Assembly: GCA_965204535.1 (NCBI GenBank)
Contig: CBDBEV010000001.1
Coordinates: forward strand, 1 to 64,000
Origin: a bacterium
GTDB taxonomy: Bacteria; UBA8248
Direction of reading: 5' to 3'
Length of the DNA: 64,000 nucleotides
The position numbers were made by a program, and so were the translations under genes. Position 1 is the first letter of the stretch. Each line of letters starts with the position of its first letter. Positions 1 through 64,000 of the stretch are shown here, one piece after another. The notes beneath the pieces were generated by a model, which had not been told where the DNA came from, did no database searches, and saw nothing but the letters and a program-made list of their open reading frames with translations.

Positions 1-2973
1 TCGCGAAAGAAGGCGTTCGCTCGGCAAATTGTTGTCCGAAGCCGGTCTACTCCCCACTTACGGATCCCCCGAATGGGACAAGGCAATGAAGTACGACCCC
101 TACGATCTCAGAAGGCGGGCTTTCGATGGCGCGCCTATCTCCCCGCATGAGTTCGGGAGGGCGATCTACCACCTTGCCCAGCGTCGTCACTTCAAGGGGC
201 GGGACGTCGACGAGATTTCCGATGATACCCAGACGGAGGATCGGAAAGAGGAAAAAGCGGACGCCGATGAAAAGAAAGCCAAGGGCAAGCGCGAATCAAC
301 CATAGCAATACTGAAAGACGAGAATAAGACGCTCGGCGCGTGGCTGGCGGAGCGCGGGCCGCATGAACGCAAGCGAGACGAGCATGCAACGCGAAAAATC
401 GTCGAGGATGAGTTCGAGAAAATTTGGGAAAAGCAGAAGAAGCATTTGTCTGTGCTTCAGGACGAGGAATTGAGGGACTCCATCCGCGAGGCGATTTTCG
501 CTCAACGCCCCGTGTTTTGGCGCAAAAATACGTTGGGGGAATGCCGTTTCGTCCCCGAAGCGCCCTTGTGTCCGAGGGGCGCATGGCTCTCTCAACAGAA
601 GCGGATGCTGGAGAAGGTCAACAACCTCTCGGTGGGCGGCAGCGCCCGCTGCCTCGACGCAGAAGAACGCCGGGCGATTCTCGACAAACTGCAAACGCAG
701 GCGTCCATGACCTGGAGCAGAGTTCGGGGCGCGCTCAAGCCGCTTTATGAACAGCGCGGTATGCCGGGCGAGGAGAAGCGCCTCAAGTTCAATTTGGAAG
801 ACAGTGAGAAAAAGCTCATTGGCAACCCGCTCGAAAAGAAACTCGCGGACATTTTCGGTAAAGATTGGCCAGCGCATTCGCGCAAGCAGGAAATCCGCGA
901 CGCCGTGCATGACAGACTTTGGCATGCGGATTACGGGGAAACCGGCTCACAGCGCGTAGTCATTCTCCCAGCGAAAGAACGCAAGAGGAGGCGCGCAAAG
1001 GCGGCGCATGGTTTTGTGGATGATTTCGGCGTCACCGAAGCTCAGGCCGAAAAGCTCAAAGACCTCAAGCTACCCACGGGATGGGAGCCTTATTCGGTCG
1101 CGGCGTTAAAAGCATTTTTGCCCCATCTCGAAGAGGGCGTGCGGTTCGGTACGCTGGTGAGCAGTCCTGAGCCCAAATGGGAAAATTGGCGAGAAAAAAC
1201 CTTTCCGCGAATGGAGCAGCCGACGGGCGAAATTCGGGATCGTTTGCCCAGTCCGGCGGATCCGGAGGAAAGGGCGCGCGTCGCTAAATTGCGCAATCCC
1301 ACGGTCGCGCGGGCGCGCAACGAATTGCGCAAGGTCGTCAACAACCTCATCGACAAGTTCGGAAAACCGGACCTGATCCGCGTGGAGTTGGCACGCGAGG
1401 TCGGCATGTCGAAGCGCCAACGCGAGGATATGTCGATCGGTATGAGGCGACAGGAAGGACGACGGAAAAAGGCGAAGGAAGCTCTCGAAGAAAGAGGGAT
1501 ACCCAACCCTTCGCGCGATGACGTCGAAAAATGGATGCTCTGGGAAGAGTGCGGGCATTTCTGTCCTTACACCGGAAAGGGTATCGGTTTCGAGGCCCTG
1601 TTTCACGAAAACGAATTTCAGGTCGAACACATCTGGCCGCGTTCCCGCTCTTTCGACAACAGTTTCAGAAACAAGACTCTGTGCCATAAGGACGAAATCT
1701 CAGGAAAGGCAATCACATTCCATTTGAATATCTGAGTAGCGATGAAGAGAGTTGGGATCGGTTGGTGAAGCGACTGGAAGGAATGAAGGCGACCAAGAGC
1801 GGGGTCGGCATGTCGCCGGGCAAGGTCAGACGATTTCTCGCGACTGAGATACCGGAGGACTTCGCCGCGCGCCAACTCAACGACACCGGATACGCCGCGC
1901 GCGAGGCCGTGTCTTTCCTCAGGCAATTGTGGCCGGACGCGGGACCTGAAGCACCCATGACGGTGCAGGCCGTATCCGGCCGCGTTACTGCGCAGCTTCG
2001 CTGGCTCTGGGGTTTGAACGACATTCTTGGCGAGAGCGGCAAGAAGACGCGATCCGATCATCGCCATCACGCGATTGACGCGCTGGCAGTCGCCTGTACG
2101 CATCTCGGCATGACGCAGAAGCTCTCTCGCTATTGGCAGGTCAGGGACTTACGGATCAAAGAAACCTCACACGCCCGAAAGCCGCGTCTGGAGCGGCCTT
2201 GGGAGACGATTCGCGCCGACGCGGAAAAGGCCGTCGCTGATATCGTCGTGTCGCATCGTGTTCGCAAGAAAATATCCGGGCCGCTGCATTTGGGGACAAT
2301 TTACGGCGATACCCGTAAAGACGCAGTTACCAAATCTGGAACCCACCGCTATTTCGTTACGCGCAAGAAGGTCGAAGAACTAAGCAAGAGTGATTTGGCG
2401 GATAAGAACGAAGACATGTGGCCGGATAAGAGAGTGCGTAAAATCGTCAAAGAGTGGGTGAACACTAATGGCGGAGACTCGAAAAAAGCATTTTCCTCCG
2501 GTTTTCCGCTATGCGGGCGGAACGGTCCTGAAATCCGCAAGGTGCGCTTACGAAAGAAACAGCAGTTGAAACTGATGGCGAAAGCCGGGACCGGCTACGC
2601 CGACCCAGGCGAGAATCACCACATGGCGATTTACCGCCTGCCCGACGGCGAGATCGATTTCGAGGTCGTTTCTTTGTTCGATGCGGCGCAGCGTCTGGCA
2701 AGACGCGAAGACATTGTGCGGCGCAAGCGCGAGGACGGTGCGTGCCTCATCATGTCGCTTTCAAAAGGCGACGCATTGCGGTTTCCTGACAACGACCAAG
2801 CCAAGGTGCGAATTGTCGAGAGCATTTGGGCGGCTGGCCCGGTAGTAATGGCTGACCACAACGACGCTACTGGAACGACTCGATTTCGACCTAGTCCCAA
2901 TCCTATTATAAACAGCGGCGCGAAAAAAATTTCTATCGATCCCATCGGTCGCATACGTCCAGCCAAAGATTGA
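1..2973 (+). CDS. cas9: Type II-C Cas9 (compact; 5' end outside window; split by a -1 frameshift at ~1695-1697 into ORFs 29-1735 and 1762-2973)
   Basis: HLAQRRHFK, IFAQRP, RNPTVARARNELRKVVNNLI, RuvC-II IRVELARE, HNH CPYTG..VEHIWPRSRSFDNSFRNKTLC, QLNDTGY, RuvC-III DHRHHAIDA, C-terminal IDPIGRI. Adding one A at 1695-1697 restores ENLRKGNHIPFEYL and joins the two ORFs. Confidence 0.97.
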
Positions 2974-3091
2974 ACCAGTTATAAGATATCCGCGAGATTG
3001 TAAGGAAATGGTTTCTTCCGCCCGATCGGCTGGATTTTTTTGTCGCCGATCAGGCGGAAATGGCCTTTTTTCAGTACCTTACGAAAAAGCG
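2974..3091. promoter_or_regulatory. Putative CRISPR leader / terminator hairpin between cas9 and the array
   Basis: Inverted repeat TTCCGCCCGATCGGC...GCCGATCAGGCGGAA (~3015-3059) followed by a T-run. It lies at the non-degenerate end of the array. Confidence 0.55.
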
Positions 3092-4574
3092 ATTGTAGCA
3101 AGTCGAGGGGTGGCCGCAAACCACAGTCTGCGAGCTTGCCGATTGATTCCGCGCATTATTGTAGCAAGTCGAGGGGTGGCCGCAAACCACAGTCTACCAT
3201 CACTCCGGGCTTTGCTACAAAAGATTGTAGCAAGTCGAGGGGTGGCCGCAAACCACAGTAAGATCGTGAAAAAGCATCGTGAAAACTCGATTGTAGCAAG
3301 TCGAGGGGTGGCCGCAAACCACAGTTTAGGACGGGAAGCGTAGACAACCCGATCCATTGTAGCAAGTCGAGGGGTGGCCGCAAACCACAGTGAATGAAGT
3401 TGCGCCTTCAAGCCGTCACCGATTGTAGCAAGTCGAGGGGTGGCCGCAAACCACAGTGCTCCTCGTCTTGTGGACCGCAAAGAGCCCATTGTAGCAAGTC
3501 GAGGGGTGGCCGCAAACCACAGTACGCGGCATCGAGGCTCACCTGCACCCGGTATTGTAGCAAGTCGAGGGGTGGCCGCAAACCACAGTCCAGCGTGGTG
3601 CTTCCTCATGCTCGCATCGATTGTAGCAAGTCGAGGGGTGGCCGCAAACCACAGTTGGTGCAGGTTCTTCACGCTCACGCGTCCGATTGTAGCAAGTCGA
3701 GGGGTGGCCGCAAACCACAGTTAGAATGCGTGCAGATCCACCTGCTTCTTGATTGTAGCAAGTCGAGGGGTGGCCGCAAACCACAGTGTGTCTCGAAGGA
3801 TGTGGACGACAGGAATATTGTAGCAAGTCGAGGGGTGGCCGCAAACCACAGTAAGAGTCAGGGGATTACGGAACTCAAGCAAATTGTAGCAAGTCGAGGG
3901 GTGGCCGCAAACCACAGTCATGGGCCTCTGTTGGTTATTCTTGGCCTGATTGTAGCAAGTCGAGGGGTGGCCGCAAACCACAGTCGTTTCTTCACCGAAT
4001 CACTGCCGAAAATATTGTAGCAAGTCGAGGGGTGGCCGCAAACCACAGTCCTGATCATCGAGGAGCGCTACGCCCACCGATTGTAGCAAGTCGAGGGGTG
4101 GCCGCAAACCACAGTGCTTCATTTACAGGAGCAACAACCGGATTTATTGTAGCAAGTCGAGGGGTGGCCACAAACCACAGTGAAGGAGGCGCGATGTCAT
4201 GGCCAGACGAAATTGTAGCAAGTCGAGGGGTGGCCGCAAACCACAGTATCTAAAGTATCGGCATCTACATCAAGATCATTGTAGCAAGTCGAGGGGTGGC
4301 CGCAAACCACAGTTACTAGGCGTTTTCGTATAGAATGCCTTTAATTGTAGCAAGTCGAGGGGTGGCCGCAAACCACAGTGAGCACCGCAGCGTAAGCCCG
4401 AGCTTCGCGATTGTAGCAAGTCGAGGGGTGGCCGCAAACCACAGTTCATAGGTGGATTCGCCTATAATGCCTCTAATTGTAGCAAGTCGAGGGGTGGCCG
4501 CAAACCACAGTAGCTAGACGTTTTCGCGTATGCTCTTCTCAATTGTAGCAATTCAAGGGGTGGCAGCAAACCAC
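3092..4574 (-). CRISPR. Type II-C CRISPR array: 23 repeats of 36 nt, 22 spacers (20 of 30 nt, 2 of 29 nt)
   Basis: Plus-strand repeat ATTGTAGCAAGTCGAGGGGTGGCCGCAAACCACAGT with a 66-nt period. Repeat 17 has one substitution and the last repeat (4542) is degenerate and truncated. On the minus strand the repeat ends TGCTACAAT as in Neisseria-type II-C repeats, so crRNA sense is inferred to be minus. Confidence 0.99.
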
Positions 4575-4733
4575 TCGTTGCGAAAGGCTGGATTCATAAA
4601 GGGAATCGTCATATCTTTGTGCATGGTGGCGCATCTCTTATTTACTGAATGATCGGGCTTCTGACAACCCTATTTCAGCAGGAATGCGCCGTCTTCTTCA
4701 ATTCAGCCCACACACAAGATCTGAGGGTAACTC
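4575..4733 (-). mobile_element. Left end of an IS256-like element (terminal IR plus the first ~17 codons of a putative transposase) fused to the last CRISPR repeat
   Basis: Minus strand begins GAGTTACCCTCAGATCTTGTGTGTGGGCTGAATTGAAGAAG, nearly identical to the IR at 8568. ATG at 4624 reads MHKDMTIPFMNPAFRNE and then runs into the repeat. Confidence 0.75.
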
Positions 4734-5141
4734 TGCATAAAGTTTATGCAGGACAATGACTTATTGCTCTCATAATCATTGTCAAGTGAAGTGGAACGTA
4801 GCCGGGGAATGGTCTGTATCTGTGGATAGTTCAAGTGTGTGCGATTCATCGGCAACTTTTTTCCGAGTCCTAAGTCAGGTTGCGATCGGGTGATGCTGGG
4901 CATGAATCTGTAAATTGAGCGGTGTGGTCAGTTCCCAGATGTGTCGGTACGGAAGCTGAAGGTGAATAAGTTGCTGGATCGGACTTGCGCCTAAGAGCAC
5001 CCAACGGTTTCCTCGTTGCGGGGTAGACTTGCTGGAAGCCACACAACCGAAGGCACCAGTAGTCGCAGGCGGCTCGGCGGTTCTTGTGCCAGGTCCGAAC
5101 TGGTCGGGGACACGAGCAAATCAATGCTTCTGATTTGGCAC

Positions 5142-5171
5142 TTGACACTGTAGTGTGAAGTGCACTACATT
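5142..5171 (+). promoter_or_regulatory. Sigma70-like promoter with overlapping palindromic operator for the TA operon
   Basis: TTGACA (5142-5147), 18 nt, TACATT (5166-5171). Inverted repeat TGTAGTG-N7-CACTACA (5149-5169) overlaps it. Confidence 0.7.
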
Positions 5172-5192
5172 AGCCTTGTGAAAGGGGCGGCC

Positions 5193-5501
5193 ATGTTAGA
5201 CTTTGACATATCATCAAGTTCTTCTACCAAACACACTAGAACCACGCAGGTGCGTCACGATGATCGACTAGCGACCCTGATTGAGCGTGCTGCACTGTCG
5301 CTAGCTGTGCATAAATCGGTCTTCCTGCGCGCAGTGATTGAGCGCGAGGCAATACATGTGCTTGAAGCGCAATCCCGACATGTTCTGACACCGGAGGACG
5401 CCGAGCAGTTCGCTGCGGCCCTTGATTCCCCCCCCGCTCTGACTCCACGCGCTCGGGAGGCGGCACGAAACTATCGCGCGCGCGTGGTTCATGCCGACTG
5501 A
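5193..5501 (+). CDS. DUF1778 family RHH antitoxin (TacA/AtaR-like)
   Basis: LIERAA..KSVFLR..LTPEDAEQFAAALDSPP pattern; overlaps the downstream GNAT gene. Start at ATG 5193 preferred over GTG 5160. Confidence 0.9.
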   Translation: MLDFDISSSSSTKHTRTTQVRHDDRLATLIERAALSLAVHKSVFLRAVIEREAIHVLEAQSRHVLTPEDAEQFAAALDSPPALTPRAREAARNYRARVVHAD

Positions 5502-6036
5502 AACACCTGCCCTTAGAATCGAATCTTTTGATCCAGCACGGCATGACCGCGTCGGTTTCGATTGCGGTGTTGATCGCCTGAACAACTACCTCAAGCTGAG
5601 CGCAAAGAAGCAACAGAAAGACGACATGACCCGCGTCTATGTTGTTGTCGAAGAGGGGAGCACGCGCATCCTCGGCTACCATGCGATCAACGTGGGCAAG
5701 ATGAACGTGGACGAGCTCGAGCATCGACCGCGCGGGACACCGAAGCATGGAGAGATCCCGGTGCTGTTCCTGGGACAGGTCGCAGTGGACAAGCCGTCGC
5801 AAGATACAGGTCTTGGCGGCATCCTCATGTACCATGTCTTCGAAAAAGCATGCAAGATTTCCGAAATGGCCGGTTGCCATGCAATCATCCTTGATGTCAT
5901 CTCGGATGGAGGGGAAGAAGCACTTGCGCGTCGTAGAGCGTGGTACGAAAACTTTGGTTTCACTTCCTTCTCCAGCAATCCTGCACGCATGTTCCTTGTG
6001 ATGAAACAGGTCCGCGCGGTGACTCGGGCAAAGTGA
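5491..6036 (+). CDS. GNAT family acetyltransferase toxin (TacT/AtaT-like)
   Basis: HDRVGFDCGVDRLNNYLK, ILGYH, IPVLFLGQVAVD..QDTGLG, WYENFGF. Confidence 0.92.
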   Translation: MPTETPALRIESFDPARHDRVGFDCGVDRLNNYLKLSAKKQQKDDMTRVYVVVEEGSTRILGYHAINVGKMNVDELEHRPRGTPKHGEIPVLFLGQVAVDKPSQDTGLGGILMYHVFEKACKISEMAGCHAIILDVISDGGEEALARRRAWYENFGFTSFSSNPARMFLVMKQVRAVTRAK

Positions 6037-6252
6037 CGAGAAGCGACCGCTTCGTCTTTCGTTGGTTCGGCTAGTCTGAATCGGGGACGTAAGTTGCCAA
6101 GGAGTTGAAACCCGAGAGAATCGGCATCAAGATGAGCAAAAGAAAGCTCAATAAAATCCTCATCCCCTTCAACTTCCATGGATTTCAGGACAATAGCCTT
6201 CGAAATCAATTCACGATGAGGAGGCAGGGCTTGGAGCGTTCCAAGACCGGCA

Positions 6253-7017
6253 ATGAGGAGCACGATGTTGACAGGGTTACTTGAACTTGATCGGCCCAAG
6301 GCATGGCCACCAGAATTGTGTGCATATCTTGGTGAGTATTACGATTTGTTCCTGGGGTGGGAGACCAAACAAGATAAGCCCTCCGCTTCCGCGTATGATT
6401 GTGCCCTGCAAGGATTGATGGGTATCTTACAGCCGTATGTGATCTTGGGTTGGCATTGCACGCGGATCACAGCTGCAGAAGCAGACGATATCCTACGTAG
6501 CGGCATACAAATGCCCGATGCCGCCATGCTGGAACGCCGCATCGATGCTCTTGTGGAATCCAATGAAATCGCCCCTGATCTCGCATGTCTACTCAAGAGT
6601 AAGAATCAATCGGATGAGAAGAACCGTGCTGGAAAGGTCTGGTTCTGCTTTTTTCCGCCGAGGAAGGCGGGAGAGGGGGGAATCGAACGGTTCTTCCGCC
6701 ACTGGGGAGGTGAGGCTCTTTACAATTCTCACGAGGATGATCCTGTTACGTCACCCGCTATCCGCGATGTAGGGACACCTTGCATCGTCGAGGTTGATGT
6801 GCCGGTTTCGTCACTTGCGAGACACGAACCTCTTGCTCTCAATATCGTCCGTCGATTCCTGGCCAGCCGAGACCACCGCATGACAGAGTCAACTGACTAC
6901 GAAGATCGAATAGTGCAACCGTTATCGGCTACGAATGTTCGTCGCGTAATTCGCTTTCCTGATCCGGATTTCTTTGCCCTCACGGGTTGTGCAGAATGGC
7001 GTAGGCCGATCGTATAA
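6253..7017 (+). CDS. Hypothetical protein, possible ADP-ribosyltransferase-like fold (likely start 6265)
   Basis: Clean 254-aa ORF with AGGAG before ATG 6265. GWHCTR..ILRSGI, VWFCF and late Glu residues recall the ART H-x-T strand pattern; the fold assignment is inference. Confidence 0.6.
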   Translation: MRSTMLTGLLELDRPKAWPPELCAYLGEYYDLFLGWETKQDKPSASAYDCALQGLMGILQPYVILGWHCTRITAAEADDILRSGIQMPDAAMLERRIDALVESNEIAPDLACLLKSKNQSDEKNRAGKVWFCFFPPRKAGEGGIERFFRHWGGEALYNSHEDDPVTSPAIRDVGTPCIVEVDVPVSSLARHEPLALNIVRRFLASRDHRMTESTDYEDRIVQPLSATNVRRVIRFPDPDFFALTGCAEWRRPIV

Positions 7018-7655
7018 GCCGAGGTACCTTCATGCTAGAAGGGTTTGCGTCCCGCATCGCCCTGTTTTGAATATGATTTTACTACAGGTCGACTACACTC
7101 AAGTCGCGCTCAGAAGTCGTCTTTAGGCGCGGATCGGAGCTTTTGGTATAAGTTGCGGTGTGCCGACGCATAACTCTGAACGAGCCATTGCAGGTTGAAC
7201 TATAGAGTACGACTGCTCAATAGTAGCGGTAGTGTCATGGAGTGATAATGCCGCAAGACTCAGAAGCAGTTATTAGTATGGCACTGCGTATCCGATTGGG
7301 TCGACGAATTTTTGATGCTCATAACCCTGCGACCGAACGGATACTTGATCGCTTACGACCGTAGCTCGCAGGGCTGCGCTGGAGTTATAATTCATCCGCT
7401 TTCGATTTGATTACAAGTTGCGGAAAGCAAGCCCCCAACAAAACTCGCAAAAAACAAATACCCACAACAGTTTCAACAAACTATATAGACCTCATAGCTA
7501 TTGGCTCAACCCTAACGTTTGAACCACGCGACACGGTGAATCTAGCTAGATGAAGTCAATATAAAAGATAGATCGGTGGCTCTTAGGCAAAATACAATAG
7601 GAGTCTGTCGACTGCTTTTCTGTTACAATTCGATACATTAAACAGGAGGATAGAC

Positions 7656-8501
7656 ATGGCACTTGGAGATGGAATACGAAGAAATATCGCTCATGTTTCA
7701 ACAGTAGAGCGAGTACGCTTCAGAGATGCGATTATTGAGCTCAACAGTAGATATTATCCTGACAATGTTTCGAAGTGGGTCAAGCAAGACCAAATCCATC
7801 AGGATACTTATGTTCACCACAAGCCGTCGTTCTTGCCTTGGCACCGAGAGCTCTGTAACCGTTTCGAACAGCTACTGCGAGAAGGCGATGAGGAGCTATC
7901 GCTACACTATTGGGACTGGACAGAAGATCCACGACGGGCGGGCGATGGAGCTGGTGGCACGATAGATCTGTTTACGGCGGAGTTCATGGGAGCGGCGTTC
8001 AGAAGCGTCGGGTCGCCTTTCACCGATTTTCCTGCATTTGCTCGAAAGGTGGCAGGGGGAAAAAACGCCCCTGCCCCGACTGGCACAGACACTGATTCGT
8101 CAATCATCAATTCGACGAACGGAGTTGCTCGAGGCGATCAGTGGAAGACATTCCGGCAAAAGATTGAAAGTCCTCCAAACCATGATTCGATTCACGCGTA
8201 CATAGGCGGCTCAATCGGCAATGAACACACGGCCTTCGAGGATCCGTTCGTCTTCCTGCTCCACTCCAACGTGGATCGTCTCTGGGCAATGTGGCAAACA
8301 GTGAGCGGAGAGGAATGGCGCCTCGATCCCCAAAAAATCTATGGGAACGAAGGCTCTGACTCTAACATCTTAGAGAACCTTGAACCTTGGGCAGGCGGAC
8401 GCGGTTTACGCCCTTGGGGACCGCCAGAAAATCAGCAGGTTGTCAAGAACTCCAAGCATACGACAATCGTGATACCGCCACGTTACGACACGTTGCCTTA
8501 G
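7656..8501 (+). CDS. Tyrosinase (type-3 copper) family protein
   Basis: CuA IHQ..VHH..FLPWHRE, YWDW, CuB HDSIH..GG..DPFVFLLHSNVDRLW. RBS CAGGAGG. Confidence 0.92.
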   Translation: MALGDGIRRNIAHVSTVERVRFRDAIIELNSRYYPDNVSKWVKQDQIHQDTYVHHKPSFLPWHRELCNRFEQLLREGDEELSLHYWDWTEDPRRAGDGAGGTIDLFTAEFMGAAFRSVGSPFTDFPAFARKVAGGKNAPAPTGTDTDSSIINSTNGVARGDQWKTFRQKIESPPNHDSIHAYIGGSIGNEHTAFEDPFVFLLHSNVDRLWAMWQTVSGEEWRLDPQKIYGNEGSDSNILENLEPWAGGRGLRPWGPPENQQVVKNSKHTTIVIPPRYDTLP

Positions 8502-8567
8502 CTGATCGCAACTGTATGACAGAATTGGATATTTTGCCGACCAATAAGGGGTCGCAAAGGCTGTCGG

Positions 8568-8793
8568 GAGTTACCCTCAGATCTTGTGTATGGGCGGAAT
8601 TGAAGAAGGCAGCGCTGAGCCTCGTGCATTACTCACCATGAGCGCCGAGAAGCGATGGCGCCGCCTACGAGGCTTCCGTCATCTGGCCGATGTGATCGCC
8701 GACGTGAGGTTCATCAATGGTGTGGGCGAAAAAGAAACGGGCAGGAGGGCCGCTGAATTCAGGACGGCCATACACAAGATTTGACAGTAACTC
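8568..8793 (+). mobile_element. Internally deleted IS256-family element (MITE-like, 226 bp)
   Basis: Terminal IRs GAGTTACCCTCAGATCTTGTGTATGG / CCATACACAAGATTTGACAGTAACTC. The interior encodes an IS256 transposase C-terminus (SAEKRWRRLRGFRHLADVIADVRFING). Confidence 0.85.
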
Positions 8794-8819
8794 AAAGATT
8801 CATTTTGACATAGAATAAT

Positions 8820-9278
8820 TTATTTGCTTCTCATCTTACCTGGAACTTCAATACAACCCGTTTTGTCTTGATCACAATTTGCTAAAGACAAATTTTCAAC
8901 CTTAAGACATCGACGAAGATCAGTTATAAAAAAATCCGAATAATGAGGTATTGTTCTATCTTGATTTCCCAATTCATAAAATCTAGTAGCTTCTAATACA
9001 CAACGATCAATGGCTTTTTGTTTGCTCTTAGAACAAGTCTCTTTTAAACATTCAGATACAATTACCCCTGGATGTACAGGTGCATATTTATATGAAAGAA
9101 AAATATGTAACTGCGAGTAAATTACCAGAGCACTTAAAAGTACACATATTATCCAAAACCATCTCCCCTCCTTGAAAATAAATTTGAATCCTGAAATTAT
9201 CTTATCTTTATAATTCCAAACTGTCATGACAATAAGACCTACAAAAATCCAATAAAGAAACTCAAGTATTGTTTTCAT
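8820..9278 (-). CDS. AT-rich hypothetical membrane protein
   Basis: 152 aa with two N-terminal hydrophobic segments and a Cys-rich C-terminal domain; markedly more AT-rich than its neighbours. Confidence 0.7.
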   Translation of the reverse strand: MKTILEFLYWIFVGLIVMTVWNYKDKIISGFKFIFKEGRWFWIICVLLSALVIYSQLHIFLSYKYAPVHPGVIVSECLKETCSKSKQKAIDRCVLEATRFYELGNQDRTIPHYSDFFITDLRRCLKVENLSLANCDQDKTGCIEVPGKMRSK

Positions 9279-9441
9279 TTTCTTCTCTTTTAACGTAGAA
9301 AAATTAAATCACGAATAAATATGATGGATAATAATATTATTCAGATTCTCAAATATATTAAGAAATTGCCACCTCAAAAATAAGTGAATTTTGTTAACTT
9401 TGCTTAATTAATCCCTTTATGATTCGCAGTCGAAGAGAAGA

Positions 9442-10329
9442 ATGAAGACAACCGAGGAAGCTACCAAGGGCCTTTTTGTACTGGCTGGACGGGTGCCATT
9501 GAATATTGCGCCTGAGAAAGCCGAAGAACTAGTAAAGGAGGTGTTCGGCAACGATGAATGGGAACTGCGACCAAGCCGGACTAAAGCCAATTTCTACGCT
9601 GTAGTCGAAGAGCGGGCAGTATATCTGTCGTTCGCTGGGTTAGCGAGTCTGTGGTGTCTAACATTCACTGCATATTGTGTAATGGATATTGCCTCTCGAA
9701 GTACACGTGACAATGACTTTCAGGGGTCTCAAATCGATATCAGCAATCAGTGGAACGAACTGAAGCTTGATGCTTACCTGAACTATGCCCGCCGCCTTTT
9801 CCGCGCTGATGAGCAGTGGCCGGAAGGACTCAGAGCGCCAGTAAGTGATGCAGAATTTGACTCTGTTGATGGGCGAATCAACAATCTTTTTTATGGCTCT
9901 CTAAGTTGGATTCTGCTTCACGAAATTGCTCATATTTATCACGGAGATTTGCGGTTACTGCCGGCTTCGATGAAAGTTGTGCAAGAGTTTCGAGCGGATG
10001 AATTCGCTACGAATTGGATTTTAGATAATGCTGGTTCTGGCCGTCAGCGAGAGTTTCGAGCACTTGCGATCACAGTTGCCCATGCTTGGCTCTTGTTGCA
10101 TGAGGCAACGATAGGCCGAGGCTATGACCATCCGTTGGCGTTACAACGATTTTTAGGAGCTGTAAATCAGTTGGAATTGAAAAATCGAAGCACCGCGCTG
10201 GAAAATGCCGCCTATATGCTAAAGGCGATCTTCGATCCCGAATCAGTGATGCCGACGGCGTTGTTGGCGCATGAAGCATTCGAGTGGGTGAGTAAACGGA
10301 TTGCCGAGCAGTTCAGAGAGACACATTAG
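9442..10329 (+). CDS. Lit-family (peptidase U49) phage-exclusion metalloprotease
   Basis: WILLHEIAH (HExxH), EFRADEFATNWIL and YDHP..QR motifs; ~295 aa like E. coli e14 Lit. Confidence 0.8.
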   Translation: MKTTEEATKGLFVLAGRVPLNIAPEKAEELVKEVFGNDEWELRPSRTKANFYAVVEERAVYLSFAGLASLWCLTFTAYCVMDIASRSTRDNDFQGSQIDISNQWNELKLDAYLNYARRLFRADEQWPEGLRAPVSDAEFDSVDGRINNLFYGSLSWILLHEIAHIYHGDLRLLPASMKVVQEFRADEFATNWILDNAGSGRQREFRALAITVAHAWLLLHEATIGRGYDHPLALQRFLGAVNQLELKNRSTALENAAYMLKAIFDPESVMPTALLAHEAFEWVSKRIAEQFRETH

Positions 10330-10479
10330 AAGAGTCCAATCTCTTCTATATGTACCGCTCGGTAGCCAACCGACGGGAGATTCAGTTTACTTTATTCATG
10401 AATAGTACCGCAATCAATCGTGCATTCCGAGAGTCTCGTGGCATTGAAGTCTACCTTTGGACGCATCATGTTCTGCGCG

Positions 10480-10710
10480 TTAAACTTGGCACCGCAGCAG
10501 CGACTCCAGAAAGCCCAATACCTTCCCCCGCGTCAGCTTCTTGCGGAACGCGACAGACCCGTCCGGGCGCGCCCCGTCGATTTGAAAACCCGTTTCGCCA
10601 GAGCGATCCCGAAGATGTGTAACTGTTCATGAATTCCCTTCCTGCAGGGCGGTAAACTATGTCGCCTTACCACAGTGTGATATTGCGAGGAGGGCACGTC
10701 CACCCCATCG
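10480..10710 (-). pseudogene. IS110/IS1111-family remnant (left end plus frameshifted transposase N-terminus)
   Basis: Minus strand reads IFGIALAKRV / FQIDGARPDGSVAFRKKLTRGKVLGFLESLLRC across a frameshift (cf. GIDLAK.VFQ.HG). Upstream GATGGGGTGGACG resembles an IS1111-type end. Confidence 0.75.
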
Positions 10711-10862
10711 GATACGGACAGGAACCCTCCGAGATGCGCAGGAGTTTGAATTCATCCGCTTCCGATTTGATTACTTCTTACAGAGAGCTAATTCCGATCA
10801 AGATCAAGAACCACACATATTTCTCAATAATATCAACGGAATAGCGGAATTCCCTACCTGCC

Positions 10863-10903
10863 GAAAATCCCCCACCCTCTCTAACCACGCGGGAGAGCGG
10901 GAT
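10863..10903 (+). repeat. 41-bp direct repeat, copy 1 (copy 2 at 12622-12662)
   Basis: GAAAATCCCCCACCCTCTCTAACCACGCGGGAGAGCGGGAT; 37/41 identical to copy 2. Confidence 0.9.
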
Positions 10904-11051
10904 TCGCCGAAGGTCTCGCGCCGTGATTTCGCTTGGACGGTACGCTTGATTCGGGGACCGGGCCGGTCTATGATGGAGGCCACGTTCACGAGCAGTCTGT
11001 GGACCGGAACCGTGCAGGGGATACCAGACCACCCGCCCGCAAGGCGAACGA

Positions 11052-11969
11052 ATGACCGGAGAGCTTCCCTTCGACACTTCCGATCTGGAATCGTCGGCGA
11101 TTTCCCCCTTCAGGGAGCTGGGCGCCTACGAGGCGCTCTGGAACGAGGAGGGGATGTCTTTCCGGAAACTCGCGGAAAGGCGCCGCCGGCGGCCCGGTTC
11201 CATGCTGTCCGATTTCGTGTCGAGGTCGGACGCCCGCGACTTCGCCCACCGCGTTCGCGACATGCTGTCCGAGGCCGGAATCGAGGGGTTCGGCATACGC
11301 GTGCACGGCGCGGGAGAATACCCCCTCAAGCTCAGGGATGCCGCGAACCCCGTGGAGTTGCTCTATTACCGGGGCTGGTGGGACCTGGTTCATACGCGCT
11401 GCGTGGCGGTGGTCGGCGCGAGGAAAGCCTCACCGGAAGGGATCGCGCGCACGCGCCGTCTGGTCGGGAAGCTCGTCGCCGACGATTTCACGGTTGTTTC
11501 GGGACTGGCCGGAGGGGTCGATGCGGCCGCGCACGCCGCGGCGATCGACTCGGGCGGCAGGACGATAGGGGTGATGGGAACGCCGATATCCCGGGCCTAC
11601 CCGCAAGCGAATGCGGAACTCCAGGAGCGGATCGCCGCCGGGCATCTGCTGATCAGCCAGGTTCCCGTCTGGCGTCATTCCCGGCAGGGCCCGAAGAGAA
11701 ACAGGCTTTTCTTCCCGGAGCGCAACATCACGATGTCGGCCCTCACCGAGGCGACCGTCATCGTCGAGGCCGGCGAGACGTCGGGGACGCTGATCCAGGC
11801 GCGCGCCGCGCTGCAACAGGGGCGGAAGCTGTTCATTCTCGACAACTGCTTCCAGAATCCGAAACTCGCGTGGCCCGCGAAATTCGCCGGGAAAGGCGCC
11901 GTCCGGGTCCGGGAATACAGCGACATCGGGCGGCATCTTGACGACGCTCAGACTCTCCAGGATCGATGA
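11052..11969 (+). CDS. DprA/Smf-like (SLOG) protein, ShosA-like antitoxin
   Basis: YPLKLRDA..LYYRG, VAVVGAR, VVSGLAGGVDAAAH, FPERN, IVEAGETSGTLIQAR; no C-terminal winged helix. Confidence 0.9.
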   Translation: MTGELPFDTSDLESSAISPFRELGAYEALWNEEGMSFRKLAERRRRRPGSMLSDFVSRSDARDFAHRVRDMLSEAGIEGFGIRVHGAGEYPLKLRDAANPVELLYYRGWWDLVHTRCVAVVGARKASPEGIARTRRLVGKLVADDFTVVSGLAGGVDAAAHAAAIDSGGRTIGVMGTPISRAYPQANAELQERIAAGHLLISQVPVWRHSRQGPKRNRLFFPERNITMSALTEATVIVEAGETSGTLIQARAALQQGRKLFILDNCFQNPKLAWPAKFAGKGAVRVREYSDIGRHLDDAQTLQDR

Positions 11970-12561
11970 CCTGACGCGCGGGGACCACTCGCGCCTCGAG
12001 CGTGAAGACCGGTGTTATTTCCTCGGGGAGTACACGCCGCGGGAGGGGTTTTCCTTCAGCGATACGAACGGCCTCGTATCGGATTTCAAGAAGCCGGTGA
12101 CGAAAAAAGGGAAACCCGAATGGAAATGGAAAGAGCGCGCGATCCGCGAGGTGGCGGCGCTGTTTCGGAAATCGATTCCCCTGAACCCTCTCCGGAACAT
12201 GACCCTGGTTCCCATCCCGCCGTCAAGGGCGAGAGACGATCCGGAACACGACGACCGGATGCTGCGCGCGCTCCGTCAACTCGGAAGAGGAGAGGAGTTC
12301 GACGTTCGTGAGTTGATCCTGCAGCACGAAAGCACGGAGGCGGCCCACACGAGCGCGCGCCGGCCCGGCGTGGGGGATCTCGTCGGCAACTACCGCATCG
12401 ACGAGAGCCTGGCGGAACCGCCTCCCCGAGACGTCGCGCTGTTCGATGACGTGCTTACCAGCGGCGCCCATTTCAAGGCGGCGCAAAGCGTTCTCCGTGA
12501 CCGGTACCCGGATGTTTTCGTCGTCGGGATTTTCATCGCCCGGCGCGTGATAAACAGATGA
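11938..12561 (+). CDS. ComF-like phosphoribosyltransferase-fold protein (ShosT-like toxin)
   Basis: LVPIPPS and PRPP-binding loop VALFDDVLTSGAHF; overlaps the dprA-like gene. Confidence 0.85.
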   Translation: MTTLRLSRIDDLTRGDHSRLEREDRCYFLGEYTPREGFSFSDTNGLVSDFKKPVTKKGKPEWKWKERAIREVAALFRKSIPLNPLRNMTLVPIPPSRARDDPEHDDRMLRALRQLGRGEEFDVRELILQHESTEAAHTSARRPGVGDLVGNYRIDESLAEPPPRDVALFDDVLTSGAHFKAAQSVLRDRYPDVFVVGIFIARRVINR

Positions 12562-12621
12562 TACGCCGCAGGACGACTCCGGGATGAACGCGGCGTTGCG
12601 CGCAAGGATGCCGCGCCCGCT

Positions 12622-12662
12622 GAAAATCCCCCACCCTCTATAAACACGCGGAAGAGCCGGAT
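12622..12662 (+). repeat. 41-bp direct repeat, copy 2
   Basis: GAAAATCCCCCACCCTCTATAAACACGCGGAAGAGCCGGAT. Confidence 0.9.
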
Positions 12663-12741
12663 GCGCGCCCCCTCCCGCCGGGAGGGGGGCCGCGATGAAG
12701 CGGGGCGGGAGGAACGGCCCGCGCTTCCCCCGGGTCCGCCC

Positions 12742-15700
12742 CTACCACCGCATCGAGCCCCTGAGCGCCACGCCGTGGACGGAAGCGCCCCCGTCCCTCT
12801 CGCGCAGGTCGCCCTCGAGGCTCATGGTGAGGGACTCGGCGAGCCGGAAGCGCCCGCCGGCGCGGTACGTCTCCCCGCTCCCGGTGAGGGTGAAGCCGGT
12901 GTAGGGCGTCAGGAGTCCGCCCCAGGCGTCGAGGCCCCAGCCCGCCTCGGCGTCGAAGCCCGCCACGGGGTCGAACGCTCCTCCCGCGAAGCTCCCCCCG
13001 GCCCGGGACCAGAGCCGCTCGGCGCCGCCCGCGGCCGCGCCCCAGGAAGAACCCGCCCGGAGCGTGAGGCCCCGTCCGTCCGAACCCGGCGCGTACCCCA
13101 CCGAGGCGCTCACGCCCCATTCCTCATAACCGCCGGCGCCGTGGGCGATGAGGCCGCGCGCTCTCACCTCCGCCGTCAGGGCGCCCGAGGTCCAGCGCAG
13201 GCCGCCGCCCGCCTCGACGCCCCCGCCCGTCTCCGCGTCGCCCGAATCGTTCCGGAACCCTATCTCCACCGAGGGCGTCAGCACCGCATCGCCCATCTTG
13301 TACGAGCGCGAACCCTCGAGGGCGAGCCGCACCCGGCTCGTCCCCGCTTCGGTCTCCGCCAGGCCCGCCGCGGCGTCCGAGCGCGTGTCCGTCACGAGGA
13401 CGTCCGCGCGGAGCGCGAGCTCGAACCCGCCCGGCGCCCGCGCGGGCAGGAGGACGCCGCGCGCCCCTCCCGCCGCCACCCCCATATCGAGGTCGGCGTC
13501 CATCGACTCAGCCCCCCCGGGCGTGAGCGTCATCCCGCCCGAACCCAGGCCCACCACGCCCCAGAGCGAGAACGACCCGCTCACCCGGTAGCGCGCGTAG
13601 GGCCAGACGCCCGTGAGGGTGCTCTCCACCTCGCCCGCGCAGCCCGTATCGCACGCGCCGCCCATTTTGTACGAGCCGTCGCCCGAACTCCGCGAGAGCG
13701 CCACGCCCACCAGCCAGCGCGACCGCTCGTAGTCGAAGCCCACGGTCGCCGTCGTCACGTCGCCCTCGAGCGAGAGACCGCCCCCGGCGCCCTCGAACGA
13801 GGAGCGCGCGCCCCGGCCCCACAGCGACCAGCGCGAGCCGGCGTCCATATTCTCCGCCGAGGCCATGTGAAACGAACTCGCGAGCAGGAGTTCGCTCATC
13901 GAGACCTCGCGCACCGAAGGCGCCGGCATCTCCTCGCCGCGCCCGAGACGGGCGTCCCTCTCCTTGAGCAGGGCCTCGGCGAGGCGCGACTCGATGGCCT
14001 CGCGCTCCGCCTTGCCGCCCGTGAGGCTGTGGCCGCCCAGCACGACGCCCGGGGCGGCGCCGCCCCCGATGCGCGCGCCCACCGCTTCCACCACGTTCTC
14101 CGCCGCCGTGCGCCCGAAGCGCGAGAGCCACATCCTTTGCAGCGGGTCGTCGTTCCTGATGACCCCCTTCGCCTCGCGGTGCATCTTGCGCAGATACGCC
14201 CCCTTCGGGTTCGAGAGCGTGAGCTTGAACGTCTCCTTGCCCTCGTCGACCGCGTCGTCGAGCAGCGCCACCGGGACCGTCTTCGCCGTCTCGCCCGGCG
14301 CGAAGACGAGCGTGCCCGACGCGGCCGTGTAGTCCGCCCCCGCCGCCGCCGTGCCGTCGGCCGTCGCGTAGTCCACCGACACCGGCCCCGACGCCGCCCG
14401 GCTCAGCGTCACCGCGAAGTCGAGCGAGGCGTCCTTGCCCTCCTTCGCCCGCGCGTCCGCGACCCGGATCCGCGCCGGGCCCCGGACCGTCGCCGACGCC
14501 GCGCCGAGCGCTATCTTCACGTCCTTCCAGGACTCCGGCTTGACGCGCACCCGCCACAGCACCGGGTCCAGCGACTCCACGCCCGTGACCTTCCCGGCCG
14601 TCACCTTGAACGCCTCGGGGGCGGGCTTCGAGCCCGACTGCACCTCCAGCGCGAACGCCGTCCGCCCGTCATGCTCCGCCGGGACCTTGCCGAACTCTAC
14701 CGCCACGGTCTGGGTTGCCGCCCGCGGCGTCGTCTGCTCGCCCTTCACACGGACCCACCCGCTCGAGTGCTCGCTGCGCTCCGAGCGGAGCCGGCCCACG
14801 AAGGCGCGCACGAACACCCCGGTCGCCACGCCGTTCCTCAGCCCGGTGATGGTGTAGCCGTTCACACCGGCCTCCACGGCAACGCCGTTGTTGCCCGACG
14901 GGTTGGCCCACACGCCCGCCTCCTGGCTCCAGCGCAGCGCGTGCTGCACCCGCTCCGCAGCGACGCGCGGGTGCGCCACCGCCGTCCAGCTCACCGTCAG
15001 GCTGCCGTCGCCCGGCACCACCCGCACGTCGGCCGGCTCCGGCGTGACCAACACCTCCTGCTGCTGCTGCGGACCCGCCGCGACCCTCGCACTCGACGTG
15101 TTCGACAGCGCCCGCCCGTCCGGCGTGCACACCGCGCCCGACGGCTCGTCGTCGCAGTCCCGTCCGCCCGCGAGCGTCACCGTCACGTCGCTCGGCGACG
15201 TCGGCCGCACCGTGACCCGCCACAGCCCGGCGCCGATCTGCTCAACGCCCGTCACCCGGCCCTGCGTCACCGCGAACGACCACGCGCGCGGCGACCGGCT
15301 GAAACTCCCCACCGTCTCGCTCAGACGCACCAGGATCGCGAACTCCGTGCCGTCATGCTCCTCCGGCACGTCCTCGAAGACCGCCGTCAGCGGGTCGCCC
15401 TGCTGCTCCCCGCCGGAGCCCGGCCCCTCGCCGCCCTCGAACTCCGCGGCCCCGGACCCGCCGCCGTAGGCGCTGCCGACGTTGATGTCGTACGTCACCG
15501 ACGACCTCCCCCGCGGCAGGTACACGGTGACCTGGTTTGTCATTATCTGGTTCTCCACGTCCTTCGGGACTCCGAGAAGGCACAGGTTGAACGTGGTGCT
15601 CCGCTGCCCCGCCTGGATGTAGGCCATCGGATACTTGCGATCCGGGTGCTCGTTGACCGCGCGAGTGGCCGGGTCCAACGGATCCATCGGATCGCAATGG

Positions 15701-17166
15701 CTTACCAGGTCGGGATCCCTCAGGTCCGTCCACACACGGCTGCCGACCCTGCCGTACGTGGACAGGGACATGATGGTCTCCGCGGCGACCGCCGTGGGCA
15801 CCGACACGGTCACCGTGTGGGTGCGCGGCGCCGGGCTCGTCACGGTCACGGTCACAGGCTCCGGCACCTCGACCACGGCCAGAGTCACCGCGAAGTTGCT
15901 CGCCCACACGGCGGGGTTTCGTTGTGGGTCGGTGGGGTGTGGATGACCGTAGGAGCCCCAGCGCATGTCGTCGACGGGCCAGGAGGCGGTGGCCGAAGTG
16001 CCACTGGCGGTCAGAGTCCTCAGGGGGAACCGCCTTTCGGCGCCAGCGGGATACTTGACGATCAGCATCAGCGACCTTGCAGCGGTGATCGCGGCGGCGC
16101 TGCCCGAGCTCAAGCCCGCGAACAGAGTGCCGTTGCGGTGATAGAAATCGCTGATGGTGTAGGTATTGCCCGCGTAAGTGAACCTGTTGGCGCCCATCGC
16201 GAGGGGGCAAGTGCCCCCCGACACACCGGTCCGGCAGCCGGACGAGTCCGTGCCCCATCGCGTCGGCTCGAGGGCCTTCGCCGCCATCGTGGTGGACCAG
16301 ATCTGGTTCTTGTCGTGATGCCGGGTCCCGTCCGGCCACAACCACGGCGACTTCGCCGGAATCTCCAGCTTCACCGCGACCTGCTGGCCGTCGGTCCATT
16401 GCGGGTCGACATACCAGTTGTGCCAACCGGTATCGCTAAATCTAACAACTCCACCAACGGGTAGCCGCACAGTGCCGAGATGCAACACCATCCCGTCAAA
16501 CTTCGACCCTGGTTCCGGGGCCGGTGACGTCGCGCTCGGTTGTATCCCGCGCAACTTCAACGATACCCTACCATTGTTGTAAAAAAGGTCTGTAACGGTA
16601 TATCTCTCACCGTTGTGCTGGAGTTCATTTTCCGTGAGCAGCGAGGGGCAGTTCGAGGTAGCGCAACCGAGATACGCCCCGTCGTCGTCGATATCATCGA
16701 CTGTCAGCGTCGCCGACCAGATCTGGGACTGCGCCTGGGCGGGCGCGGCCGCGAACAGGCCGAGCGCGCCGAGCACCAGCGCGAGGACGGGGAGCAGCGC
16801 GGGGCGGCGCCACGGAGACGCGGCCCGGCGCGCCGGGACCCTGCCGCCCCGGACTCGACGAAGCAGCCGCCGGATGGGGGAAGAGGGAGAGGAGCTTGCG
16901 TGCGCGCCCGCGGGAGCGGCGGCAGGCTCAGGCGGGAGGGAGCCCCTCGACAAACCCGGGACGGGCTCCGCCGGGGTTCGGGAAGCCGGCTTGCGGTGCC
17001 CGGGGCTCATGCCGTTCTCTTCTTCGGATGACGGATGACGGATGACGGATGACGGATGACGGATGACGGATGACGGATGACGGATGACGGATGACGGATG
17101 ACGGACTGTAGCCGATGCCGCCTCCGCTTGCAAGTCCCGGTTGGCTTCTCTCGAGCGCTGTCTCAT
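12742..17166 (-). CDS. Large autotransporter-like adhesin 1 (FN3 and Calx-beta domains, C-terminal beta-barrel)
   Basis: Signal peptide ..LGLFAAAPAQA; FN3 (PGDGSLTVSWTA..ITGLRNG); Calx-beta (VSVDYATADGTA..DYTAASGTLVFAPGET); amphipathic barrel strands ending ..RGSMRW. Confidence 0.88.
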   Translation of the reverse strand: MRQRSREANRDLQAEAASATVRHPSSVIRHPSSVIRHPSSVIRHPSSEEENGMSPGHRKPASRTPAEPVPGLSRGSLPPEPAAAPAGAHASSSPSSPIRRLLRRVRGGRVPARRAASPWRRPALLPVLALVLGALGLFAAAPAQAQSQIWSATLTVDDIDDDGAYLGCATSNCPSLLTENELQHNGERYTVTDLFYNNGRVSLKLRGIQPSATSPAPEPGSKFDGMVLHLGTVRLPVGGVVRFSDTGWHNWYVDPQWTDGQQVAVKLEIPAKSPWLWPDGTRHHDKNQIWSTTMAAKALEPTRWGTDSSGCRTGVSGGTCPLAMGANRFTYAGNTYTISDFYHRNGTLFAGLSSGSAAAITAARSLMLIVKYPAGAERRFPLRTLTASGTSATASWPVDDMRWGSYGHPHPTDPQRNPAVWASNFAVTLAVVEVPEPVTVTVTSPAPRTHTVTVSVPTAVAAETIMSLSTYGRVGSRVWTDLRDPDLVSHCDPMDPLDPATRAVNEHPDRKYPMAYIQAGQRSTTFNLCLLGVPKDVENQIMTNQVTVYLPRGRSSVTYDINVGSAYGGGSGAAEFEGGEGPGSGGEQQGDPLTAVFEDVPEEHDGTEFAILVRLSETVGSFSRSPRAWSFAVTQGRVTGVEQIGAGLWRVTVRPTSPSDVTVTLAGGRDCDDEPSGAVCTPDGRALSNTSSARVAAGPQQQQEVLVTPEPADVRVVPGDGSLTVSWTAVAHPRVAAERVQHALRWSQEAGVWANPSGNNGVAVEAGVNGYTITGLRNGVATGVFVRAFVGRLRSERSEHSSGWVRVKGEQTTPRAATQTVAVEFGKVPAEHDGRTAFALEVQSGSKPAPEAFKVTAGKVTGVESLDPVLWRVRVKPESWKDVKIALGAASATVRGPARIRVADARAKEGKDASLDFAVTLSRAASGPVSVDYATADGTAAAGADYTAASGTLVFAPGETAKTVPVALLDDAVDEGKETFKLTLSNPKGAYLRKMHREAKGVIRNDDPLQRMWLSRFGRTAAENVVEAVGARIGGGAAPGVVLGGHSLTGGKAEREAIESRLAEALLKERDARLGRGEEMPAPSVREVSMSELLLASSFHMASAENMDAGSRWSLWGRGARSSFEGAGGGLSLEGDVTTATVGFDYERSRWLVGVALSRSSGDGSYKMGGACDTGCAGEVESTLTGVWPYARYRVSGSFSLWGVVGLGSGGMTLTPGGAESMDADLDMGVAAGGARGVLLPARAPGGFELALRADVLVTDTRSDAAAGLAETEAGTSRVRLALEGSRSYKMGDAVLTPSVEIGFRNDSGDAETGGGVEAGGGLRWTSGALTAEVRARGLIAHGAGGYEEWGVSASVGYAPGSDGRGLTLRAGSSWGAAAGGAERLWSRAGGSFAGGAFDPVAGFDAEAGWGLDAWGGLLTPYTGFTLTGSGETYRAGGRFRLAESLTMSLEGDLRERDGGASVHGVALRGSMRW
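17025..17101 (+). repeat. Heptamer microsatellite (CGGATGA)x11 in the 5' region of adhesin 1
   Basis: 77 nt of perfect repeat; translates as VIRHPSS repeats on the minus strand. Confidence 0.97.
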
Positions 17167-17406
17167 TTTCCTGATCTCCTTCCCGGTATTGTGATTTTTC
17201 GCGATGGAGCCGTCCGGCTCCTCTTCAGGTGGAACGTCTGTTTACAGGGCCGCCCCCGCCTCTCCGCGCGTCGTTCAGCACGGGGAGGAAACGCTTCGCC
17301 TCACGCGCCAGGCCCCCGGAACGGCGCCGGCGGGACGACCCGCCGGGAGGGGGGCCGCGATGAGGCGGACCGGGAGGGACGGCCTGCGCTACCCCCGGTT
17401 CCGCTA

Positions 17407-20400
17407 CTACCACCGTTTCGAGCCTTTGAGCAGGAGGCCGCCTTCGGGTCTCCCGCCGCCCGCCTGTTCGGTGAGGCTCGCCTCGAGGCTCACCTCCGTG
17501 GCCGCCCCGGGCTTCCACCGCGCTCCCGCGCGCCAGGTCTCCCCGTTCCCCGAGACCGCCACGCCCGTATAGGGCGTCAGCAGCCCGCGCGGGGCGTCCA
17601 GGCCCCAGGCCGCCTCGGCCTCGAAGCCCGCGGCGCCCGGCTCGAACGCACCGGCAGGCGCCAGGCCCGCCGCCTGCGACCAGAGCCGCTCCGCACCACC
17701 GGCGGAGGCGCCCCACGAGGAGCCCGCCCGGAGCGTGAGGCCCCGTCCCCCGGAGCCGGGAGCGTACGCCACCGAGGCGCTCACGCCCCATTCCTCATAA
17801 CCGCCCTCGTTGTGGGAGATGAGGCCGCGCGCGCGCACCTCCGTCGTCAGGGCCCCCGAGGTCCAGCGGACAGAGCCGCCGGCCTCCACCCCGCCGCCCG
17901 TCTCCGCGTCGCCCGAATCGTTCCGGAACCCTATCTCCACCGAGGGCGTCAGCACCGCATCGCCGAACCGGAGCGAGCGCGAACCCTCGAGGGCGAGCCG
18001 CACCCGGCTCGTCCCGGTTTCGGTCTCCGCCAGGCCCGCCGCGGCGTCCGAGCGCGTGTCCGTCACCAGTACGTCCGCGCGAAGGGCGAGCTCGAACCCG
18101 CCCGGCGCCCGCGCGGGCAGGAGGACGCCGCGCGCGCCCCCCGCCGCCATTCCCATGTCGAGGTCGGCGTCCACCGGGGACGCGCCCCCGGGCGTGAGCG
18201 TCATCCCGCCCGAACCCAGGCCCACCACGCCCCAGAGCGAGAACGACCCGCTCAGACGGTAGCGCGCGTAGGGGTAGACGCCCGTCAGCGTGCTCTCCAA
18301 CTCGCCCGCATCGCCCGCGCCGTCCGCCTTGTACGAGCCGTCGCCCGAACTCCGCGCGAGCGCCACGCCCACCAGCCAGCGCGCGCGCTCGTAGTCCGCG
18401 CCCAGCGCCGCCGTCGTCACGTCGCCCTCTAGCGTGAGGACGCCCTCCTTGCCGCTGAACGAGGAGCGCGCCCCGCGGCCCCACACCGACCAGCGCCCCG
18501 GGGAGGCGCCCGCGTCACCCGCCGAGGCCATGTGAAACGAACTGCCCAGGAGGAGTTCGCTCATCGAGACCTCGCGCACCGTGAGCGGCGCGTCTTCCCC
18601 GCGCTCGAGCCGGGCGCCGGCCTCGCGCCGGTAGCGTTCCGCCAGGCGCGCGAGGAGCGCCTCGCGGCCGGCGGAGCCGTCCAGGCCCAGTTCCTGCCCG
18701 CCCAGCACCATCCCCGCCGCCCCGGCGCCGCCCTCGATGCGCGCGCCCACCGCTTCCACCACGTTCTCCGCCGCCGTCCGCCCGAAGCGCGCGAGCCACG
18801 CCCCCGGCATCGGGTCGTCGTTCGCGATCACCCCCTTCGCCTCGCGGTGGATGCCCCGCAGATACGCCCCTTGCGGGTTCGACAGCCGGAGCACGAACGT
18901 CTCCTTGCCCTCGTCGATGGCGTCGTCGAGGATCGCCACGCGCACCGTCCTCGCCGTCTCGCCCGGCGCGAAGGTCAGGGTGCCCGACGTGGCCGTGTAG
19001 TCCTCGCCCGCCGTGGCCGTGCCGTCGGCGGTCGCGTAGTCCACCGAGACCGCGCCCGACGCCGCGCGGCTCAGCGTCACCGCGAAGTCGAGCGAGGCGT
19101 CCTTGCCCTCCTTCGCCCGGGCGTCCGCGACCCGGACCCGCACCGGGCCGCCGATCTTCGCGACCGGCGCGTTCGCGAGCGCCCGCCCGCCGGCCGCGCA
19201 CACCGCGCCCTCCTCCGCGCAGCCGCGGCCGTCCGCCAGCGTCACCGTCACGTCGCGCCACGCATCGGGCTTCACCTTCACCCGCCACAGGCCCGCCTCG
19301 ATGCGCTCCACCTTCCGCGCCTGGCCGGCGCGCACCTTGAACGACGCCGGGACCGGCGCCACCGCGCCCTCGCCCAGCGCCTCGCTGAAGCGCACCTTCA
19401 GCCAGAACGCCCCGCTGCCGTCGTGCTCCGGGGGCGCCCCCTCGAACGCCGCCGTCAGCGGCGGACCCGCGCGCGCCACCGTCACCGCGTAGGTCCTCAC
19501 CGTCCCGTCGGCGGCGGTGACCTCGACCGCGAGCGCGTTGTCGCCCACCGCGAGCGCGATCGCGCCGCTCGACCCGCCGGCCGCCACCGCGGACAGACTC
19601 GTCCCCCTGCCGGCCCTGACCGCCGCGCCCGCGTCGTTCGCCGTCGGCGTCAGCCTGGCGTGGGTCGCGCCGTGCGGCACCGAAGCGCTGTAGCTCGCGG
19701 TCGCCGGCGAGAACGCCGGGCTCAGCGCGAGCGCATCGCCGAACGACGCGCCGTCGCCGCTCGTGCTCCCGGTCAGGGCGCTCAGCGTCGCGTCCGAGGA
19801 CGCCTGCTGCTGCTGCGCCCCGTCGTCGGTGATCGTCACCTCCACCGAGGACGACGCGCCCGCGCTCAGCCCCGAAGGCAGGCTGCCCAGCGCCACCGTG
19901 AACGTCTCGTCGTCCCCGTCGGCGTCGTCGCCCGTCGCGATCGTGCCCGAGGCCGACGTGAAGCCGGCGGGCACCGTGACCGACGCCAGCGTCCCGTGGT
20001 CCCCGTCCTCCGACGTGCCCCGGGTCACGGTGAGCGGAATCGCCACGTCCGCCGCCAGCGCCTTCGCCAGCACCGCCGTCACCGTGACCGGCGAGCCTTC
20101 CGCCACCGGGTTCGGCGTGGCCGACAGCGACACCGCGACCGCGGCCGGCGCCCCGGTCACGTCGATGCGGTAGGTCTTCCGGCCGCTTGAACCCACCGCC
20201 ATCACCCACAGCTCGGTCGTGCCGCCGTCCGGCGCCAGCGCCAGATCGAGCGCCGTCCCCGAGGGCCGCACCCGCGCCGGGCGCGTGAAGGTCGCCGCGC
20301 CCCAGCGCGAGCCCGCGAACACGCTCGCCTCGCCGCTCCAGCGCGGCGCCAGCGTCACGCCCGCCGTCCCCGCCGGCACCGACGCCCGGTAGAACGTCAC

Positions 20401-23400
20401 CCCCGGCGCGAACGCCGGGCTCAGCGCCACCGCCCCCGAACCGGCCGTGAGCGCGAGCCCGCACAGCGGTCCCGCCCCGGCCTCGCAGGCCGGCCGCGCC
20501 ACCACTTGCGTCTCCGGCTCCTTCGCCGCGTCGCTGCGCACCACCGTCAGGGTGTACTTCCGCACCGCCGCCACCTTCGGCACGGACACCTCGATGATGA
20601 CCGGGTTCTCGCCCTCCTTGAGCGCCACCTCGACCGCCGGCGTGCCGGCGTCCACCGGCTTCCCGTTCACCTTCGCCGCCGCCGACGCGTACTTCACCGC
20701 CGGCTTCACCGTCACCCGGTCCACCGCGAGCGGCACCCGCACCTCGTAGCTGCTGCTCTGCGCCTCGAGCGCCACCTCGCCCTGCGCCACCCGCTGCGCC
20801 GGGTCCGGCGACGCCACCGTCAGCGCGCGCAGGCCCAGGCCCCCCGGCCCCGGCAGCGCCAGGTTCGGCGCGTCCAGCCGCGGCGCGTGCGCGTAGGCAT
20901 ACGCGCCGAGCTCCAGGCGCGGCCCGGCCTCCCACAGCACGCACAGCTCCGCCGTCGCCTCCCGCCCGCCGGGCGGGATCTCCACCGTCGCAAGCCCGGC
21001 GAGCGGCGAGGGCAGGGTCCGGGCGGCGGCGGTCCCGCCGCACGCGCCCCACGACGCCGCCCCGATGCCGTTGAGGTGGAGGTGCACCGTCATGCCCGGC
21101 GCGCTCGGCCGGTCGAGGCGCGCCGTCACCGTCACCGTGCCGCCCGCCGCCACGGCCTGCGGGTCCGCCTCCACGACGAGCGCCGTCGGCGGGTTCGGCC
21201 CCTGCACCCGCACCCTGACGGCCGCCGCCGTCAGCGCCGGGTCGTAGGTCCCCGCCGTCACCGTCATCGTCCGCCCCGCGCCCGCCGCGGTCGCGCACAG
21301 CTTCACCGTCGCCTCCCGCTCGCCGGCGGCGAACAGGGCGCCCGTGCCGTGCTCCCAGGCGCAGTCCGGGCCCCAGCGCGCCGCGCCGCCGTCGCCCGCG
21401 GTGTCGAACCACACCTCCATCGCCTTCTTCGCCGGCGCGTCCAGCCGCGCCGTCACCGTCACCGCGCCGCCATGCGCGAGGGCGACGGGGTCCACGCCCA
21501 GCGTCAGCGCCGCCGGCGGGGCCGGCGCCCGCGGCGTGCCCGCGCCGGTGGACCAGCGAACGGGGGTCTCATGGGGATAGGCCAACGGGCGCACCCGCAC
21601 GTCGTAGGCCGTGCCGTTGGCCAGCCCCCCGATCGTGTACGCCGTGCCGGTAGCGTACACGGTCTGGGGCACGCCATTGACAACCCGCGCGCGCCCGGGC
21701 GCCACCCAGCCGGTCGACGGGTCGCCCGGCGTCGTCGCGTCCGCGTCCGGCGCCGGGGACACCTTCCACTGCACCTCGTAGCTGTGGTTCGGGCCCCACA
21801 GCTTGTTCCACGTCAGCGCCAGCGACCCGTCGCCCGTCGCCACCGACAGCACCAGGCCCGCGCTCGGGCCGGCATCGGCCGGCACCCTGCCCGGGGCGTC
21901 GTCGTCGGCGATCCTCACCGTCACCGAGTTCGGCGTGCCCGCCGACACCGACGAGGGCAGCGTGCCCAGGGACACCGTGAAGGTCTCGTCGTCGGTGCCG
22001 TCGTCCTGCGCCGTGGTGATCGTGCCCGTGCCCGTCGTCGACCCGGCGGCGATCGCGATCGACGCCAGCGTGCCGATGTCGCCGGACTCCGCGCTGCCCA
22101 GGCTCACCGTCACCGGGATGGAGACGGTGCCCGCCAGCGCCTCCGACAGCGTCGCCGTCACCGTCACCGGAGACCCCTCCGCCACCGGGTTCGGCGCCGC
22201 CGACAGCGAGACCGCCGGGGTCGTGGCGTCGTTGTCCTGGATGCTCAGCGTGAGCGTGTTCGAGGTCAGCACGGGGTTGGTGCTCGCGGCGCTGAGCACG
22301 AGCGTCTCGTCGGACTCCTCCACCGCGTCGTCGACGATGGTCAGGGTCACCCTGCCCGAGGTCTGCCCCGCGGCGATGGTGAGGGTCGTCGCCGACAGCG
22401 TGTAGTCGGCGCCGGCGCCGCTGCCCGTGGCCGTGCTGGCGCTGCCGACGCTGAGCGTCACCGCCGTGCCGCCCGTGGGCGCCGCCGCGTTGAGCCGCGC
22501 CGTGATGAACACCCCCGCACCGCCTTCGCCGGGCCGCGCGCCGGCCTCCAGCGTCAGCGCGGTGGGGGCAGTCGTGGCGGCCACGGGCGTGCCCGTGCCG
22601 GTCGCCCAGGGGCCGCCGCCGCCCGCGTTCACGGCCTGCACCCGCACCGTGTAGGCGACCCCGTTGGTCAGGCCCGTGATCGCCGCGGTCGTGCCCGTGC
22701 CGCTGTGGCCGGCATCCGCGTAGCCGGTGTCGGGGTCGCCCGTCACGCTCAGGCTCGAGGCGTCGGAACGGCGGTACTGCACCGTGTAGCCGCTCACCGT
22801 CCCCGACGGCGCCGTCCACGACAGGTCCAGCTTCCCGTCGCCCCCCGTCACGTCGAGGCCCGTCGGCGCCGCCGACGGCGCCGCGAGCTTGTTGAGCACC
22901 ACCCGGTAGGTGGTGCTGGTCTCCGCGGTGTCGTCGGAGACGGTCACCGACACCCAGGTCGCCCCGCTCGCGGCCAGGGTCACCGTCTTGGACGTGCCCG
23001 AGGAGGCGAGCGCGGACCCCTGCTGGGTCAGGATGCTGTCGAAGTCCGGCGTCGCCGAGGCGACCGTCGTCTCGACGTTGTGGCCCTCGATCCAGGTGGG
23101 GGTGACCGAGGCGCTGGTGGCCGAGACCGCCACGGTCCCGGTGTAGCTCGTCGTGCTCGTCTTGAAGGCCGGGCTCAGCGTGACCGCGCTGCCGCCCACC
23201 GTCAGCGACAGCCCGACCAGGCTGTCCCGGGTCGCCTCGTCGTCCTGGACGGTCACCGTCACCGAGTTGGGCGTGCCCGCCGACACCGACGAGGGCAGCG
23301 GCGTGCCCAGAGAGACCGTGAAGGTCTCGTGGTCGGCGTCGGTGTCCTGCGCCGTGGTGATGTCGGCGGCGCCCACGGTGAACCCCTGGGCGACGGTGAT

Positions 23401-26385
23401 GCTCGTCAGCGTGCCGATGTCGCCGGCCTCCGCCGAGCCCCGCGTCACCGTCACCGGGATGACCACGTCGCTGCCGAGCGCCGCGGACAGCGTCGCCACG
23501 ATGGTCGCCGACGAGCCCTCCGCCACCACGTTGCTCTGGTCGACCGACAGCGAGACCGTCGGGGTCGCGGCGGGCGGGGTCGTGCCCGAGGCCGCCCGGG
23601 TCACGGTCACGGTATAGGTCCGCTTCGTCGTGCCGTCCTCGGCCGTGACCTCGACCTTGATCGCGTTCGCGCCCTCCGAGAGCGCGATGGCCGAGGTCTC
23701 CGTGCCGCTCGTCACCGCGGTCAGGCTCGTGCCCTTGCCGACCTTGATGGAGGCGCCGGTGTGCGCCTTCGTCGGCGTCAGCTTCACGTGCGTGATACTG
23801 TTCGCCACCGAGGCGGTGTACGAGGTCGTCGTCGCCGAGAAGGTCGACGGGGTCAGCGCGAGCGCCGAGAACGTGCCCGCCGCGCTCGCCGCGCTCTTCA
23901 CCGTCAGACCGCTCAGCTCCGAGTTGGTGGATTGGGTGGCCCCCTTGACCGCGCCGTTGACGCGGATCTTCAACTCGACCGAATTGGTTCTCCAGGCGGT
24001 GCCGGCACGGCCGTGGCGCGTGTCCCCGATGCTCCAGCCCGATGCGCTGCCCGAATCCTCGTTGTTGGTCCTCGTGGTCCGCAGCGACCCGGTGGTGGCG
24101 CCGCTCCTGTAGACGACCACGAAATACGAGGTGCTCGCGGCGAGCGACGTGTTCGACGGCGCGGCAAAGGCGACCGCGCCCGCCCCGACCGTCGACGGGA
24201 CCGTGAGGCTCGCGAGCTTCGAGTCCGGAGCGCCGGCGCCGGTCGCCGACCACAGCTCCGCCCGCAGGTTCGCAGGCGTGCCCACCGCGGCGGCGAAGTC
24301 GATCTCGAGGCTCGCCAGCGTGTAGCCGGCGGTGGCGCTTCCGGTCGTGAACTTCTGGGCGACCGGATTGCTGCCGACCGTGACGGTGGGCGTGAACGTG
24401 GTCTGCCCGAGATTGCTCACCAGCGCGTTGGCGGAGGCGGGCGCGGCGGTCGAGGTGTCGGCGATGGTTATCGTCGTCTTCTCGCTCGCGCGGACCACCG
24501 TGTAGGGCTCGCCGGTGACTTTCTGCAGGAACCAGGTCGCGGTCTCGGCGCCCTCCGTCGTCCCGTCCGCCACCGCGGCCAGCGTGAAGGTCGCGGTCGT
24601 GGCGTTGGCCGGCAGCGCCAGCATCCGCGAGCCCGCGCGCCCGGTCAGCCCGCTGAAGGTGTAGTCCTCGGGATTGTTGGACGAGCTCGGGGTCGTCGCC
24701 AGGACGGCGACCCTGCTGGCCGTGGTCAGCGCGGGCGAGATGTTCACCGTCAGCGTGACGCTCGCGCCCTCGTTGACGCTGTAGGTCGTCGAGGCGAAGC
24801 TCACCTGCGGGGTCGTCGCGGCCGCGCAGGACGCGGCGATTTTCAGGGAGACCGGCGTGCCGGCGGTCCAGCCCGGGTTGGTGCTGGTAAGAATCTGGCT
24901 GGGAGCAATACCGATTGAATACCCGGTCGTGCCGACGCAGAACTTCAGCGCCCGGAGCGCGGCATTCGGGGCAGCGTTGAAACTCACCCCCAGACCAAGG
25001 CCGGAGGAGGCCGCTATTTCGGTGAAATGATATGCGGTGCCGCCAACCGTGAAGCTGTTGTCCGTCAGCCGCGTATCGCAGTCGGTCTTGCTCGTGCACC
25101 CGATCACATTGTTACCGCTCGCCGGCGTCAGCGTCGCCGACCAGGGGGCGGTGGCGGTCGAGGCCGCCCGCGTCACCGTCACGGTGTAGGTCCGCTTCGT
25201 GGTGCCGTCCTCGGCGGTGACCTCGACCTTGATCGCGTTCGCGCCCTCCGAGAGCGCGATCGCCGTGCTCTCCGTGCCGCTGCCCACCGCCGTCAGGCTC
25301 GTGCCCTTGCCGACCTTGACCGTGGCTTTGCCGGTGGCCTCCACCGTGGGCGTCAGCTTGACGTGGGTGATGCTGTTGGCCACCGAGGCGGTGTAGGCGA
25401 GGGTCGCCTTGGCGAAGGTCGCCGGGCTCAGCGCGAGCGCCGAGAACGTCCCCGTCCCGCTCGTCGCGCTCTTCGCCGCCAGCGCGCTCAGGTTCGCGTT
25501 GGTGGACAGCGCGGCCCCCCTGGCCGAGCCGTTGACGCGGATCAGCCGGGTCTCGGTCCAGGTCGACCAGCTGCTCGGGGGGTTGCCGTTGTTGCCCGTG
25601 GCGAAACGGCTCGTGTCGTCGACGCTCCAGCCGGCCGCGGCGCCGCTGTCCTCGCTGTCGCTGGCCGTGTTCAGGATCTGGAATTGCATGTTGGTGGCGG
25701 GGGACCGGCTCGCGGCGCCGCCGATGACGAAGTAGTAAGTAGTGTTCGCCGCGAGCCGGGTGCCCGCCGGCGCGGCGAAGACGATGTTGGCGGGGGTGGC
25801 GCCGCTTGCCGAGATGGTGGCCGGCACCGTCAGATCGGCGAGCTTCACGCCCGGGTTGCCGGTCACGTCCGACCAAAGCTGCGCCCGGAGCTCGCTGGGT
25901 GCGGCCTCGGACTGGTTGGTGCGCGCCTCGATGCTGGTCAGCGTGTAGCCGGCCGTGTTGCTCCCGGTGGTGAACGCCTGGGCGTGCCACCGGTTCGCCC
26001 ACACCCGGCCCCCGCCGGCCGCGGCGGTCTGCCCGACGGTGCTCACCAGCACGTCGGCGGAAGCGGGCGCGGCGGCGAACGGGGAGAACATCCCGAGCAG
26101 CAGCGCGAGGACGGGGAGGAGGGCGGGGAGCAGCGCGAGGCGGCGCCACGCGGACGCGGCCCGGCGGGAGGACGGGACGCGCGAGCGGGTCACGGACTCA
26201 GACCCCCGCAGACGCGGACGCAACTCGGCTCTCGGCTCTCGGCTCTCGGCTCTCGGCTCTCGGCTCTCGGCTCTCGGCTCTCGGCTCTCGGCTCTCGGCT
26301 CTCGGCTCTCGGCTCTCGGCTCTCGGCTCTCGGCTCTTATATTATGGTTATGAGATGATTCCACGCCCGCAGTTGTCAAGTCCAT
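17407..26385 (-). CDS. Giant autotransporter-like adhesin 2 (2992 aa; cadherin-like beta-sandwich, Calx-beta and FN3 repeats, beta-barrel)
   Basis: Repeated NAIKVEVTAEDGTT..YTVTVTRA, DDETFTVSLG and FN3 W..P..Y.V.Y..GL.NG..Y.VRV modules; barrel ending ..KGSKRW. Confidence 0.88.
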   Translation of the reverse strand: MDLTTAGVESSHNHNIRAESREPRAESREPRAESREPRAESREPRAESREPRAELRPRLRGSESVTRSRVPSSRRAASAWRRLALLPALLPVLALLLGMFSPFAAAPASADVLVSTVGQTAAAGGGRVWANRWHAQAFTTGSNTAGYTLTSIEARTNQSEAAPSELRAQLWSDVTGNPGVKLADLTVPATISASGATPANIVFAAPAGTRLAANTTYYFVIGGAASRSPATNMQFQILNTASDSEDSGAAAGWSVDDTSRFATGNNGNPPSSWSTWTETRLIRVNGSARGAALSTNANLSALAAKSATSGTGTFSALALSPATFAKATLAYTASVANSITHVKLTPTVEATGKATVKVGKGTSLTAVGSGTESTAIALSEGANAIKVEVTAEDGTTKRTYTVTVTRAASTATAPWSATLTPASGNNVIGCTSKTDCDTRLTDNSFTVGGTAYHFTEIAASSGLGLGVSFNAAPNAALRALKFCVGTTGYSIGIAPSQILTSTNPGWTAGTPVSLKIAASCAAATTPQVSFASTTYSVNEGASVTLTVNISPALTTASRVAVLATTPSSSNNPEDYTFSGLTGRAGSRMLALPANATTATFTLAAVADGTTEGAETATWFLQKVTGEPYTVVRASEKTTITIADTSTAAPASANALVSNLGQTTFTPTVTVGSNPVAQKFTTGSATAGYTLASLEIDFAAAVGTPANLRAELWSATGAGAPDSKLASLTVPSTVGAGAVAFAAPSNTSLAASTSYFVVVYRSGATTGSLRTTRTNNEDSGSASGWSIGDTRHGRAGTAWRTNSVELKIRVNGAVKGATQSTNSELSGLTVKSAASAAGTFSALALTPSTFSATTTSYTASVANSITHVKLTPTKAHTGASIKVGKGTSLTAVTSGTETSAIALSEGANAIKVEVTAEDGTTKRTYTVTVTRAASGTTPPAATPTVSLSVDQSNVVAEGSSATIVATLSAALGSDVVIPVTVTRGSAEAGDIGTLTSITVAQGFTVGAADITTAQDTDADHETFTVSLGTPLPSSVSAGTPNSVTVTVQDDEATRDSLVGLSLTVGGSAVTLSPAFKTSTTSYTGTVAVSATSASVTPTWIEGHNVETTVASATPDFDSILTQQGSALASSGTSKTVTLAASGATWVSVTVSDDTAETSTTYRVVLNKLAAPSAAPTGLDVTGGDGKLDLSWTAPSGTVSGYTVQYRRSDASSLSVTGDPDTGYADAGHSGTGTTAAITGLTNGVAYTVRVQAVNAGGGGPWATGTGTPVAATTAPTALTLEAGARPGEGGAGVFITARLNAAAPTGGTAVTLSVGSASTATGSGAGADYTLSATTLTIAAGQTSGRVTLTIVDDAVEESDETLVLSAASTNPVLTSNTLTLSIQDNDATTPAVSLSAAPNPVAEGSPVTVTATLSEALAGTVSIPVTVSLGSAESGDIGTLASIAIAAGSTTGTGTITTAQDDGTDDETFTVSLGTLPSSVSAGTPNSVTVRIADDDAPGRVPADAGPSAGLVLSVATGDGSLALTWNKLWGPNHSYEVQWKVSPAPDADATTPGDPSTGWVAPGRARVVNGVPQTVYATGTAYTIGGLANGTAYDVRVRPLAYPHETPVRWSTGAGTPRAPAPPAALTLGVDPVALAHGGAVTVTARLDAPAKKAMEVWFDTAGDGGAARWGPDCAWEHGTGALFAAGEREATVKLCATAAGAGRTMTVTAGTYDPALTAAAVRVRVQGPNPPTALVVEADPQAVAAGGTVTVTARLDRPSAPGMTVHLHLNGIGAASWGACGGTAAARTLPSPLAGLATVEIPPGGREATAELCVLWEAGPRLELGAYAYAHAPRLDAPNLALPGPGGLGLRALTVASPDPAQRVAQGEVALEAQSSSYEVRVPLAVDRVTVKPAVKYASAAAKVNGKPVDAGTPAVEVALKEGENPVIIEVSVPKVAAVRKYTLTVVRSDAAKEPETQVVARPACEAGAGPLCGLALTAGSGAVALSPAFAPGVTFYRASVPAGTAGVTLAPRWSGEASVFAGSRWGAATFTRPARVRPSGTALDLALAPDGGTTELWVMAVGSSGRKTYRIDVTGAPAAVAVSLSATPNPVAEGSPVTVTAVLAKALAADVAIPLTVTRGTSEDGDHGTLASVTVPAGFTSASGTIATGDDADGDDETFTVALGSLPSGLSAGASSSVEVTITDDGAQQQQASSDATLSALTGSTSGDGASFGDALALSPAFSPATASYSASVPHGATHARLTPTANDAGAAVRAGRGTSLSAVAAGGSSGAIALAVGDNALAVEVTAADGTVRTYAVTVARAGPPLTAAFEGAPPEHDGSGAFWLKVRFSEALGEGAVAPVPASFKVRAGQARKVERIEAGLWRVKVKPDAWRDVTVTLADGRGCAEEGAVCAAGGRALANAPVAKIGGPVRVRVADARAKEGKDASLDFAVTLSRAASGAVSVDYATADGTATAGEDYTATSGTLTFAPGETARTVRVAILDDAIDEGKETFVLRLSNPQGAYLRGIHREAKGVIANDDPMPGAWLARFGRTAAENVVEAVGARIEGGAGAAGMVLGGQELGLDGSAGREALLARLAERYRREAGARLERGEDAPLTVREVSMSELLLGSSFHMASAGDAGASPGRWSVWGRGARSSFSGKEGVLTLEGDVTTAALGADYERARWLVGVALARSSGDGSYKADGAGDAGELESTLTGVYPYARYRLSGSFSLWGVVGLGSGGMTLTPGGASPVDADLDMGMAAGGARGVLLPARAPGGFELALRADVLVTDTRSDAAAGLAETETGTSRVRLALEGSRSLRFGDAVLTPSVEIGFRNDSGDAETGGGVEAGGSVRWTSGALTTEVRARGLISHNEGGYEEWGVSASVAYAPGSGGRGLTLRAGSSWGASAGGAERLWSQAAGLAPAGAFEPGAAGFEAEAAWGLDAPRGLLTPYTGVAVSGNGETWRAGARWKPGAATEVSLEASLTEQAGGGRPEGGLLLKGSKRW
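26224..26335 (+). repeat. Heptamer microsatellite (CTCGGCT)x16 in the 5' region of adhesin 2
   Basis: 112 nt of perfect repeat; translates as RAESREP repeats on the minus strand. Confidence 0.97.
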
Positions 26386-26622
26386 TACCCATGCCCCCTG
26401 ATAAGTCCCGGCGTTTACCGGGAAGCGCGAACGCCGGAACGCCGGGTTCGGTTTGTCCTCCTCCGCCCGAAGCCGTTTCAGCCTGCTGCCGGCATCCTGC
26501 CATGGTTCATGATCCCCAACTCCTCGCCACCCTCCGCCGGCGCCGGCGGGACGACCCGCCGGGAGGGGGGCCGCGATGAAGCGGGGCGGGAGGAACGGCC
26601 CGCGCTTCCCCCGGGTCCGCCC

Positions 26623-29600
26623 CTACCACCGCATCGAGCCCCTGAGCGCCACGCCGTGGACGGAAGCGCCCCCGTCCCTCTCGCGCAGGTCGCCCTCGAG
26701 GCTCATGGTGAGGGACTCGGCGAGCCGGAAGCGCCCGCCCGCGCGGTACGTCTCCCCGCTCCCGGTGAGGGTGAAGCCGGTGTAGGGCGTCAGGAGTCCG
26801 CCCCAGGCGTCGAGGCCCCAGCCCGCCTCGGCGTCGAAGCCCGCCACGGGGTCGAACGCTCCTCCCGCGAAGCTCCCCCCGGCCCGGGACCAGAGCCGCT
26901 CGGCGCCGCCCGCGGCCGCGCCCCAGGAAGAACCCGCCCGGAGCGTGAGGCCCCGTCCGTCCGAACCCGGCGCGTACCCCACCGAGGCGCTCACGCCCCA
27001 TTCCTCATAACCGCCGGCGCCGTGGGCGATGAGGCCGCGCGCTCTCACCTCCGCCGTCAGGGCGCCCGAGGTCCAGCGCAGGCCGCCGCCCGCCTCGACG
27101 CCCCCGCCCGTCTCCGCGTCGCCCGAATCGTTCCGGAACCCTATCTCCACCGAGGGCGTCAGCACCGCATCGCCGAACCTGTACGAGCGCGAACCCTCGA
27201 GGGCGAGCCGCACACGGCTCGTCCCGGCTTCGGTCTCCGCCAGGCCCGCCGCGGCGTCCGAGCGCGTGTCCGTCACCAGGACGTCCGCGCGGAGCGCGAG
27301 CTCGAACCCGCCCGGCCCGCGCGCGGGCAGGAGGACGCCGCGCGCGCCCCCCGCCGCCATTCCCATGTCGAGGTCGGCGTCCATCGACTCAGCCCCCTCG
27401 GGCGTGAGCGTCATCCCGCCCGAGCCCAGGCCCACCACGCCCCAGAGCGAGAACGACCCGCTCACACGGTAGCGCGCGTAGGGCCAGACGCCCGTCAGCG
27501 TGCTCTCCACCTCGCCCGCGCAGCCCGTATCGCACGCGCCGCCCATTTTGTACGAGCCGTCGCCCGAACTCCGCGAGAGCGCCACGCCCACCAGCCAGCG
27601 CGACCGCTCGTAGTCGAAGCCCACGGTCGCCGTCGTCACGTCGCCCTCGAGCGAGAGACCGCCCCCGGCGCCCTCGAACGAGGAGCGCGCCCCGCGGCCC
27701 CACAGCGACCAGCGCGAGCCGGCGTCCATATTCTCCGCCGAGGCCATGTGAAACGAACTCGCGAGCAGGAGGTCGCTCATCGAGACCTCGCGCACCGAAG
27801 GCGCCGGCATCTCCTCGCCGCGCCCGAGACGGGCGTCCCTCTCCTTCAAGAGGGCCTCGGCGAGGCGCGACTCGATGGCCTCGCGCTCCGCCTTGCCGCC
27901 CGTGAGGCTGTGGCCGCCCAGCACGACGCCCGCGGCGGCGCCGCCCCCGATGCGCGCGCCCACCGCTTCCACCACGTTCTCCGCCGCCGTGCGCCCGAAC
28001 CGCGACAGCCACATCGCCTGCAGCGGGTCGTCGTTCCTGATGACCCCCTTCGCCTCGCGGTGCATCTTGCGCAGATACGCCCCCTGCGGGTTCGAGAGCG
28101 TGAGACTGAACGTCTCCTTGCCCTCGTCATGCGAGTCGTCGAGCAGCGCCACCGGGACCGTCTTCGCCGTCTCGCCCGGCGCGAAGACGAGCGTGCCCGA
28201 CGCGGCCGTGTAGTCCGCCCCCGCCGCCGCCGTGCCGTCCTTCGTCGCGTAGTCCACCGACACCGGCCCCGACGCCGCGCGGTGGAGCGTCACCGCGAAG
28301 TCGAGCGAGGCGTCCTTGCCCTCCTTCGCCCGCGCGTCCGCGACCCGGATGCGCGCCGGGCCCGGGACCTTCGCCGACGCCTCGCCGAGCGCGATCTTCA
28401 CGTCCTTCCAGGAACTCGGCGCGACGCGGACCCGCCACAGCACCGGGTCCAGCGGCTCCACGCCCGTGACCGTCCCGGCCGTCACCTTGAACGCGTCGGC
28501 AGCGGGCTCCGAGCCCGACTGCACGTCGAGGACGAACGCCGTCCGCCCGTCATGCTCCTCCGGGACCTTGCCGAACTCTACCGCCACGGTCTGGGCCTCT
28601 TCTTCCGGCGGGGTCTGTTCCTCGGGCACCTGCGCCTGCACCTGCGCCTCGGTCACCTCGATGCGGTAGTCCGTGGTCGTCAACCCCGGTTCGGACACCG
28701 TCACCTCCAGCCTGGTCGGGCCGTCCGGCGACAGCGGCAGCGCCGCCGCCGTGCCGGAGCCATGGACCCGCTGCCGCGACAGAAGCGTCAGATGCGGCGC
28801 CGGCCGGCGCGAGCGCGCCCACACGGTCGGCGCGGCCGCCGCGCCCCACGACGGTTCCAGCGACACCGCACGGGTCCCCGCCGGGACCTCCGCCCGGTAC
28901 GACTTCACCCCCGGCGAGAAGGCCGGAACCAGCGCCACCGCCTGCGAGCCCGCCGTGAGCGCAAGACCGCTCAGCGGACCGCCCGCCGCCGCCGTCTGCG
29001 GCGCCGCAGCCCCGGCCACCTCGACGCGGTACGTCGTGGTCGTCCCCTGCAATCGCTTCCCCGAACCGTCCGGTTCGAGCACCGTCACCTCCAGCCTGGT
29101 CGGGCCGGACGGCGACAGCGCCAGCGCCGCCGCCGTGCCGGAGGCGTGAACCTGCGCCTGCGCCAGCATCGCCGCTGGCCCTTGCGAAACCAAAACCACG
29201 CTCGGCGAGCCGCCCAGCTCGGCCTCCGCGCCCCAGTGCGGCGCCAGCGTCACGCCCGCCGTCCCCGCCGGGACCTCCGCCCGGTAGGACAGCACATTCG
29301 GCGAGAAGGCCGGGACCAGCGCCACCGCCTGCGAGCCGGCCGAGAGCGCAAGACCGCTCAGCGGACCGCCCGCCGCCGCGCGCGCCGCCGCCAGCCGCTG
29401 CTTCTCCGCCTCCGCGGCCGCCTCCGCCGCGAGCCGCGCCGCCTCCGTCTCCTCGTCCTCGTGGTTCGTAATCGTCAGGGTGAGCTCGGCAGCGCCCATG
29501 TAGGTCAGCAGGCTTGTCCGCCTGCTGCACGTCGGGCAGTTCTCTACTTGCCTGCCGGTGTACTGAATGCCCGCATGGTCCGCCCTGACGCCGATGTCGA

Positions 29601-31296
29601 TCGTCTCGCCGGAGTCCTCGTGCGGGTCGTCGACGACGTGAATCTCGAAGCTCGCGCTCCGGCTCCCGGAAGGGATGTGCAGCAGGTTCGCGGCCTGGAC
29701 GGTCTCGGAAGACGTCCTTCCGAACCAGCCTTTGCCCTCGTTGCGCACCGGCCTCCTGTAATCGTCATATTCCGGACCGGCCGGTACCGGCGTGCGGTAG
29801 TCCTCCCCCCAGGTCGCCGTGCCGCCGAGGTTGACGGTCACATTCACGCCGCCGTCAAGCGCCGGCTCGGGCAGCGTGACCGTCACCGTGACCGGCGCGC
29901 CGCCCTCGCGCGGCGCGCCGCTGGCGCTCAGGGTCGGACCGCTGGCGCTCAGGGCCGGAGAGGGGTCCGGCGCCGTCAGCCTCACCCCGACCTGCTGGCC
30001 GTCGCTCCATTGCGGGTTGACGCCGTTCCATGTGTAACTTTCTTCAATGCCGAATGAACCAACGGGTAGCCGCGTAGCGCCGAGATGCAACACCATCCCG
30101 GCAAGATTCGACCGTGGTGTCGGGTTGATGTCAATTCTTGCCGACCTACTGGTAGGAAAGTAAAACAAACCTTCGACTAGATAGGTCACACCGTTGTACT
30201 CGAACTCATCGTCCGAGAGCGCCACGGAGCAGTTGTCTGCGGAGGCGGCGAGGGAGCAGCCGAGAAACCCTGAGCCCTCATCGACTGTCAGCGTCGGGCT
30301 CCAGACGGTGTTCCGCCCCGCGCCCCCGTCGACGGAGGGCACACCGGGGGCGGGCATCTCCAGACTCACGCGAACCCGGCCCGACGCGGGCAGCGAGCCC
30401 AACCAAGAGTAGCCGTTTTCGCTTGGAGAGGCGTCTTCGACGCCATTCCGGTAGACGGAGAAACCGCCCACAGCGCCGTCCGCCAGCGACCAGCGCGTGC
30501 TGCCGACAACCAGCGTCGCGCGCTGCGCGAAGGCAGCGGGGATGTTCCGATCCAACGCGATGTCGATCTGGTTTCGTCGAGTACCCGAGAAGAGATAGCT
30601 AGTAGACTGGAGAACCGCGACCCGGTAGGTCTGGCCGCCATAGCTGAAGCTGTCGTCCGTCAGCGCACCCCGGCAGCGATAGGTTGTTGAGACGAATCTC
30701 GGCTCCGTGCAACCGCGACCGACAATGTGACCGAAATGAGCCCGTGTGTAGTCGTAGTTCTGCACGTCCAGCATGGCGGACCAGAGGGTGACGGTATTCT
30801 GCGCCTGGGCCGGCGCGGCCGCGAACAGGCCGAGCGCGCCGAGCAGCAGCGCCAGCGCGGGGAGGAGGGCGAGGCGGCGCCACGGGGACGCTGACCGGCG
30901 CGCCGGGACCCTGCCGCCCCGGACTCGACGAAGCAGCCGCCGGATGGGGGAAGAGGGAGAGGAGCTTGCGTGCGCGCCCGCGAGGGCGGCGGCAGGCTCA
31001 GGCGGGAGGGAGCCCCTCGACAAACCCGGGACGGGCTCCGCCGGGGTTCGGGAAGCCGGCTTGCGGCGCCCGGGGCTCATGCCGTTCTCTTCGGATGACG
31101 GATGACGGATGACGGATGACGGATGACGGATGACGGATGACGGATGACGGATGACGGATGACGGATGACGGATGACGGATGACGGATGACGGATGACGGA
31201 TGACGGATGACGGATGACGGATGACGGATGACGGACTGTAGCCGATGCCGACTCCGCTTGCAAGTCCCGGTTGGCTTCCCTAGAGCGCTGTCTCAT
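26623..31296 (-). CDS. Large autotransporter-like adhesin 3 (paralogue of adhesin 1)
   Basis: N-terminal leader and last ~650 aa nearly identical to adhesin 1, with a different central passenger region. Start placed at ATG 31296 (MRQRSRE, RBS GGAGGAG) rather than 31434. Confidence 0.88.
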   Translation of the reverse strand: MRQRSREANRDLQAESASATVRHPSSVIRHPSSVIRHPSSVIRHPSSVIRHPSSVIRHPSSVIRHPSSEENGMSPGRRKPASRTPAEPVPGLSRGSLPPEPAAALAGAHASSSPSSPIRRLLRRVRGGRVPARRSASPWRRLALLPALALLLGALGLFAAAPAQAQNTVTLWSAMLDVQNYDYTRAHFGHIVGRGCTEPRFVSTTYRCRGALTDDSFSYGGQTYRVAVLQSTSYLFSGTRRNQIDIALDRNIPAAFAQRATLVVGSTRWSLADGAVGGFSVYRNGVEDASPSENGYSWLGSLPASGRVRVSLEMPAPGVPSVDGGAGRNTVWSPTLTVDEGSGFLGCSLAASADNCSVALSDDEFEYNGVTYLVEGLFYFPTSRSARIDINPTPRSNLAGMVLHLGATRLPVGSFGIEESYTWNGVNPQWSDGQQVGVRLTAPDPSPALSASGPTLSASGAPREGGAPVTVTVTLPEPALDGGVNVTVNLGGTATWGEDYRTPVPAGPEYDDYRRPVRNEGKGWFGRTSSETVQAANLLHIPSGSRSASFEIHVVDDPHEDSGETIDIGVRADHAGIQYTGRQVENCPTCSRRTSLLTYMGAAELTLTITNHEDEETEAARLAAEAAAEAEKQRLAAARAAAGGPLSGLALSAGSQAVALVPAFSPNVLSYRAEVPAGTAGVTLAPHWGAEAELGGSPSVVLVSQGPAAMLAQAQVHASGTAAALALSPSGPTRLEVTVLEPDGSGKRLQGTTTTYRVEVAGAAAPQTAAAGGPLSGLALTAGSQAVALVPAFSPGVKSYRAEVPAGTRAVSLEPSWGAAAAPTVWARSRRPAPHLTLLSRQRVHGSGTAAALPLSPDGPTRLEVTVSEPGLTTTDYRIEVTEAQVQAQVPEEQTPPEEEAQTVAVEFGKVPEEHDGRTAFVLDVQSGSEPAADAFKVTAGTVTGVEPLDPVLWRVRVAPSSWKDVKIALGEASAKVPGPARIRVADARAKEGKDASLDFAVTLHRAASGPVSVDYATKDGTAAAGADYTAASGTLVFAPGETAKTVPVALLDDSHDEGKETFSLTLSNPQGAYLRKMHREAKGVIRNDDPLQAMWLSRFGRTAAENVVEAVGARIGGGAAAGVVLGGHSLTGGKAEREAIESRLAEALLKERDARLGRGEEMPAPSVREVSMSDLLLASSFHMASAENMDAGSRWSLWGRGARSSFEGAGGGLSLEGDVTTATVGFDYERSRWLVGVALSRSSGDGSYKMGGACDTGCAGEVESTLTGVWPYARYRVSGSFSLWGVVGLGSGGMTLTPEGAESMDADLDMGMAAGGARGVLLPARGPGGFELALRADVLVTDTRSDAAAGLAETEAGTSRVRLALEGSRSYRFGDAVLTPSVEIGFRNDSGDAETGGGVEAGGGLRWTSGALTAEVRARGLIAHGAGGYEEWGVSASVGYAPGSDGRGLTLRAGSSWGAAAGGAERLWSRAGGSFAGGAFDPVAGFDAEAGWGLDAWGGLLTPYTGFTLTGSGETYRAGGRFRLAESLTMSLEGDLRERDGGASVHGVALRGSMRW
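31092..31231 (+). repeat. Heptamer microsatellite (CGGATGA)x20 in the 5' region of adhesin 3
   Basis: 140 nt of perfect repeat, same unit and flanks as 17025-17101. Confidence 0.97.
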
Positions 31297-31492
31297 TTTC
31301 CTGCTCCTCCCTCTTTCCCGGTATTGTGATTTCTCGCGATGAGGACACCCGGCTCCCTTCAGTCGGAAGGAAAGCATCCCCCAGACACCATAACCACCCG
31401 ATATATCTGCCTGCACGTGCATGGAATTATACAAGTGTGATATGTATTTAATGTGAGGTTTTGGGCTTCAGTCGTGTTATTTTCATGAGAAA

Positions 31493-32824
31493 ATGCGGTT
31501 GGATGCGTCGCCGCTCCCGAATTCGGCAGAAATGCTCCAGTTCTTCCGCATCATCAACGAGCAGGCCGACCACATGCGGGACCTGATCAGCAACCTGCTG
31601 GACGCGGGGCGCATCGACGCGGGCACGTTGTCGGTCGCGCCCGAGTCCTCGGAGGTGGCGGCGCTGGTGGACCAGGCAAGAAACACGTTCCTGAGCAGCG
31701 GCGGCCGACACCCCCTCCTCATCGACCTTCCGCCGGATTTGCCCCGGGTGATGGCGGACCGCCAGCGCATGGTCCAGGTTCTGAACAACCTCTTGTCCAA
31801 CGCGGCGAGGCATTCTACGGAATCCTCCCCGATTCGGATCGCCGCGGAACACAAGGAAGAGTACGTCGCGGTCTCGGTCTCCGACGAAGGCCGGGGCGTA
31901 GCGCCCGAACTGCTGCCCCGCCTGTTCGAGAAGCACGCCGGCGTCGCCAACGCAGACGAGGCAGGCGGGTTTGGCCGGAGCGGCTTGGGCCTTGCCATCT
32001 GCAAGGGTCTGGTCGAGGCCCACGGGGGCCGCATCCGGGCGGAGAGCGGCGGTCCGGGCCAGGGAACCTGCTTCACCTTCACCATCGCGACGGCAGGGGA
32101 GGCGGGCGAGGGCGCTGACGAGCGGCCGCCCCGGGAAGCGCGTGAGCCGACGCGCATTCTCGTGGTGGACGACGACCCGCAGACGCTGCGTTTCGTTCGC
32201 GACACGCTTACGGAGGCGGGTTACGCCCCGCTCGTCACGGGCGAGGCGCGGGAGCTCTCCCGGCTCATCCGGGCCGAGAATCCCCAGCTGGTCCTGCTGG
32301 ATCTGGTGCTGCCGGGGGCCGACGGGATCGAACTGATGGAAAGCGTCCCGGAACTCGCCGACCTGCCTGTGATCTTCATCTCGGGCTACGGACGGGACGA
32401 GACCATCGCCAAGGCCCTGAAGAGCGGAGCCGCCGACTATATCGTCAAGCCCTTCTCGGGGACCGAGCTGACGGCGAGGGTCGGGGCAGCCCTGCGCCAC
32501 AGGGTCGAGCCCGAACCCTTCCTCATGGGGGAGCTGGCCATCCACTACGATCTGCGCCGGGTGACCATGGCTGGGCGCCGGTTGGAACTGACGGCGACCG
32601 AATACGAACTGTTGCGCCTGCTCTCACTCCGCGCGGGGCGGGTATTGACCTGCGATTCGTTGCTGCGCCAGATATGGGGCATACACGACCCGGACGACCC
32701 AAAGCTGGTGCGCACGTTCGTGAAGCAGCTCCGCCGGAAGCTCGGCGATGACGCGGCCCGGCCCACCTGGATCCTGACCGAGCGCGGGGTCGGCTACCGC
32801 ATGGCCGCACCCGAAAACCCCTGA
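31493..32824 (+). CDS. N-terminally truncated hybrid protein: partial HisKA, HATPase, receiver and OmpR-type winged helix
   Basis: QVLNNLLSNA, VSDEGRG, GLGLAICK; ILVVDDD..LVLLDLVLP..YIVKPFS; LTATEY..LRRKL..TERGVGY. No H-box or sensor domain. Confidence 0.8.
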   Translation: MRLDASPLPNSAEMLQFFRIINEQADHMRDLISNLLDAGRIDAGTLSVAPESSEVAALVDQARNTFLSSGGRHPLLIDLPPDLPRVMADRQRMVQVLNNLLSNAARHSTESSPIRIAAEHKEEYVAVSVSDEGRGVAPELLPRLFEKHAGVANADEAGGFGRSGLGLAICKGLVEAHGGRIRAESGGPGQGTCFTFTIATAGEAGEGADERPPREAREPTRILVVDDDPQTLRFVRDTLTEAGYAPLVTGEARELSRLIRAENPQLVLLDLVLPGADGIELMESVPELADLPVIFISGYGRDETIAKALKSGAADYIVKPFSGTELTARVGAALRHRVEPEPFLMGELAIHYDLRRVTMAGRRLELTATEYELLRLLSLRAGRVLTCDSLLRQIWGIHDPDDPKLVRTFVKQLRRKLGDDAARPTWILTERGVGYRMAAPENP

Positions 32825-32943
32825 GAGCCCTGCGCTTCGGGCCAGGGCGGGCAGCCCCGCTCTGTTCCGGATGTCCGAAGTCGCAGCCTTTGACGCACAG
32901 GATGTGAATCCGCTGCGGCAAGACGGATCAGGAGGGTAGGGGC

Positions 32944-33306
32944 GTGGTGCAGTTTCTGGGCGAGCCGACGGTGGCGCGCGTCCGGGCCTGGCTTCTGGAG
33001 GCAGGCCTGACGAAGGGGCCGCTGTTCCGGCCGCTGTTCAAGTCGGGCCGGCTGCGGGAAGGGCGCCTGACGGAGAGGAGCATCCGCCGCATCATCATCC
33101 AGCGCGCCCGGGACGCGGGCGTGGAGGGGCGCATCAGCGGGCACAGCCTGCGCGTGGGCAGCGCATTGAGTCTGGCGAGCGCCGGGGCTTCCCTGGCCGG
33201 GATGCAGGTCGCAGGCCGCCAGCGATCGCCGGCCATGCCGGGGCGCTACGCCCAGGGACAACTCGCGAAACAGGGCCCGATGGCGAGGCTGCGCTACGGG
33301 CGGTGA
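32944..33306 (+). pseudogene. Tyrosine recombinase/integrase C-terminal fragment
   Basis: GPLFR, ISGHSLRVG (HxxR) and GR.RS..M..RY; only ~120 aa remain. Confidence 0.8.
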
Positions 33307-33335
33307 GGTCCGCCCGTCTTCTCCCGAATATCTCC

Positions 33336-34055
33336 CTACCGCCTCTTCTTTCTCCGGGCGGCTCTCTCCTCCGGCGCGAAAGTCCACCTCCGGGCGGAGG
33401 CCCACTTCTCGAGGTCTTCGAGCAGGTAGCGCACCCGGTATCCGGTGCGAAGAAAATCCGGCCCCTCGCCGCTCACGCGGTAGCGCTCGAGCGTCCTGGG
33501 CGAGAGGCCGAGCCAGGCGGCCGCCTCCCGCGTGTCCAGGCGGTTCTCCCCCGTGCGCTCATCGACGCCTCCCGCGGCCCCGGGTTCCACCGCGGCGTCC
33601 CACGTCCCGTCGAACGGATCGGGCAAGTCCGCGAGCCTCTCGCGTATGGCGCGGACCTCCTCTCGGGTCGCGCCCGCCGCCATCCAGGCGCGCACCCGGT
33701 CGAAGGTCCTGAGATACGGCGAGGCGCCCCGGCGCAGCCTTCCCACGAAGGAGGGGTTCCCCACGGCCTCCTCGCCCAGGATCGAGACCTTGGTCCCGCT
33801 CACCGCGAGAAACGCCTCGACCTCGGCCCGCAGGAGCGGTCCCAGGGACGGGTACCCCATGAACGCGAGCACCCGGTCCGCCGTGTCGACCCGCAGGGGC
33901 CGCCCCCGGGCCTGCAGTCCCACGAAGCCGGGAACCCCCGGCGCGCCCACCCCGAAGCGCCTCGCGCTCATCCCGCGGCGCGCGCGCCAGAGCGCAATGC
34001 TCCGGCGCAGCCGCTCGTCCAGCGGGGCGCCGGTATCGTCGTCGAACGCGGTCAT
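33336..34055 (-). CDS. DNA-binding protein with two tandem HTH-like repeats and a C-terminal excisionase/AlpA-type HTH
   Basis: Internal duplication (GMSARRFG..TADRVLAFM / GTKVSILG..TFDRVRAWM) and LDTREAAAWLGLSPRTLERYR..GP..VRY...DL..W. Confidence 0.75.
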   Translation of the reverse strand: MTAFDDDTGAPLDERLRRSIALWRARRGMSARRFGVGAPGVPGFVGLQARGRPLRVDTADRVLAFMGYPSLGPLLRAEVEAFLAVSGTKVSILGEEAVGNPSFVGRLRRGASPYLRTFDRVRAWMAAGATREEVRAIRERLADLPDPFDGTWDAAVEPGAAGGVDERTGENRLDTREAAAWLGLSPRTLERYRVSGEGPDFLRTGYRVRYLLEDLEKWASARRWTFAPEERAARRKKRR

Positions 34056-34596
34056 GGCGCGCGAACATAAGGAAAGGACGAGCGCCCGTTCAATCGTTGT
34101 TTCCAGCGCGGAAGGTACACCCGGGAAGAGTCCGCGCCTGCGTCCGTGCGCGGGTCGCTCATCGGTTCAGCCTGAAATCAAGGGCGTTTCCCGGAAAACG
34201 AGGGTCGCCGGAGAACGCGCAGCGAGACGCTACGGAAAAAAAGGAAGGACGCCGCCTCCCGGGCGAGAGCTCGAAAGCCTCTTTCGTTCACGCCGCAGTG
34301 GGCTGTTTCGCGAGTCGTCCCTGCGAATGGCGGTGAACGGTATCTCGAACTGCCGCTGTTCGGGAACTTGCTGTTACGGCCTGGCTGAATGATTGGCTCG
34401 AGCGCTCACGGACGATAGCCCGCAGGGATGCGCAGGGGTTATAATGAATCCGCTTGCGGCTTGATTACAGGCTCTGCGGGGCCGGTTCGGAATCGGTTCG
34501 GGATCAGGTCGGAAAATGAGTAAACTGAAATAATATCAATACGATAAAGGAATCCTGCACATGACGGAAAACGCCTAGCATTTCCAAATTCCTAGA

Positions 34597-34760
34597 TAAT
34601 ACGATAAATTCACGGGGTTTTCCTGTAAATTTCTGAAAATTACCGGCCATGCAAGTGGTTGTAATAAAAAGAGTTACCATAGAAACCTGAGTGTCCCGCA
34701 CTCAGATATGGCGGCAAAAAAAGTTTTTCGCCGACCCCCGCATTTGCGCGCATTTGCCCG
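34597..34760 (-). repeat. ~170-bp non-coding element, copy A (inverted relative to copy B at 57191-57375)
   Basis: Reverse complement CGAAAAACTTTTTTTGCCGCCATATCTGAGTGCGGGACACTCAG..TAACTCTTTTTATTACAA..TTTTCAGAAATTTA..CGTGAATTT matches 57241-57365. Confidence 0.9.
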
Positions 34761-34860
34761 AGGCGCTGCTTGCGGACGGCGCCGAAGCTGAAGCCGGTGA
34801 CGAGGCGCTTCCGGATCAGGACGCCGAGGATGGCCACGGGGGCGAACGACGTCAGCGTCC

Positions 34861-34876
34861 CGTTTCACGTGAAACG
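34861..34876. promoter_or_regulatory. parS-like site
   Basis: Perfect 16-bp palindrome CGTTTCACGTGAAACG matching the ParB-binding consensus GTTTCACGTGAAAC. Confidence 0.85.
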
Positions 34877-34878
34877 GT

Positions 34879-36915
34879 TCAGAGGAGGTCTTTCACGCGC
34901 GCGGCGACGTTCTCCGGCGTGAGGCCGAAATGCGAATATATTTCCTTGTACGGCGCGCTCGCCCCGAATCGATCGATTCCAATCACGGCGCCATCATCCC
35001 CCACCCACTCACGCCAGCCCATGGTGGCGCCCGCCTCGATCGCCACCCTCGCCCTCACTTCCGGCGGGAGAACAGAATCGCGATAGGCGGGGGATTGCCC
35101 TCGGAAAAGCTCCCAACTCGGCATGCTCACGACCCGGGCATCGATTCCACCTGCTGCCAATTCGCTTTGCGCTTCCATCGCTAGATGAACCTCCGAGCCT
35201 GTGGCGATCAATACAGCTTGGGGGGAATTCCCACTCTCCGCCGAGATGACATAGGCCCCTCGCGACAGGGCATCCGCTTCGTTCTCCTCCGAACGCTTCA
35301 AGATGGGCAGGCCCTGGCGGGTCAACACGAGCATGGTCGGACCCTCGAGGCGCTCGATCGCCACCCGCCAAGCGACAGCGGTTTCGTTCGCGTCGCATGG
35401 GCGAATGATGGTGAGGCCCGGCATGGCGCGAAGCGATGCGAGGTGCTCGATCGGCTGGTGGGTGGGGCCGTCCTCGCCCAGGCCGATGGAATCATGCGTC
35501 ATCACGTAGATGACGGGCAATTCCATCAGCGCCGCGAGGCGTATCGCCGGGCGGGCGTAATCGGTGAATGTGAAGAAAGTGGCCGCATAAGGACGAACAC
35601 CTCCGTGCAGGGCCATACCCGAGCAGGCGGCTCCCATGGCGTGTTCCCTGATGCCCCAGTTGATGTTGCGATTGGAGAAATCCCCCCTGGCGAAATTTCC
35701 CGATGCCTTGATGAGCGAGTTGTTTGAAGCCGCCAAGTCCGCGCTTCCACCGATAAGCCAGGGCATGGCGGGGGCGATTTCATTCAGTACTTCCCCGGAT
35801 GCCGCCCGCGTAGCAAGCGCCCCGCCGTCAGCCTGGAACCGGGGAATCCGGCTCTCCCAACCGGCCGGCAGTTCTCCTTGAATCGCCGCCTGAAACTTCG
35901 CAGCCAACTCCGGATTCTCCGCCTCATATTTCGCGAACCGGCGATTCCAGTCCTCTTCAAGCGCGGAGCCGCGGGAAACCGCCTCTCCCATGTGAGCGGA
36001 CACTTCATCAGGCACCAGGAACGTTTCATTCTCAGGCCAGCCATAGCTTCTTTTCGTAGCCTCGACTTCTTCATCCCCCAAGGGAGCGCCATGCGCGCGT
36101 GCGGTATCCTGATATCGAGGCGAGCCATATCCGATGTGCGAGCGAACGACGATCAAGGACGGACGTTCAGCCTCTGCCTCCGCCAAGTTGAGCGCACCGG
36201 AAATCCTGGATAAATCCTCCGCGCTGTCACCCAGGTTTTGCACATGCCAGTTGTACCCCGCAAAGCGCTTCCCTACATCATCGGAATAACTGAGCGACGT
36301 CTCGCCGTCGATGGTAATGCGGTTATCGTCATAGACACAAATCAATTTGCCGAGACCCAGATGTCCAGCGAGGGATGCCGCTTCATGGGAGGCGCCTTCC
36401 ATGATATCGCCGTCGCTCATGAACACGTACGTACGGTGATCCACTATCGAGTGGCCCGGTCGATTGAAAACGCTCGCCAAATGCGCCTCCGCCATTGCCA
36501 TGCCCAGTGCATTCATGAATCCCTGTCCCAGAGGGCCTGTGGTCGTCTCGACACCCGGCGTAAGCCCGTATTCGGGATGCCCCGGCGTCTTGCTTCCCCA
36601 CTGACGAAAACGGACGATCTCATGGAGCGGAAGGTCATAACCGCTCAGATGGAGAACCGCGTAAAGAAGCATGGAGGCATGACCACACGAGAGCACGAAG
36701 CGGTCCCGGTCAAACCATTCGGGATTTCGGGGATTATAGCGCAGGTGGTTCATCCACAATTCATACGCCAGCGGCGCCAGAGCCATTGGCGTTCCCGGAT
36801 GGCCGCTGTTCGCCACTTGCACCGCATCCATCGAAAGTGTGCGTATGGTGTGAATCGATTGTTCGGAGATGCTCATGCCGGAAAACCGCTCTTTTTCCGT
36901 CGAGAATTTCGTCAT
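34879..36915 (-). CDS. tkt: Transketolase
   Basis: [35 protein letters not shown]. Alternative start at 36876. Confidence 0.98.
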
Positions 36916-37026
36916 GCCTGATATGCTCGCTTACAGGGGGAAGAAACTAAAAAAGCCGGTTCTATGCCACGTCCCGCCATCGGGGCCCGATATTTCATGC
37001 AATCCATTCAATGTGCCCGGATTGGG

Positions 37027-38214
37027 TCATGCGTTCGCCTTGCGCCGCTGCAACGTTTCGAGCCACCCTTCCAAAGTTTCCACAACTATCTGGTCAGCAA
37101 GAGGGAAAACCGGCATCGTTCGGTCTTTATCCTCTTCCGCATCATTACGCAACAGGGATGCGGCCGATTCTTCCACTTTTCGCTCAAGCGCCGATATTTT
37201 CCCCAATATCCAAGGGGCATCCTCTCCCAAGGCTTGCGCCTTTCGACACATATCCAGCGCTTGTGCATCGTTTTCCTCTTCGACGTAGAGTTCAACCATC
37301 CTTCGGAGAATTGAGTCGACGGCTTTTTCCCCGATAACACCCTCTTCTCCTGGCGCGATACCAGACTCTCGCCCCTCACTCACGGTTTCAGCTACTTTAT
37401 CCGCAGGGCTCAAAGCATCACCCAAATCTTCAAATTCGGCGGCTGACGTATCGGCGTCCTCTTCAACTGCTTCCATATTTCCGGACGCGACATCATCTCC
37501 CTTCGCCTCAACTGGTACGTTTGCCTCACCTTTTATTTTTCCTGCTATTAAATCGAGATTTTCTCCCGTCTCGGGGGATCCCGTGGGCACATCAACATCC
37601 TCGCCCCGCGATAATCGCTCTCGGATGGCAGCCAACTTCTCATTCCATTCGACTTTAGCGGGCTCAGACTCCAAAAGACGCTCATAAACGTCCCGCGCCC
37701 TATCCAGATGGCCTTGAGCCATATAGAGTTCAGCAAGAGCCGGCGTGGCCACTGCGTCCAATTCTTCCTCGGGAACAACAGGTGAGGAGCTATCAACATC
37801 GGAATCGGTTATCGTGCTTTGGGGCGATACTTCATCGGCCCCGAACACCTCCGCCGCCCTTAACGCAACTTGCGCGGCCTTTTCATCGCCCTTTTTCCGC
37901 CAACACTCGGCCAAAAGACGTTGACCCGAGATATTCCAAGGAGCGATTTCCAGGGCTTTTGCGATAAAACGGGCTGCTTGTTCGTGTTCATCTTTCGAGA
38001 GGAGTATTCCTCCAAGCAGAACACCCGCGGCTGCGTAGTTGGGATAGGTTGCCAATCCACCTCTCAGGAGATTTTCGGCCTGGTCTACTTCACCTTTTTC
38101 CCATAAAAGGGATGCCAAAGGGAAAAAAGCAGCCGAGGCGGGGTATTGTTGCAAACGCCCTTCCAAAGCTTTGATTCGGGCTTCTGGATTACTCAAGCGA
38201 CGTATCATTGACAC
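37027..38214 (-). CDS. Tetratricopeptide repeat protein
   Basis: FFPLASLL..P.Y.AA.VLLG and TPALAELYMAQGH helical repeats with acidic linkers. Confidence 0.8.
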   Translation of the reverse strand: MSMIRRLSNPEARIKALEGRLQQYPASAAFFPLASLLWEKGEVDQAENLLRGGLATYPNYAAAGVLLGGILLSKDEHEQAARFIAKALEIAPWNISGQRLLAECWRKKGDEKAAQVALRAAEVFGADEVSPQSTITDSDVDSSSPVVPEEELDAVATPALAELYMAQGHLDRARDVYERLLESEPAKVEWNEKLAAIRERLSRGEDVDVPTGSPETGENLDLIAGKIKGEANVPVEAKGDDVASGNMEAVEEDADTSAAEFEDLGDALSPADKVAETVSEGRESGIAPGEEGVIGEKAVDSILRRMVELYVEEENDAQALDMCRKAQALGEDAPWILGKISALERKVEESAASLLRNDAEEDKDRTMPVFPLADQIVVETLEGWLETLQRRKANA

Positions 38215-38357
38215 CTGATTCTCGGCAGGGAATAAAGGGCACCTTCATGCGTATGAAGAAATGCTAGCAAAGGGCGCCCTGCCCTGACAAGAGCTTCGTA
38301 TCTCCTGCAGTCATCCAAGTTCTCATGCCTGAAAGAGTTATAAATTCGATTTTATCG

Positions 38358-38786
38358 TTATGAATCGACAACGGCCAAGGCGTTCACCTCGATGAGACAA
38401 CGTGGATCTGTAGCCAGTTGAACCACCTGAACGGTGGTAGTGGTTGGTTTGTTGTCTCCGAAATACTCCGCCCACACCTTGTTTAGGGAATCTTGACCCT
38501 CCATGTTGGTTACAAATCGGCTGGCAGAAACGACATCGCCAAAATCAGCGTCCACCGCCTCAAGGCTTTTTTTCAAGTTCGCCAACGCCGCTCGAGCCTG
38601 CCCTTCCATATCCCGGGGCATGGCATCAAATTCTTCCGGCTGATGCGGATGATGGTGATAGACGGGTGCTGCGGTTACTCCAGCAAGAAATACAAGGCTA
38701 CCCTCAGTTACTTTGATAACCGGCGCATAAGGCATCCACAGATCAGGTGCATCCGGCCAATGGAGATGCTCTACTTTCTTACCCAT
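38358..38786 (-). CDS. RidA/YjgF family protein
   Basis: LVFLAG, QARAALANL, LNKVWAEYF..PTTT..LIEVNA. Start moved to MGKK. Confidence 0.88.
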   Translation of the reverse strand: MGKKVEHLHWPDAPDLWMPYAPVIKVTEGSLVFLAGVTAAPVYHHHPHQPEEFDAMPRDMEGQARAALANLKKSLEAVDADFGDVVSASRFVTNMEGQDSLNKVWAEYFGDNKPTTTTVQVVQLATDPRCLIEVNALAVVDS

Positions 38787-39105
38787 TTCATTTCCTTTCA
38801 TATATGTAACTGCCCATATTCCAGATATTTTCATCCGGCCTTGTAAACACTCTGCACTTTTTGAGCAATTCAAATGAACGATTCGATCGAAGAATCCTCT
38901 CGTCAACATTATCGCTTTCATTTTCACATCATATCACCAGGTAACAAGTGTGACGCCCGCACAACCTACTCGGCCTTCTACCTCAAAACCGCCGGTTTCC
39001 ACGCCATGGTTAGAAACTACGAAACTTCAAATGTATTTACGCTCATCGCAATCTATTCGATAATATTCATTCGTGCTCTTCTCCTGCATCACAAAAGGAT
39101 ATTCC

Positions 39106-39870
39106 ATGTCTATGAAACCACTAGCGGATAAACGTGTCATCATCACAGGAGCATCAAGCGGTATCGGAGCCGCTATCGCTCACGAATACGCGAAAGCGGG
39201 AACTCACATATGGAGCGCAGGAGGCAGCGACCTTCAAGGACTACAAAGCACCATTGATGCGTGTAAAAACCTTGGCGTAAACGCTGGTGGAAAATGTTAT
39301 AATTTATCTAAAGCGCAGCGTTCGTCTCAACTGATTCGCGATGGCGTCGACTTTCTTGGTGGACTTGATATTTTAGTCATTTGCGCGGGCACAAGAGCCT
39401 TCAAACCCATCGTCGAAATCACGGATGATGAAGTCGACCTTTTATTCGAAGTCAATGCGAAAGCCGCCTACATCGCATCCCGAGAAGCGGCAAAGGTGAT
39501 GATTCCTCAAAAAAGCGGCTCTATCCTGATGATTGGCTCAGCTGCCGGCCACCGTGGCAGAGCCGATACGAGTCTATACTCAGTGACTAAATCCGTGCTT
39601 CATCACCTTACGAAATGCTTGGCTATTGAATTAGGACCTCATGGGATTCGCATAAACTGTCTGGCGCCGGGCCTGGTTGCAAGCCCGCGCGTAAAGGCAA
39701 GGCTCGATGCAAAACCTGAATATCTACAGTCCAGGCTAGAGGGCATACCACTCCATCAAATCGGAACGGTTGAAACCATGGCGGCCACTGCTCTGTTTAT
39801 GGTCTCTCCTGGAAACGAATTCATGAATGGCTCGATTGTGCTTTCGGATGGGGGCGTCACGGCAGGGTAG
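39106..39870 (+). CDS. SDR family oxidoreductase
   Basis: TGASSGIG, YSVTK, GIRINCLAPG, DGG. Confidence 0.93.
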   Translation: MSMKPLADKRVIITGASSGIGAAIAHEYAKAGTHIWSAGGSDLQGLQSTIDACKNLGVNAGGKCYNLSKAQRSSQLIRDGVDFLGGLDILVICAGTRAFKPIVEITDDEVDLLFEVNAKAAYIASREAAKVMIPQKSGSILMIGSAAGHRGRADTSLYSVTKSVLHHLTKCLAIELGPHGIRINCLAPGLVASPRVKARLDAKPEYLQSRLEGIPLHQIGTVETMAATALFMVSPGNEFMNGSIVLSDGGVTAG

Positions 39871-39875
39871 AAAAC

Positions 39876-41231
39876 ATGCGCGATGCGATGATGAGAATTT
39901 CAAGAAAGAAATTTTCTCTTTTGATAGTTCTGGTCTGCTTCTTCACCTTCTATCCGTTTGAAAATATCGCTGCAGGAGAAACTGCCCTAGATACCCACCA
40001 AACTCTCACCGCATTGGTTTCAAGCAGAACGAAATGGTTATTGACAGCACCTGCCGAAAAAGGCTCCTCCAAGTCAAATGCTACTCTGCTGGCCTTTACA
40101 ATGGATGGAGATTTTCATCCGATTACCTTCAAGAAAACAGGCGGGGTATTTCGTGTAAATGTGCAAGATCACCCCACCCCTTCCGACCTGGCTGCTAGTG
40201 TCCCACCCACCCAGCTACCAGATGGCAGTTTTGTCGGTGCAGGAAAAAGCGGAATGTTCATCAACGTCGACACTATCGAGCGACGTTGGTCATTCGTCTG
40301 GCCGAGCATCCGCCCTTCAATCCTATCGAAACCCGCTGTATTGGACAGAGCTAACGTGGCAATGGTCGGAGTCGATGGCTCCATACTTTTATTCCAAAAA
40401 AAAGAAGACAAATGGCTGCAAACCCAACTGATAAAAGCGAAAACAGCAAGGGTATTGCCAGATGCTGTTTTAACGACAGCCGATCTGGATGGCAATGGTC
40501 GAAAAGAACTTATCGTGCCTGCTGTACCATCCAAACTATACAGGCACGCCGTGCTCGGCGATGATATCGAACCCACGGAAATTCATGCGTATCGATTCAA
40601 CCAAAATTCTCTCGAACTGATGGCTACATACACCGCAGGGAAGAACAGTGTTTTTGAAGCCATTGGCACCCTCGTCTCCGACTTGGACAAAGACGGGAAG
40701 CATGAAATTCTCGTTACAAAAAGCGATTTCGATAGTGGGGCAGCCCATCTCGTTTTGGGAATGAGGAACAAAAAACTCATGCTCAAGGCGCGAAGCGGTG
40801 CAATCGGGGCCGGAAATCGCTGGTCGCATCTGTTGGGCGCATTCAACATAGATGGCAGCGCTCCTAAAATTCTAGCCGTAGAAACGCCGCACCTGTCAGG
40901 CCTTTTGCTGGCGCTGAGGCTAAGCGGCGATCGGCTCCGCGAGCGAGCTCGCATGGCTGGTTTCACTACGCATTCGGTTGGTTCCAGAAACCTTTGGAAA
41001 TTCGCCTTGCTAAGACGCCGTGGCGTTGTGGAAGCCGTGATGCAAGAAATCGGCCAGCAATATTTGAGCGGTCTCGCGCTCTTCGGAAATCGCTGGCACT
41101 TCAGGTGGTCGCGCCCTATTCCCTCACCCGTTCGATCCAATTTGCTTACCGCAGATTTCAACCAAGATGCGAAAGACGACATCGCTTTCGTCGATCAAGC
41201 CGGTCTCGTGCACATCTATTTATCCAAATAA
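39876..41231 (+). CDS. Exported FG-GAP/VCBS-like repeat protein
   Basis: N-terminal signal-like segment; ADLDGNGRKEL, DLDKDGKHEI and ADFNQDAKDDI motifs. Confidence 0.75.
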   Translation: MRDAMMRISRKKFSLLIVLVCFFTFYPFENIAAGETALDTHQTLTALVSSRTKWLLTAPAEKGSSKSNATLLAFTMDGDFHPITFKKTGGVFRVNVQDHPTPSDLAASVPPTQLPDGSFVGAGKSGMFINVDTIERRWSFVWPSIRPSILSKPAVLDRANVAMVGVDGSILLFQKKEDKWLQTQLIKAKTARVLPDAVLTTADLDGNGRKELIVPAVPSKLYRHAVLGDDIEPTEIHAYRFNQNSLELMATYTAGKNSVFEAIGTLVSDLDKDGKHEILVTKSDFDSGAAHLVLGMRNKKLMLKARSGAIGAGNRWSHLLGAFNIDGSAPKILAVETPHLSGLLLALRLSGDRLRERARMAGFTTHSVGSRNLWKFALLRRRGVVEAVMQEIGQQYLSGLALFGNRWHFRWSRPIPSPVRSNLLTADFNQDAKDDIAFVDQAGLVHIYLSK

Positions 41232-41329
41232 ATTCTCATCGATTTAATTCAACTGCGTGAAACGAACCGAACCAAGAGATGTCCTCTAATCCCTGCAGAC
41301 TAATGTCTTATAGCAGGGAACTCAGCTCT

Positions 41330-42640
<1,311 letters not shown>

Positions 42641-42813
42641 TTAAAACCACTCCCATCGCCTTGCGCTCCAAAGTCGCCTAGGGTAGCCCATCTTGAGCGA
42701 GGGATAAAAGACGGAAAAGAACTTTTATGCTCTTATAAATTGATCTTTGAAACGTCGAATGATATCGCAATAAACATTCTATTTATTTCCAGAATGAAAA
42801 GGAAAGTTATGAG

Positions 42814-44025
42814 ATGCCTCTGACAGGTGTACGTGTATTAGACCTAAGCCGCTTGCTGCCCGGCGGGCAATGCACATTGATGCTCGCCGATATGGGGGCA
42901 GATGTCATCAAAATAGAAGAACCGCTGCGCGGCGATTATATCCGCCTCGCATCTCCTTTTGATGAGCATGGCGTATCCCCCCTTCACCTCTGCTACAACC
43001 GCAACAAACGCTCCCTGGCTTTGGACCTTAAAAACGTAGATGGCGTATCCACACTCCTCAGATTGGTGAGAGATACAGACGTGCTCGTCGATAGCTTTCG
43101 GCCCGGGGTGATGGAGCGCCTTGGCACTGGCTATCAAATACTCAAAAAAGAGAACCCCGCCCTCGTCCATTGCTCTATCACCGGATATGGACAAGAAGGC
43201 CCTCTCGCCAGAACTCCGGGTCATGACTTGAACTTCCAGGCCCTCGGCGGTGTCGTAGAACTCACTGGCGACGCCGGCGGTCCTCCATATGTGCCCGGGG
43301 TGCTCATCGGGGATGTGGGCGCCGGCATGTGGGCGGCTTTCGCCATACTCGCAGCGTTGCGCCTCGCCGAGCGGACGGGCGCTGGACAATTTATCGACAT
43401 GTCGATGCTCAATGCCGTGATGAGTTTCCTATCCATCCATGGGCAAACATATCTCTCGACGGGACTGAGCCCAGGACGCGAAGAGATGCGGCATAATGGC
43501 CGGAGACCATGTTATCGTCTCTATCCCACCAAAGACGGTCGGATGCTCTCCGTCGCCTGCTCGGAACCGAAGTTTTGGGTGAATTTGTGCGAGATGCTCG
43601 GGCATGAAGATTTTTATGACGATTATGGCGCCAGAGGAACGCGACGCACAGAAGTGATTCAAGCACTCAATAAAACTTTTCAATCGAAGGCACTCGAAGA
43701 GTGGGTTGCGTTTTTTGATGGCGCAGAAGTATGTGTGAGCCCAGCTCTTGATATGCACGAAAGCTTCGGACACACACAGGTTCAATCGAGTGGACTCGTA
43801 AGGGAATATCAACATCCTGTCAAAGGGACTTATCCCGGCACGCGGCCAGCCCCAAAATTCTCGAACCTGCCTATTAGAGACTCTCTCCCGCCACCCCGCC
43901 TGGGAGAACATTCAGTTGAAATTCTAAAGGAATATGGGTTTCAAGATGAAGAAATTGAGGGTTTGCTGGCATCCGGCACCTCTCACAATGGCACCGACCC
44001 GGTGGGTGAAACCATCAGCGAATGA
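42814..44025 (+). CDS. CaiB/BaiF family (class III) CoA-transferase
   Basis: GVRVLDLSRLLPG, LADMGADVIKIE, NRNKRS, GHDLNF. Confidence 0.93.
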   Translation: MPLTGVRVLDLSRLLPGGQCTLMLADMGADVIKIEEPLRGDYIRLASPFDEHGVSPLHLCYNRNKRSLALDLKNVDGVSTLLRLVRDTDVLVDSFRPGVMERLGTGYQILKKENPALVHCSITGYGQEGPLARTPGHDLNFQALGGVVELTGDAGGPPYVPGVLIGDVGAGMWAAFAILAALRLAERTGAGQFIDMSMLNAVMSFLSIHGQTYLSTGLSPGREEMRHNGRRPCYRLYPTKDGRMLSVACSEPKFWVNLCEMLGHEDFYDDYGARGTRRTEVIQALNKTFQSKALEEWVAFFDGAEVCVSPALDMHESFGHTQVQSSGLVREYQHPVKGTYPGTRPAPKFSNLPIRDSLPPPRLGEHSVEILKEYGFQDEEIEGLLASGTSHNGTDPVGETISE

Positions 44026-44039
44026 ATCTACTTCAATCT

Positions 44040-44504
44040 TTATCCGGTATGGCTGCGTTCTTCCAATTTTTCCAACTCAGCCTCGAAATCCTTGAGGGTC
44101 CCGAATGAGCGATAGACCGATGCGAAGCGAACGTAGGCCACCTCATCTACTTCCCTCAACTCATCCATCAATTTTTCACCTATTGCTTTTGTCGATATCT
44201 CTTTCTCGCCACTATCAAGGATATAGCGCTCTACCCGGTCGGCAATCGCTTCTTGATCCTCAGCGGATACAGGCCTTTTCTCCAATGCCTTTTTGATGCC
44301 TATGCTGATCTTGTCGCGAAGATAATTCACCCTTGTGCCATCTTTTTTGACAATGAGCGGCCAGGAGACTTCTGCCCTCTCGTAAGTCGTAAATCGGTGC
44401 GCGCATTTTTCGCACTCTCGTCTTCTACGAATCGAATTTCCTTCCTTGGTCGTACGGCTGTCGACCACTTTACTTTCGGAATGACTACAAATCGGACATT
44501 TCAT
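44040..44504 (-). CDS. nrdR: Transcriptional repressor NrdR
   Basis: MKCPIC..VVDSR..IRRRREC..RFTTYE, VAYVRFASVY. Confidence 0.98.
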   Translation of the reverse strand: MKCPICSHSESKVVDSRTTKEGNSIRRRRECEKCAHRFTTYERAEVSWPLIVKKDGTRVNYLRDKISIGIKKALEKRPVSAEDQEAIADRVERYILDSGEKEISTKAIGEKLMDELREVDEVAYVRFASVYRSFGTLKDFEAELEKLEERSHTG

Positions 44505-44531
44505 AAGGATCCAGTCCGGGCAGTAGAATCA

Positions 44532-44990
44532 CTAAGACATCGGCTGAGGCGCATCTTCAATATCGGCAATCTTATCCAGACGACGGGCGTGACGCCCGCC
44601 TTCAAACTCCGTTTTCAACCAAATGGTTACAATTCTCTTTGCTTCCTCAAGGCTCAGCACCCGGCCACCCAGAGCCAAGACGTTGGCATTGTTGTGCAGG
44701 CGGCTCATACGCGCGGCCCATTCATTGTGACAAGCGACAGCGCGAACACCCGGAAATTTATTCGCCACGATGACCATACCCGCTGCTGACCCACAACAAA
44801 AAATTCCTCGCTCGGATTTGCCTTCACTCACCGAACGAGCGGCGGGCCCGGCATAATCGGGATAATCACAAGATTCATCCGAGTTTGTCCCGAAATCATG
44901 GTATGGAATCGCTCTATCATCAAGCAGTTGCTTCACTGCTTCTTTGAGTTCAAATCCCCCATGATCAGCTGCAAGAGCGATTTGATTCAT
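44532..44990 (-). CDS. rpiB: Ribose-5-phosphate isomerase B
   Basis: ADHGG, DYPD, ANKFPGVRA, HNNANVL, FEGGRH. Confidence 0.97.
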   Translation of the reverse strand: MNQIALAADHGGFELKEAVKQLLDDRAIPYHDFGTNSDESCDYPDYAGPAARSVSEGKSERGIFCCGSAAGMVIVANKFPGVRAVACHNEWAARMSRLHNNANVLALGGRVLSLEEAKRIVTIWLKTEFEGGRHARRLDKIADIEDAPQPMS

Positions 44991-45183
44991 CGGAATTCTC
45001 CGGGCGATGCGCGTTGGAGGGACACAGCCTTTCAAAACTAGGCCGTAGCAAATTATAAGTCAAGAAATCACTCATTCACACAGCCATTCCAAAATCTGTG
45101 TAATCCCGCACTTAAATAACGACCTTTATCATCAATGCCAATAACTATGCTCGTGCAAAAACATGATTCTTCAACACAAGGAT

Positions 45184-46461
45184 TCAATATGGTTTCAGCT
45201 CCGTTCCAGAAATTGCTTTGCCCAAAAGAATTCTTGATGCCTCCTGCGCTGTTTTTTTGAATTCATTCTCTGCGGCCAGCCTCTCGCCTTTTTCCTGCAA
45301 ACATCGCGCCTCGATCAAATGCAGTGCCAGACGCACCCAAGAATCCTGACCTTCCATCGACACGGCCATGGCAGATGCCTGCTCCAAGCTTTTATTGACT
45401 TTCTCGATTTGACCTGCTTCGAGCATCAACGCTGCGTGGAGCACGTGATGATGGATATCATTCTCTCTGCGCTTGCCTGCAGAATGAACATTTGCGGCAG
45501 CTTTTTTTATCGCGTTATGTGACTCCAGAGGTCCGACCGACAACGCTAACCGTTGCAAAAACTCCAAACCACCTAAAGCCTGATATCCATTTTCCCAAGT
45601 ACGTAGAGCTCGCCTCTCACGACCTTCCGCTAGCTGCGCATCACCCAACAAAAGATATGCTTTTTTTTCTTTGGCCAGATAACGCAGAGCTTGTTCTAAA
45701 AATGGAATGGCAGCCTCTGAATCCGAGTTATTGAATTTCGTCTCACCTACCGCAAGATACACGCGGCCAGCAATTTGGTTGTCTTCTTGTCGATCCAAAT
45801 CCGAAACATTCAATTGCGAGAGTTTCTCGCAAATTTCGACAGCAGCTTCGAGACGGCCATTTTCCAGATACATATCCCGGAGTTTTCGCAACACTGAGGG
45901 GCTCACGCCTCTCCCTCTACTGTTTTGCGCAAGCAACTCAAGAGCTTTTTTCGCCTGGCCGGAATGATCGAGAGTCTCCGACAATCGGATAATGGAATCA
46001 GGCGAGTTGTTCGTAACAGCACGAAGGCGCTCATTCCATTGAATAGCGTCATCGGGGTTGCCGGAATCTATCGCCAAATCCGCTGCGAGCCTCAAGGCAG
46101 GAGTAAAATGAGGGTCATCCTTGAGTGCACGCTTAAGTTCTCTTCGAGCGCGTCTTCTTTTTCCTTGAATTCCAAGGTTTTGAGCCCTGGCAAATCGCTC
46201 CTGAGCGCGATGCAAACGTTTTTGTTTCTTTGCCATTTTCTTCCGCGAAAACCAACCGAGCGCAGCCTCGCCCCACCCTAGAACGGAAGCCAGAAACGAA
46301 CCAACGAGAGCCGCTCCGATAACCACCAGAGCTAATGGAACTCGCACTGACCAGGCATCGGTGAGACGCAGGTCTATGATTTCTCGATTGTAGTGAAGAA
46401 AATAGACAGCAGCCGCAACCGGAACTGCCAGAATGAGGAGAGTCCGAATTTTCATTCGCAA
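45184..46461 (-). CDS. Membrane-anchored TPR protein (LapA/LapB-like)
   Basis: Two N-terminal TM segments (LapA-like) followed by TPR repeats. Confidence 0.7.
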   Translation of the reverse strand: MRMKIRTLLILAVPVAAAVYFLHYNREIIDLRLTDAWSVRVPLALVVIGAALVGSFLASVLGWGEAALGWFSRKKMAKKQKRLHRAQERFARAQNLGIQGKRRRARRELKRALKDDPHFTPALRLAADLAIDSGNPDDAIQWNERLRAVTNNSPDSIIRLSETLDHSGQAKKALELLAQNSRGRGVSPSVLRKLRDMYLENGRLEAAVEICEKLSQLNVSDLDRQEDNQIAGRVYLAVGETKFNNSDSEAAIPFLEQALRYLAKEKKAYLLLGDAQLAEGRERRALRTWENGYQALGGLEFLQRLALSVGPLESHNAIKKAAANVHSAGKRRENDIHHHVLHAALMLEAGQIEKVNKSLEQASAMAVSMEGQDSWVRLALHLIEARCLQEKGERLAAENEFKKTAQEASRILLGKAISGTELKPY

Positions 46462-46476
46462 CTCATCGCTCGGTAC

Positions 46477-46854
46477 CTAACTACCGCCGCGCCTTTCAAT
46501 TGCATTTTGAGCCGCCACTGTATAACGCGCATAGGGGATCGCTTCCAGGCGGGAATAGGGAATCGGCTCATCCGACTCCTCACATATACCATAAAGTCCA
46601 TCTTCGATCCTCTGGAATGCCGCCTCCACTTCCCGCAAACGCTCCCGCTCCCTTTCTCCCAAATCCATTAAAACTTGCCGAGAATACGTGTCGGCAGCCA
46701 TATCAGCTATATCTTGAGTCCCATCATCACCAATTTCTTTGGTGTGTATCTTACTTTTCTCCACATCCCCAAGTATTTCACGGCGAACTTCATTCAATCT
46801 TTCTTCTAGATCCCTCAACTGTTTTTTAGTCAAATGCTTCACTTTGAACCTCAA
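46477..46854 (-). CDS. DksA/TraR family protein
   Basis: Coiled coil DIADMA, RIEDGLYGICEESDEPIPYSRLEAIPYA; only one Cys remains. Confidence 0.88.
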   Translation of the reverse strand: MRFKVKHLTKKQLRDLEERLNEVRREILGDVEKSKIHTKEIGDDGTQDIADMAADTYSRQVLMDLGERERERLREVEAAFQRIEDGLYGICEESDEPIPYSRLEAIPYARYTVAAQNAIERRGGS

Positions 46855-46870
46855 CTTTCATTCTGATGAC

Positions 46871-47185
46871 CTAAGCACTAGGTGCCATTGGCTTGATGAC
46901 GGATGCGTGTGACCATAAATCTTCCAATCGATAAAAATCTCGACTCTTTTCGTTGAATATGTGGACAAGGAAATCACCACAATCCATCAGCACCCAATTT
47001 CCCTCTGCTAACCCTTCCGTTAAAAATACAGTATCACCTATGTCCTTAAGTTTTTCTCTTGTTGCCTCACAAAGCGCTTTCACATGTCGAAGGCTCGTTC
47101 CGTGGCAAATCAAAAAAGCATCCACCTCGACGGATAAAGGCCGAAGGTCCAAGAGCACTACGTCCATCGCTTTCTTCGCTTCCAA
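46871..47185 (-). CDS. rsfS: Ribosome silencing factor (true start probably further upstream)
   Basis: KKAMDVVLLDL, EG...NWVLMD.GD..VHIF...RDFY.LEDLW; follows nadD. Confidence 0.93.
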   Translation of the reverse strand: MEAKKAMDVVLLDLRPLSVEVDAFLICHGTSLRHVKALCEATREKLKDIGDTVFLTEGLAEGNWVLMDCGDFLVHIFNEKSRDFYRLEDLWSHASVIKPMAPSA

Positions 47186-47249
47186 TGACTCCTGGAGTGT
47201 ATGAAGCCGATTCTCTAGTTTCTTAATGGGTCTTCATCCCCCACAATAT

Positions 47250-47957
47250 TTAGTCAACATTTCCCGAATGGCCATATAACCGGCGGCGAATTATATAGAG
47301 TTCGACCTCGCGTGGCAATAAATGCTGTATGGAGGAAGACGCCCTAATGCACTGTCTAATCCGGGTGGCCGAAATGTCGATTTCAGGTATCGAAATGAAT
47401 TTTATGATCCGCTCATTGTCTGCAAATTTAATTTCTTGTAAGGACTCATCCAGGTAATAAGCCGGCTCGATTTCTCGAATCACTCGGAGAAGCGTTTCCC
47501 AATACTCTGAAGTATTTTGATTTCCTCTCAAGGTAACAGCAAAATCGACGGCGTGTAACACCTCTTTTGGTTTGTGCCATGTGTTCAACTCAAGAAACGC
47601 ATCCGCACCGATGATGAAAAACAAGTCGTTTTCATCAGGTAACCGTCTCGCTAATTCTTCCAAGGTATCAAGAGTATAAGATGCCCCTCCCCGCTCTACT
47701 TCAACGGGGTCACATACATATGCGGGGTAATCCTCCAAAGCAATCCCAACCATTTCCAATCTATCAGCAGCCGAGGCGACTTCATCATGCGGCTTATGAG
47801 GAGGAAAAGCAGAGGGAATGAACCTGATTTCATCAAGCATGAGCGCTTTGCGCACCTCTTCGGCAGACCGGAGGTGCCCATAGTGAATCGGGTTAAATGT
47901 CCCGCCTACAATCCCGATGCGCAATCGCTCTCCTTGGTTTTTCCCGTTATTCCTCAA
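47250..47957 (-). CDS. nadD: Nicotinate-nucleotide adenylyltransferase
   Basis: GGTFNPIHYGH, PPHK, FIIGAD, ISATRIR. Confidence 0.97.
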   Translation of the reverse strand: MRNNGKNQGERLRIGIVGGTFNPIHYGHLRSAEEVRKALMLDEIRFIPSAFPPHKPHDEVASAADRLEMVGIALEDYPAYVCDPVEVERGGASYTLDTLEELARRLPDENDLFFIIGADAFLELNTWHKPKEVLHAVDFAVTLRGNQNTSEYWETLLRVIREIEPAYYLDESLQEIKFADNERIIKFISIPEIDISATRIRQCIRASSSIQHLLPREVELYIIRRRLYGHSGNVD

Positions 47958-49095
47958 TCAAAACGAAATTGTTTCGATGAATAATCTCGTCATAGTCCTT
48001 GCTTCCAAGAATCGAGGCGATTTCCCTGGTTTGTTTCCCGGCGATTCGAGCAGCATCCTCACTTGAATAATTCGCCAGTCCGCGCCCAAAAGCCATGCCT
48101 TGCACATCTTGTATCTCCACCACGTCACCAAACCGAAAATTTCCCCCAACAGATACGACACCACTGGGCAATAGGCTTTTCCCTCTCTTCAACATCGCGT
48201 TTACGGCACCGCTATCGAGCTTGAGCCACCCGCGAGGTTTGGCCGTTGTTCCTATCCAGCCCTTTTTCCCCTTTAAGCGCGCGCCATTCGGCACAAAAAG
48301 CGTCCCCAACTGTTCCCCCATCACCACCCGTTCAATGACATTAGGGTCCCTGCCTTTCACGATAAGTGTGCTTATGCCCACTTTATTGAGGATGTTAACG
48401 GCCTCAACCTTCGTGCGCATGCCCCCATGGGCAAGTGGGTTTGGACTGGTGCCTGCGACCGACGCGATTTCCTTAGGTAGACCTTCAACACGAGAAATCA
48501 AACGCGCCGCTCTTGATTGCCGGGGATCTTCATCATATAAACCCGCCACATCTGACAAGATGATGACGAGACCTGCTTGAACCATTTGTGCCGTCTGGGC
48601 GGCTAGTGTGTCGTTGTCCCCAAAACGGATTTCCTCAATGGAAACCGTATCGTTTTCGTTCACAATCGGGAGTACGCCTTTACTAACCAATGCCTCAAAG
48701 GTATTACAGGCGTTCAGGAATCGGCTTCTCTCATCTAAATCTGAATGGATGAGCAAAACCTGCGCCGTCTCGATTCCCCTTTGTTTGAATGCACGGCCAT
48801 ATGCTTCCATCAAGATGGGTTGGCCAACGGCAGCGGCGGCTTGACGCTCAGGGACTGCTTTAGGAATTTCTTTAAGCCCCAGCCTTTTTACACCAGCCGC
48901 AATAGCTCCAGATGAAACAACAACGACTTGCCTCCCCTCTTCTCTGAGTTTCGCGACTTGGGAGGCGATACGCCCCAAAACCCTTCGGTTGACACCTAGT
49001 TCATCAGATGCCGTCAAAACCGAACTTCCCACTTTGACCACAATGCGTCGGCTTTGGAGAACAGGGTCGTCCCTTTTAATCATCGTCTCACTCAT
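47947..49095 (-). CDS. proB: Glutamate 5-kinase
   Basis: VVKVGSS, VSSGAIAAG, NENDTV..FGDNDTLA, PUA domain. Confidence 0.97.
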   Translation of the reverse strand: MSETMIKRDDPVLQSRRIVVKVGSSVLTASDELGVNRRVLGRIASQVAKLREEGRQVVVVSSGAIAAGVKRLGLKEIPKAVPERQAAAAVGQPILMEAYGRAFKQRGIETAQVLLIHSDLDERSRFLNACNTFEALVSKGVLPIVNENDTVSIEEIRFGDNDTLAAQTAQMVQAGLVIILSDVAGLYDEDPRQSRAARLISRVEGLPKEIASVAGTSPNPLAHGGMRTKVEAVNILNKVGISTLIVKGRDPNVIERVVMGEQLGTLFVPNGARLKGKKGWIGTTAKPRGWLKLDSGAVNAMLKRGKSLLPSGVVSVGGNFRFGDVVEIQDVQGMAFGRGLANYSSEDAARIAGKQTREIASILGSKDYDEIIHRNNFVLIEE

Positions 49096-49106
49096 TAGCT
49101 CTTTGT

Positions 49107-50421
<1,315 letters not shown>

Positions 50422-50433
50422 TTCCTTATCCTT

Positions 50434-50751
50434 TCACCCCGATCTGAGGATGTCTGTCACTTCTATTTGAGTATAAGGCTGCCTATGCCCTCGTTTGGTG
50501 CGGACTTTCTTGCGGCGTTTGAATCGAAAAGCAATAACTTTTTTTCCCCGCCCGTGCTCACGAATCACCGCTCTTACTTTGGCACTATCCAACGCCTCTT
50601 TTTCTGCAACAACATCTTCCCCATCTACGATAAGTCGGACATCCTCAAACTCGACACTTTCTCCAACATTCCCAAGCAAGCGCTCGACCAAGATTTGATC
50701 TCCTGTTTCGATGCGCATCTGTTTACCACCAGTTTCCACTACAGCATACAT
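50434..50751 (-). CDS. rplU: 50S ribosomal protein L21
   Basis: MYAVVETGGKQ..GHRQPYT. Confidence 0.99.
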   Translation of the reverse strand: MYAVVETGGKQMRIETGDQILVERLLGNVGESVEFEDVRLIVDGEDVVAEKEALDSAKVRAVIREHGRGKKVIAFRFKRRKKVRTKRGHRQPYTQIEVTDILRSG

Positions 50752-50900
50752 TCAAACATTCTCCTTGACGCCCAAATTATGCTTTGGTCTTAAAAATCAA
50801 CTATTTCCCTAACTTCTGACCAACGTGGAGGATATCTATCAATCCAGCCCCTAAAAGTCAATTCAAAGTCTGAACAAAATGACTATGTTTTTCATTGTTT

Positions 50901-51299
50901 TTATTTTCTTTTCTTCTTGATCAAGCTAAACGTCACCCGTTCGGCCCGATACGATATGGTACGCCTGACAGGCAAATATCCGTTTTTTTGCACAGATACG
51001 GTAAAACCCTTAAAGACATCTGTTATGCCTACCTTGAATTTTAGGCGCAAAGGTGTCTTGCCTTGAAAAACATCATTAATGAAAACATCAGCCTGCGGTG
51101 GATTCGAGGTGATGATAAGTTGACGGTCCTTGAATCCTTTAACCGGGTTTTCAACATTTCTCTCCCACCATTTACCCATTTGCTTCCTGGTTTTGGCGCA
51201 ACCCGATATACTTGGAAGAAACAAAAGGAGAATACAGAAACCCAGAATAAACCTTGATGAAGTTTTACACATATCCCCTTGATTCCATTTTCGGAACAT
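50901..51299 (-). CDS. PEGA-domain lipoprotein
   Basis: Lipobox-like ISGC; ITSNPPQADVFIND..GKTP..KNGY. Confidence 0.8.
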   Translation of the reverse strand: MFRKWNQGDMCKTSSRFILGFCILLLFLPSISGCAKTRKQMGKWWERNVENPVKGFKDRQLIITSNPPQADVFINDVFQGKTPLRLKFKVGITDVFKGFTVSVQKNGYLPVRRTISYRAERVTFSLIKKKRK

Positions 51300-51431
51300 G
51301 ATTCAAAACCCTATGAAAATCGCCCGACGTGAAAACGCCAAAAGATATTCAAAACATCAGTTTACCCTGAAAACATCATGAGGAAAAACACCTCAAAATT
51401 CAGCTGCCCCCGATTTTATTGCGGCCTCTTG

Positions 51432-52355
51432 CTACGCGGGTGATTCGCCCACCTCCTGCCCCGACCATTCCTCAAACATTTGCAGCAATTCCGTCTGGTC
51501 TGAATCCGGCCCGTATTTTTGTAAACCAAGACCATATATCTGCCTGGCATGATTGAGATAAAACGCCGCCACACCGTTTTCGCGTGCCAAATCGCTCCCC
51601 ATCGAGAGATCCTTGTGCATCAATCCCGTGGAAAAACCACAGGTGAAATCCCTGGGTAGAAGAAAGCGGGGCCATTTATCTTTGGTAGCACTATTCATGC
51701 CTGAGCCACCATTGAATACTTGAAGTGCCTTTTCGGAGTCTAAACCTAACTTCGATGCTAAAACCATGGCCTCCATAGATGCGAGCAGGCTCGTGGCTGA
51801 TAGAAAGTTATTTACGCATTTCATTGCATGTCCGGATTCTGGTGCTTCATCGATATGAACAATGGTTTTGCCCAATGTCTCGAAAATAGGCATCGCGGCT
51901 GCAACAATCTCTTTGGGACCGCCTGGCATGATCGCCAGAGTGGCGGCTTCTGCACCTACGACACCACCCGAAACCGGTGCACCGATAAGGTGTAGACCCT
52001 TGGCTTCCAGACGTGACGCAAGAGCGCTCGTCCTCGTGGGATAGGAGGAACTCATATCGATTATCAATTTTTCCTTATCCAGATGCGTGGATATGCCATC
52101 CGGCCCATCGACCACGGCATCCACGACATCGCTATCGGGCAACATTGTGATGACAACATCGACCCGCCTGGCGAGGTCGGCCAAGCTTTCTGCTCCTTGC
52201 ACTCCATCATCCCTCAAGGCCGCGACATTGTCCGGCCTCGTGTCAAAGGCCACGACCGCGTAGTCACCACGCCTCAGATTTTTCGACATAGGCGTTCCCA
52301 TCTTCCCGATTCCGACAAAACCGATAGTGACGCTTCCTGGTTCTAGAGTTTTCAT
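51432..52355 (-). CDS. Beta-hydroxyacid (3-hydroxyisobutyrate-like) dehydrogenase
   Basis: GFVGIGKMG, VITMLP, IDMSS, APVSGG, KCVNN. Confidence 0.9.
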   Translation of the reverse strand: MKTLEPGSVTIGFVGIGKMGTPMSKNLRRGDYAVVAFDTRPDNVAALRDDGVQGAESLADLARRVDVVITMLPDSDVVDAVVDGPDGISTHLDKEKLIIDMSSSYPTRTSALASRLEAKGLHLIGAPVSGGVVGAEAATLAIMPGGPKEIVAAAMPIFETLGKTIVHIDEAPESGHAMKCVNNFLSATSLLASMEAMVLASKLGLDSEKALQVFNGGSGMNSATKDKWPRFLLPRDFTCGFSTGLMHKDLSMGSDLARENGVAAFYLNHARQIYGLGLQKYGPDSDQTELLQMFEEWSGQEVGESPA

Positions 52356-52531
52356 GATTACCTCGCTGTCTGGATGAAATTTTTTATTGAAGACACCGCC
52401 ATGCGTGAGGATGTTTTCATTCGCTCGAAGGTTTTTGTCAATCCCCGGATGGAGTGGTAAGCTTTTCAGGAATTTCAAGCTTTTCTCATCAATCCGCCCC
52501 TTTTTTCCATATGCCGCGCAAGGAGAACAAA

Positions 52532-53257
52532 ATGGCGCCGATTTCGGCGGACGAGGTAGTGTGTTATCTGGAAGAGAATCCTGGTTTTTTCATCGAACAT
52601 CCGGATTCACTTCGCCAAAGCGGCCTGCTGACACAAGACAGCACTTCAGCCAGGGTCTTGAACTTGCGAGCCAAACTTTTTGACCGCCTTAAAGGCGAAA
52701 GAGAGGATTTGATACGTCTTCTCGATGAAACGATAGAAATCGTTCGCCAAAATGAACAAATCGAAAAGGACTTCATCGCGATTGAACAACTTCTCTTTGA
52801 GCAAGCACCTTCATTGGCCAGCCTTACGGAAATCGTAAAGAACATCGAATCGCGCTTTGGAATTGAATACGCGGGCTTTTTACTTCTAGAACCTATCGAT
52901 GGCATTCCGGTTATCGCGGCAAAATCTGACGAATCAGCCCGCATCCGCCCATTAGGCAAAATAGAAGAAGAACTCGTCCCCATACAAGGGGGCGTTGTGC
53001 TGAAAGGCAAATTGGAGGGAGGCGGGGGACCCTTGTTCCCAAGTGCACTGAGCGAAAGAATACAATCGTCCGCTATTGTACCTTTAGAAATCCATGAGAA
53101 AAAAATCGGTTTTCTCATATTGGGTTCAAAAGACCCCGAGCGATATCAAGAAGGGATGGCGACCCACCTCCTCCGGCGCCTTGCAATGCGTTTGGCTTTG
53201 GGTATTTCCATCTTTCAGCGATTCAACAATGGAAAAACGGCACAATCGACTCTTTGA
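52532..53257 (+). CDS. DUF484 family protein
   Basis: V..YLEENPGFFIEHP and GSKDPERY..GMAT.LL; RBS AGGAG. Confidence 0.85.
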   Translation: MAPISADEVVCYLEENPGFFIEHPDSLRQSGLLTQDSTSARVLNLRAKLFDRLKGEREDLIRLLDETIEIVRQNEQIEKDFIAIEQLLFEQAPSLASLTEIVKNIESRFGIEYAGFLLLEPIDGIPVIAAKSDESARIRPLGKIEEELVPIQGGVVLKGKLEGGGGPLFPSALSERIQSSAIVPLEIHEKKIGFLILGSKDPERYQEGMATHLLRRLAMRLALGISIFQRFNNGKTAQSTL

Positions 53258-53304
53258 ATCAAAGCGCTCGATTCGCCATGTTCTCCTTTCCCGCTAATGA
53301 ATCA

Positions 53305-54696
53305 TCAGGCTGGAACTCCCTGCGTTTTGGACGCAAGTTCCATGACCTCGGAGATACTGCTCAGATTTTCCAAGTTCCTGACCCGATCGATGAGCAAATC
53401 ACCCGTTTCCTTTTCGAGCACAGGGGCCGTCATCACGCGGAATCGTTCGATTAACTCATCCCACGTCAACGGATTGCGTGAATCCCCCTTGGGATAATCC
53501 TGATGCGCTTCGAAAACGCCGCGATCAGTCTCGATTTCGACACGCGCTTGCCATTTGTCCGGAAATTCCTTTTCCATTTCCGCATCGCCGTAGCATTCAA
53601 TTTTCTTGATAATGGAAGAGTAGACCTGAGAACGAAGGAAATCGTCGGCATACTCATCAAGCCCCGCGGCGCGCCTGAGAATCGCTACCGCCACGGCGTA
53701 TTGAAGGCTGAACTGCGCATCAACGATGTTTTGCGGATTCGTTTTCATATCATAGGGTTCGATGACCACCATGACGCTCGTCTCTGGAACCCGGACTTTC
53801 ACCCGCCTGATTTCCTCAGGCTGAATATCATGTGCTCTGCAAACTTCGATTGTGGCGTCAATGGAAGCGTGGTTATAGCGACAACAGGCGTAGGGCTTTA
53901 TGGCACTCTCGCAGATTTCCCAGTACTCACCAAAGTGCTCCACGACATACTCGGGCGTATAGTCATCACTATGGCCATGCAAAAATCCCGTTTTCCCGCC
54001 CAGAATATCTTCCGGCCCCGTATAACCCTCCTGGGCCAGATAGGCGGCGATGATACCGCTATGCGCCGCCCATCCCGGGTGAAACCTCTTCGTCCAGGCA
54101 CCGTTATCGAGATATTGCATCGAGCCAGCCGCCTGGCTGCCCGAGATGCCCATTGCATTGGAGGTGGCCTCGACCGACAGCCCTAGAAGCTTCGACGCCG
54201 TGATCGCGGAGGCGAAAGTGCCGCATGTGCCCGTGGGATGGAACCCGCGCTCATAGTGGCTCGTGGGGTTCACGGCATTTCCGATGCGATTGGTGACTTC
54301 ATAACCCGCCACGATAGCGGCGATTACCCACTTCGGATCAGGCTGATGCGCCTCGGCAACGGCTAACGTACTGGGCATGACGCTGACGGCAGGATGCAGG
54401 CTCGAGCGCGTAGTCACATCATCCATTTCGGTAGCGTGGCTGACGCCGCCGTTCACCAGCGCGGCATGAGGGGCATCCGTTTTCAAAGCCGAACCGATAA
54501 TCGTGCACGGCCCGCCCCGGGGAGCGCGCTTTTGGGCGAAATTATGAAATACCCGCGAACTGGCCGCTTCCACAGCTCTCAATGTGACGCCGAGGTGATC
54601 GAGAAGGAAATACTTTGCGCGCTCTCTGGCCTCATCGGGCAGAGAATCATATGTAATGGCGTGAACGTGCTCGACAAGCATTCGGCTGATATTCAT
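53305..54696 (-). CDS. MmgE/PrpD family protein
   Basis: AALVNG..SH..EMDD..HP, GFHPTGTCG, KPYACC. Confidence 0.93.
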   Translation of the reverse strand: MNISRMLVEHVHAITYDSLPDEARERAKYFLLDHLGVTLRAVEAASSRVFHNFAQKRAPRGGPCTIIGSALKTDAPHAALVNGGVSHATEMDDVTTRSSLHPAVSVMPSTLAVAEAHQPDPKWVIAAIVAGYEVTNRIGNAVNPTSHYERGFHPTGTCGTFASAITASKLLGLSVEATSNAMGISGSQAAGSMQYLDNGAWTKRFHPGWAAHSGIIAAYLAQEGYTGPEDILGGKTGFLHGHSDDYTPEYVVEHFGEYWEICESAIKPYACCRYNHASIDATIEVCRAHDIQPEEIRRVKVRVPETSVMVVIEPYDMKTNPQNIVDAQFSLQYAVAVAILRRAAGLDEYADDFLRSQVYSSIIKKIECYGDAEMEKEFPDKWQARVEIETDRGVFEAHQDYPKGDSRNPLTWDELIERFRVMTAPVLEKETGDLLIDRVRNLENLSSISEVMELASKTQGVPA

Positions 54697-54931
54697 TCGA
54701 ACATCTCCTTCCACTGGAAGACGGCAGGTAATTTCGAGTCGTAAGCCCGCGGCTGCGCAGGCATTTTTCTCTATCCGGAAATCATAGCAGAACTGGCTAT
54801 ATCCTGCCTCAACGCAAGAGCGGGAAATACGACTCATCCCCCCTCGGGCCACGGATGCGTTTGTCACAGGACATGGCTTGCGGATAGAATTTCCATCACT
54901 TCTGCATTCTCATCCATTCTGGAGGCATGAC

Positions 54932-55276
54932 ATGCAATCCTGCGTCTTTTGCAAAATCGTAGCCGGCGAGATCCCCTGCAAAAAAGTGTATGAAGACGAC
55001 GCATTGTTTGCATTTGAAGACGCCAACCCTGCGGCGCCCACACATATTCTGATCATTCCCAAAAGACACATGGAGACGCTCCACGAAATACAGGATGCGG
55101 ACAAGGAGTTGATTGGCTCGATTTTCGTCGTTGCGAACGAAATCGCCCGGAAACGCGGAATCGCGCAAGATGGTTTTCGAATCGTGGCGAATTGCGGAGA
55201 AAACGGGGGCCAAACGGTCTTTCATATCCACTTTCACCTCCTGGGCGGGCGTCGCATGGAATGGCCGCCGGGCTAG
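54932..55276 (+). CDS. Histidine triad (HIT) nucleotide-binding protein
   Basis: CVFCKI, HILIIPK.H, GQTVFHIHFHLLGGR. Confidence 0.95.
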   Translation: MQSCVFCKIVAGEIPCKKVYEDDALFAFEDANPAAPTHILIIPKRHMETLHEIQDADKELIGSIFVVANEIARKRGIAQDGFRIVANCGENGGQTVFHIHFHLLGGRRMEWPPG

Positions 55277-55385
55277 CAGTCGCATCGTGCGTGAAGTGGT
55301 GTAACTGAATGGCGAAGCCGGTGAATCCGCCGAGCCGCAAGGCGCCTGATGCAATATCGCCGGAATGCCGATGCCCTCATGGAAC

Positions 55386-56015
55386 CTACATGACGCGAAA
55401 CCGCCGCTCCATGGCCCGGCTCCATTTGCTCGCGTGGTCACCGTCGAACAAAATATCCGGGTCCGCAGGCGCCGTATACCAGTCTCCGCGCCTCATCTCG
55501 CTCTCCAGTTGTCCGCCCCCCCAGCCGGCATAGCCGACCACGATGACGATTTTCTCGGGCCGCCGGCCCCGGGCCATGGCCCGGAGCAGCGAATCCACCG
55601 GGCTTACCGCTACATTCTCTCCCACTTTATGCGCCACCCCGAGTTCTTGCTCCCTCGTATGGAGCACGAAACCGGTATCGGGCGATACTGGCCCGCCGTA
55701 GTGAATGTCCACGCGGCCCATGTCCCCCCGAGGCGCCTCGATACCGAAGCTCCTGAACAGCGCGGAGAGGGACATGTTCTGCGCGACGCGGTTCAAGATC
55801 AGCCCGAAAGCCCCCCTTTCGCTGTGCTCCACCAGCAGAATGACGCTCCGGCGAAATCGACCGTCCGGCATGCCCGGCCGCGCGACCAGCAACTCGCCCT
55901 GGTGGGATCCGAGCAGCGGGAGAAACGCCCCCTCCAGGTTCTTGTCCTGTTCCTGGGCGGAGGCGGAGGCGGCGAAAAACAACACCACCATCGCAGCGAG
56001 AAGGATTCGCTTCAC
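55386..56015 (-). CDS. YqgE/AlgH family protein with an N-terminal signal-like segment
   Basis: LLVA.P..D.RF.RSVI..GA.GLILN, GGPV, GYAGW..GQLE.E. GTG start just after the mnmA stop. Confidence 0.9.
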   Translation of the reverse strand: MKRILLAAMVVLFFAASASAQEQDKNLEGAFLPLLGSHQGELLVARPGMPDGRFRRSVILLVEHSERGAFGLILNRVAQNMSLSALFRSFGIEAPRGDMGRVDIHYGGPVSPDTGFVLHTREQELGVAHKVGENVAVSPVDSLLRAMARGRRPEKIVIVVGYAGWGGGQLESEMRRGDWYTAPADPDILFDGDHASKWSRAMERRFRVM

Positions 56016-56016
56016 C

Positions 56017-57078
56017 CTAGGCCACCCAGCCCCCGCCGTAGAGCACGTCGCCGGCGTAGAAAACGGCCGCCTGCCCCGGTGCCACGGCGCCCAGATACGC
56101 GGGGTCATGGGGCCTGATCTCGACGGTACCATCCCCTTTGGGCTTGACGTCGCAGGCGGCGGCGCGGCCCCGGTGCCGCACCTGCACCTGCAAATCCGCG
56201 GATTCGGGGGGAATCGACCAGCGCACGTCGCGGACCCGGAATACCTCGCGCGCGAGGGCTTTCCGTTCGCCCACCACGACGGTGGCAGAATCCGCTTCGA
56301 GTTCCACCACGTAGCGCGGGGGGCCGCCCCCCAAATCGAGGCCCCGCCTTTGCCCCACGGTGAAGTTGGTCACCCCCCCGTGCCTGCCGAGCACGTTTCC
56401 CTCCAGGTCCACGATGTCGCCCGGCCTGTCGACCCCCGGTTTTTCAGATCTCAGGAAAGCGCGGTAATCATCCTTCGGCACGAAGCAAATCTCCTGGCTT
56501 TCGGGCTTCTCCGCGGTGGGGAGACCCAGTTTCCGGGCGTATTCCCTCGTTCGCTCCTTCGTGAACTCGCCCAGGGGGAACGCGGTGCGCGCGAGTTGTT
56601 CCTGCGTCATGCCGAAGAGGAAATAGGTCTGGTCCTTTTCCCTATCAAAACTCCTGGCGACGCTCAGCCTCCCGTCGACCTCCACCCTTCTCGCGTAATG
56701 GCCCGTCACGAGCACCTCCGCACCAAACGCCACCGCGCGCTCGGCCAGGTAGTCGAACTTCACGGCCTGGTTGCACTTGACGCACGGCACGGGCGTTCTG
56801 CCGCTCTCGTATTCTGAGATGAAGTCTGCGATCACGCTCTCGCGGAAGGATTCGCGCACGTCCATCACGTAGAAGGGGATGTCGAGCCGGGCCGCCACGG
56901 CGCGGGCGTCGGCCAGGTCGCGCGGCGCGCAGCAGCCCCTGTGGAAGGACTCCTGCGCGGGCCTGTCGGCGAGGCGCAGCCCCACGCCGATGGTCTCATG
57001 GCCCGCCTCCACCATGAGGGCCGCGGCCACGGAAGAGTCCACCCCGCCGCTCATCGCCACCACCACGCGCTCCGCCAT
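56017..57078 (-). CDS. mnmA: tRNA 2-thiouridylase MnmA
   Basis: AMSGGVDSS, GCC, TP.PC..CN, TGHY, KDQTYFL, SQEICF, GQAAVFY. Confidence 0.98.
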   Translation of the reverse strand: MAERVVVAMSGGVDSSVAAALMVEAGHETIGVGLRLADRPAQESFHRGCCAPRDLADARAVAARLDIPFYVMDVRESFRESVIADFISEYESGRTPVPCVKCNQAVKFDYLAERAVAFGAEVLVTGHYARRVEVDGRLSVARSFDREKDQTYFLFGMTQEQLARTAFPLGEFTKERTREYARKLGLPTAEKPESQEICFVPKDDYRAFLRSEKPGVDRPGDIVDLEGNVLGRHGGVTNFTVGQRRGLDLGGGPPRYVVELEADSATVVVGERKALAREVFRVRDVRWSIPPESADLQVQVRHRGRAAACDVKPKGDGTVEIRPHDPAYLGAVAPGQAAVFYAGDVLYGGGWVA

Positions 57079-57190
57079 CACCGCCTCCATGGTTCACCAT
57101 CCAATGCCAGGGCACGTTATACACCACACGCTCCGCCCGAGGCCACACGGCGCGGGGAGGCGGGCGGCGGTCTGTCCGGCGGGCGCCGCT

Positions 57191-57375
57191 GCGGGCAAAT
57201 GCGGGCAAACGCGGGCAAACGCGGGCAAATGCGCGGGAGCCGAAAAACTTTTTTTGCCGCTATATCTGAGTGCGCCACACTAAGATTTACATGATAACTC
57301 TTTTTATTACAATGCTTTATCTGACCATCATTTTTCAGAAATTTATCGAAAAACATCGTGAATTTCTCGATATTT
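57191..57375 (+). repeat. Non-coding element, copy B (~185 bp), starting with (GCGGGCAAAY)x4
   Basis: Homologous to the reverse complement of 34597-34760. Confidence 0.9.
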
Positions 57376-57874
57376 ACGGGAAATATCATTATTTTCATTA
57401 TCGCCGTTATCCTTGCTTCCATGAGCGCAACTCCCCGGCGAGAAAAAGCCCCCCTGGGGAGGTCAAACGCGAGTGAGGAACGAGCGTCGAACGCGACGGA
57501 TGAAGGAGTGTCGAACGCGACTGATGAGGGAGCGTTCGAAGACTTTGCGGAAGGGTCCGCCGCCCTAGCCCTCGCCCCGTCACCGCATCCCATGAGAAAG
57601 CCTCCGCGCCTTTTCGTTCCGTTCCGGCCCATGCGGGAGATACTGCTCCCCCGCGCCGCGCGCACGATAGCGGATTCCGGGATTGCGGGGATAACGGCAA
57701 TTGCGGGGAAATGCGTAATCGAACGTGAGTGATGAGGGATTTTTCAACAATCCCGAGGAGGGAGGCTACGTAATTACCCAAAAAATTGATGCTAAATTGG
57801 GAGATAACAATCTTATATAATATAGGCTGTATCGTTGAAATGATTGAAGTCGAAGAACCAAAACCCGGACTGCG

Positions 57875-58486
57875 ATGAAAGTACAAGATCAGGAGGAAGT
57901 AAAAAACATGGGAACAATTTTATATTGTCATGACGAGGATTTTAATGATTGGGCTCGAAAGAAAAGAGATAAATACCTACAGGAAATTGAATTCATTTAT
58001 GGAACTAGAGATACAAGCTACAATTTGAGTGAATGCTTTGGGGTAAGAATATGTAGCCCGACTATAATTGATGATCGTCATACGCAGGGTATCGTAATTA
58101 TACTAACCCAAGAAGCTCTTAAAGAATGGCAAAATAACAAACCCCAAAGAGCGGCATGGCAATTAGCACATGAATGCATCCATTTGCTTGATCCTCGCTT
58201 TGAAGAAGGAAACACTATTGTCCTTGAAGAAAGCCTTGCTACAAGATTTCAATATCAAATTGAACCGAATATATCCATTGGTTCTGGGAATAATGGAGAA
58301 GCATATATTGCAGCTTTTGATTTGGTTTCAGGTTTTATGGGAAATGGATACTTGCCAGAAAAGGTCAGACAACTAAGAAAAGAGAAAATTCGTATATGTG
58401 ATATTACTTCCGAAGACTTAATGAGAGTAGCCCCTGAAATTGGTCATGATACTGCAAAAGCTCTCACAAAGGAGTTTCAATCATGA
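57875..58486 (+). CDS. AT-rich hypothetical protein with HExxH metallopeptidase motif
   Basis: AWQLAHECIHLL..VLEESLA; clearly more AT-rich than its flanks. Confidence 0.7.
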   Translation: MKVQDQEEVKNMGTILYCHDEDFNDWARKKRDKYLQEIEFIYGTRDTSYNLSECFGVRICSPTIIDDRHTQGIVIILTQEALKEWQNNKPQRAAWQLAHECIHLLDPRFEEGNTIVLEESLATRFQYQIEPNISIGSGNNGEAYIAAFDLVSGFMGNGYLPEKVRQLRKEKIRICDITSEDLMRVAPEIGHDTAKALTKEFQS

Positions 58487-58800
58487 CTTCGGAATTTGGA
58501 GATTTATTAAAAAATAAAAATTTAGGGTACTATTATATATAATTCCCTTTCGTAGGGGTGTCGGGTTTCCTGACGAAGAGAAGTTCGACCGCCTCCGCCC
58601 TTTCGTGTTAGAGGCGAATTATACCGTAGGGGCGGCTCGCGAGCCGCCCATTCTTCCTGGAAAACGCCGTCATTGCGGTGTCAATTCCGACCGAGGTGAA
58701 GATTTCCCGTAGGGGGGACCTGAGTGCCCGCCTGCAAGGTTCGTCAATCGAGCACCATCCCCCCTTGCTTCTCCCCGCGCAATCGGCGAAAAGATAACGC

Positions 58801-61800
58801 ATGAGTCCGGTCAACCGAAACTTGACGGCGGCGGTGGAGAACTACTTCTCCGATCTTGCGCGCATCCGCGCCTCGGGCGGAGCGACAAGCGAGCGATCCT
58901 ACTATCCGGCGCTGGCGAACCTGCTAAACGCGGTCGGCGCGACGCTGAGACCCAAGGCGTTCTGCATCCCCGAACTTGCCGATCAGGGCGCGGGCCATCC
59001 CGATTTCGGCCTCTATGCGGCGCGGCAGGTGCAGCGGGGCCGACCGCGCGAGGGCCAGACACCCGAGCGCGGCGTGGTGGAGGTGAAGTCCGCAGGAGAC
59101 GACGCCTGGCTCACGGCGGAATCCGATCAGGTGAGCCGCTATTGGGAACGCTACCGCCTCGTGCTGGTGACGAACACACGCGATTTCCTGCTCGTGGGCG
59201 AGCGGACGGGCAGGCCCGCGATGCTGGAGAAATTCAGGCTCGCAGAGAATATGGAAGACTTCGAGCGACGTCTGGAAAGACCCCGCGCCTTCGCCCGCAG
59301 CATGGGAGCCGGACTGACGGAATACCTCACCCGCGCACTCTCGCATCAGGCGGCCATCGCGGAGCCGAAGGATTTGGCGTGGCTTCTGGCCTCCTATGCG
59401 CGCGACGGCCTCTCTCGCGTCGAGCGCATCGACGCTGGCGGAGACGCGCTGGCCGCGCTGCGCGGCGCTTTGGAAGAGGGCTTGGGCGTCCGCTTCGAGG
59501 GCGAGCGAGGGACGCGGTTTTTCCACTCAACCCTCGTGCAGACGCTCTTCTACGGCGTCTTCTCCGCCTGGGTGCTCTGGGCGCGACAACCGACCCGGCA
59601 AACGGACGCCTTCAACTGGCGAGAGGCCGTCTGGCACCTGCGCGCCCCCGTGCTCGCCGCGCTGTTTCAGGAAGTCGCGGCCCCCAACCGGCTGCAACTC
59701 TTCGATCTGGTCGAGGTGCTGGACTGGACCGCTGCCGCGCTGGATCGTGTGGACAGGGAGGCCTTCTTCGCCCGCTTCAACGAGGGCGAGGCGGTTCCCT
59801 ATTTCTACGAACCATTTCTGGAGGCCTTCGACCCCGCCCTCAGGAAGCAACTCGGCGTCTGGTACACGCCGAACGAGGTCGTGCGCTACATGATCGCCCG
59901 CGTGGACAAGGCGTTAAAAGACGATCTCGAAATCGCCGAAGGCCTTGCGGCGGAGAACGTCTACGTGCTCGACCCCTGCTGCGGCACGGGGGCCTATCTG
60001 GCCGAAGTCCTGCGGCGCATCAATGCGAATCTGGCGAGTCAGGGTATGGGCGCGCTCGCGGGCGCGAGAGTCAGGGAGGCGGCAACCGAGCGCGTGTTCG
60101 GTTTCGAGATCATGCCCGCTCCCTTCGTCGTCGCGCATTTACAAGTCGGCCTCGCCCTGGACAGCCTCGGCGCGCCGCTGGCGGATTATGAACGCGCGGG
60201 CGTCTTCCTCACCAACGCGCTCACCGGCTGGGAACCGACGGACGAAGAAAAACAGATGGTTGCTTTTCCCGAACTTGAAGAGGAGCGTGACCGTGCAAAT
60301 CAGGTAAAGCGGGAAACGCCCGTTCTTGTGATTCTCGGCAACCCGCCCTACAACGGCTACGCGGGCGTGGCCGTGGAAGAAGAGCGTGAACTCACCAACG
60401 CTTACCGAACGGTGCGGCGCGTCCGAAAGCCCGAGGGACAGGGGCTGAACGACCTCTACGTGCGCTTTTTCCGCATGGCGGAGCGGCGCATCGTCGAGAA
60501 AACGGGCCGGGGGGTGGTGTGCTTCATCTCGAACTATTCCTGGCTGGACGGGCTTTCATTTCCCGGAATGCGCGAGCGATATCTCGCAGCCTTCGACGCT
60601 GTGCGCGTCGACTGCCTGAACGGGGACAAATACAAAACCGGCAAAGTCGCGCCGGACGGCTCGCCCGACCCGAGCATTTTCTCGACGCCCGGCGACCCGG
60701 TGGGCATTCAGGTGGGAACCGCCATAGCGACGCTCGTGCGCAAGCAGGATCACGCCCCCGCAGGGGAAGTCGCCTTTCGCCATCTCTGGGGACGGGCCAA
60801 GAGAGAGCAACTGCTGGAAACCTCCGAAGCCGAGCCGGACGCCCTGTATGAGAGGGTCGCGCCTGTTCGGCCTCTCGGCCTTCCCTTCACGCCGATAGAA
60901 GTTAGCGAGAATTGGTTCGACTGGCCCGCCCTGCCCGATCTGTTTCCGACCTCGTTTCCCGGCGTTACCACAAGCCGCGATTCGTTTCTCGTGGATACCG
61001 ACATCGACCGCCTCAAAACCCGCATAGCCGATTATTTCGACCCGGATATTAGCCATGAGGAGATCGCCCGGCGTCATCCCCGCGTGATGCAGACCACCGG
61101 GCGGTTCGACGCCTACGCCACGCGCGACGCGCTCCTCGCGCGCGACGGGCCGAATGAGGACGGCTTCATCCGCTACGCCTACAGGCCATTCGACAATCGG
61201 TGGCTCTACTGGGAGGGGGAAACGAAGCTGCTCGATGAGAAGCGCGCCGACTACAGGCCGCATGTGTTTGAGGGGAATCTTTGTCTGTCCGCCGCTCAGC
61301 ACCTGCGCAAGGGCGCGACGGAGCCACAGACTAATTTCACTCGACACATGGGTTCGTACCACCTGATCGAACGAGGTGCTCTATGGTTCCCCGCATGGCT
61401 CCGTCACGACGACAGTATCCGTGAAGGTGATGACGGTTCGAAATATCCCCCGGTTCCAAACATATCAAGAACCACCTCACGCTATCTCGATCGCGTCGGC
61501 GCGAATGTGGAGGATTTGTTCCATCACGTCCTCGCTACGCTCCATGACCCCGCCTACCGGGAGGCCAACGCGGGCGCGCTCCGCATGGAATGGCCCCGCA
61601 TCCCCCTCCCCGGATGGCCGAACGGCGGGGCGAAAGACGCAGCGGAGATTTTGACCGAATCCGCCGCGCGGGGCCGCGAACTCGCGGCGTTACTTGACCC
61701 TGATACGCCCGTTCCGGGCGTAACCCAAGCTCCCCTGAGGCCTGAGATGGCCGCCGTCGCCGTTCCCGCCACGGAGCGTGATGGCCAGATGACGGGCGAT

Positions 61801-62163
61801 GATTTCGCCGTAACGGCGGGGTGGGGGCGCCTCGGGGCGGGGGATGCCGTGATGCCCGGCGCGGGCCGCGCCGTCGAGCGGGCCTGGACGGAGGAAGAAC
61901 GCGCGGCTCTGGGCGAGGCCGCATTCGTCCTCGGCGAGACGGCTTTCGACGTGTATCTCAACGACCATGCCTTCTGGCGGGGCGTCCCGGCGAACGTCTG
62001 GAACTACAAACTAGGCGGCTATCAGGTTTTGAAGAAGTGGCTTTCCTACCGCGAGCAGACCATCCTCGAACGCCCCTTGAAGCCCGAAGAAATCCGGCAC
62101 TTCACCGACACGGCGAGACGGATTGCGGGGATATTGATGTTGACGGAGGGGATGGTTTCGTAG
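58801..62163 (+). CDS. Fused restriction-modification enzyme (type IIG / type ISP-like, N6-adenine MTase)
   Basis: N-terminal PD..EVK nuclease motif (HPDFG..VEVK), GVWYTP, LDPCCGTG, GNPPY, YRPFD and ..GGYQVLKKWL specificity-domain motifs; no helicase motifs. Confidence 0.9.
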   Translation: MSPVNRNLTAAVENYFSDLARIRASGGATSERSYYPALANLLNAVGATLRPKAFCIPELADQGAGHPDFGLYAARQVQRGRPREGQTPERGVVEVKSAGDDAWLTAESDQVSRYWERYRLVLVTNTRDFLLVGERTGRPAMLEKFRLAENMEDFERRLERPRAFARSMGAGLTEYLTRALSHQAAIAEPKDLAWLLASYARDGLSRVERIDAGGDALAALRGALEEGLGVRFEGERGTRFFHSTLVQTLFYGVFSAWVLWARQPTRQTDAFNWREAVWHLRAPVLAALFQEVAAPNRLQLFDLVEVLDWTAAALDRVDREAFFARFNEGEAVPYFYEPFLEAFDPALRKQLGVWYTPNEVVRYMIARVDKALKDDLEIAEGLAAENVYVLDPCCGTGAYLAEVLRRINANLASQGMGALAGARVREAATERVFGFEIMPAPFVVAHLQVGLALDSLGAPLADYERAGVFLTNALTGWEPTDEEKQMVAFPELEEERDRANQVKRETPVLVILGNPPYNGYAGVAVEEERELTNAYRTVRRVRKPEGQGLNDLYVRFFRMAERRIVEKTGRGVVCFISNYSWLDGLSFPGMRERYLAAFDAVRVDCLNGDKYKTGKVAPDGSPDPSIFSTPGDPVGIQVGTAIATLVRKQDHAPAGEVAFRHLWGRAKREQLLETSEAEPDALYERVAPVRPLGLPFTPIEVSENWFDWPALPDLFPTSFPGVTTSRDSFLVDTDIDRLKTRIADYFDPDISHEEIARRHPRVMQTTGRFDAYATRDALLARDGPNEDGFIRYAYRPFDNRWLYWEGETKLLDEKRADYRPHVFEGNLCLSAAQHLRKGATEPQTNFTRHMGSYHLIERGALWFPAWLRHDDSIREGDDGSKYPPVPNISRTTSRYLDRVGANVEDLFHHVLATLHDPAYREANAGALRMEWPRIPLPGWPNGGAKDAAEILTESAARGRELAALLDPDTPVPGVTQAPLRPEMAAVAVPATERDGQMTGDDFAVTAGWGRLGAGDAVMPGAGRAVERAWTEEERAALGEAAFVLGETAFDVYLNDHAFWRGVPANVWNYKLGGYQVLKKWLSYREQTILERPLKPEEIRHFTDTARRIAGILMLTEGMVS

Positions 62164-62227
62164 GGACAACCCTCCGTGGTTGTCCCTTGTCGCACAGGCG
62201 CGGGCGGCCACGCGGGGCCGCCCCTAC
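62160..62227. repeat. GTAG-family REP doublet (inverted pair)
   Basis: GTAGGGACAACC..GGTTGTCCC and inverted GGGCGGCC..GGCCGCCCCTAC. Confidence 0.8.
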
Positions 62228-62362
62228 AGGTTGCGTTTTCACCGATGCGACGCGGCGGATTGGAGCCATACCGGGAAAATGATAGGATTACCTGCTCCAC
62301 GAGGCTCCACCCCAGACCCCACAAGGTAAACGGACGATGCAAAGCGTCGAGAGACTCGCGCC

Positions 62363-62857
62363 ATGAAGCCCACCGTATACATCGAAACATCGGTTATCAG
62401 CTATCTCACTGCGCGACCATCCCGCGATGTCGTGGTCGCGGCGTATCAGGAAATAACAAATGAATGGTGGCGCGATGCGCCTGACAGGTTCGCTCTCGTC
62501 GCCTCGGCGCTCGTCGTCTCGGAAGCCGGAGCGGGCGACAAGGATACGGCCCACTCCCGCATGATGGCCCTCGAAGGCGTTGCGCTTCTCGATGCAACCC
62601 TGGACGCCGAGGAATTCACCCGGAAACTGCTTGATTTCGGTACGCTTCCGCGCCAAGCCATCGATGATGCCGCGCACATCGCCATTGCCGTTACGAACGG
62701 CGTCGATTATCTGGTAACATGGAATTTCCGGCACATTGCGAATGCCGCAATGCGAGGCCGGATCGAGCGCGTATGCAGAGAGTCGGGCTATGAACCGCCC
62801 GTGATATGCACGCCCAACGAACTGATGGAGGCCGACCGTGCGGACGACGCAGACTGA
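62363..62857 (+). CDS. PIN-domain (VapC-like) protein
   Basis: VYIETSVISYL, DAAHIAIA, DYLVTWNFRH, ICTP.EL. Confidence 0.9.
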   Translation: MKPTVYIETSVISYLTARPSRDVVVAAYQEITNEWWRDAPDRFALVASALVVSEAGAGDKDTAHSRMMALEGVALLDATLDAEEFTRKLLDFGTLPRQAIDDAAHIAIAVTNGVDYLVTWNFRHIANAAMRGRIERVCRESGYEPPVICTPNELMEADRADDAD

Positions 62858-63032
62858 CCCGATAATCGCCGAGGTCCGGGCCGCGCGGGATGCGCACGCG
62901 GCGCGCTTCGGTTACGACGTGGCGGAGATTTTCCGGGACATTCGGGCCATGCAGGACGCATCCGGTTCCGAATACGTCCGCCGTCCCGCGCGCCGCGTCG
63001 CCGCCATATCCGACGATTCCCCATCGCCGTAA
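62838..63032 (+). CDS. Small partner protein of the PIN gene (putative antitoxin)
   Basis: DPIIAEVRAARDAHAARFGYD pattern; overlaps the PIN gene end. Confidence 0.7.
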   Translation: MRTTQTDPIIAEVRAARDAHAARFGYDVAEIFRDIRAMQDASGSEYVRRPARRVAAISDDSPSP

Positions 63033-63041
63033 TGCCCGACC

Positions 63042-63132
63042 GGGCGGACACGCCGGTCCGCCCCTGTGTTCGCTGTAGGGACAGGCCCCCGTGCCTGTCC
63101 TGAGTGGGACAACCACAGGGGGTTGTCCCTAC
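63042..63132. repeat. GTAG-family REP cluster
   Basis: GTAGGGACAGGC..GCCTGTCC and inverted GGGACAACC..GGTTGTCCCTAC. Confidence 0.8.
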
Positions 63133-63216
63133 GGACCCCTCTCAACGGTCGGTTCTAGACGCCGAATCACGAAATCATGACTTTTCCATTAGCCCCTTTA
63201 TTCGATGACCCCCGCC

Positions 63217-64000
63217 CTAGTCCACCGCGTCCTCGCCCCGGGCGTGGGCCAGCTCGCGCGCGCTCGGGTTGACCGACGGGCAGAAGGGGACCTCGCAGAC
63301 CTGCGCGCGCTCGGGCCGGCCCGGCTCGCCGGCGTACTCGTCCGGCAGCCAGACCAGCAGTTCGGTCCCGACCGCCGACTTGCCGACCGGCACGTAGCCC
63401 AGCGCGATGTTGCACCCCAGTTCCGGGGCGTGCCACGGCGAAGTCAGGTAGCCGATGGGGTCGCCTCCGCCGGCGTCCGAGACCAGCCAGAAGTCGGGCG
63501 CGTAGTCGTCGATCGGCTTGCCGCCCAGCTTCACCCCCACCATCACCATCGAGAACGGCGGCCGCCCCGCTTCGATCTCGGCCCGCATCCCCTCCAGGGC
63601 CGCCCGGCCGATGTAGTCGCCCCGCTTTTTGCGCGGCACCTGATAGGCCAGGTTGCACTGAAAGGGCACCGTCTCGTGGTCGATGTCCTGCCCCCAGGAG
63701 AGGATGCCGGCCTGGATGCGGCGCTGGTGGCCGGGGGCGGTGACCATGAGCCGGTGCGGCTCGCCCGCCTCAATCACCGCGCGCCAGAGCTTCTCGGCGT
63801 GCAGGGTGGCGTCGCGCAGGTAGATCTCATACCCCTTCTCTCCCGAGAAGCCGGATTGGGTGACGACCACCGGGCAGCCCGCGACCTCGGCTTCCAGGAC
63901 CCCGTAGTAGGGGATGTCCCGGACGTCTTCGCCCACCAGATCGACCATCAGCGCGAGCGACTTCGGCCCCTGGATCTGCAGCGGGCAGACGTCGATCTCG
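63217..64000 (-). CDS. GcvT/DmdA-like folate-dependent aminomethyltransferase or demethylase (5' end outside window)
   Basis: QIQGPKS, SGFSGEKGYEIY, RRIQAGILSWGQD, GYLTSPW..NIALGYV. Confidence 0.88.
   Translation of the reverse strand, partial: EIDVCPLQIQGPKSLALMVDLVGEDVRDIPYYGVLEAEVAGCPVVVTQSGFSGEKGYEIYLRDATLHAEKLWRAVIEAGEPHRLMVTAPGHQRRIQAGILSWGQDIDHETVPFQCNLAYQVPRKKRGDYIGRAALEGMRAEIEAGRPPFSMVMVGVKLGGKPIDDYAPDFWLVSDAGGGDPIGYLTSPWHAPELGCNIALGYVPVGKSAVGTELLVWLPDEYAGEPGRPERAQVCEVPFCPSVNPSARELAHARGEDAVD

Follow-up and report, generated by a model that had tools for sequence, protein, structure and literature searches.

Phage lambda is governed by CI switches, and the stoperators of mycobacteriophage L5 are dispersed operators; among CRISPR-related elements, tracr-L and CreA/CreR are regulatory guides. 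Regulatory mini-arrays and scaRNA target their own loci, as described in the parts of one study on which we draw (10.1101/2023.03.03.530964). In type III-A systems conditional tolerance depends on transcription, according to excerpts of two reports (PMC5754349 and PMC6990116). Here we analyze a type II-C array in which three spacers resemble one another and in which the shared core appears to be an operator of temperate phages that lies inside their promoters. The window, that is, the whole stretch of DNA analyzed, comprises 64,000 nucleotides at the start of a contig from a bacterium of the lineage UBA8248, which is likely sponge-associated. The features of the locus are listed in Table 1.

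TABLE 1 Features of the CRISPR-Cas9 locus (positions are those of the window)
Feature	Position	Strand	Basis and remarks
Type II-C cas9	2..2973	+	ORFs; 5' end cut by the contig start; base missing near 1694
Putative leader (new-spacer) end, cas9-to-array region	2974..3091		Lies opposite the degenerate repeat
CRISPR array, 23 repeats of 36 nt, 22 spacers	3092..4577	-	crRNA on minus strand; repeat-tracrRNA duplex
Spacer 19	4314..4343	-	Operator-like palindrome 4317-4332; -10-like TAGAAT 4331-4336 (read on plus strand)
Spacer 21	4446..4475	-	Operator-like palindrome 4449-4464; TATAAT 4463-4468 (read on plus strand)
Spacer 22, last spacer	4512..4541	-	Operator-like palindrome 4515-4530; TATGCT 4529-4534 (read on plus strand)
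Degenerate terminal repeat, putative old end	4542..4577	-	6 mismatches

An intact copy of cas9, at C1:200516 in the same genome, encodes 1056 amino acids with RuvC_III, HNH_4, and Cas9_a domains identified by Pfam. The base missing from the window's copy is present in the contigs of all four public runs, one of which is labelled as a sponge metagenome, so an assembly error is the most likely cause of the gap. Cas9 is probably intact, and the repair called for by the original prediction is probably needless, as the frameshift is absent from the contigs of all four runs. The system has the components of type II-C: a cas9 with RuvC and HNH domains, a tracrRNA with an anti-repeat, and cas1 and cas2 without csn2 or cas4. 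In the C1 copy cas1 was identified by Pfam, cas2 is the ORF that we take to encode it, and there is no space for a further gene between cas1 and cas9. The gene order is cas1-cas2-tracr-cas9-array. The tracrRNA lies upstream of cas9 in the second genomic copy, on the minus strand from C1:200465 to about C1:200351, and the predicted energy of its duplex with the repeat is -48.3 kcal/mol. The pairing of a minus-strand tracrRNA with the minus-strand repeat fixes the direction of the crRNAs as minus, just as had been predicted.

The locus is part of an element of about 32 kb that, in the C1 copy, carries two tyrosine integrases, a TrwC relaxase, an SSB gene, and a Mutator-family transposase. This CRISPR-Cas9 block occurs twice in the genome: C1:183067-215427 matches the end of C2 plus the start of C2 at 99.6 to 99.9% identity, with about 2.9 kb absent at the C2 junction of the second copy; the two copies may reflect a true duplication or have arisen in assembly. 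The C2-side copy consists of the end of C2 and positions 1-14714 of the window. A third, partial copy (92.7%) is found at C2:345481-355406. The CRISPR-Cas9 system rides on an integrative, mobilizable element, and its old spacers may come from another host. Several other features of the element and the genome were recorded. A TacA1 antitoxin and GNAT toxin pair lies downstream of the array (window 5142-6036), and its predicted promoter, with TTGACA at 5142, holds an inverted repeat of its own that is unrelated to the spacers. Cargo genes at window 7656-12561 include one with a tyrosinase domain, a peptidase U49 gene, and a DprA-like SLOG gene, which adjoins an ORF with no Pfam match. The host has a second Cas9 (C2:2097881-2101231) with another repeat type and only 3 spacers. 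An Rfam search of positions 1-12000 of the window gave no match.

The degenerate terminal repeat marks the putative old end of the array, which is why spacers 19, 21, and 22 are read as old; they are likely three of the four oldest spacers. By eye, a stretch like the putative leader also precedes the array in genome G001. Contigs of runs X1-X3 cover spacer 22 without differences. In the run contigs the first repeat is joined directly to the one that precedes spacer 22, which is probably an assembly collapse; such a collapse leaves spacers 1-21 without cover from the runs, a result that is uninformative either way.

The three spacers had been seen to align without gaps, and on recount their coordinates, sequences, and identities were exact: 21/30 for spacers 19 and 21, 17/30 for 19 and 22, and 14/30 for 21 and 22. 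Among the 231 spacer pairs of the array the modal number of matches is 8. The next best unrelated pair reaches 15, so the 14/30 of spacers 21 and 22 is unremarkable alone. In shuffled arrays a best pair of at least 21 matches never occurred (0/5000), and one of at least 17 occurred in 245/5000. The positions invariant across the three spacers are TAG at 4-6, G at 9, TTCG at 12-15, TA at 18-19, T at 23, and A at 30, and a triple with 12 invariant positions appeared in 1 of 1000 shuffles. The shared TAG, TTCG, -10-like hexamer, and A30 noted originally are therefore real, but G9 had been overlooked, as had an imperfect palindrome at positions 4-19. In this palindrome, TAGGCG-N4-CGCCTA, 13 of the 18 arm pairs are complementary; taken alone, the symmetry is weak evidence (P = 0.047 in column shuffles). 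None of the six half-sites of the three spacers differs from TAGGCG at more than two positions. The guides fold on themselves only modestly (-3.5 to -6.2 kcal/mol; z from -0.03 to -1.7), which is possibly a minor reason for weak activity.

A first search pattern for viral contigs, built from spacers 19 and 21 without a -35 element, matched four contigs. Two of these, G066 and G067, are phage genomes of some 63 kb with repeated copies of the palindrome next to a CI-like repressor gene; in G066 the copies surround both a repressor with HTH and peptidase S24 domains and a divergent small HTH gene. Four further phage contigs (G072 to G075) were picked from the matches of a palindrome scan. The numbers of palindrome copies, compared with those of a reversed-pattern control, were 13 versus 1 in G072, 6 versus 1 in G073, 9 versus 2 in G074, and 2 versus 0 in G075; at 2 mismatches they were 15 versus 10 in G066 and 14 versus 6 in G067. 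In a nonphage bacterial genome the numbers were 49 versus 42. Five of the six viral contigs counted had 6 to 15 matches each.

A scan with the palindrome only gave 61 sites in 59 loci. TTG was found 9 bases before the TAG in 18 of the 61 sites (9 per side), four of them near-copies of one sequence, and at any other offset in no more than 6 per side; TTG was absent from the search pattern. The layout TTGNNN-NNN-operator-(-10) was present in 14 of 23 sites from G067, G072, and G074, and 13 of the 14 have an ORF downstream in the fetched piece. This phage layout sets TAG at positions 4-6 and TA at 18-19 after the -35 hexamer, which is the register of the spacers. The three spacers had been described as promoter look-alikes with a -35 box expected just upstream, and in the matching phage element TTG stands precisely where it had been expected; the palindrome often occurs there as TTGACA-NNN-operator-(-10). 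The shared core is likely a repressor operator inside the promoter and not a generic sigma70 promoter.

Starting from the repressor instead, we found 26 loci, 20 of them new. An operator site lay at most 500 bp upstream in 9 of the 20 new loci, and two or more lay there in 8; the 8 most distant repressors had no site. A palindromic motif was derived de novo from 12 of the 20 loci, the 8 distant repressors without a site having been dropped after that result was seen. The consensus tested was a 16-bp palindrome, WAKGCG-NWWN-CGCMTW, to which spacers 19, 21, and 22 conform. On the de novo motif spacer 19 scored 17.3 bits (1/20000 shuffles as high), spacer 21 scored 14.5 bits (7/20000), and spacer 22 scored 13.4 bits (5/20000), each at offset 4. 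They were the top three of 290 spacers. The runner-up, at 9.5 bits, was another spacer of the same array, and the best scores elsewhere were 8.7 among 218 spacers from other Cas9 arrays of relatives and 4.2 among 50 spacers from repeat-related arrays. Because the operator family was reached starting from the spacers, a selection effect partly remains in these scores. Offset 4 and the -10 element are present in all three spacers, and the position of the -35 element falls outside the spacer.

The phages with these sites (L291 to L308 together with G066, G067, G072, and G074) are temperate, 62 to 67 kb long, and have a conserved CI-like repressor and dispersed, paired operators. The paired operators are about 31 to 32 bp apart, and one pair lies directly downstream of the repressor gene. 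The closest repressors of named cultured phages are only 31 to 33% identical, and the named relatives are mostly from Mesorhizobium-type hosts. From the co-occurrence of palindrome and repressor gene we infer that the palindrome serves these temperate phages as a dispersed operator, which their CI-like HTH-S24 repressor would bind. The half-site variants TATACG and TACGCG occur among the natural operator sites. The best identity of the spacers to a TTG-register site of the repressor family was 18 to 21 of 30. The phage promoter core is mostly A-rich (AAAA in 16 and TTTT in 3 of 40 sites), whereas the spacers have TTTT or GATT. One marine phage site with TTG upstream is identical to spacer 19 at 23/30 positions, most of these matches having been forced by the search pattern; by eye, the site is flanked on one side by a tRNA-like end and on the other by an operon that includes an integrase-like ORF. 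The same operator-in-promoter layout was seen in low-GC marine phage fragments (L286 to L290), again next to a tRNA-like end and with a variable operon, ending in an integrase-like ORF, on the other side; cultured phages gave no match to these fragments.

No protospacer was found for any spacer of the array, the other 19 included, and hence no PAM could be read from it; an attempt with a related array gave chance matches only (20 to 24 of 30). Related enzymes served for comparison. In the portion of the PMC7606464 supplement used here, the PAM of Ghh2 is NNNCAC and that of Cme4 is NNNCAT. Excerpts of two papers give the PAM of Parvibaculum lavamentivorans Cas9 as NNNCAT (PMC6859307), which agrees with the NNNCAT-like PAM originally named, and as NNNMAT (PMC8990532); a Parvibaculum PAM is not named in PMC7822910. 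The C-terminal 204 amino acids of the Cas9 studied here are 54% identical to those of a Parvibaculum sp. Cas9, and the repeats and tracrRNAs of Ghh2 and Cme4 are similar, by eye in the printed rows, to those of the array. The P. lavamentivorans, Ghh2, and Cme4 enzymes have CA at PAM positions 4 and 5, the same core as predicted here, but their sixth base is T or C rather than the A or N of our reading.

The operator reading predicts a PAM of NNNCAA or NNNCAN, and NNNCAA, which is the -35 box reversed, is plausible. The original prediction had placed this PAM on the -35 side; the side fits and the related PAMs make the sequence plausible, but the relatives tested end in T or C. When all possible protospacers covering the operator at 69 sites were enumerated, offset 4 accounted for 40 of 92 with a TTG PAM, 44 of 139 with NTG, and 1 of 28 with ATG, and with TTG it was the modal register. 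The common register of the three spacers would thus follow from a PAM that is the -35 box read backwards. If operator targeting is granted, the shared register leaves little more to explain.

Searches for the true protospacers of spacers 19, 21, and 22 found none in viral contigs, where several matches were chance or coding, nor in metagenome and genome contigs (spacers 19 and 21 only), phages and plasmids, 42 genomes of the host's family, 401 genomes of another class, or five operator-bearing phages. In the host genome outside the arrays, no site lay within 8 mismatches of any of the three. The longest exact host seeds with TG at the PAM position were 7, 10, and 9 nt for spacers 19, 21, and 22, respectively, and around the promoters of cas1, cas9, and the toxin-antitoxin genes no site with a compatible PAM matched more than 8 of 12 seed bases. 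Spacer 21 has a 14-nt seed match at C2:2240732, which lacks TG at the PAM position and matches 16/30 overall. The best operator-like site in the host, at C2:2516591 (23.9 bits), has no TTG at -9 on either side. This site adjoins a transposase-like ORF, presumably of the IS1595 type, and after it comes a stretch with long terminal inverted repeats and an atypical tRNA-like gene (49 bits in Rfam); the region (C2:2516591-2516894) is possibly the remnant of a mobile element.

The HTH-S24 repressor of the operator family had no match in the host genome at E <= 1e-5 and only one weak match among 51 genomes, and no prophage with such operators was seen in the relatives. The host does have a phage-type HTH-S24 repressor amid metabolic genes (C1:1173306-1174040), a domesticated CI-like regulator to which 39 of 51 genomes in the class have a match. 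It was rejected as the binder, having no conserved palindrome of this kind upstream. By eye, no such site was seen in the region upstream of lexA. Operator sites on genome G015 were also rejected, as they are on repeat-rich, eukaryotic-looking contigs; these contigs (C7 and C41, loci L154 to L157) are rich in microsatellites and are probably bin contamination. The remaining motif matches in relatives were mostly coding.

Among spacers of other Cas9 arrays the operator pattern was found in 0/401 (218 from other arrays of relatives and 183 from repeat-related arrays, ten genomes). One of the 218 scored 11.2 on the first matrix, but at offset 3. The operator pattern rests on one array. Conservation in related arrays had been proposed as a check; spacers 19, 21, and 22 were absent from G001, from G014, and from the 183 repeat-related spacers, a comparison that includes few close arrays. 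Two of the 183 (L342 in G328 and L343 in G162) lack the operator but carry TAGAAT or TATAAT in the same register, at positions 18-23. In another array of the same repeat clade (L282, G238:C105) the last two spacers are alike at 24/30 positions in register and do not match this operator; a search of five genomes gave no target for them. Some arrays of relatives contain exact duplicates of a spacer, and in G014 a one-spacer remnant of the window's repeat type (C1:426344-426435) directly follows an array of the other repeat type.

The spacers match the repressor palindrome in its promoter register, so such switches are their likely source. Taken over both readings that assume it, an origin in phage operator-promoters is quite probable. 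Repeated capture of phage promoters had been one of the original suggestions, and the matching phage element supports it. With moderate confidence we favor the account in which spacers 19, 21, and 22 came from three early promoters under repressor control, in one or more temperate phages, and serve as ordinary cutting guides. By sequence, the palindrome lies between the -35 and -10 elements of several dispersed promoters in the phage family, where the repressor would bind it. If there are about 8 promoters and about 2,470 TTG sites per 65 kb, and if all 22 spacers came from such a phage, the probability of capturing three at random is about 5e-5; three of 22 is far above random capture, and selection is implied.

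That the selection was survivor bias in a lysogen is a tentative suggestion. Most spacers derived from a prophage would kill the lysogen; a CI dimer bound at positions 4-19 would hide the greater part of the seed, so that spacers of this kind would escape autoimmunity, and the guides would fire only once the repressor cleaves itself at induction. The phage would escape such guides poorly, as the PAM falls in its -35 box and the operator contains most of the seed, and this would also help the spacers to be retained, an argument weakened by the free variation of the three PAM-proximal bases. Since the host now has no such repressor or prophage and no such prophage was seen in the relatives, the lysogeny would have been historical or in an earlier host. 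A repressor-gated tolerance in which Cas9 spares the dormant prophage and cuts at induction, aided by a PAM that is the reversed -35 box, is a more doubtful proposition.

The same origin would also suit protection mainly by silencing, in which Cas9 covering the region from -35 to +1 blocks early phage transcription when cutting fails; this is the main rival, though we think it unlikely. Cutting might fail through target drift or a cleavage-only anti-CRISPR, and it is equally unlikely that promoter-anchored spacers were kept on account of continuing to work under such conditions. The guides do span from just below the -35 box to about +1, and excerpts of one study describe both repression of a targeted promoter by Nme1Cas9 inhibited after DNA binding and trapping of II-C Cas9 in an inactive state by AcrIIC1 (10.1101/2021.07.09.451512). 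However, the Cas9 here has its nuclease domains and appears intact, and the three PAM-proximal bases differ among the spacers, which consequently cannot serve as generic repressors of the whole phage family. The two repeat-related spacers with a -10-like hexamer at the same positions point toward silencing, but by a rough estimate 2/183 is close to the number expected from random capture at a TTG PAM. Capture from some other repeated phage, plasmid, or integrative element, with the likeness to the operator due to convergence or to our search route, is rather improbable. It would fit the failure to find a real target, the best identity of 18 to 21 of 30, and the similar spacer pair in G238 that does not match the operator, and an array on an integrase and TrwC relaxase element could well target rival elements. 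Against it, independent lines concur (the de novo motif, the offset, and the predicted position of the -35 box), and the half-sites, all six close to TAGGCG, include differences of the kind seen in the natural variants TATACG and TACGCG.

The original prediction had also considered retained CRISPRi-like guides against promoters of the host (cas9, cas1, or toxin-antitoxin genes), in the style of tracr-L, scaRNA, or CreA/CreR. A TacA1-GNAT pair does follow the array. Partial-match regulatory guides are common, according to the parts used of 10.1101/2023.03.03.530964. The seed match of spacer 21 and the strong operator-like site in C2 might be counted as targets, but the former lacks the PAM and the latter the TTG. 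PAM-compatible seeds in the host are short, the cas and toxin-antitoxin promoters offer no site, and the spacers sit between normal repeats and were not kept in relatives, so that this reading is very improbable and the claim did not stand. That the three are diverged duplicates of one ancestral spacer is hardly credible, despite their being neighbors at the old end and despite the exact duplications seen in relatives: they differ at 9 to 16 positions, the operator-defining positions are spared, and the four repeats at 4278 through 4476 are free of mismatches, which makes a common ancestor unlikely. It is just as hard to believe in chance, or in a protein motif (FAY in one frame, for instance) that makes the spacers alike at the codon level. 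Spacers 21 and 22 do read FAY in frame 3, and some of the chance database matches were coding, but spacer 19 has a stop in that frame, the mismatches have by eye no clear third-position bias, and the shuffle tests argue against chance.

A literature search, outside of which most subscription journals lay, found no description of the operator consensus or the repressor clade, no paper on a bacterial repressor shielding DNA from Cas9, and no report of operator-biased Cas9 spacers. At the least, then, an operator and repressor family of temperate phages for which no earlier description was found is outlined here, together with a Cas9 clade whose probable PAM, the -35 box, would yield promoter-derived spacers in one register. 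The literature compared links conditional prophage tolerance to CRISPR types that depend on transcription. If occupancy by a protein gates Cas9, it would be an overlooked way for DNA-targeting systems to coexist with prophages, and operator-biased spacers, if this is true, would be a genomic signature that can be searched for across all arrays.

The phage family resembles the lambdoid CI and L5 stoperator systems in having an HTH-S24 repressor and promoter-overlapping palindromic operators in several copies per genome, and it differs from them in an operator consensus and a repressor clade for which we found no description. Mini-arrays, scaRNA, tracr-L, and CreA/CreR guide a Cas effector to a promoter region, as is proposed here. 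Those guides are conserved, exist as stand-alone or degenerate repeat units, and partly match the promoters of their own cas or cargo genes; in contrast, the spacers in the window are ordinary ones within the main array, have no host target, and only the repeat after spacer 22 is degenerate. The likeness to type III conditional tolerance would be that a spacer matching a prophage is harmless while the prophage is repressed and becomes active at induction. The gate would differ: in type III it is transcription of the target, read by an RNA-binding complex, whereas for the II-C Cas9 we propose that it is occupancy of the DNA by the repressor.

Follow-up and report, generated by a model that had tools for sequence, protein, structure and literature searches.

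Three repeat-bearing genes on a mobile island

The window, i.e. the whole stretch of 64,000 nucleotides that was analysed, contains three large genes arranged head to tail on the minus strand. In each of them the frame is open from an upstream ATG (ATG1), located 48–61 bases 5′ of a perfect heptamer tract, through the tract and into a hydrophobic signal peptide that ends in AQA or ASA. Gene 1 (12742..17166) encodes 1474 amino acids from ATG1 (17164..17166), which has a strong Shine-Dalgarno (SD) sequence (-9.0 to -9.4 kcal/mol). Its product comprises a long leader, a signal peptide, a variable passenger, a Calx-beta module and a C-terminal outer-membrane barrel. The gene 1 tract (17025..17105) consists of 11.6 units of CGGATGA (TCCGTCA on the coding strand), is in frame from ATG1 and is followed by a second in-frame start, the ATG of the MSPG motif (17008..17010), with a weak SD (-3.2 kcal/mol) and an A as the next base (ATGA). 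The predicted signal peptide has its hydrophobic and cleavage region at 16732..16797 (residues 124–145), and the autotransporter-related β-barrel, with more than 12 predicted strands, spans 12745..13824. Gene 2 (17407..26385) encodes 2992 amino acids, with five cadherin-like and two Calx-beta modules, FN3, choice-of-anchor R and the barrel. Its ATG1 (26383..26385; SD -9.4 kcal/mol) is in frame with a tract of 16.3 CTCGGCT units (26224..26337; AGAGCCG on the coding strand), behind which lies an in-frame GTG (26191..26193; SD -9.8 kcal/mol), also followed by an A (GTGA). Gene 3 (26623..31296) encodes 1557 amino acids from ATG1 (31294..31296; SD -10.4 to -11.9 kcal/mol), with cadherin-like and Calx-beta modules and the barrel; its tract (31092..31235) contains 20.6 CGGATGA units and is followed by the ATG of MSPG (31078..31080; weak SD, -2.9 kcal/mol). 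The longest listed open reading frame of gene 3 begins at a TTG at 31434, and the SD-supported start that is homologous to that of gene 1 is the ATG at 31296.

Perfect in-frame heptamers of 11, 16 and 20 units between the ATG and the signal peptide of all three genes had been described in a first-pass annotation, with which both repeat calls and translation agree. It likewise holds that genes 1 and 3 differ by nine units and are both in frame (the two genes also differ by one GAA codon behind the tract), and that gene 2 carries an unrelated heptamer. The caveat raised there, that an internal Met follows the tract in genes 1 and 3, is real, and the GTG of gene 2, which had been missed, extends it to the third gene. 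The adhesin array forms part of the right part of a mobile island (1..34752), together with two tyrosine integrases, a TrwC relaxase, IS256, cas1, cas9 and a CRISPR array.

Passenger and barrel domains

Pfam and NCBIfam searches of the window proteins returned Calx-beta, cadherin-like, FN3 and choice-of-anchor R modules, and the first three of these make a role in adhesion likely. Signal peptide, passenger and C-terminal PF03797-related barrel are combined in one chain, as in the type Va autotransporters BrkA, EstA, AIDA-I and NalP. Unlike in those proteins, the barrel comprises about 360 amino acids with predicted extra strands, and the passenger is composed of Calx-beta, cadherin-like and FN3 modules with no β-helix. 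PF03797 itself gave no match in the three window proteins and matched 7 of 23 aligned homologues; the C-terminal 360 residues were assigned by Atlas to an autotransporter cluster (0.98; 33% PF03797). In a structural model (pLDDT 76.8), the barrel has about 17–18 strands and aligns with BrkA (Z 14.6, rmsd 6.1, 207 aligned residues) and OmpC28 (Z 14.2, rmsd 3.8, 237 aligned residues). The single-sequence fold reached a pLDDT of only 35.8, and a search with the barrel sequence against solved structures returned nothing significant. An internal duplication in the barrel was also considered and is unsupported (best probability 38.7%). Between genes 1 and 3 the last 656 amino acids are 96% identical and the passengers 44%.

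In this genome, tracts are restricted to one gene family

The whole genome (4.56 Mb) was scanned for perfect repeats with units of 2–12 bases, at least four units and a length of at least 20 bp. The scan yielded six tracts in total, all of them heptamers of the two window units and all located at the 5′ end of a gene of the barrel family; homopolymer runs of 10–13 bases accounted for six more hits. The first-pass annotation had proposed a genome-wide survey of heptamers, in which the tracts might have proved to be common intergenic repeats, and 6/6 were instead found at autotransporter-like 5′ ends. The tracts are not genomic background and are confined to this one barrel family of surface genes. 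Among the 11 full-length paralogues, six carry a long tract, two carry a 2-unit seed and three have none. The six tracts go back to two origins, four being derived from one leader and two from another. Five tract-bearing genes are intact, and at C2 559k the tract borders an IS110-like element. That every tract lies in the barrel family and that 6/11 paralogues carry one supports a reading in which the tracts act through the reading frame. Loss of mismatch repair as their cause was ruled out, as MutS and MutL are both encoded in open frames. Mismatch repair misses loops larger than about four bases, so that units of 5–8 bases would be favoured.

Repeat units in relatives

The barrel was found in 18 of 22 other members of the genus. 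Long tracts were present in 13 of 80 regions around the 5′ ends of barrel genes (one region was taken twice), and in two of these 13 the tract is found at the start of an adjacent small gene with a secreted product. The units in relatives are CCGAACT, TCCAGTC, GCCTCAA, AGCCG and AGACCCGC. Pattern searches in 51 genomes of the class added seven tract loci, with no further ones from later pattern searches, and one of the seven tracts lies at a contig end; the downstream genes that were checked encode three classical autotransporters, a Tat-type PAP2 protein and a metallo-beta-lactamase-fold protein. Four repeats were found in 69 metagenome loci (492 kb), namely three in-gene hexamers and one heptamer (L258), which lies in the signal peptide of an RTX-repeat protein. 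The L258 unit occurs in none of the 51 class genomes, the window units (three copies, exact match) are absent from 50 other class genomes, and the leader-plus-tract pattern of genes 1 and 3 had no match in metagenomes. No translated tract was seen at the N-terminus of 150 representative homologues, a count that is uninformative because their starts were chosen by gene callers.

None of the eight leader units is triplet (they measure 5, 7 or 8 bases); the seven that were conceptually translated contain no stop on the coding strand, and the last one also reads open. Non-triplet units with open coding strands are a further point in support of an action through the frame. The convergent use of unrelated heptamers suggested by the first-pass annotation is wider than it had stated, with 5-, 7- and 8-mers in relatives that add six further units.

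Tract length differs between two island copies

The island occurs twice in the assembly. The second copy (G000:C1:183067-221523) has different flanks from the window copy. Positions 1-13134 of the window are identical in both save one base, which splits cas9 in the window copy, and all CRISPR spacers listed are common to both. The two copies are also identical over 30346-34621 except for the tract, which contains 20 units in the window and 12 (12.6 with the partial unit; G000:C1:217921-218008) in the second copy, both within one assembly. This length difference was observed directly, and with 12 units ATG1 is out of frame. The second copy has one adhesin, not three, which is 93% identical to gene 3; its passenger is mosaic and its 3′ end resembles that of gene 1. 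The 20 versus 12 units in otherwise identical copies indicate that the tracts are likely random expression switches, with slippage as the inferred cause of the change in unit number. In the metagenome assemblies, contigs of four runs for the C1 copy and four for gene 1 all stop inside the tract, and the only contig joint that spans the tract of gene 1 matches a 2-unit paralogue already known.

It is very improbable that the length difference or the second island copy is an assembly artefact or stems from a co-binned strain, with tracts that are in fact stable. The genome contamination of 5.26%, the two contigs broken within the island and the single base that splits cas9 would all fit such an origin. 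However, the two copies have different flanks and differently mosaic passengers (189 differences in 4554 bases), and the unit numbers of paralogues also differ in single-contig relatives (13, 17, 26 and 27 in G022; 22, 23 and 29 in G008). A co-binned strain, moreover, would itself show length variation.

Start codons and reading frames

The predicted SD energies of ATG1 range from -9 to -12 kcal/mol, compared with about -3 kcal/mol for the MSPG start of genes 1 and 3; in gene 2 the GTG behind the tract has an SD as strong as that of ATG1 (-9.8 versus -9.4 kcal/mol). All three window genes, whose tracts are in frame from a strong-SD ATG1, have a second start behind the tract, and ATG1 is needed in some homologues. 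In G002 (L061/L062) the second ATG is lost (ACG) and the gene is in frame from ATG1. The tracts of L063/L064 in G014, L199-L201 in G013 and L258 from a metagenome have no usable start between the tract and the hydrophobic region, and ATG1 is therefore probably used there; in the two other frames of L063/L064, stop codons follow the tract at +1 and +5. The much stronger SD of ATG1 in genes 1 and 3, and the need for ATG1 in these homologues, support the frame reading. The product of reading through from ATG1 would place 88-143 residues ahead of the hydrophobic region, which is unusually long for Sec export.

Tracts, frames and stop positions were read directly from the DNA, and from them we infer which start is used and at what level the genes are expressed. 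With one unit fewer in genes 1 and 3, the upstream frame stops at a TGA that overlaps the second ATG, and with one unit more it runs 80 bases (about 27 codons) past that ATG. In gene 2 the other two frames stop at +1 and -7 from the GTG. The overlap of stop and start (NTGA) is weak evidence by itself, because an A at +4 is present in 44% of 656 SD-supported starts. Seven intact copies with 1–2 units are in frame from ATG1 (C2 338k, C2 2305k, C2 478k, L051, L061, L062 and L230), and one (C2 1576k) stops on the second start. Copies set aside from this count as decayed were C2 1453k, L239 and L250, which have lost ATG1, and L227 of G011, in which ATG1 is out of frame in the absence of any slippery tract and which carries a second frameshift further down. 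The frame that overshoots the second start was seen only at long tracts (the C1 copy and C2 1574k). That intact short copies either read through or stop on the second start again supports the frame reading. Of the fusible tracts, 8/14 keep the frame of ATG1 open into the gene (P = 0.058 for the comparison with one third, each paralogue being counted on its own; L214, which has no SD-supported ATG1, was omitted, and L198 was scored from an ATG at -143). In 10/24 tracts (nine GCCTCAA loci and L068), no frame fuses with the downstream gene, so frame is not a family-wide rule.

These observations suggest three outcomes of a change in unit number by slippage. Ribosomes starting at the strong ATG1 would read straight into the protein, likely an ON state, and this is the configuration of all three window genes. 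An upstream frame that stops on top of a weak second start would likely be coupled to it and yield an ON or partial state, and a frame that runs about 27 codons beyond the second start would likely result in an OFF or low state. Each of the five intact tract-bearing genes may have three frame states. The contingency loci proposed in the first-pass annotation gain support from the 6/6 specificity, from the 20 versus 12 units in identical flanks and from out-of-frame states at two paralogues; a plain ON/OFF switch does not. Its figure of eight combinatorial surface states is one possibility, and the two-state count behind it is not borne out, since, with the second starts and the promoter-like sites described below, each gene could have three frame states, or the 5′ untranslated region (5′ UTR) could exert a graded effect.

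A predicted promoter at the first repeat unit

A sigma-70-like -35/-10 pair with a 17–18-base spacer ends within -2 to +9 bases of tract base 1 in 24/24 tracts from 10 genomes (this set omits the C1 copy, which is identical to gene 3, and C2 559k). The sites in the window, all on the minus strand, are TTGCAA-17-TACAGT in gene 1 (17105..17133) and gene 3 (31235..31263), both ending at tract base 1 and the former lying within the leader, and GTGGAA-17-TATAAG in gene 2 (26336..26364), which ends at the tract edge and is among the two weakest of the 24. They are weak, with 8 of 12 matches. Scores of at least 12 of 16 were obtained for 22/24 edge sites, weak matches by a scoring of our own, and were reached by 1.4% of random windows (n = 4000) and by 3.2% of windows taken upstream of genes (n = 617); the weights were also our own and were fixed after the GCCTCAA loci had been seen. 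In an unweighted re-test, 8-11 of the 12 positions matched at the edge in all 13 leader types, as opposed to 4-7 on the other strand, and equally good windows upstream numbered 0-2 of 30, with some GCCTCAA leaders sharing ancestry. In L258, which was found after scoring, TTGACA-18-TATAGT lies two bases ahead of the tract. That a predicted promoter coincides with the first repeat unit, within coding sequence too, is clear in statistical terms, and this placement is the most unusual feature of the loci. A standard promoter scan found no sites around the three window tracts, the edge sites being under its threshold, and in relatives it flagged other upstream sites rather than those at the tract edge. 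A TATAAT box at 31423..31434 (minus strand), about 130 bases 5′ of ATG1 of gene 3, was noted by eye as a candidate upstream promoter.

Since ATG1 lies upstream of the edge site, a transcript from that site could use only the second start; in L258, L063/L064 and L199-L201, where no start lies behind the tract, it would have none for the signal peptide. The predicted promoter might nevertheless be the main one, with the tract opening the mRNA, the second start in use and the unit number tuning expression gradually as a 5′-UTR dial of the hmw type. The position and scores of the edge sites above background, their persistence in the unweighted re-test, the second start in all three window genes and the 10/24 tracts that cannot fuse all fit such a dial. 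We consider it possible, although we lean against it: it leaves L063/L064, L199-L201 and L258 unexplained, the SD at the second ATG of genes 1 and 3 is weak, and the edge sites escaped the standard scan. In addition, no hairpin of the hmw type was predicted in the leaders of genes 1 and 2, which fold worse than shuffled sequences (z +2.0 and +4.0) and in which the repeats are unpaired in the centroid fold, and the accessibility of the second start hardly shifts with unit number (0.31-0.36). A pattern scan of three 800-base regions around the window tracts revealed no terminator-like sites.

The position of the tracts follows the promoter-like site whatever the unit or the location of the start codon. 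In the leader family of genes 1 and 3, the site is intact in 4/4 long tracts and is broken by a spacer deletion in all five perfect 2-unit seeds; among short copies 2/12 score as well. These patterns, together with promoter-dependent hotspots of point mutation described elsewhere (PMC11838912), would also be expected if the tracts were a by-product of the promoter, i.e. if short duplications grew where transcription begins and were tolerated in surface genes that are dispensable and present in several copies. Collision-induced duplications are mentioned in a review, which doubts their general importance (PMC13296718). Such an origin appears quite unlikely, as thousands of other promoters are without a tract (six tracts in 4.56 Mb), every unit is non-triplet, and the checked genes are mostly exported (autotransporters, the Tat-type PAP2 protein and the RTX-repeat protein, with one metallo-beta-lactamase-fold gene).

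With middling confidence, we favour simple sequence repeat (SSR) contingency loci in which tract length sets expression by frame and the nested promoter acts as a second route or as a driver of instability. The predicted promoter ending at the first repeat unit would add a frame-independent transcript on which only the second start is usable, or it may drive instability of the tract. A bolder version, which we regard as fairly unlikely, is a lineage-wide, promoter-driven contingency locus, in which the nested promoter serves not gene expression but the seeding and destabilization of a repeat at its own +1, with at least eight rebuilds, units of 5–8 bases and three heritable states per adhesin. 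Its best cases are L258, L063/L064 and L199-L201, and the gene 1/3 family, in which only leaders with an intact site have expanded.

Relation to known contingency loci

In the gonococcal opa genes, a pentamer is located in the region coding for the signal peptide. Non-triplet SSRs within coding regions are established as a means of translational phase variation by frame (PMC4235727). The window genes resemble the meningococcal autotransporters NalP and MspA (polyC) and multi-copy opa, as described in the same source, in having a non-triplet repeat near the 5′ end whose unit number sets the frame, and in being multi-copy outer-membrane genes with conserved ends and a variable middle (PMC4235727). 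They differ from these in their heptamer units, in the second start behind the tract and the promoter-like site nested in the coding leader, and in their location on a mobile island of an uncultured, probably symbiotic host. A heptamer ahead of an adhesin is shared with hmw1A/hmw2A of Haemophilus influenzae, in which 10-30 (ATCTTTC)n units precede the adhesin, the promoter lies upstream and length change is reported to have required transcription (PMC12721329, PMC2651432). The hmw tract, as presented there, is not translated and forms an RNase III hairpin by base pairing, and hmw export is of the two-partner type (PMC12721329, PMC2651432); here an upstream ATG is in frame with the tract, no such hairpin was predicted and export would be autotransporter-like. 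In pil1 of Streptococcus gallolyticus (GCAGA repeats), as here, the stop of an upstream frame moves with unit number and controls downstream surface genes, but the pil1 leader acts on a terminator (PMC3894217); the window loci have no terminator-like site, and one of their frames fuses with the gene. Heptamer SSRs are described as common in bacteria and little studied (PMC4692102). Our literature search, with subscription papers mostly outside its coverage, found nothing on repeats of this lineage or on a nested promoter abutting an SSR. In all, the tracts are real, specific and length-variable, and likely represent the known SSR contingency mechanism with a promoter-like site added at each tract start.

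Repeat-driven phase variation is documented mostly in vertebrate pathogens, where it is selected by antibodies. The host of the island is probably a sponge symbiont, as the sequencing runs that contain part of the region include sponge metagenomes; runs sharing a small part of the region were not counted as evidence of habitat, and one sponge metagenome that was compared with the region contained short divergent pieces only. The literature search found nothing linking SSR phase variation with sponge symbionts. The presence of all long repeats at one shuffled surface-protein family in such a probable symbiont suggests that the selection comes from phage or host-cell recognition. Unit number modulo 3 would provide a DNA-only read-out of the surface state from long-read metagenomes. 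With every tract at a predicted transcription start, these loci also offer a natural test of whether transcription creates and destabilizes bacterial repeats, as has been proposed for hmw (PMC12721329).

Probable recombination and decay among adhesin paralogues

The gene 3 passenger (window 26623-30345) and its counterpart on C1, another contig of the source genome (G000:C1:213387-217200), have identical ends, between which differences are patchy, with a dense block at about 30020-30345. This pattern suggests that recombination among paralogues diversifies the passengers. The family defined by the gene 1 barrel (window 12745-13824) has 7358 representatives at E ≤ 0.001, and in it the autotransporter domain seems to be extended by about six predicted C-terminal strands.

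A paralogue of gene 2 with an 8-unit tract is located on contig C2 (G000:C2:559142-560942). Exactly at the 5' edge of this tract sits an IS110-like element, assigned to that family from a reading of its ORF, and behind the tract the frame is broken by a 52-base extra segment. The paralogue is preceded by the remnant of a gene 3-like barrel, which points to a locus left over from the same tandem array.

Leaders and tracts in and beyond the adhesin genes

The leader of genes 1 and 3 also fronts unrelated exported genes at G000:C2:1576448, 462736 and 478567, two with glycine-rich calcium-binding-type repeats and one encoding a small cysteine-rich protein, which argues that the leader has been shuffled between surface genes. 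The tract design is not limited to adhesins, since at L217, a locus in the relative G009, in whose genome no barrel match was found, a 14-unit heptamer lies inside a short frame that is supported by an SD sequence and whose stop falls on the start codon (ATG) of a gene for a metallo-beta-lactamase-fold protein. Tracts with three different units share the motif ATTAGAT/AATAGAT on their 3' side (loci L063, L064, L068, L157, L162, L165, L166, L212, L213, L214 and L216 from relatives), and this motif gives a stop immediately after the repeat.

The mobile island and its cargo

Two copies of the island are present in the assembly, one at G000:C1:183067-221523 and the other running from C2:2956119 to the contig end and continuing as window 1-34752. 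The island carries two tyrosine integrases and a TrwC relaxase, and GCATTTGCCCGCA-like motifs found at both of its ends are candidate attachment or arm sites. A related 10-kb segment (C2:345481-355406), a 93% relative, is adjoined by another adhesin. The cargo includes a type II CRISPR-Cas system (window 1-4574 and G000:C1:198968-205600) with cas1, cas9 (a frame of 1068 codons) and an array of ∼22 repeats with a period of 66. The C1 copy of cas9 is open, and the window copy is split near 1695 by a one-base difference, either an assembly error or a real change. The cargo at window 4600-12600 (a GNAT gene, a tyrosinase domain, peptidase U49 and a DprA-like gene) has a GC content of 52%, compared with 73% for the adhesin block.

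Divergent from gene 3, an ORF on the plus strand (window 31493-32824) encodes a single polypeptide with partial HisKA, HATPase, receiver and OmpR-type DNA-binding domains. The window also contains an imperfect 10-base repeat of 4.4 copies (57190-57233) and a type ISP-like restriction-modification gene (58801-62163).
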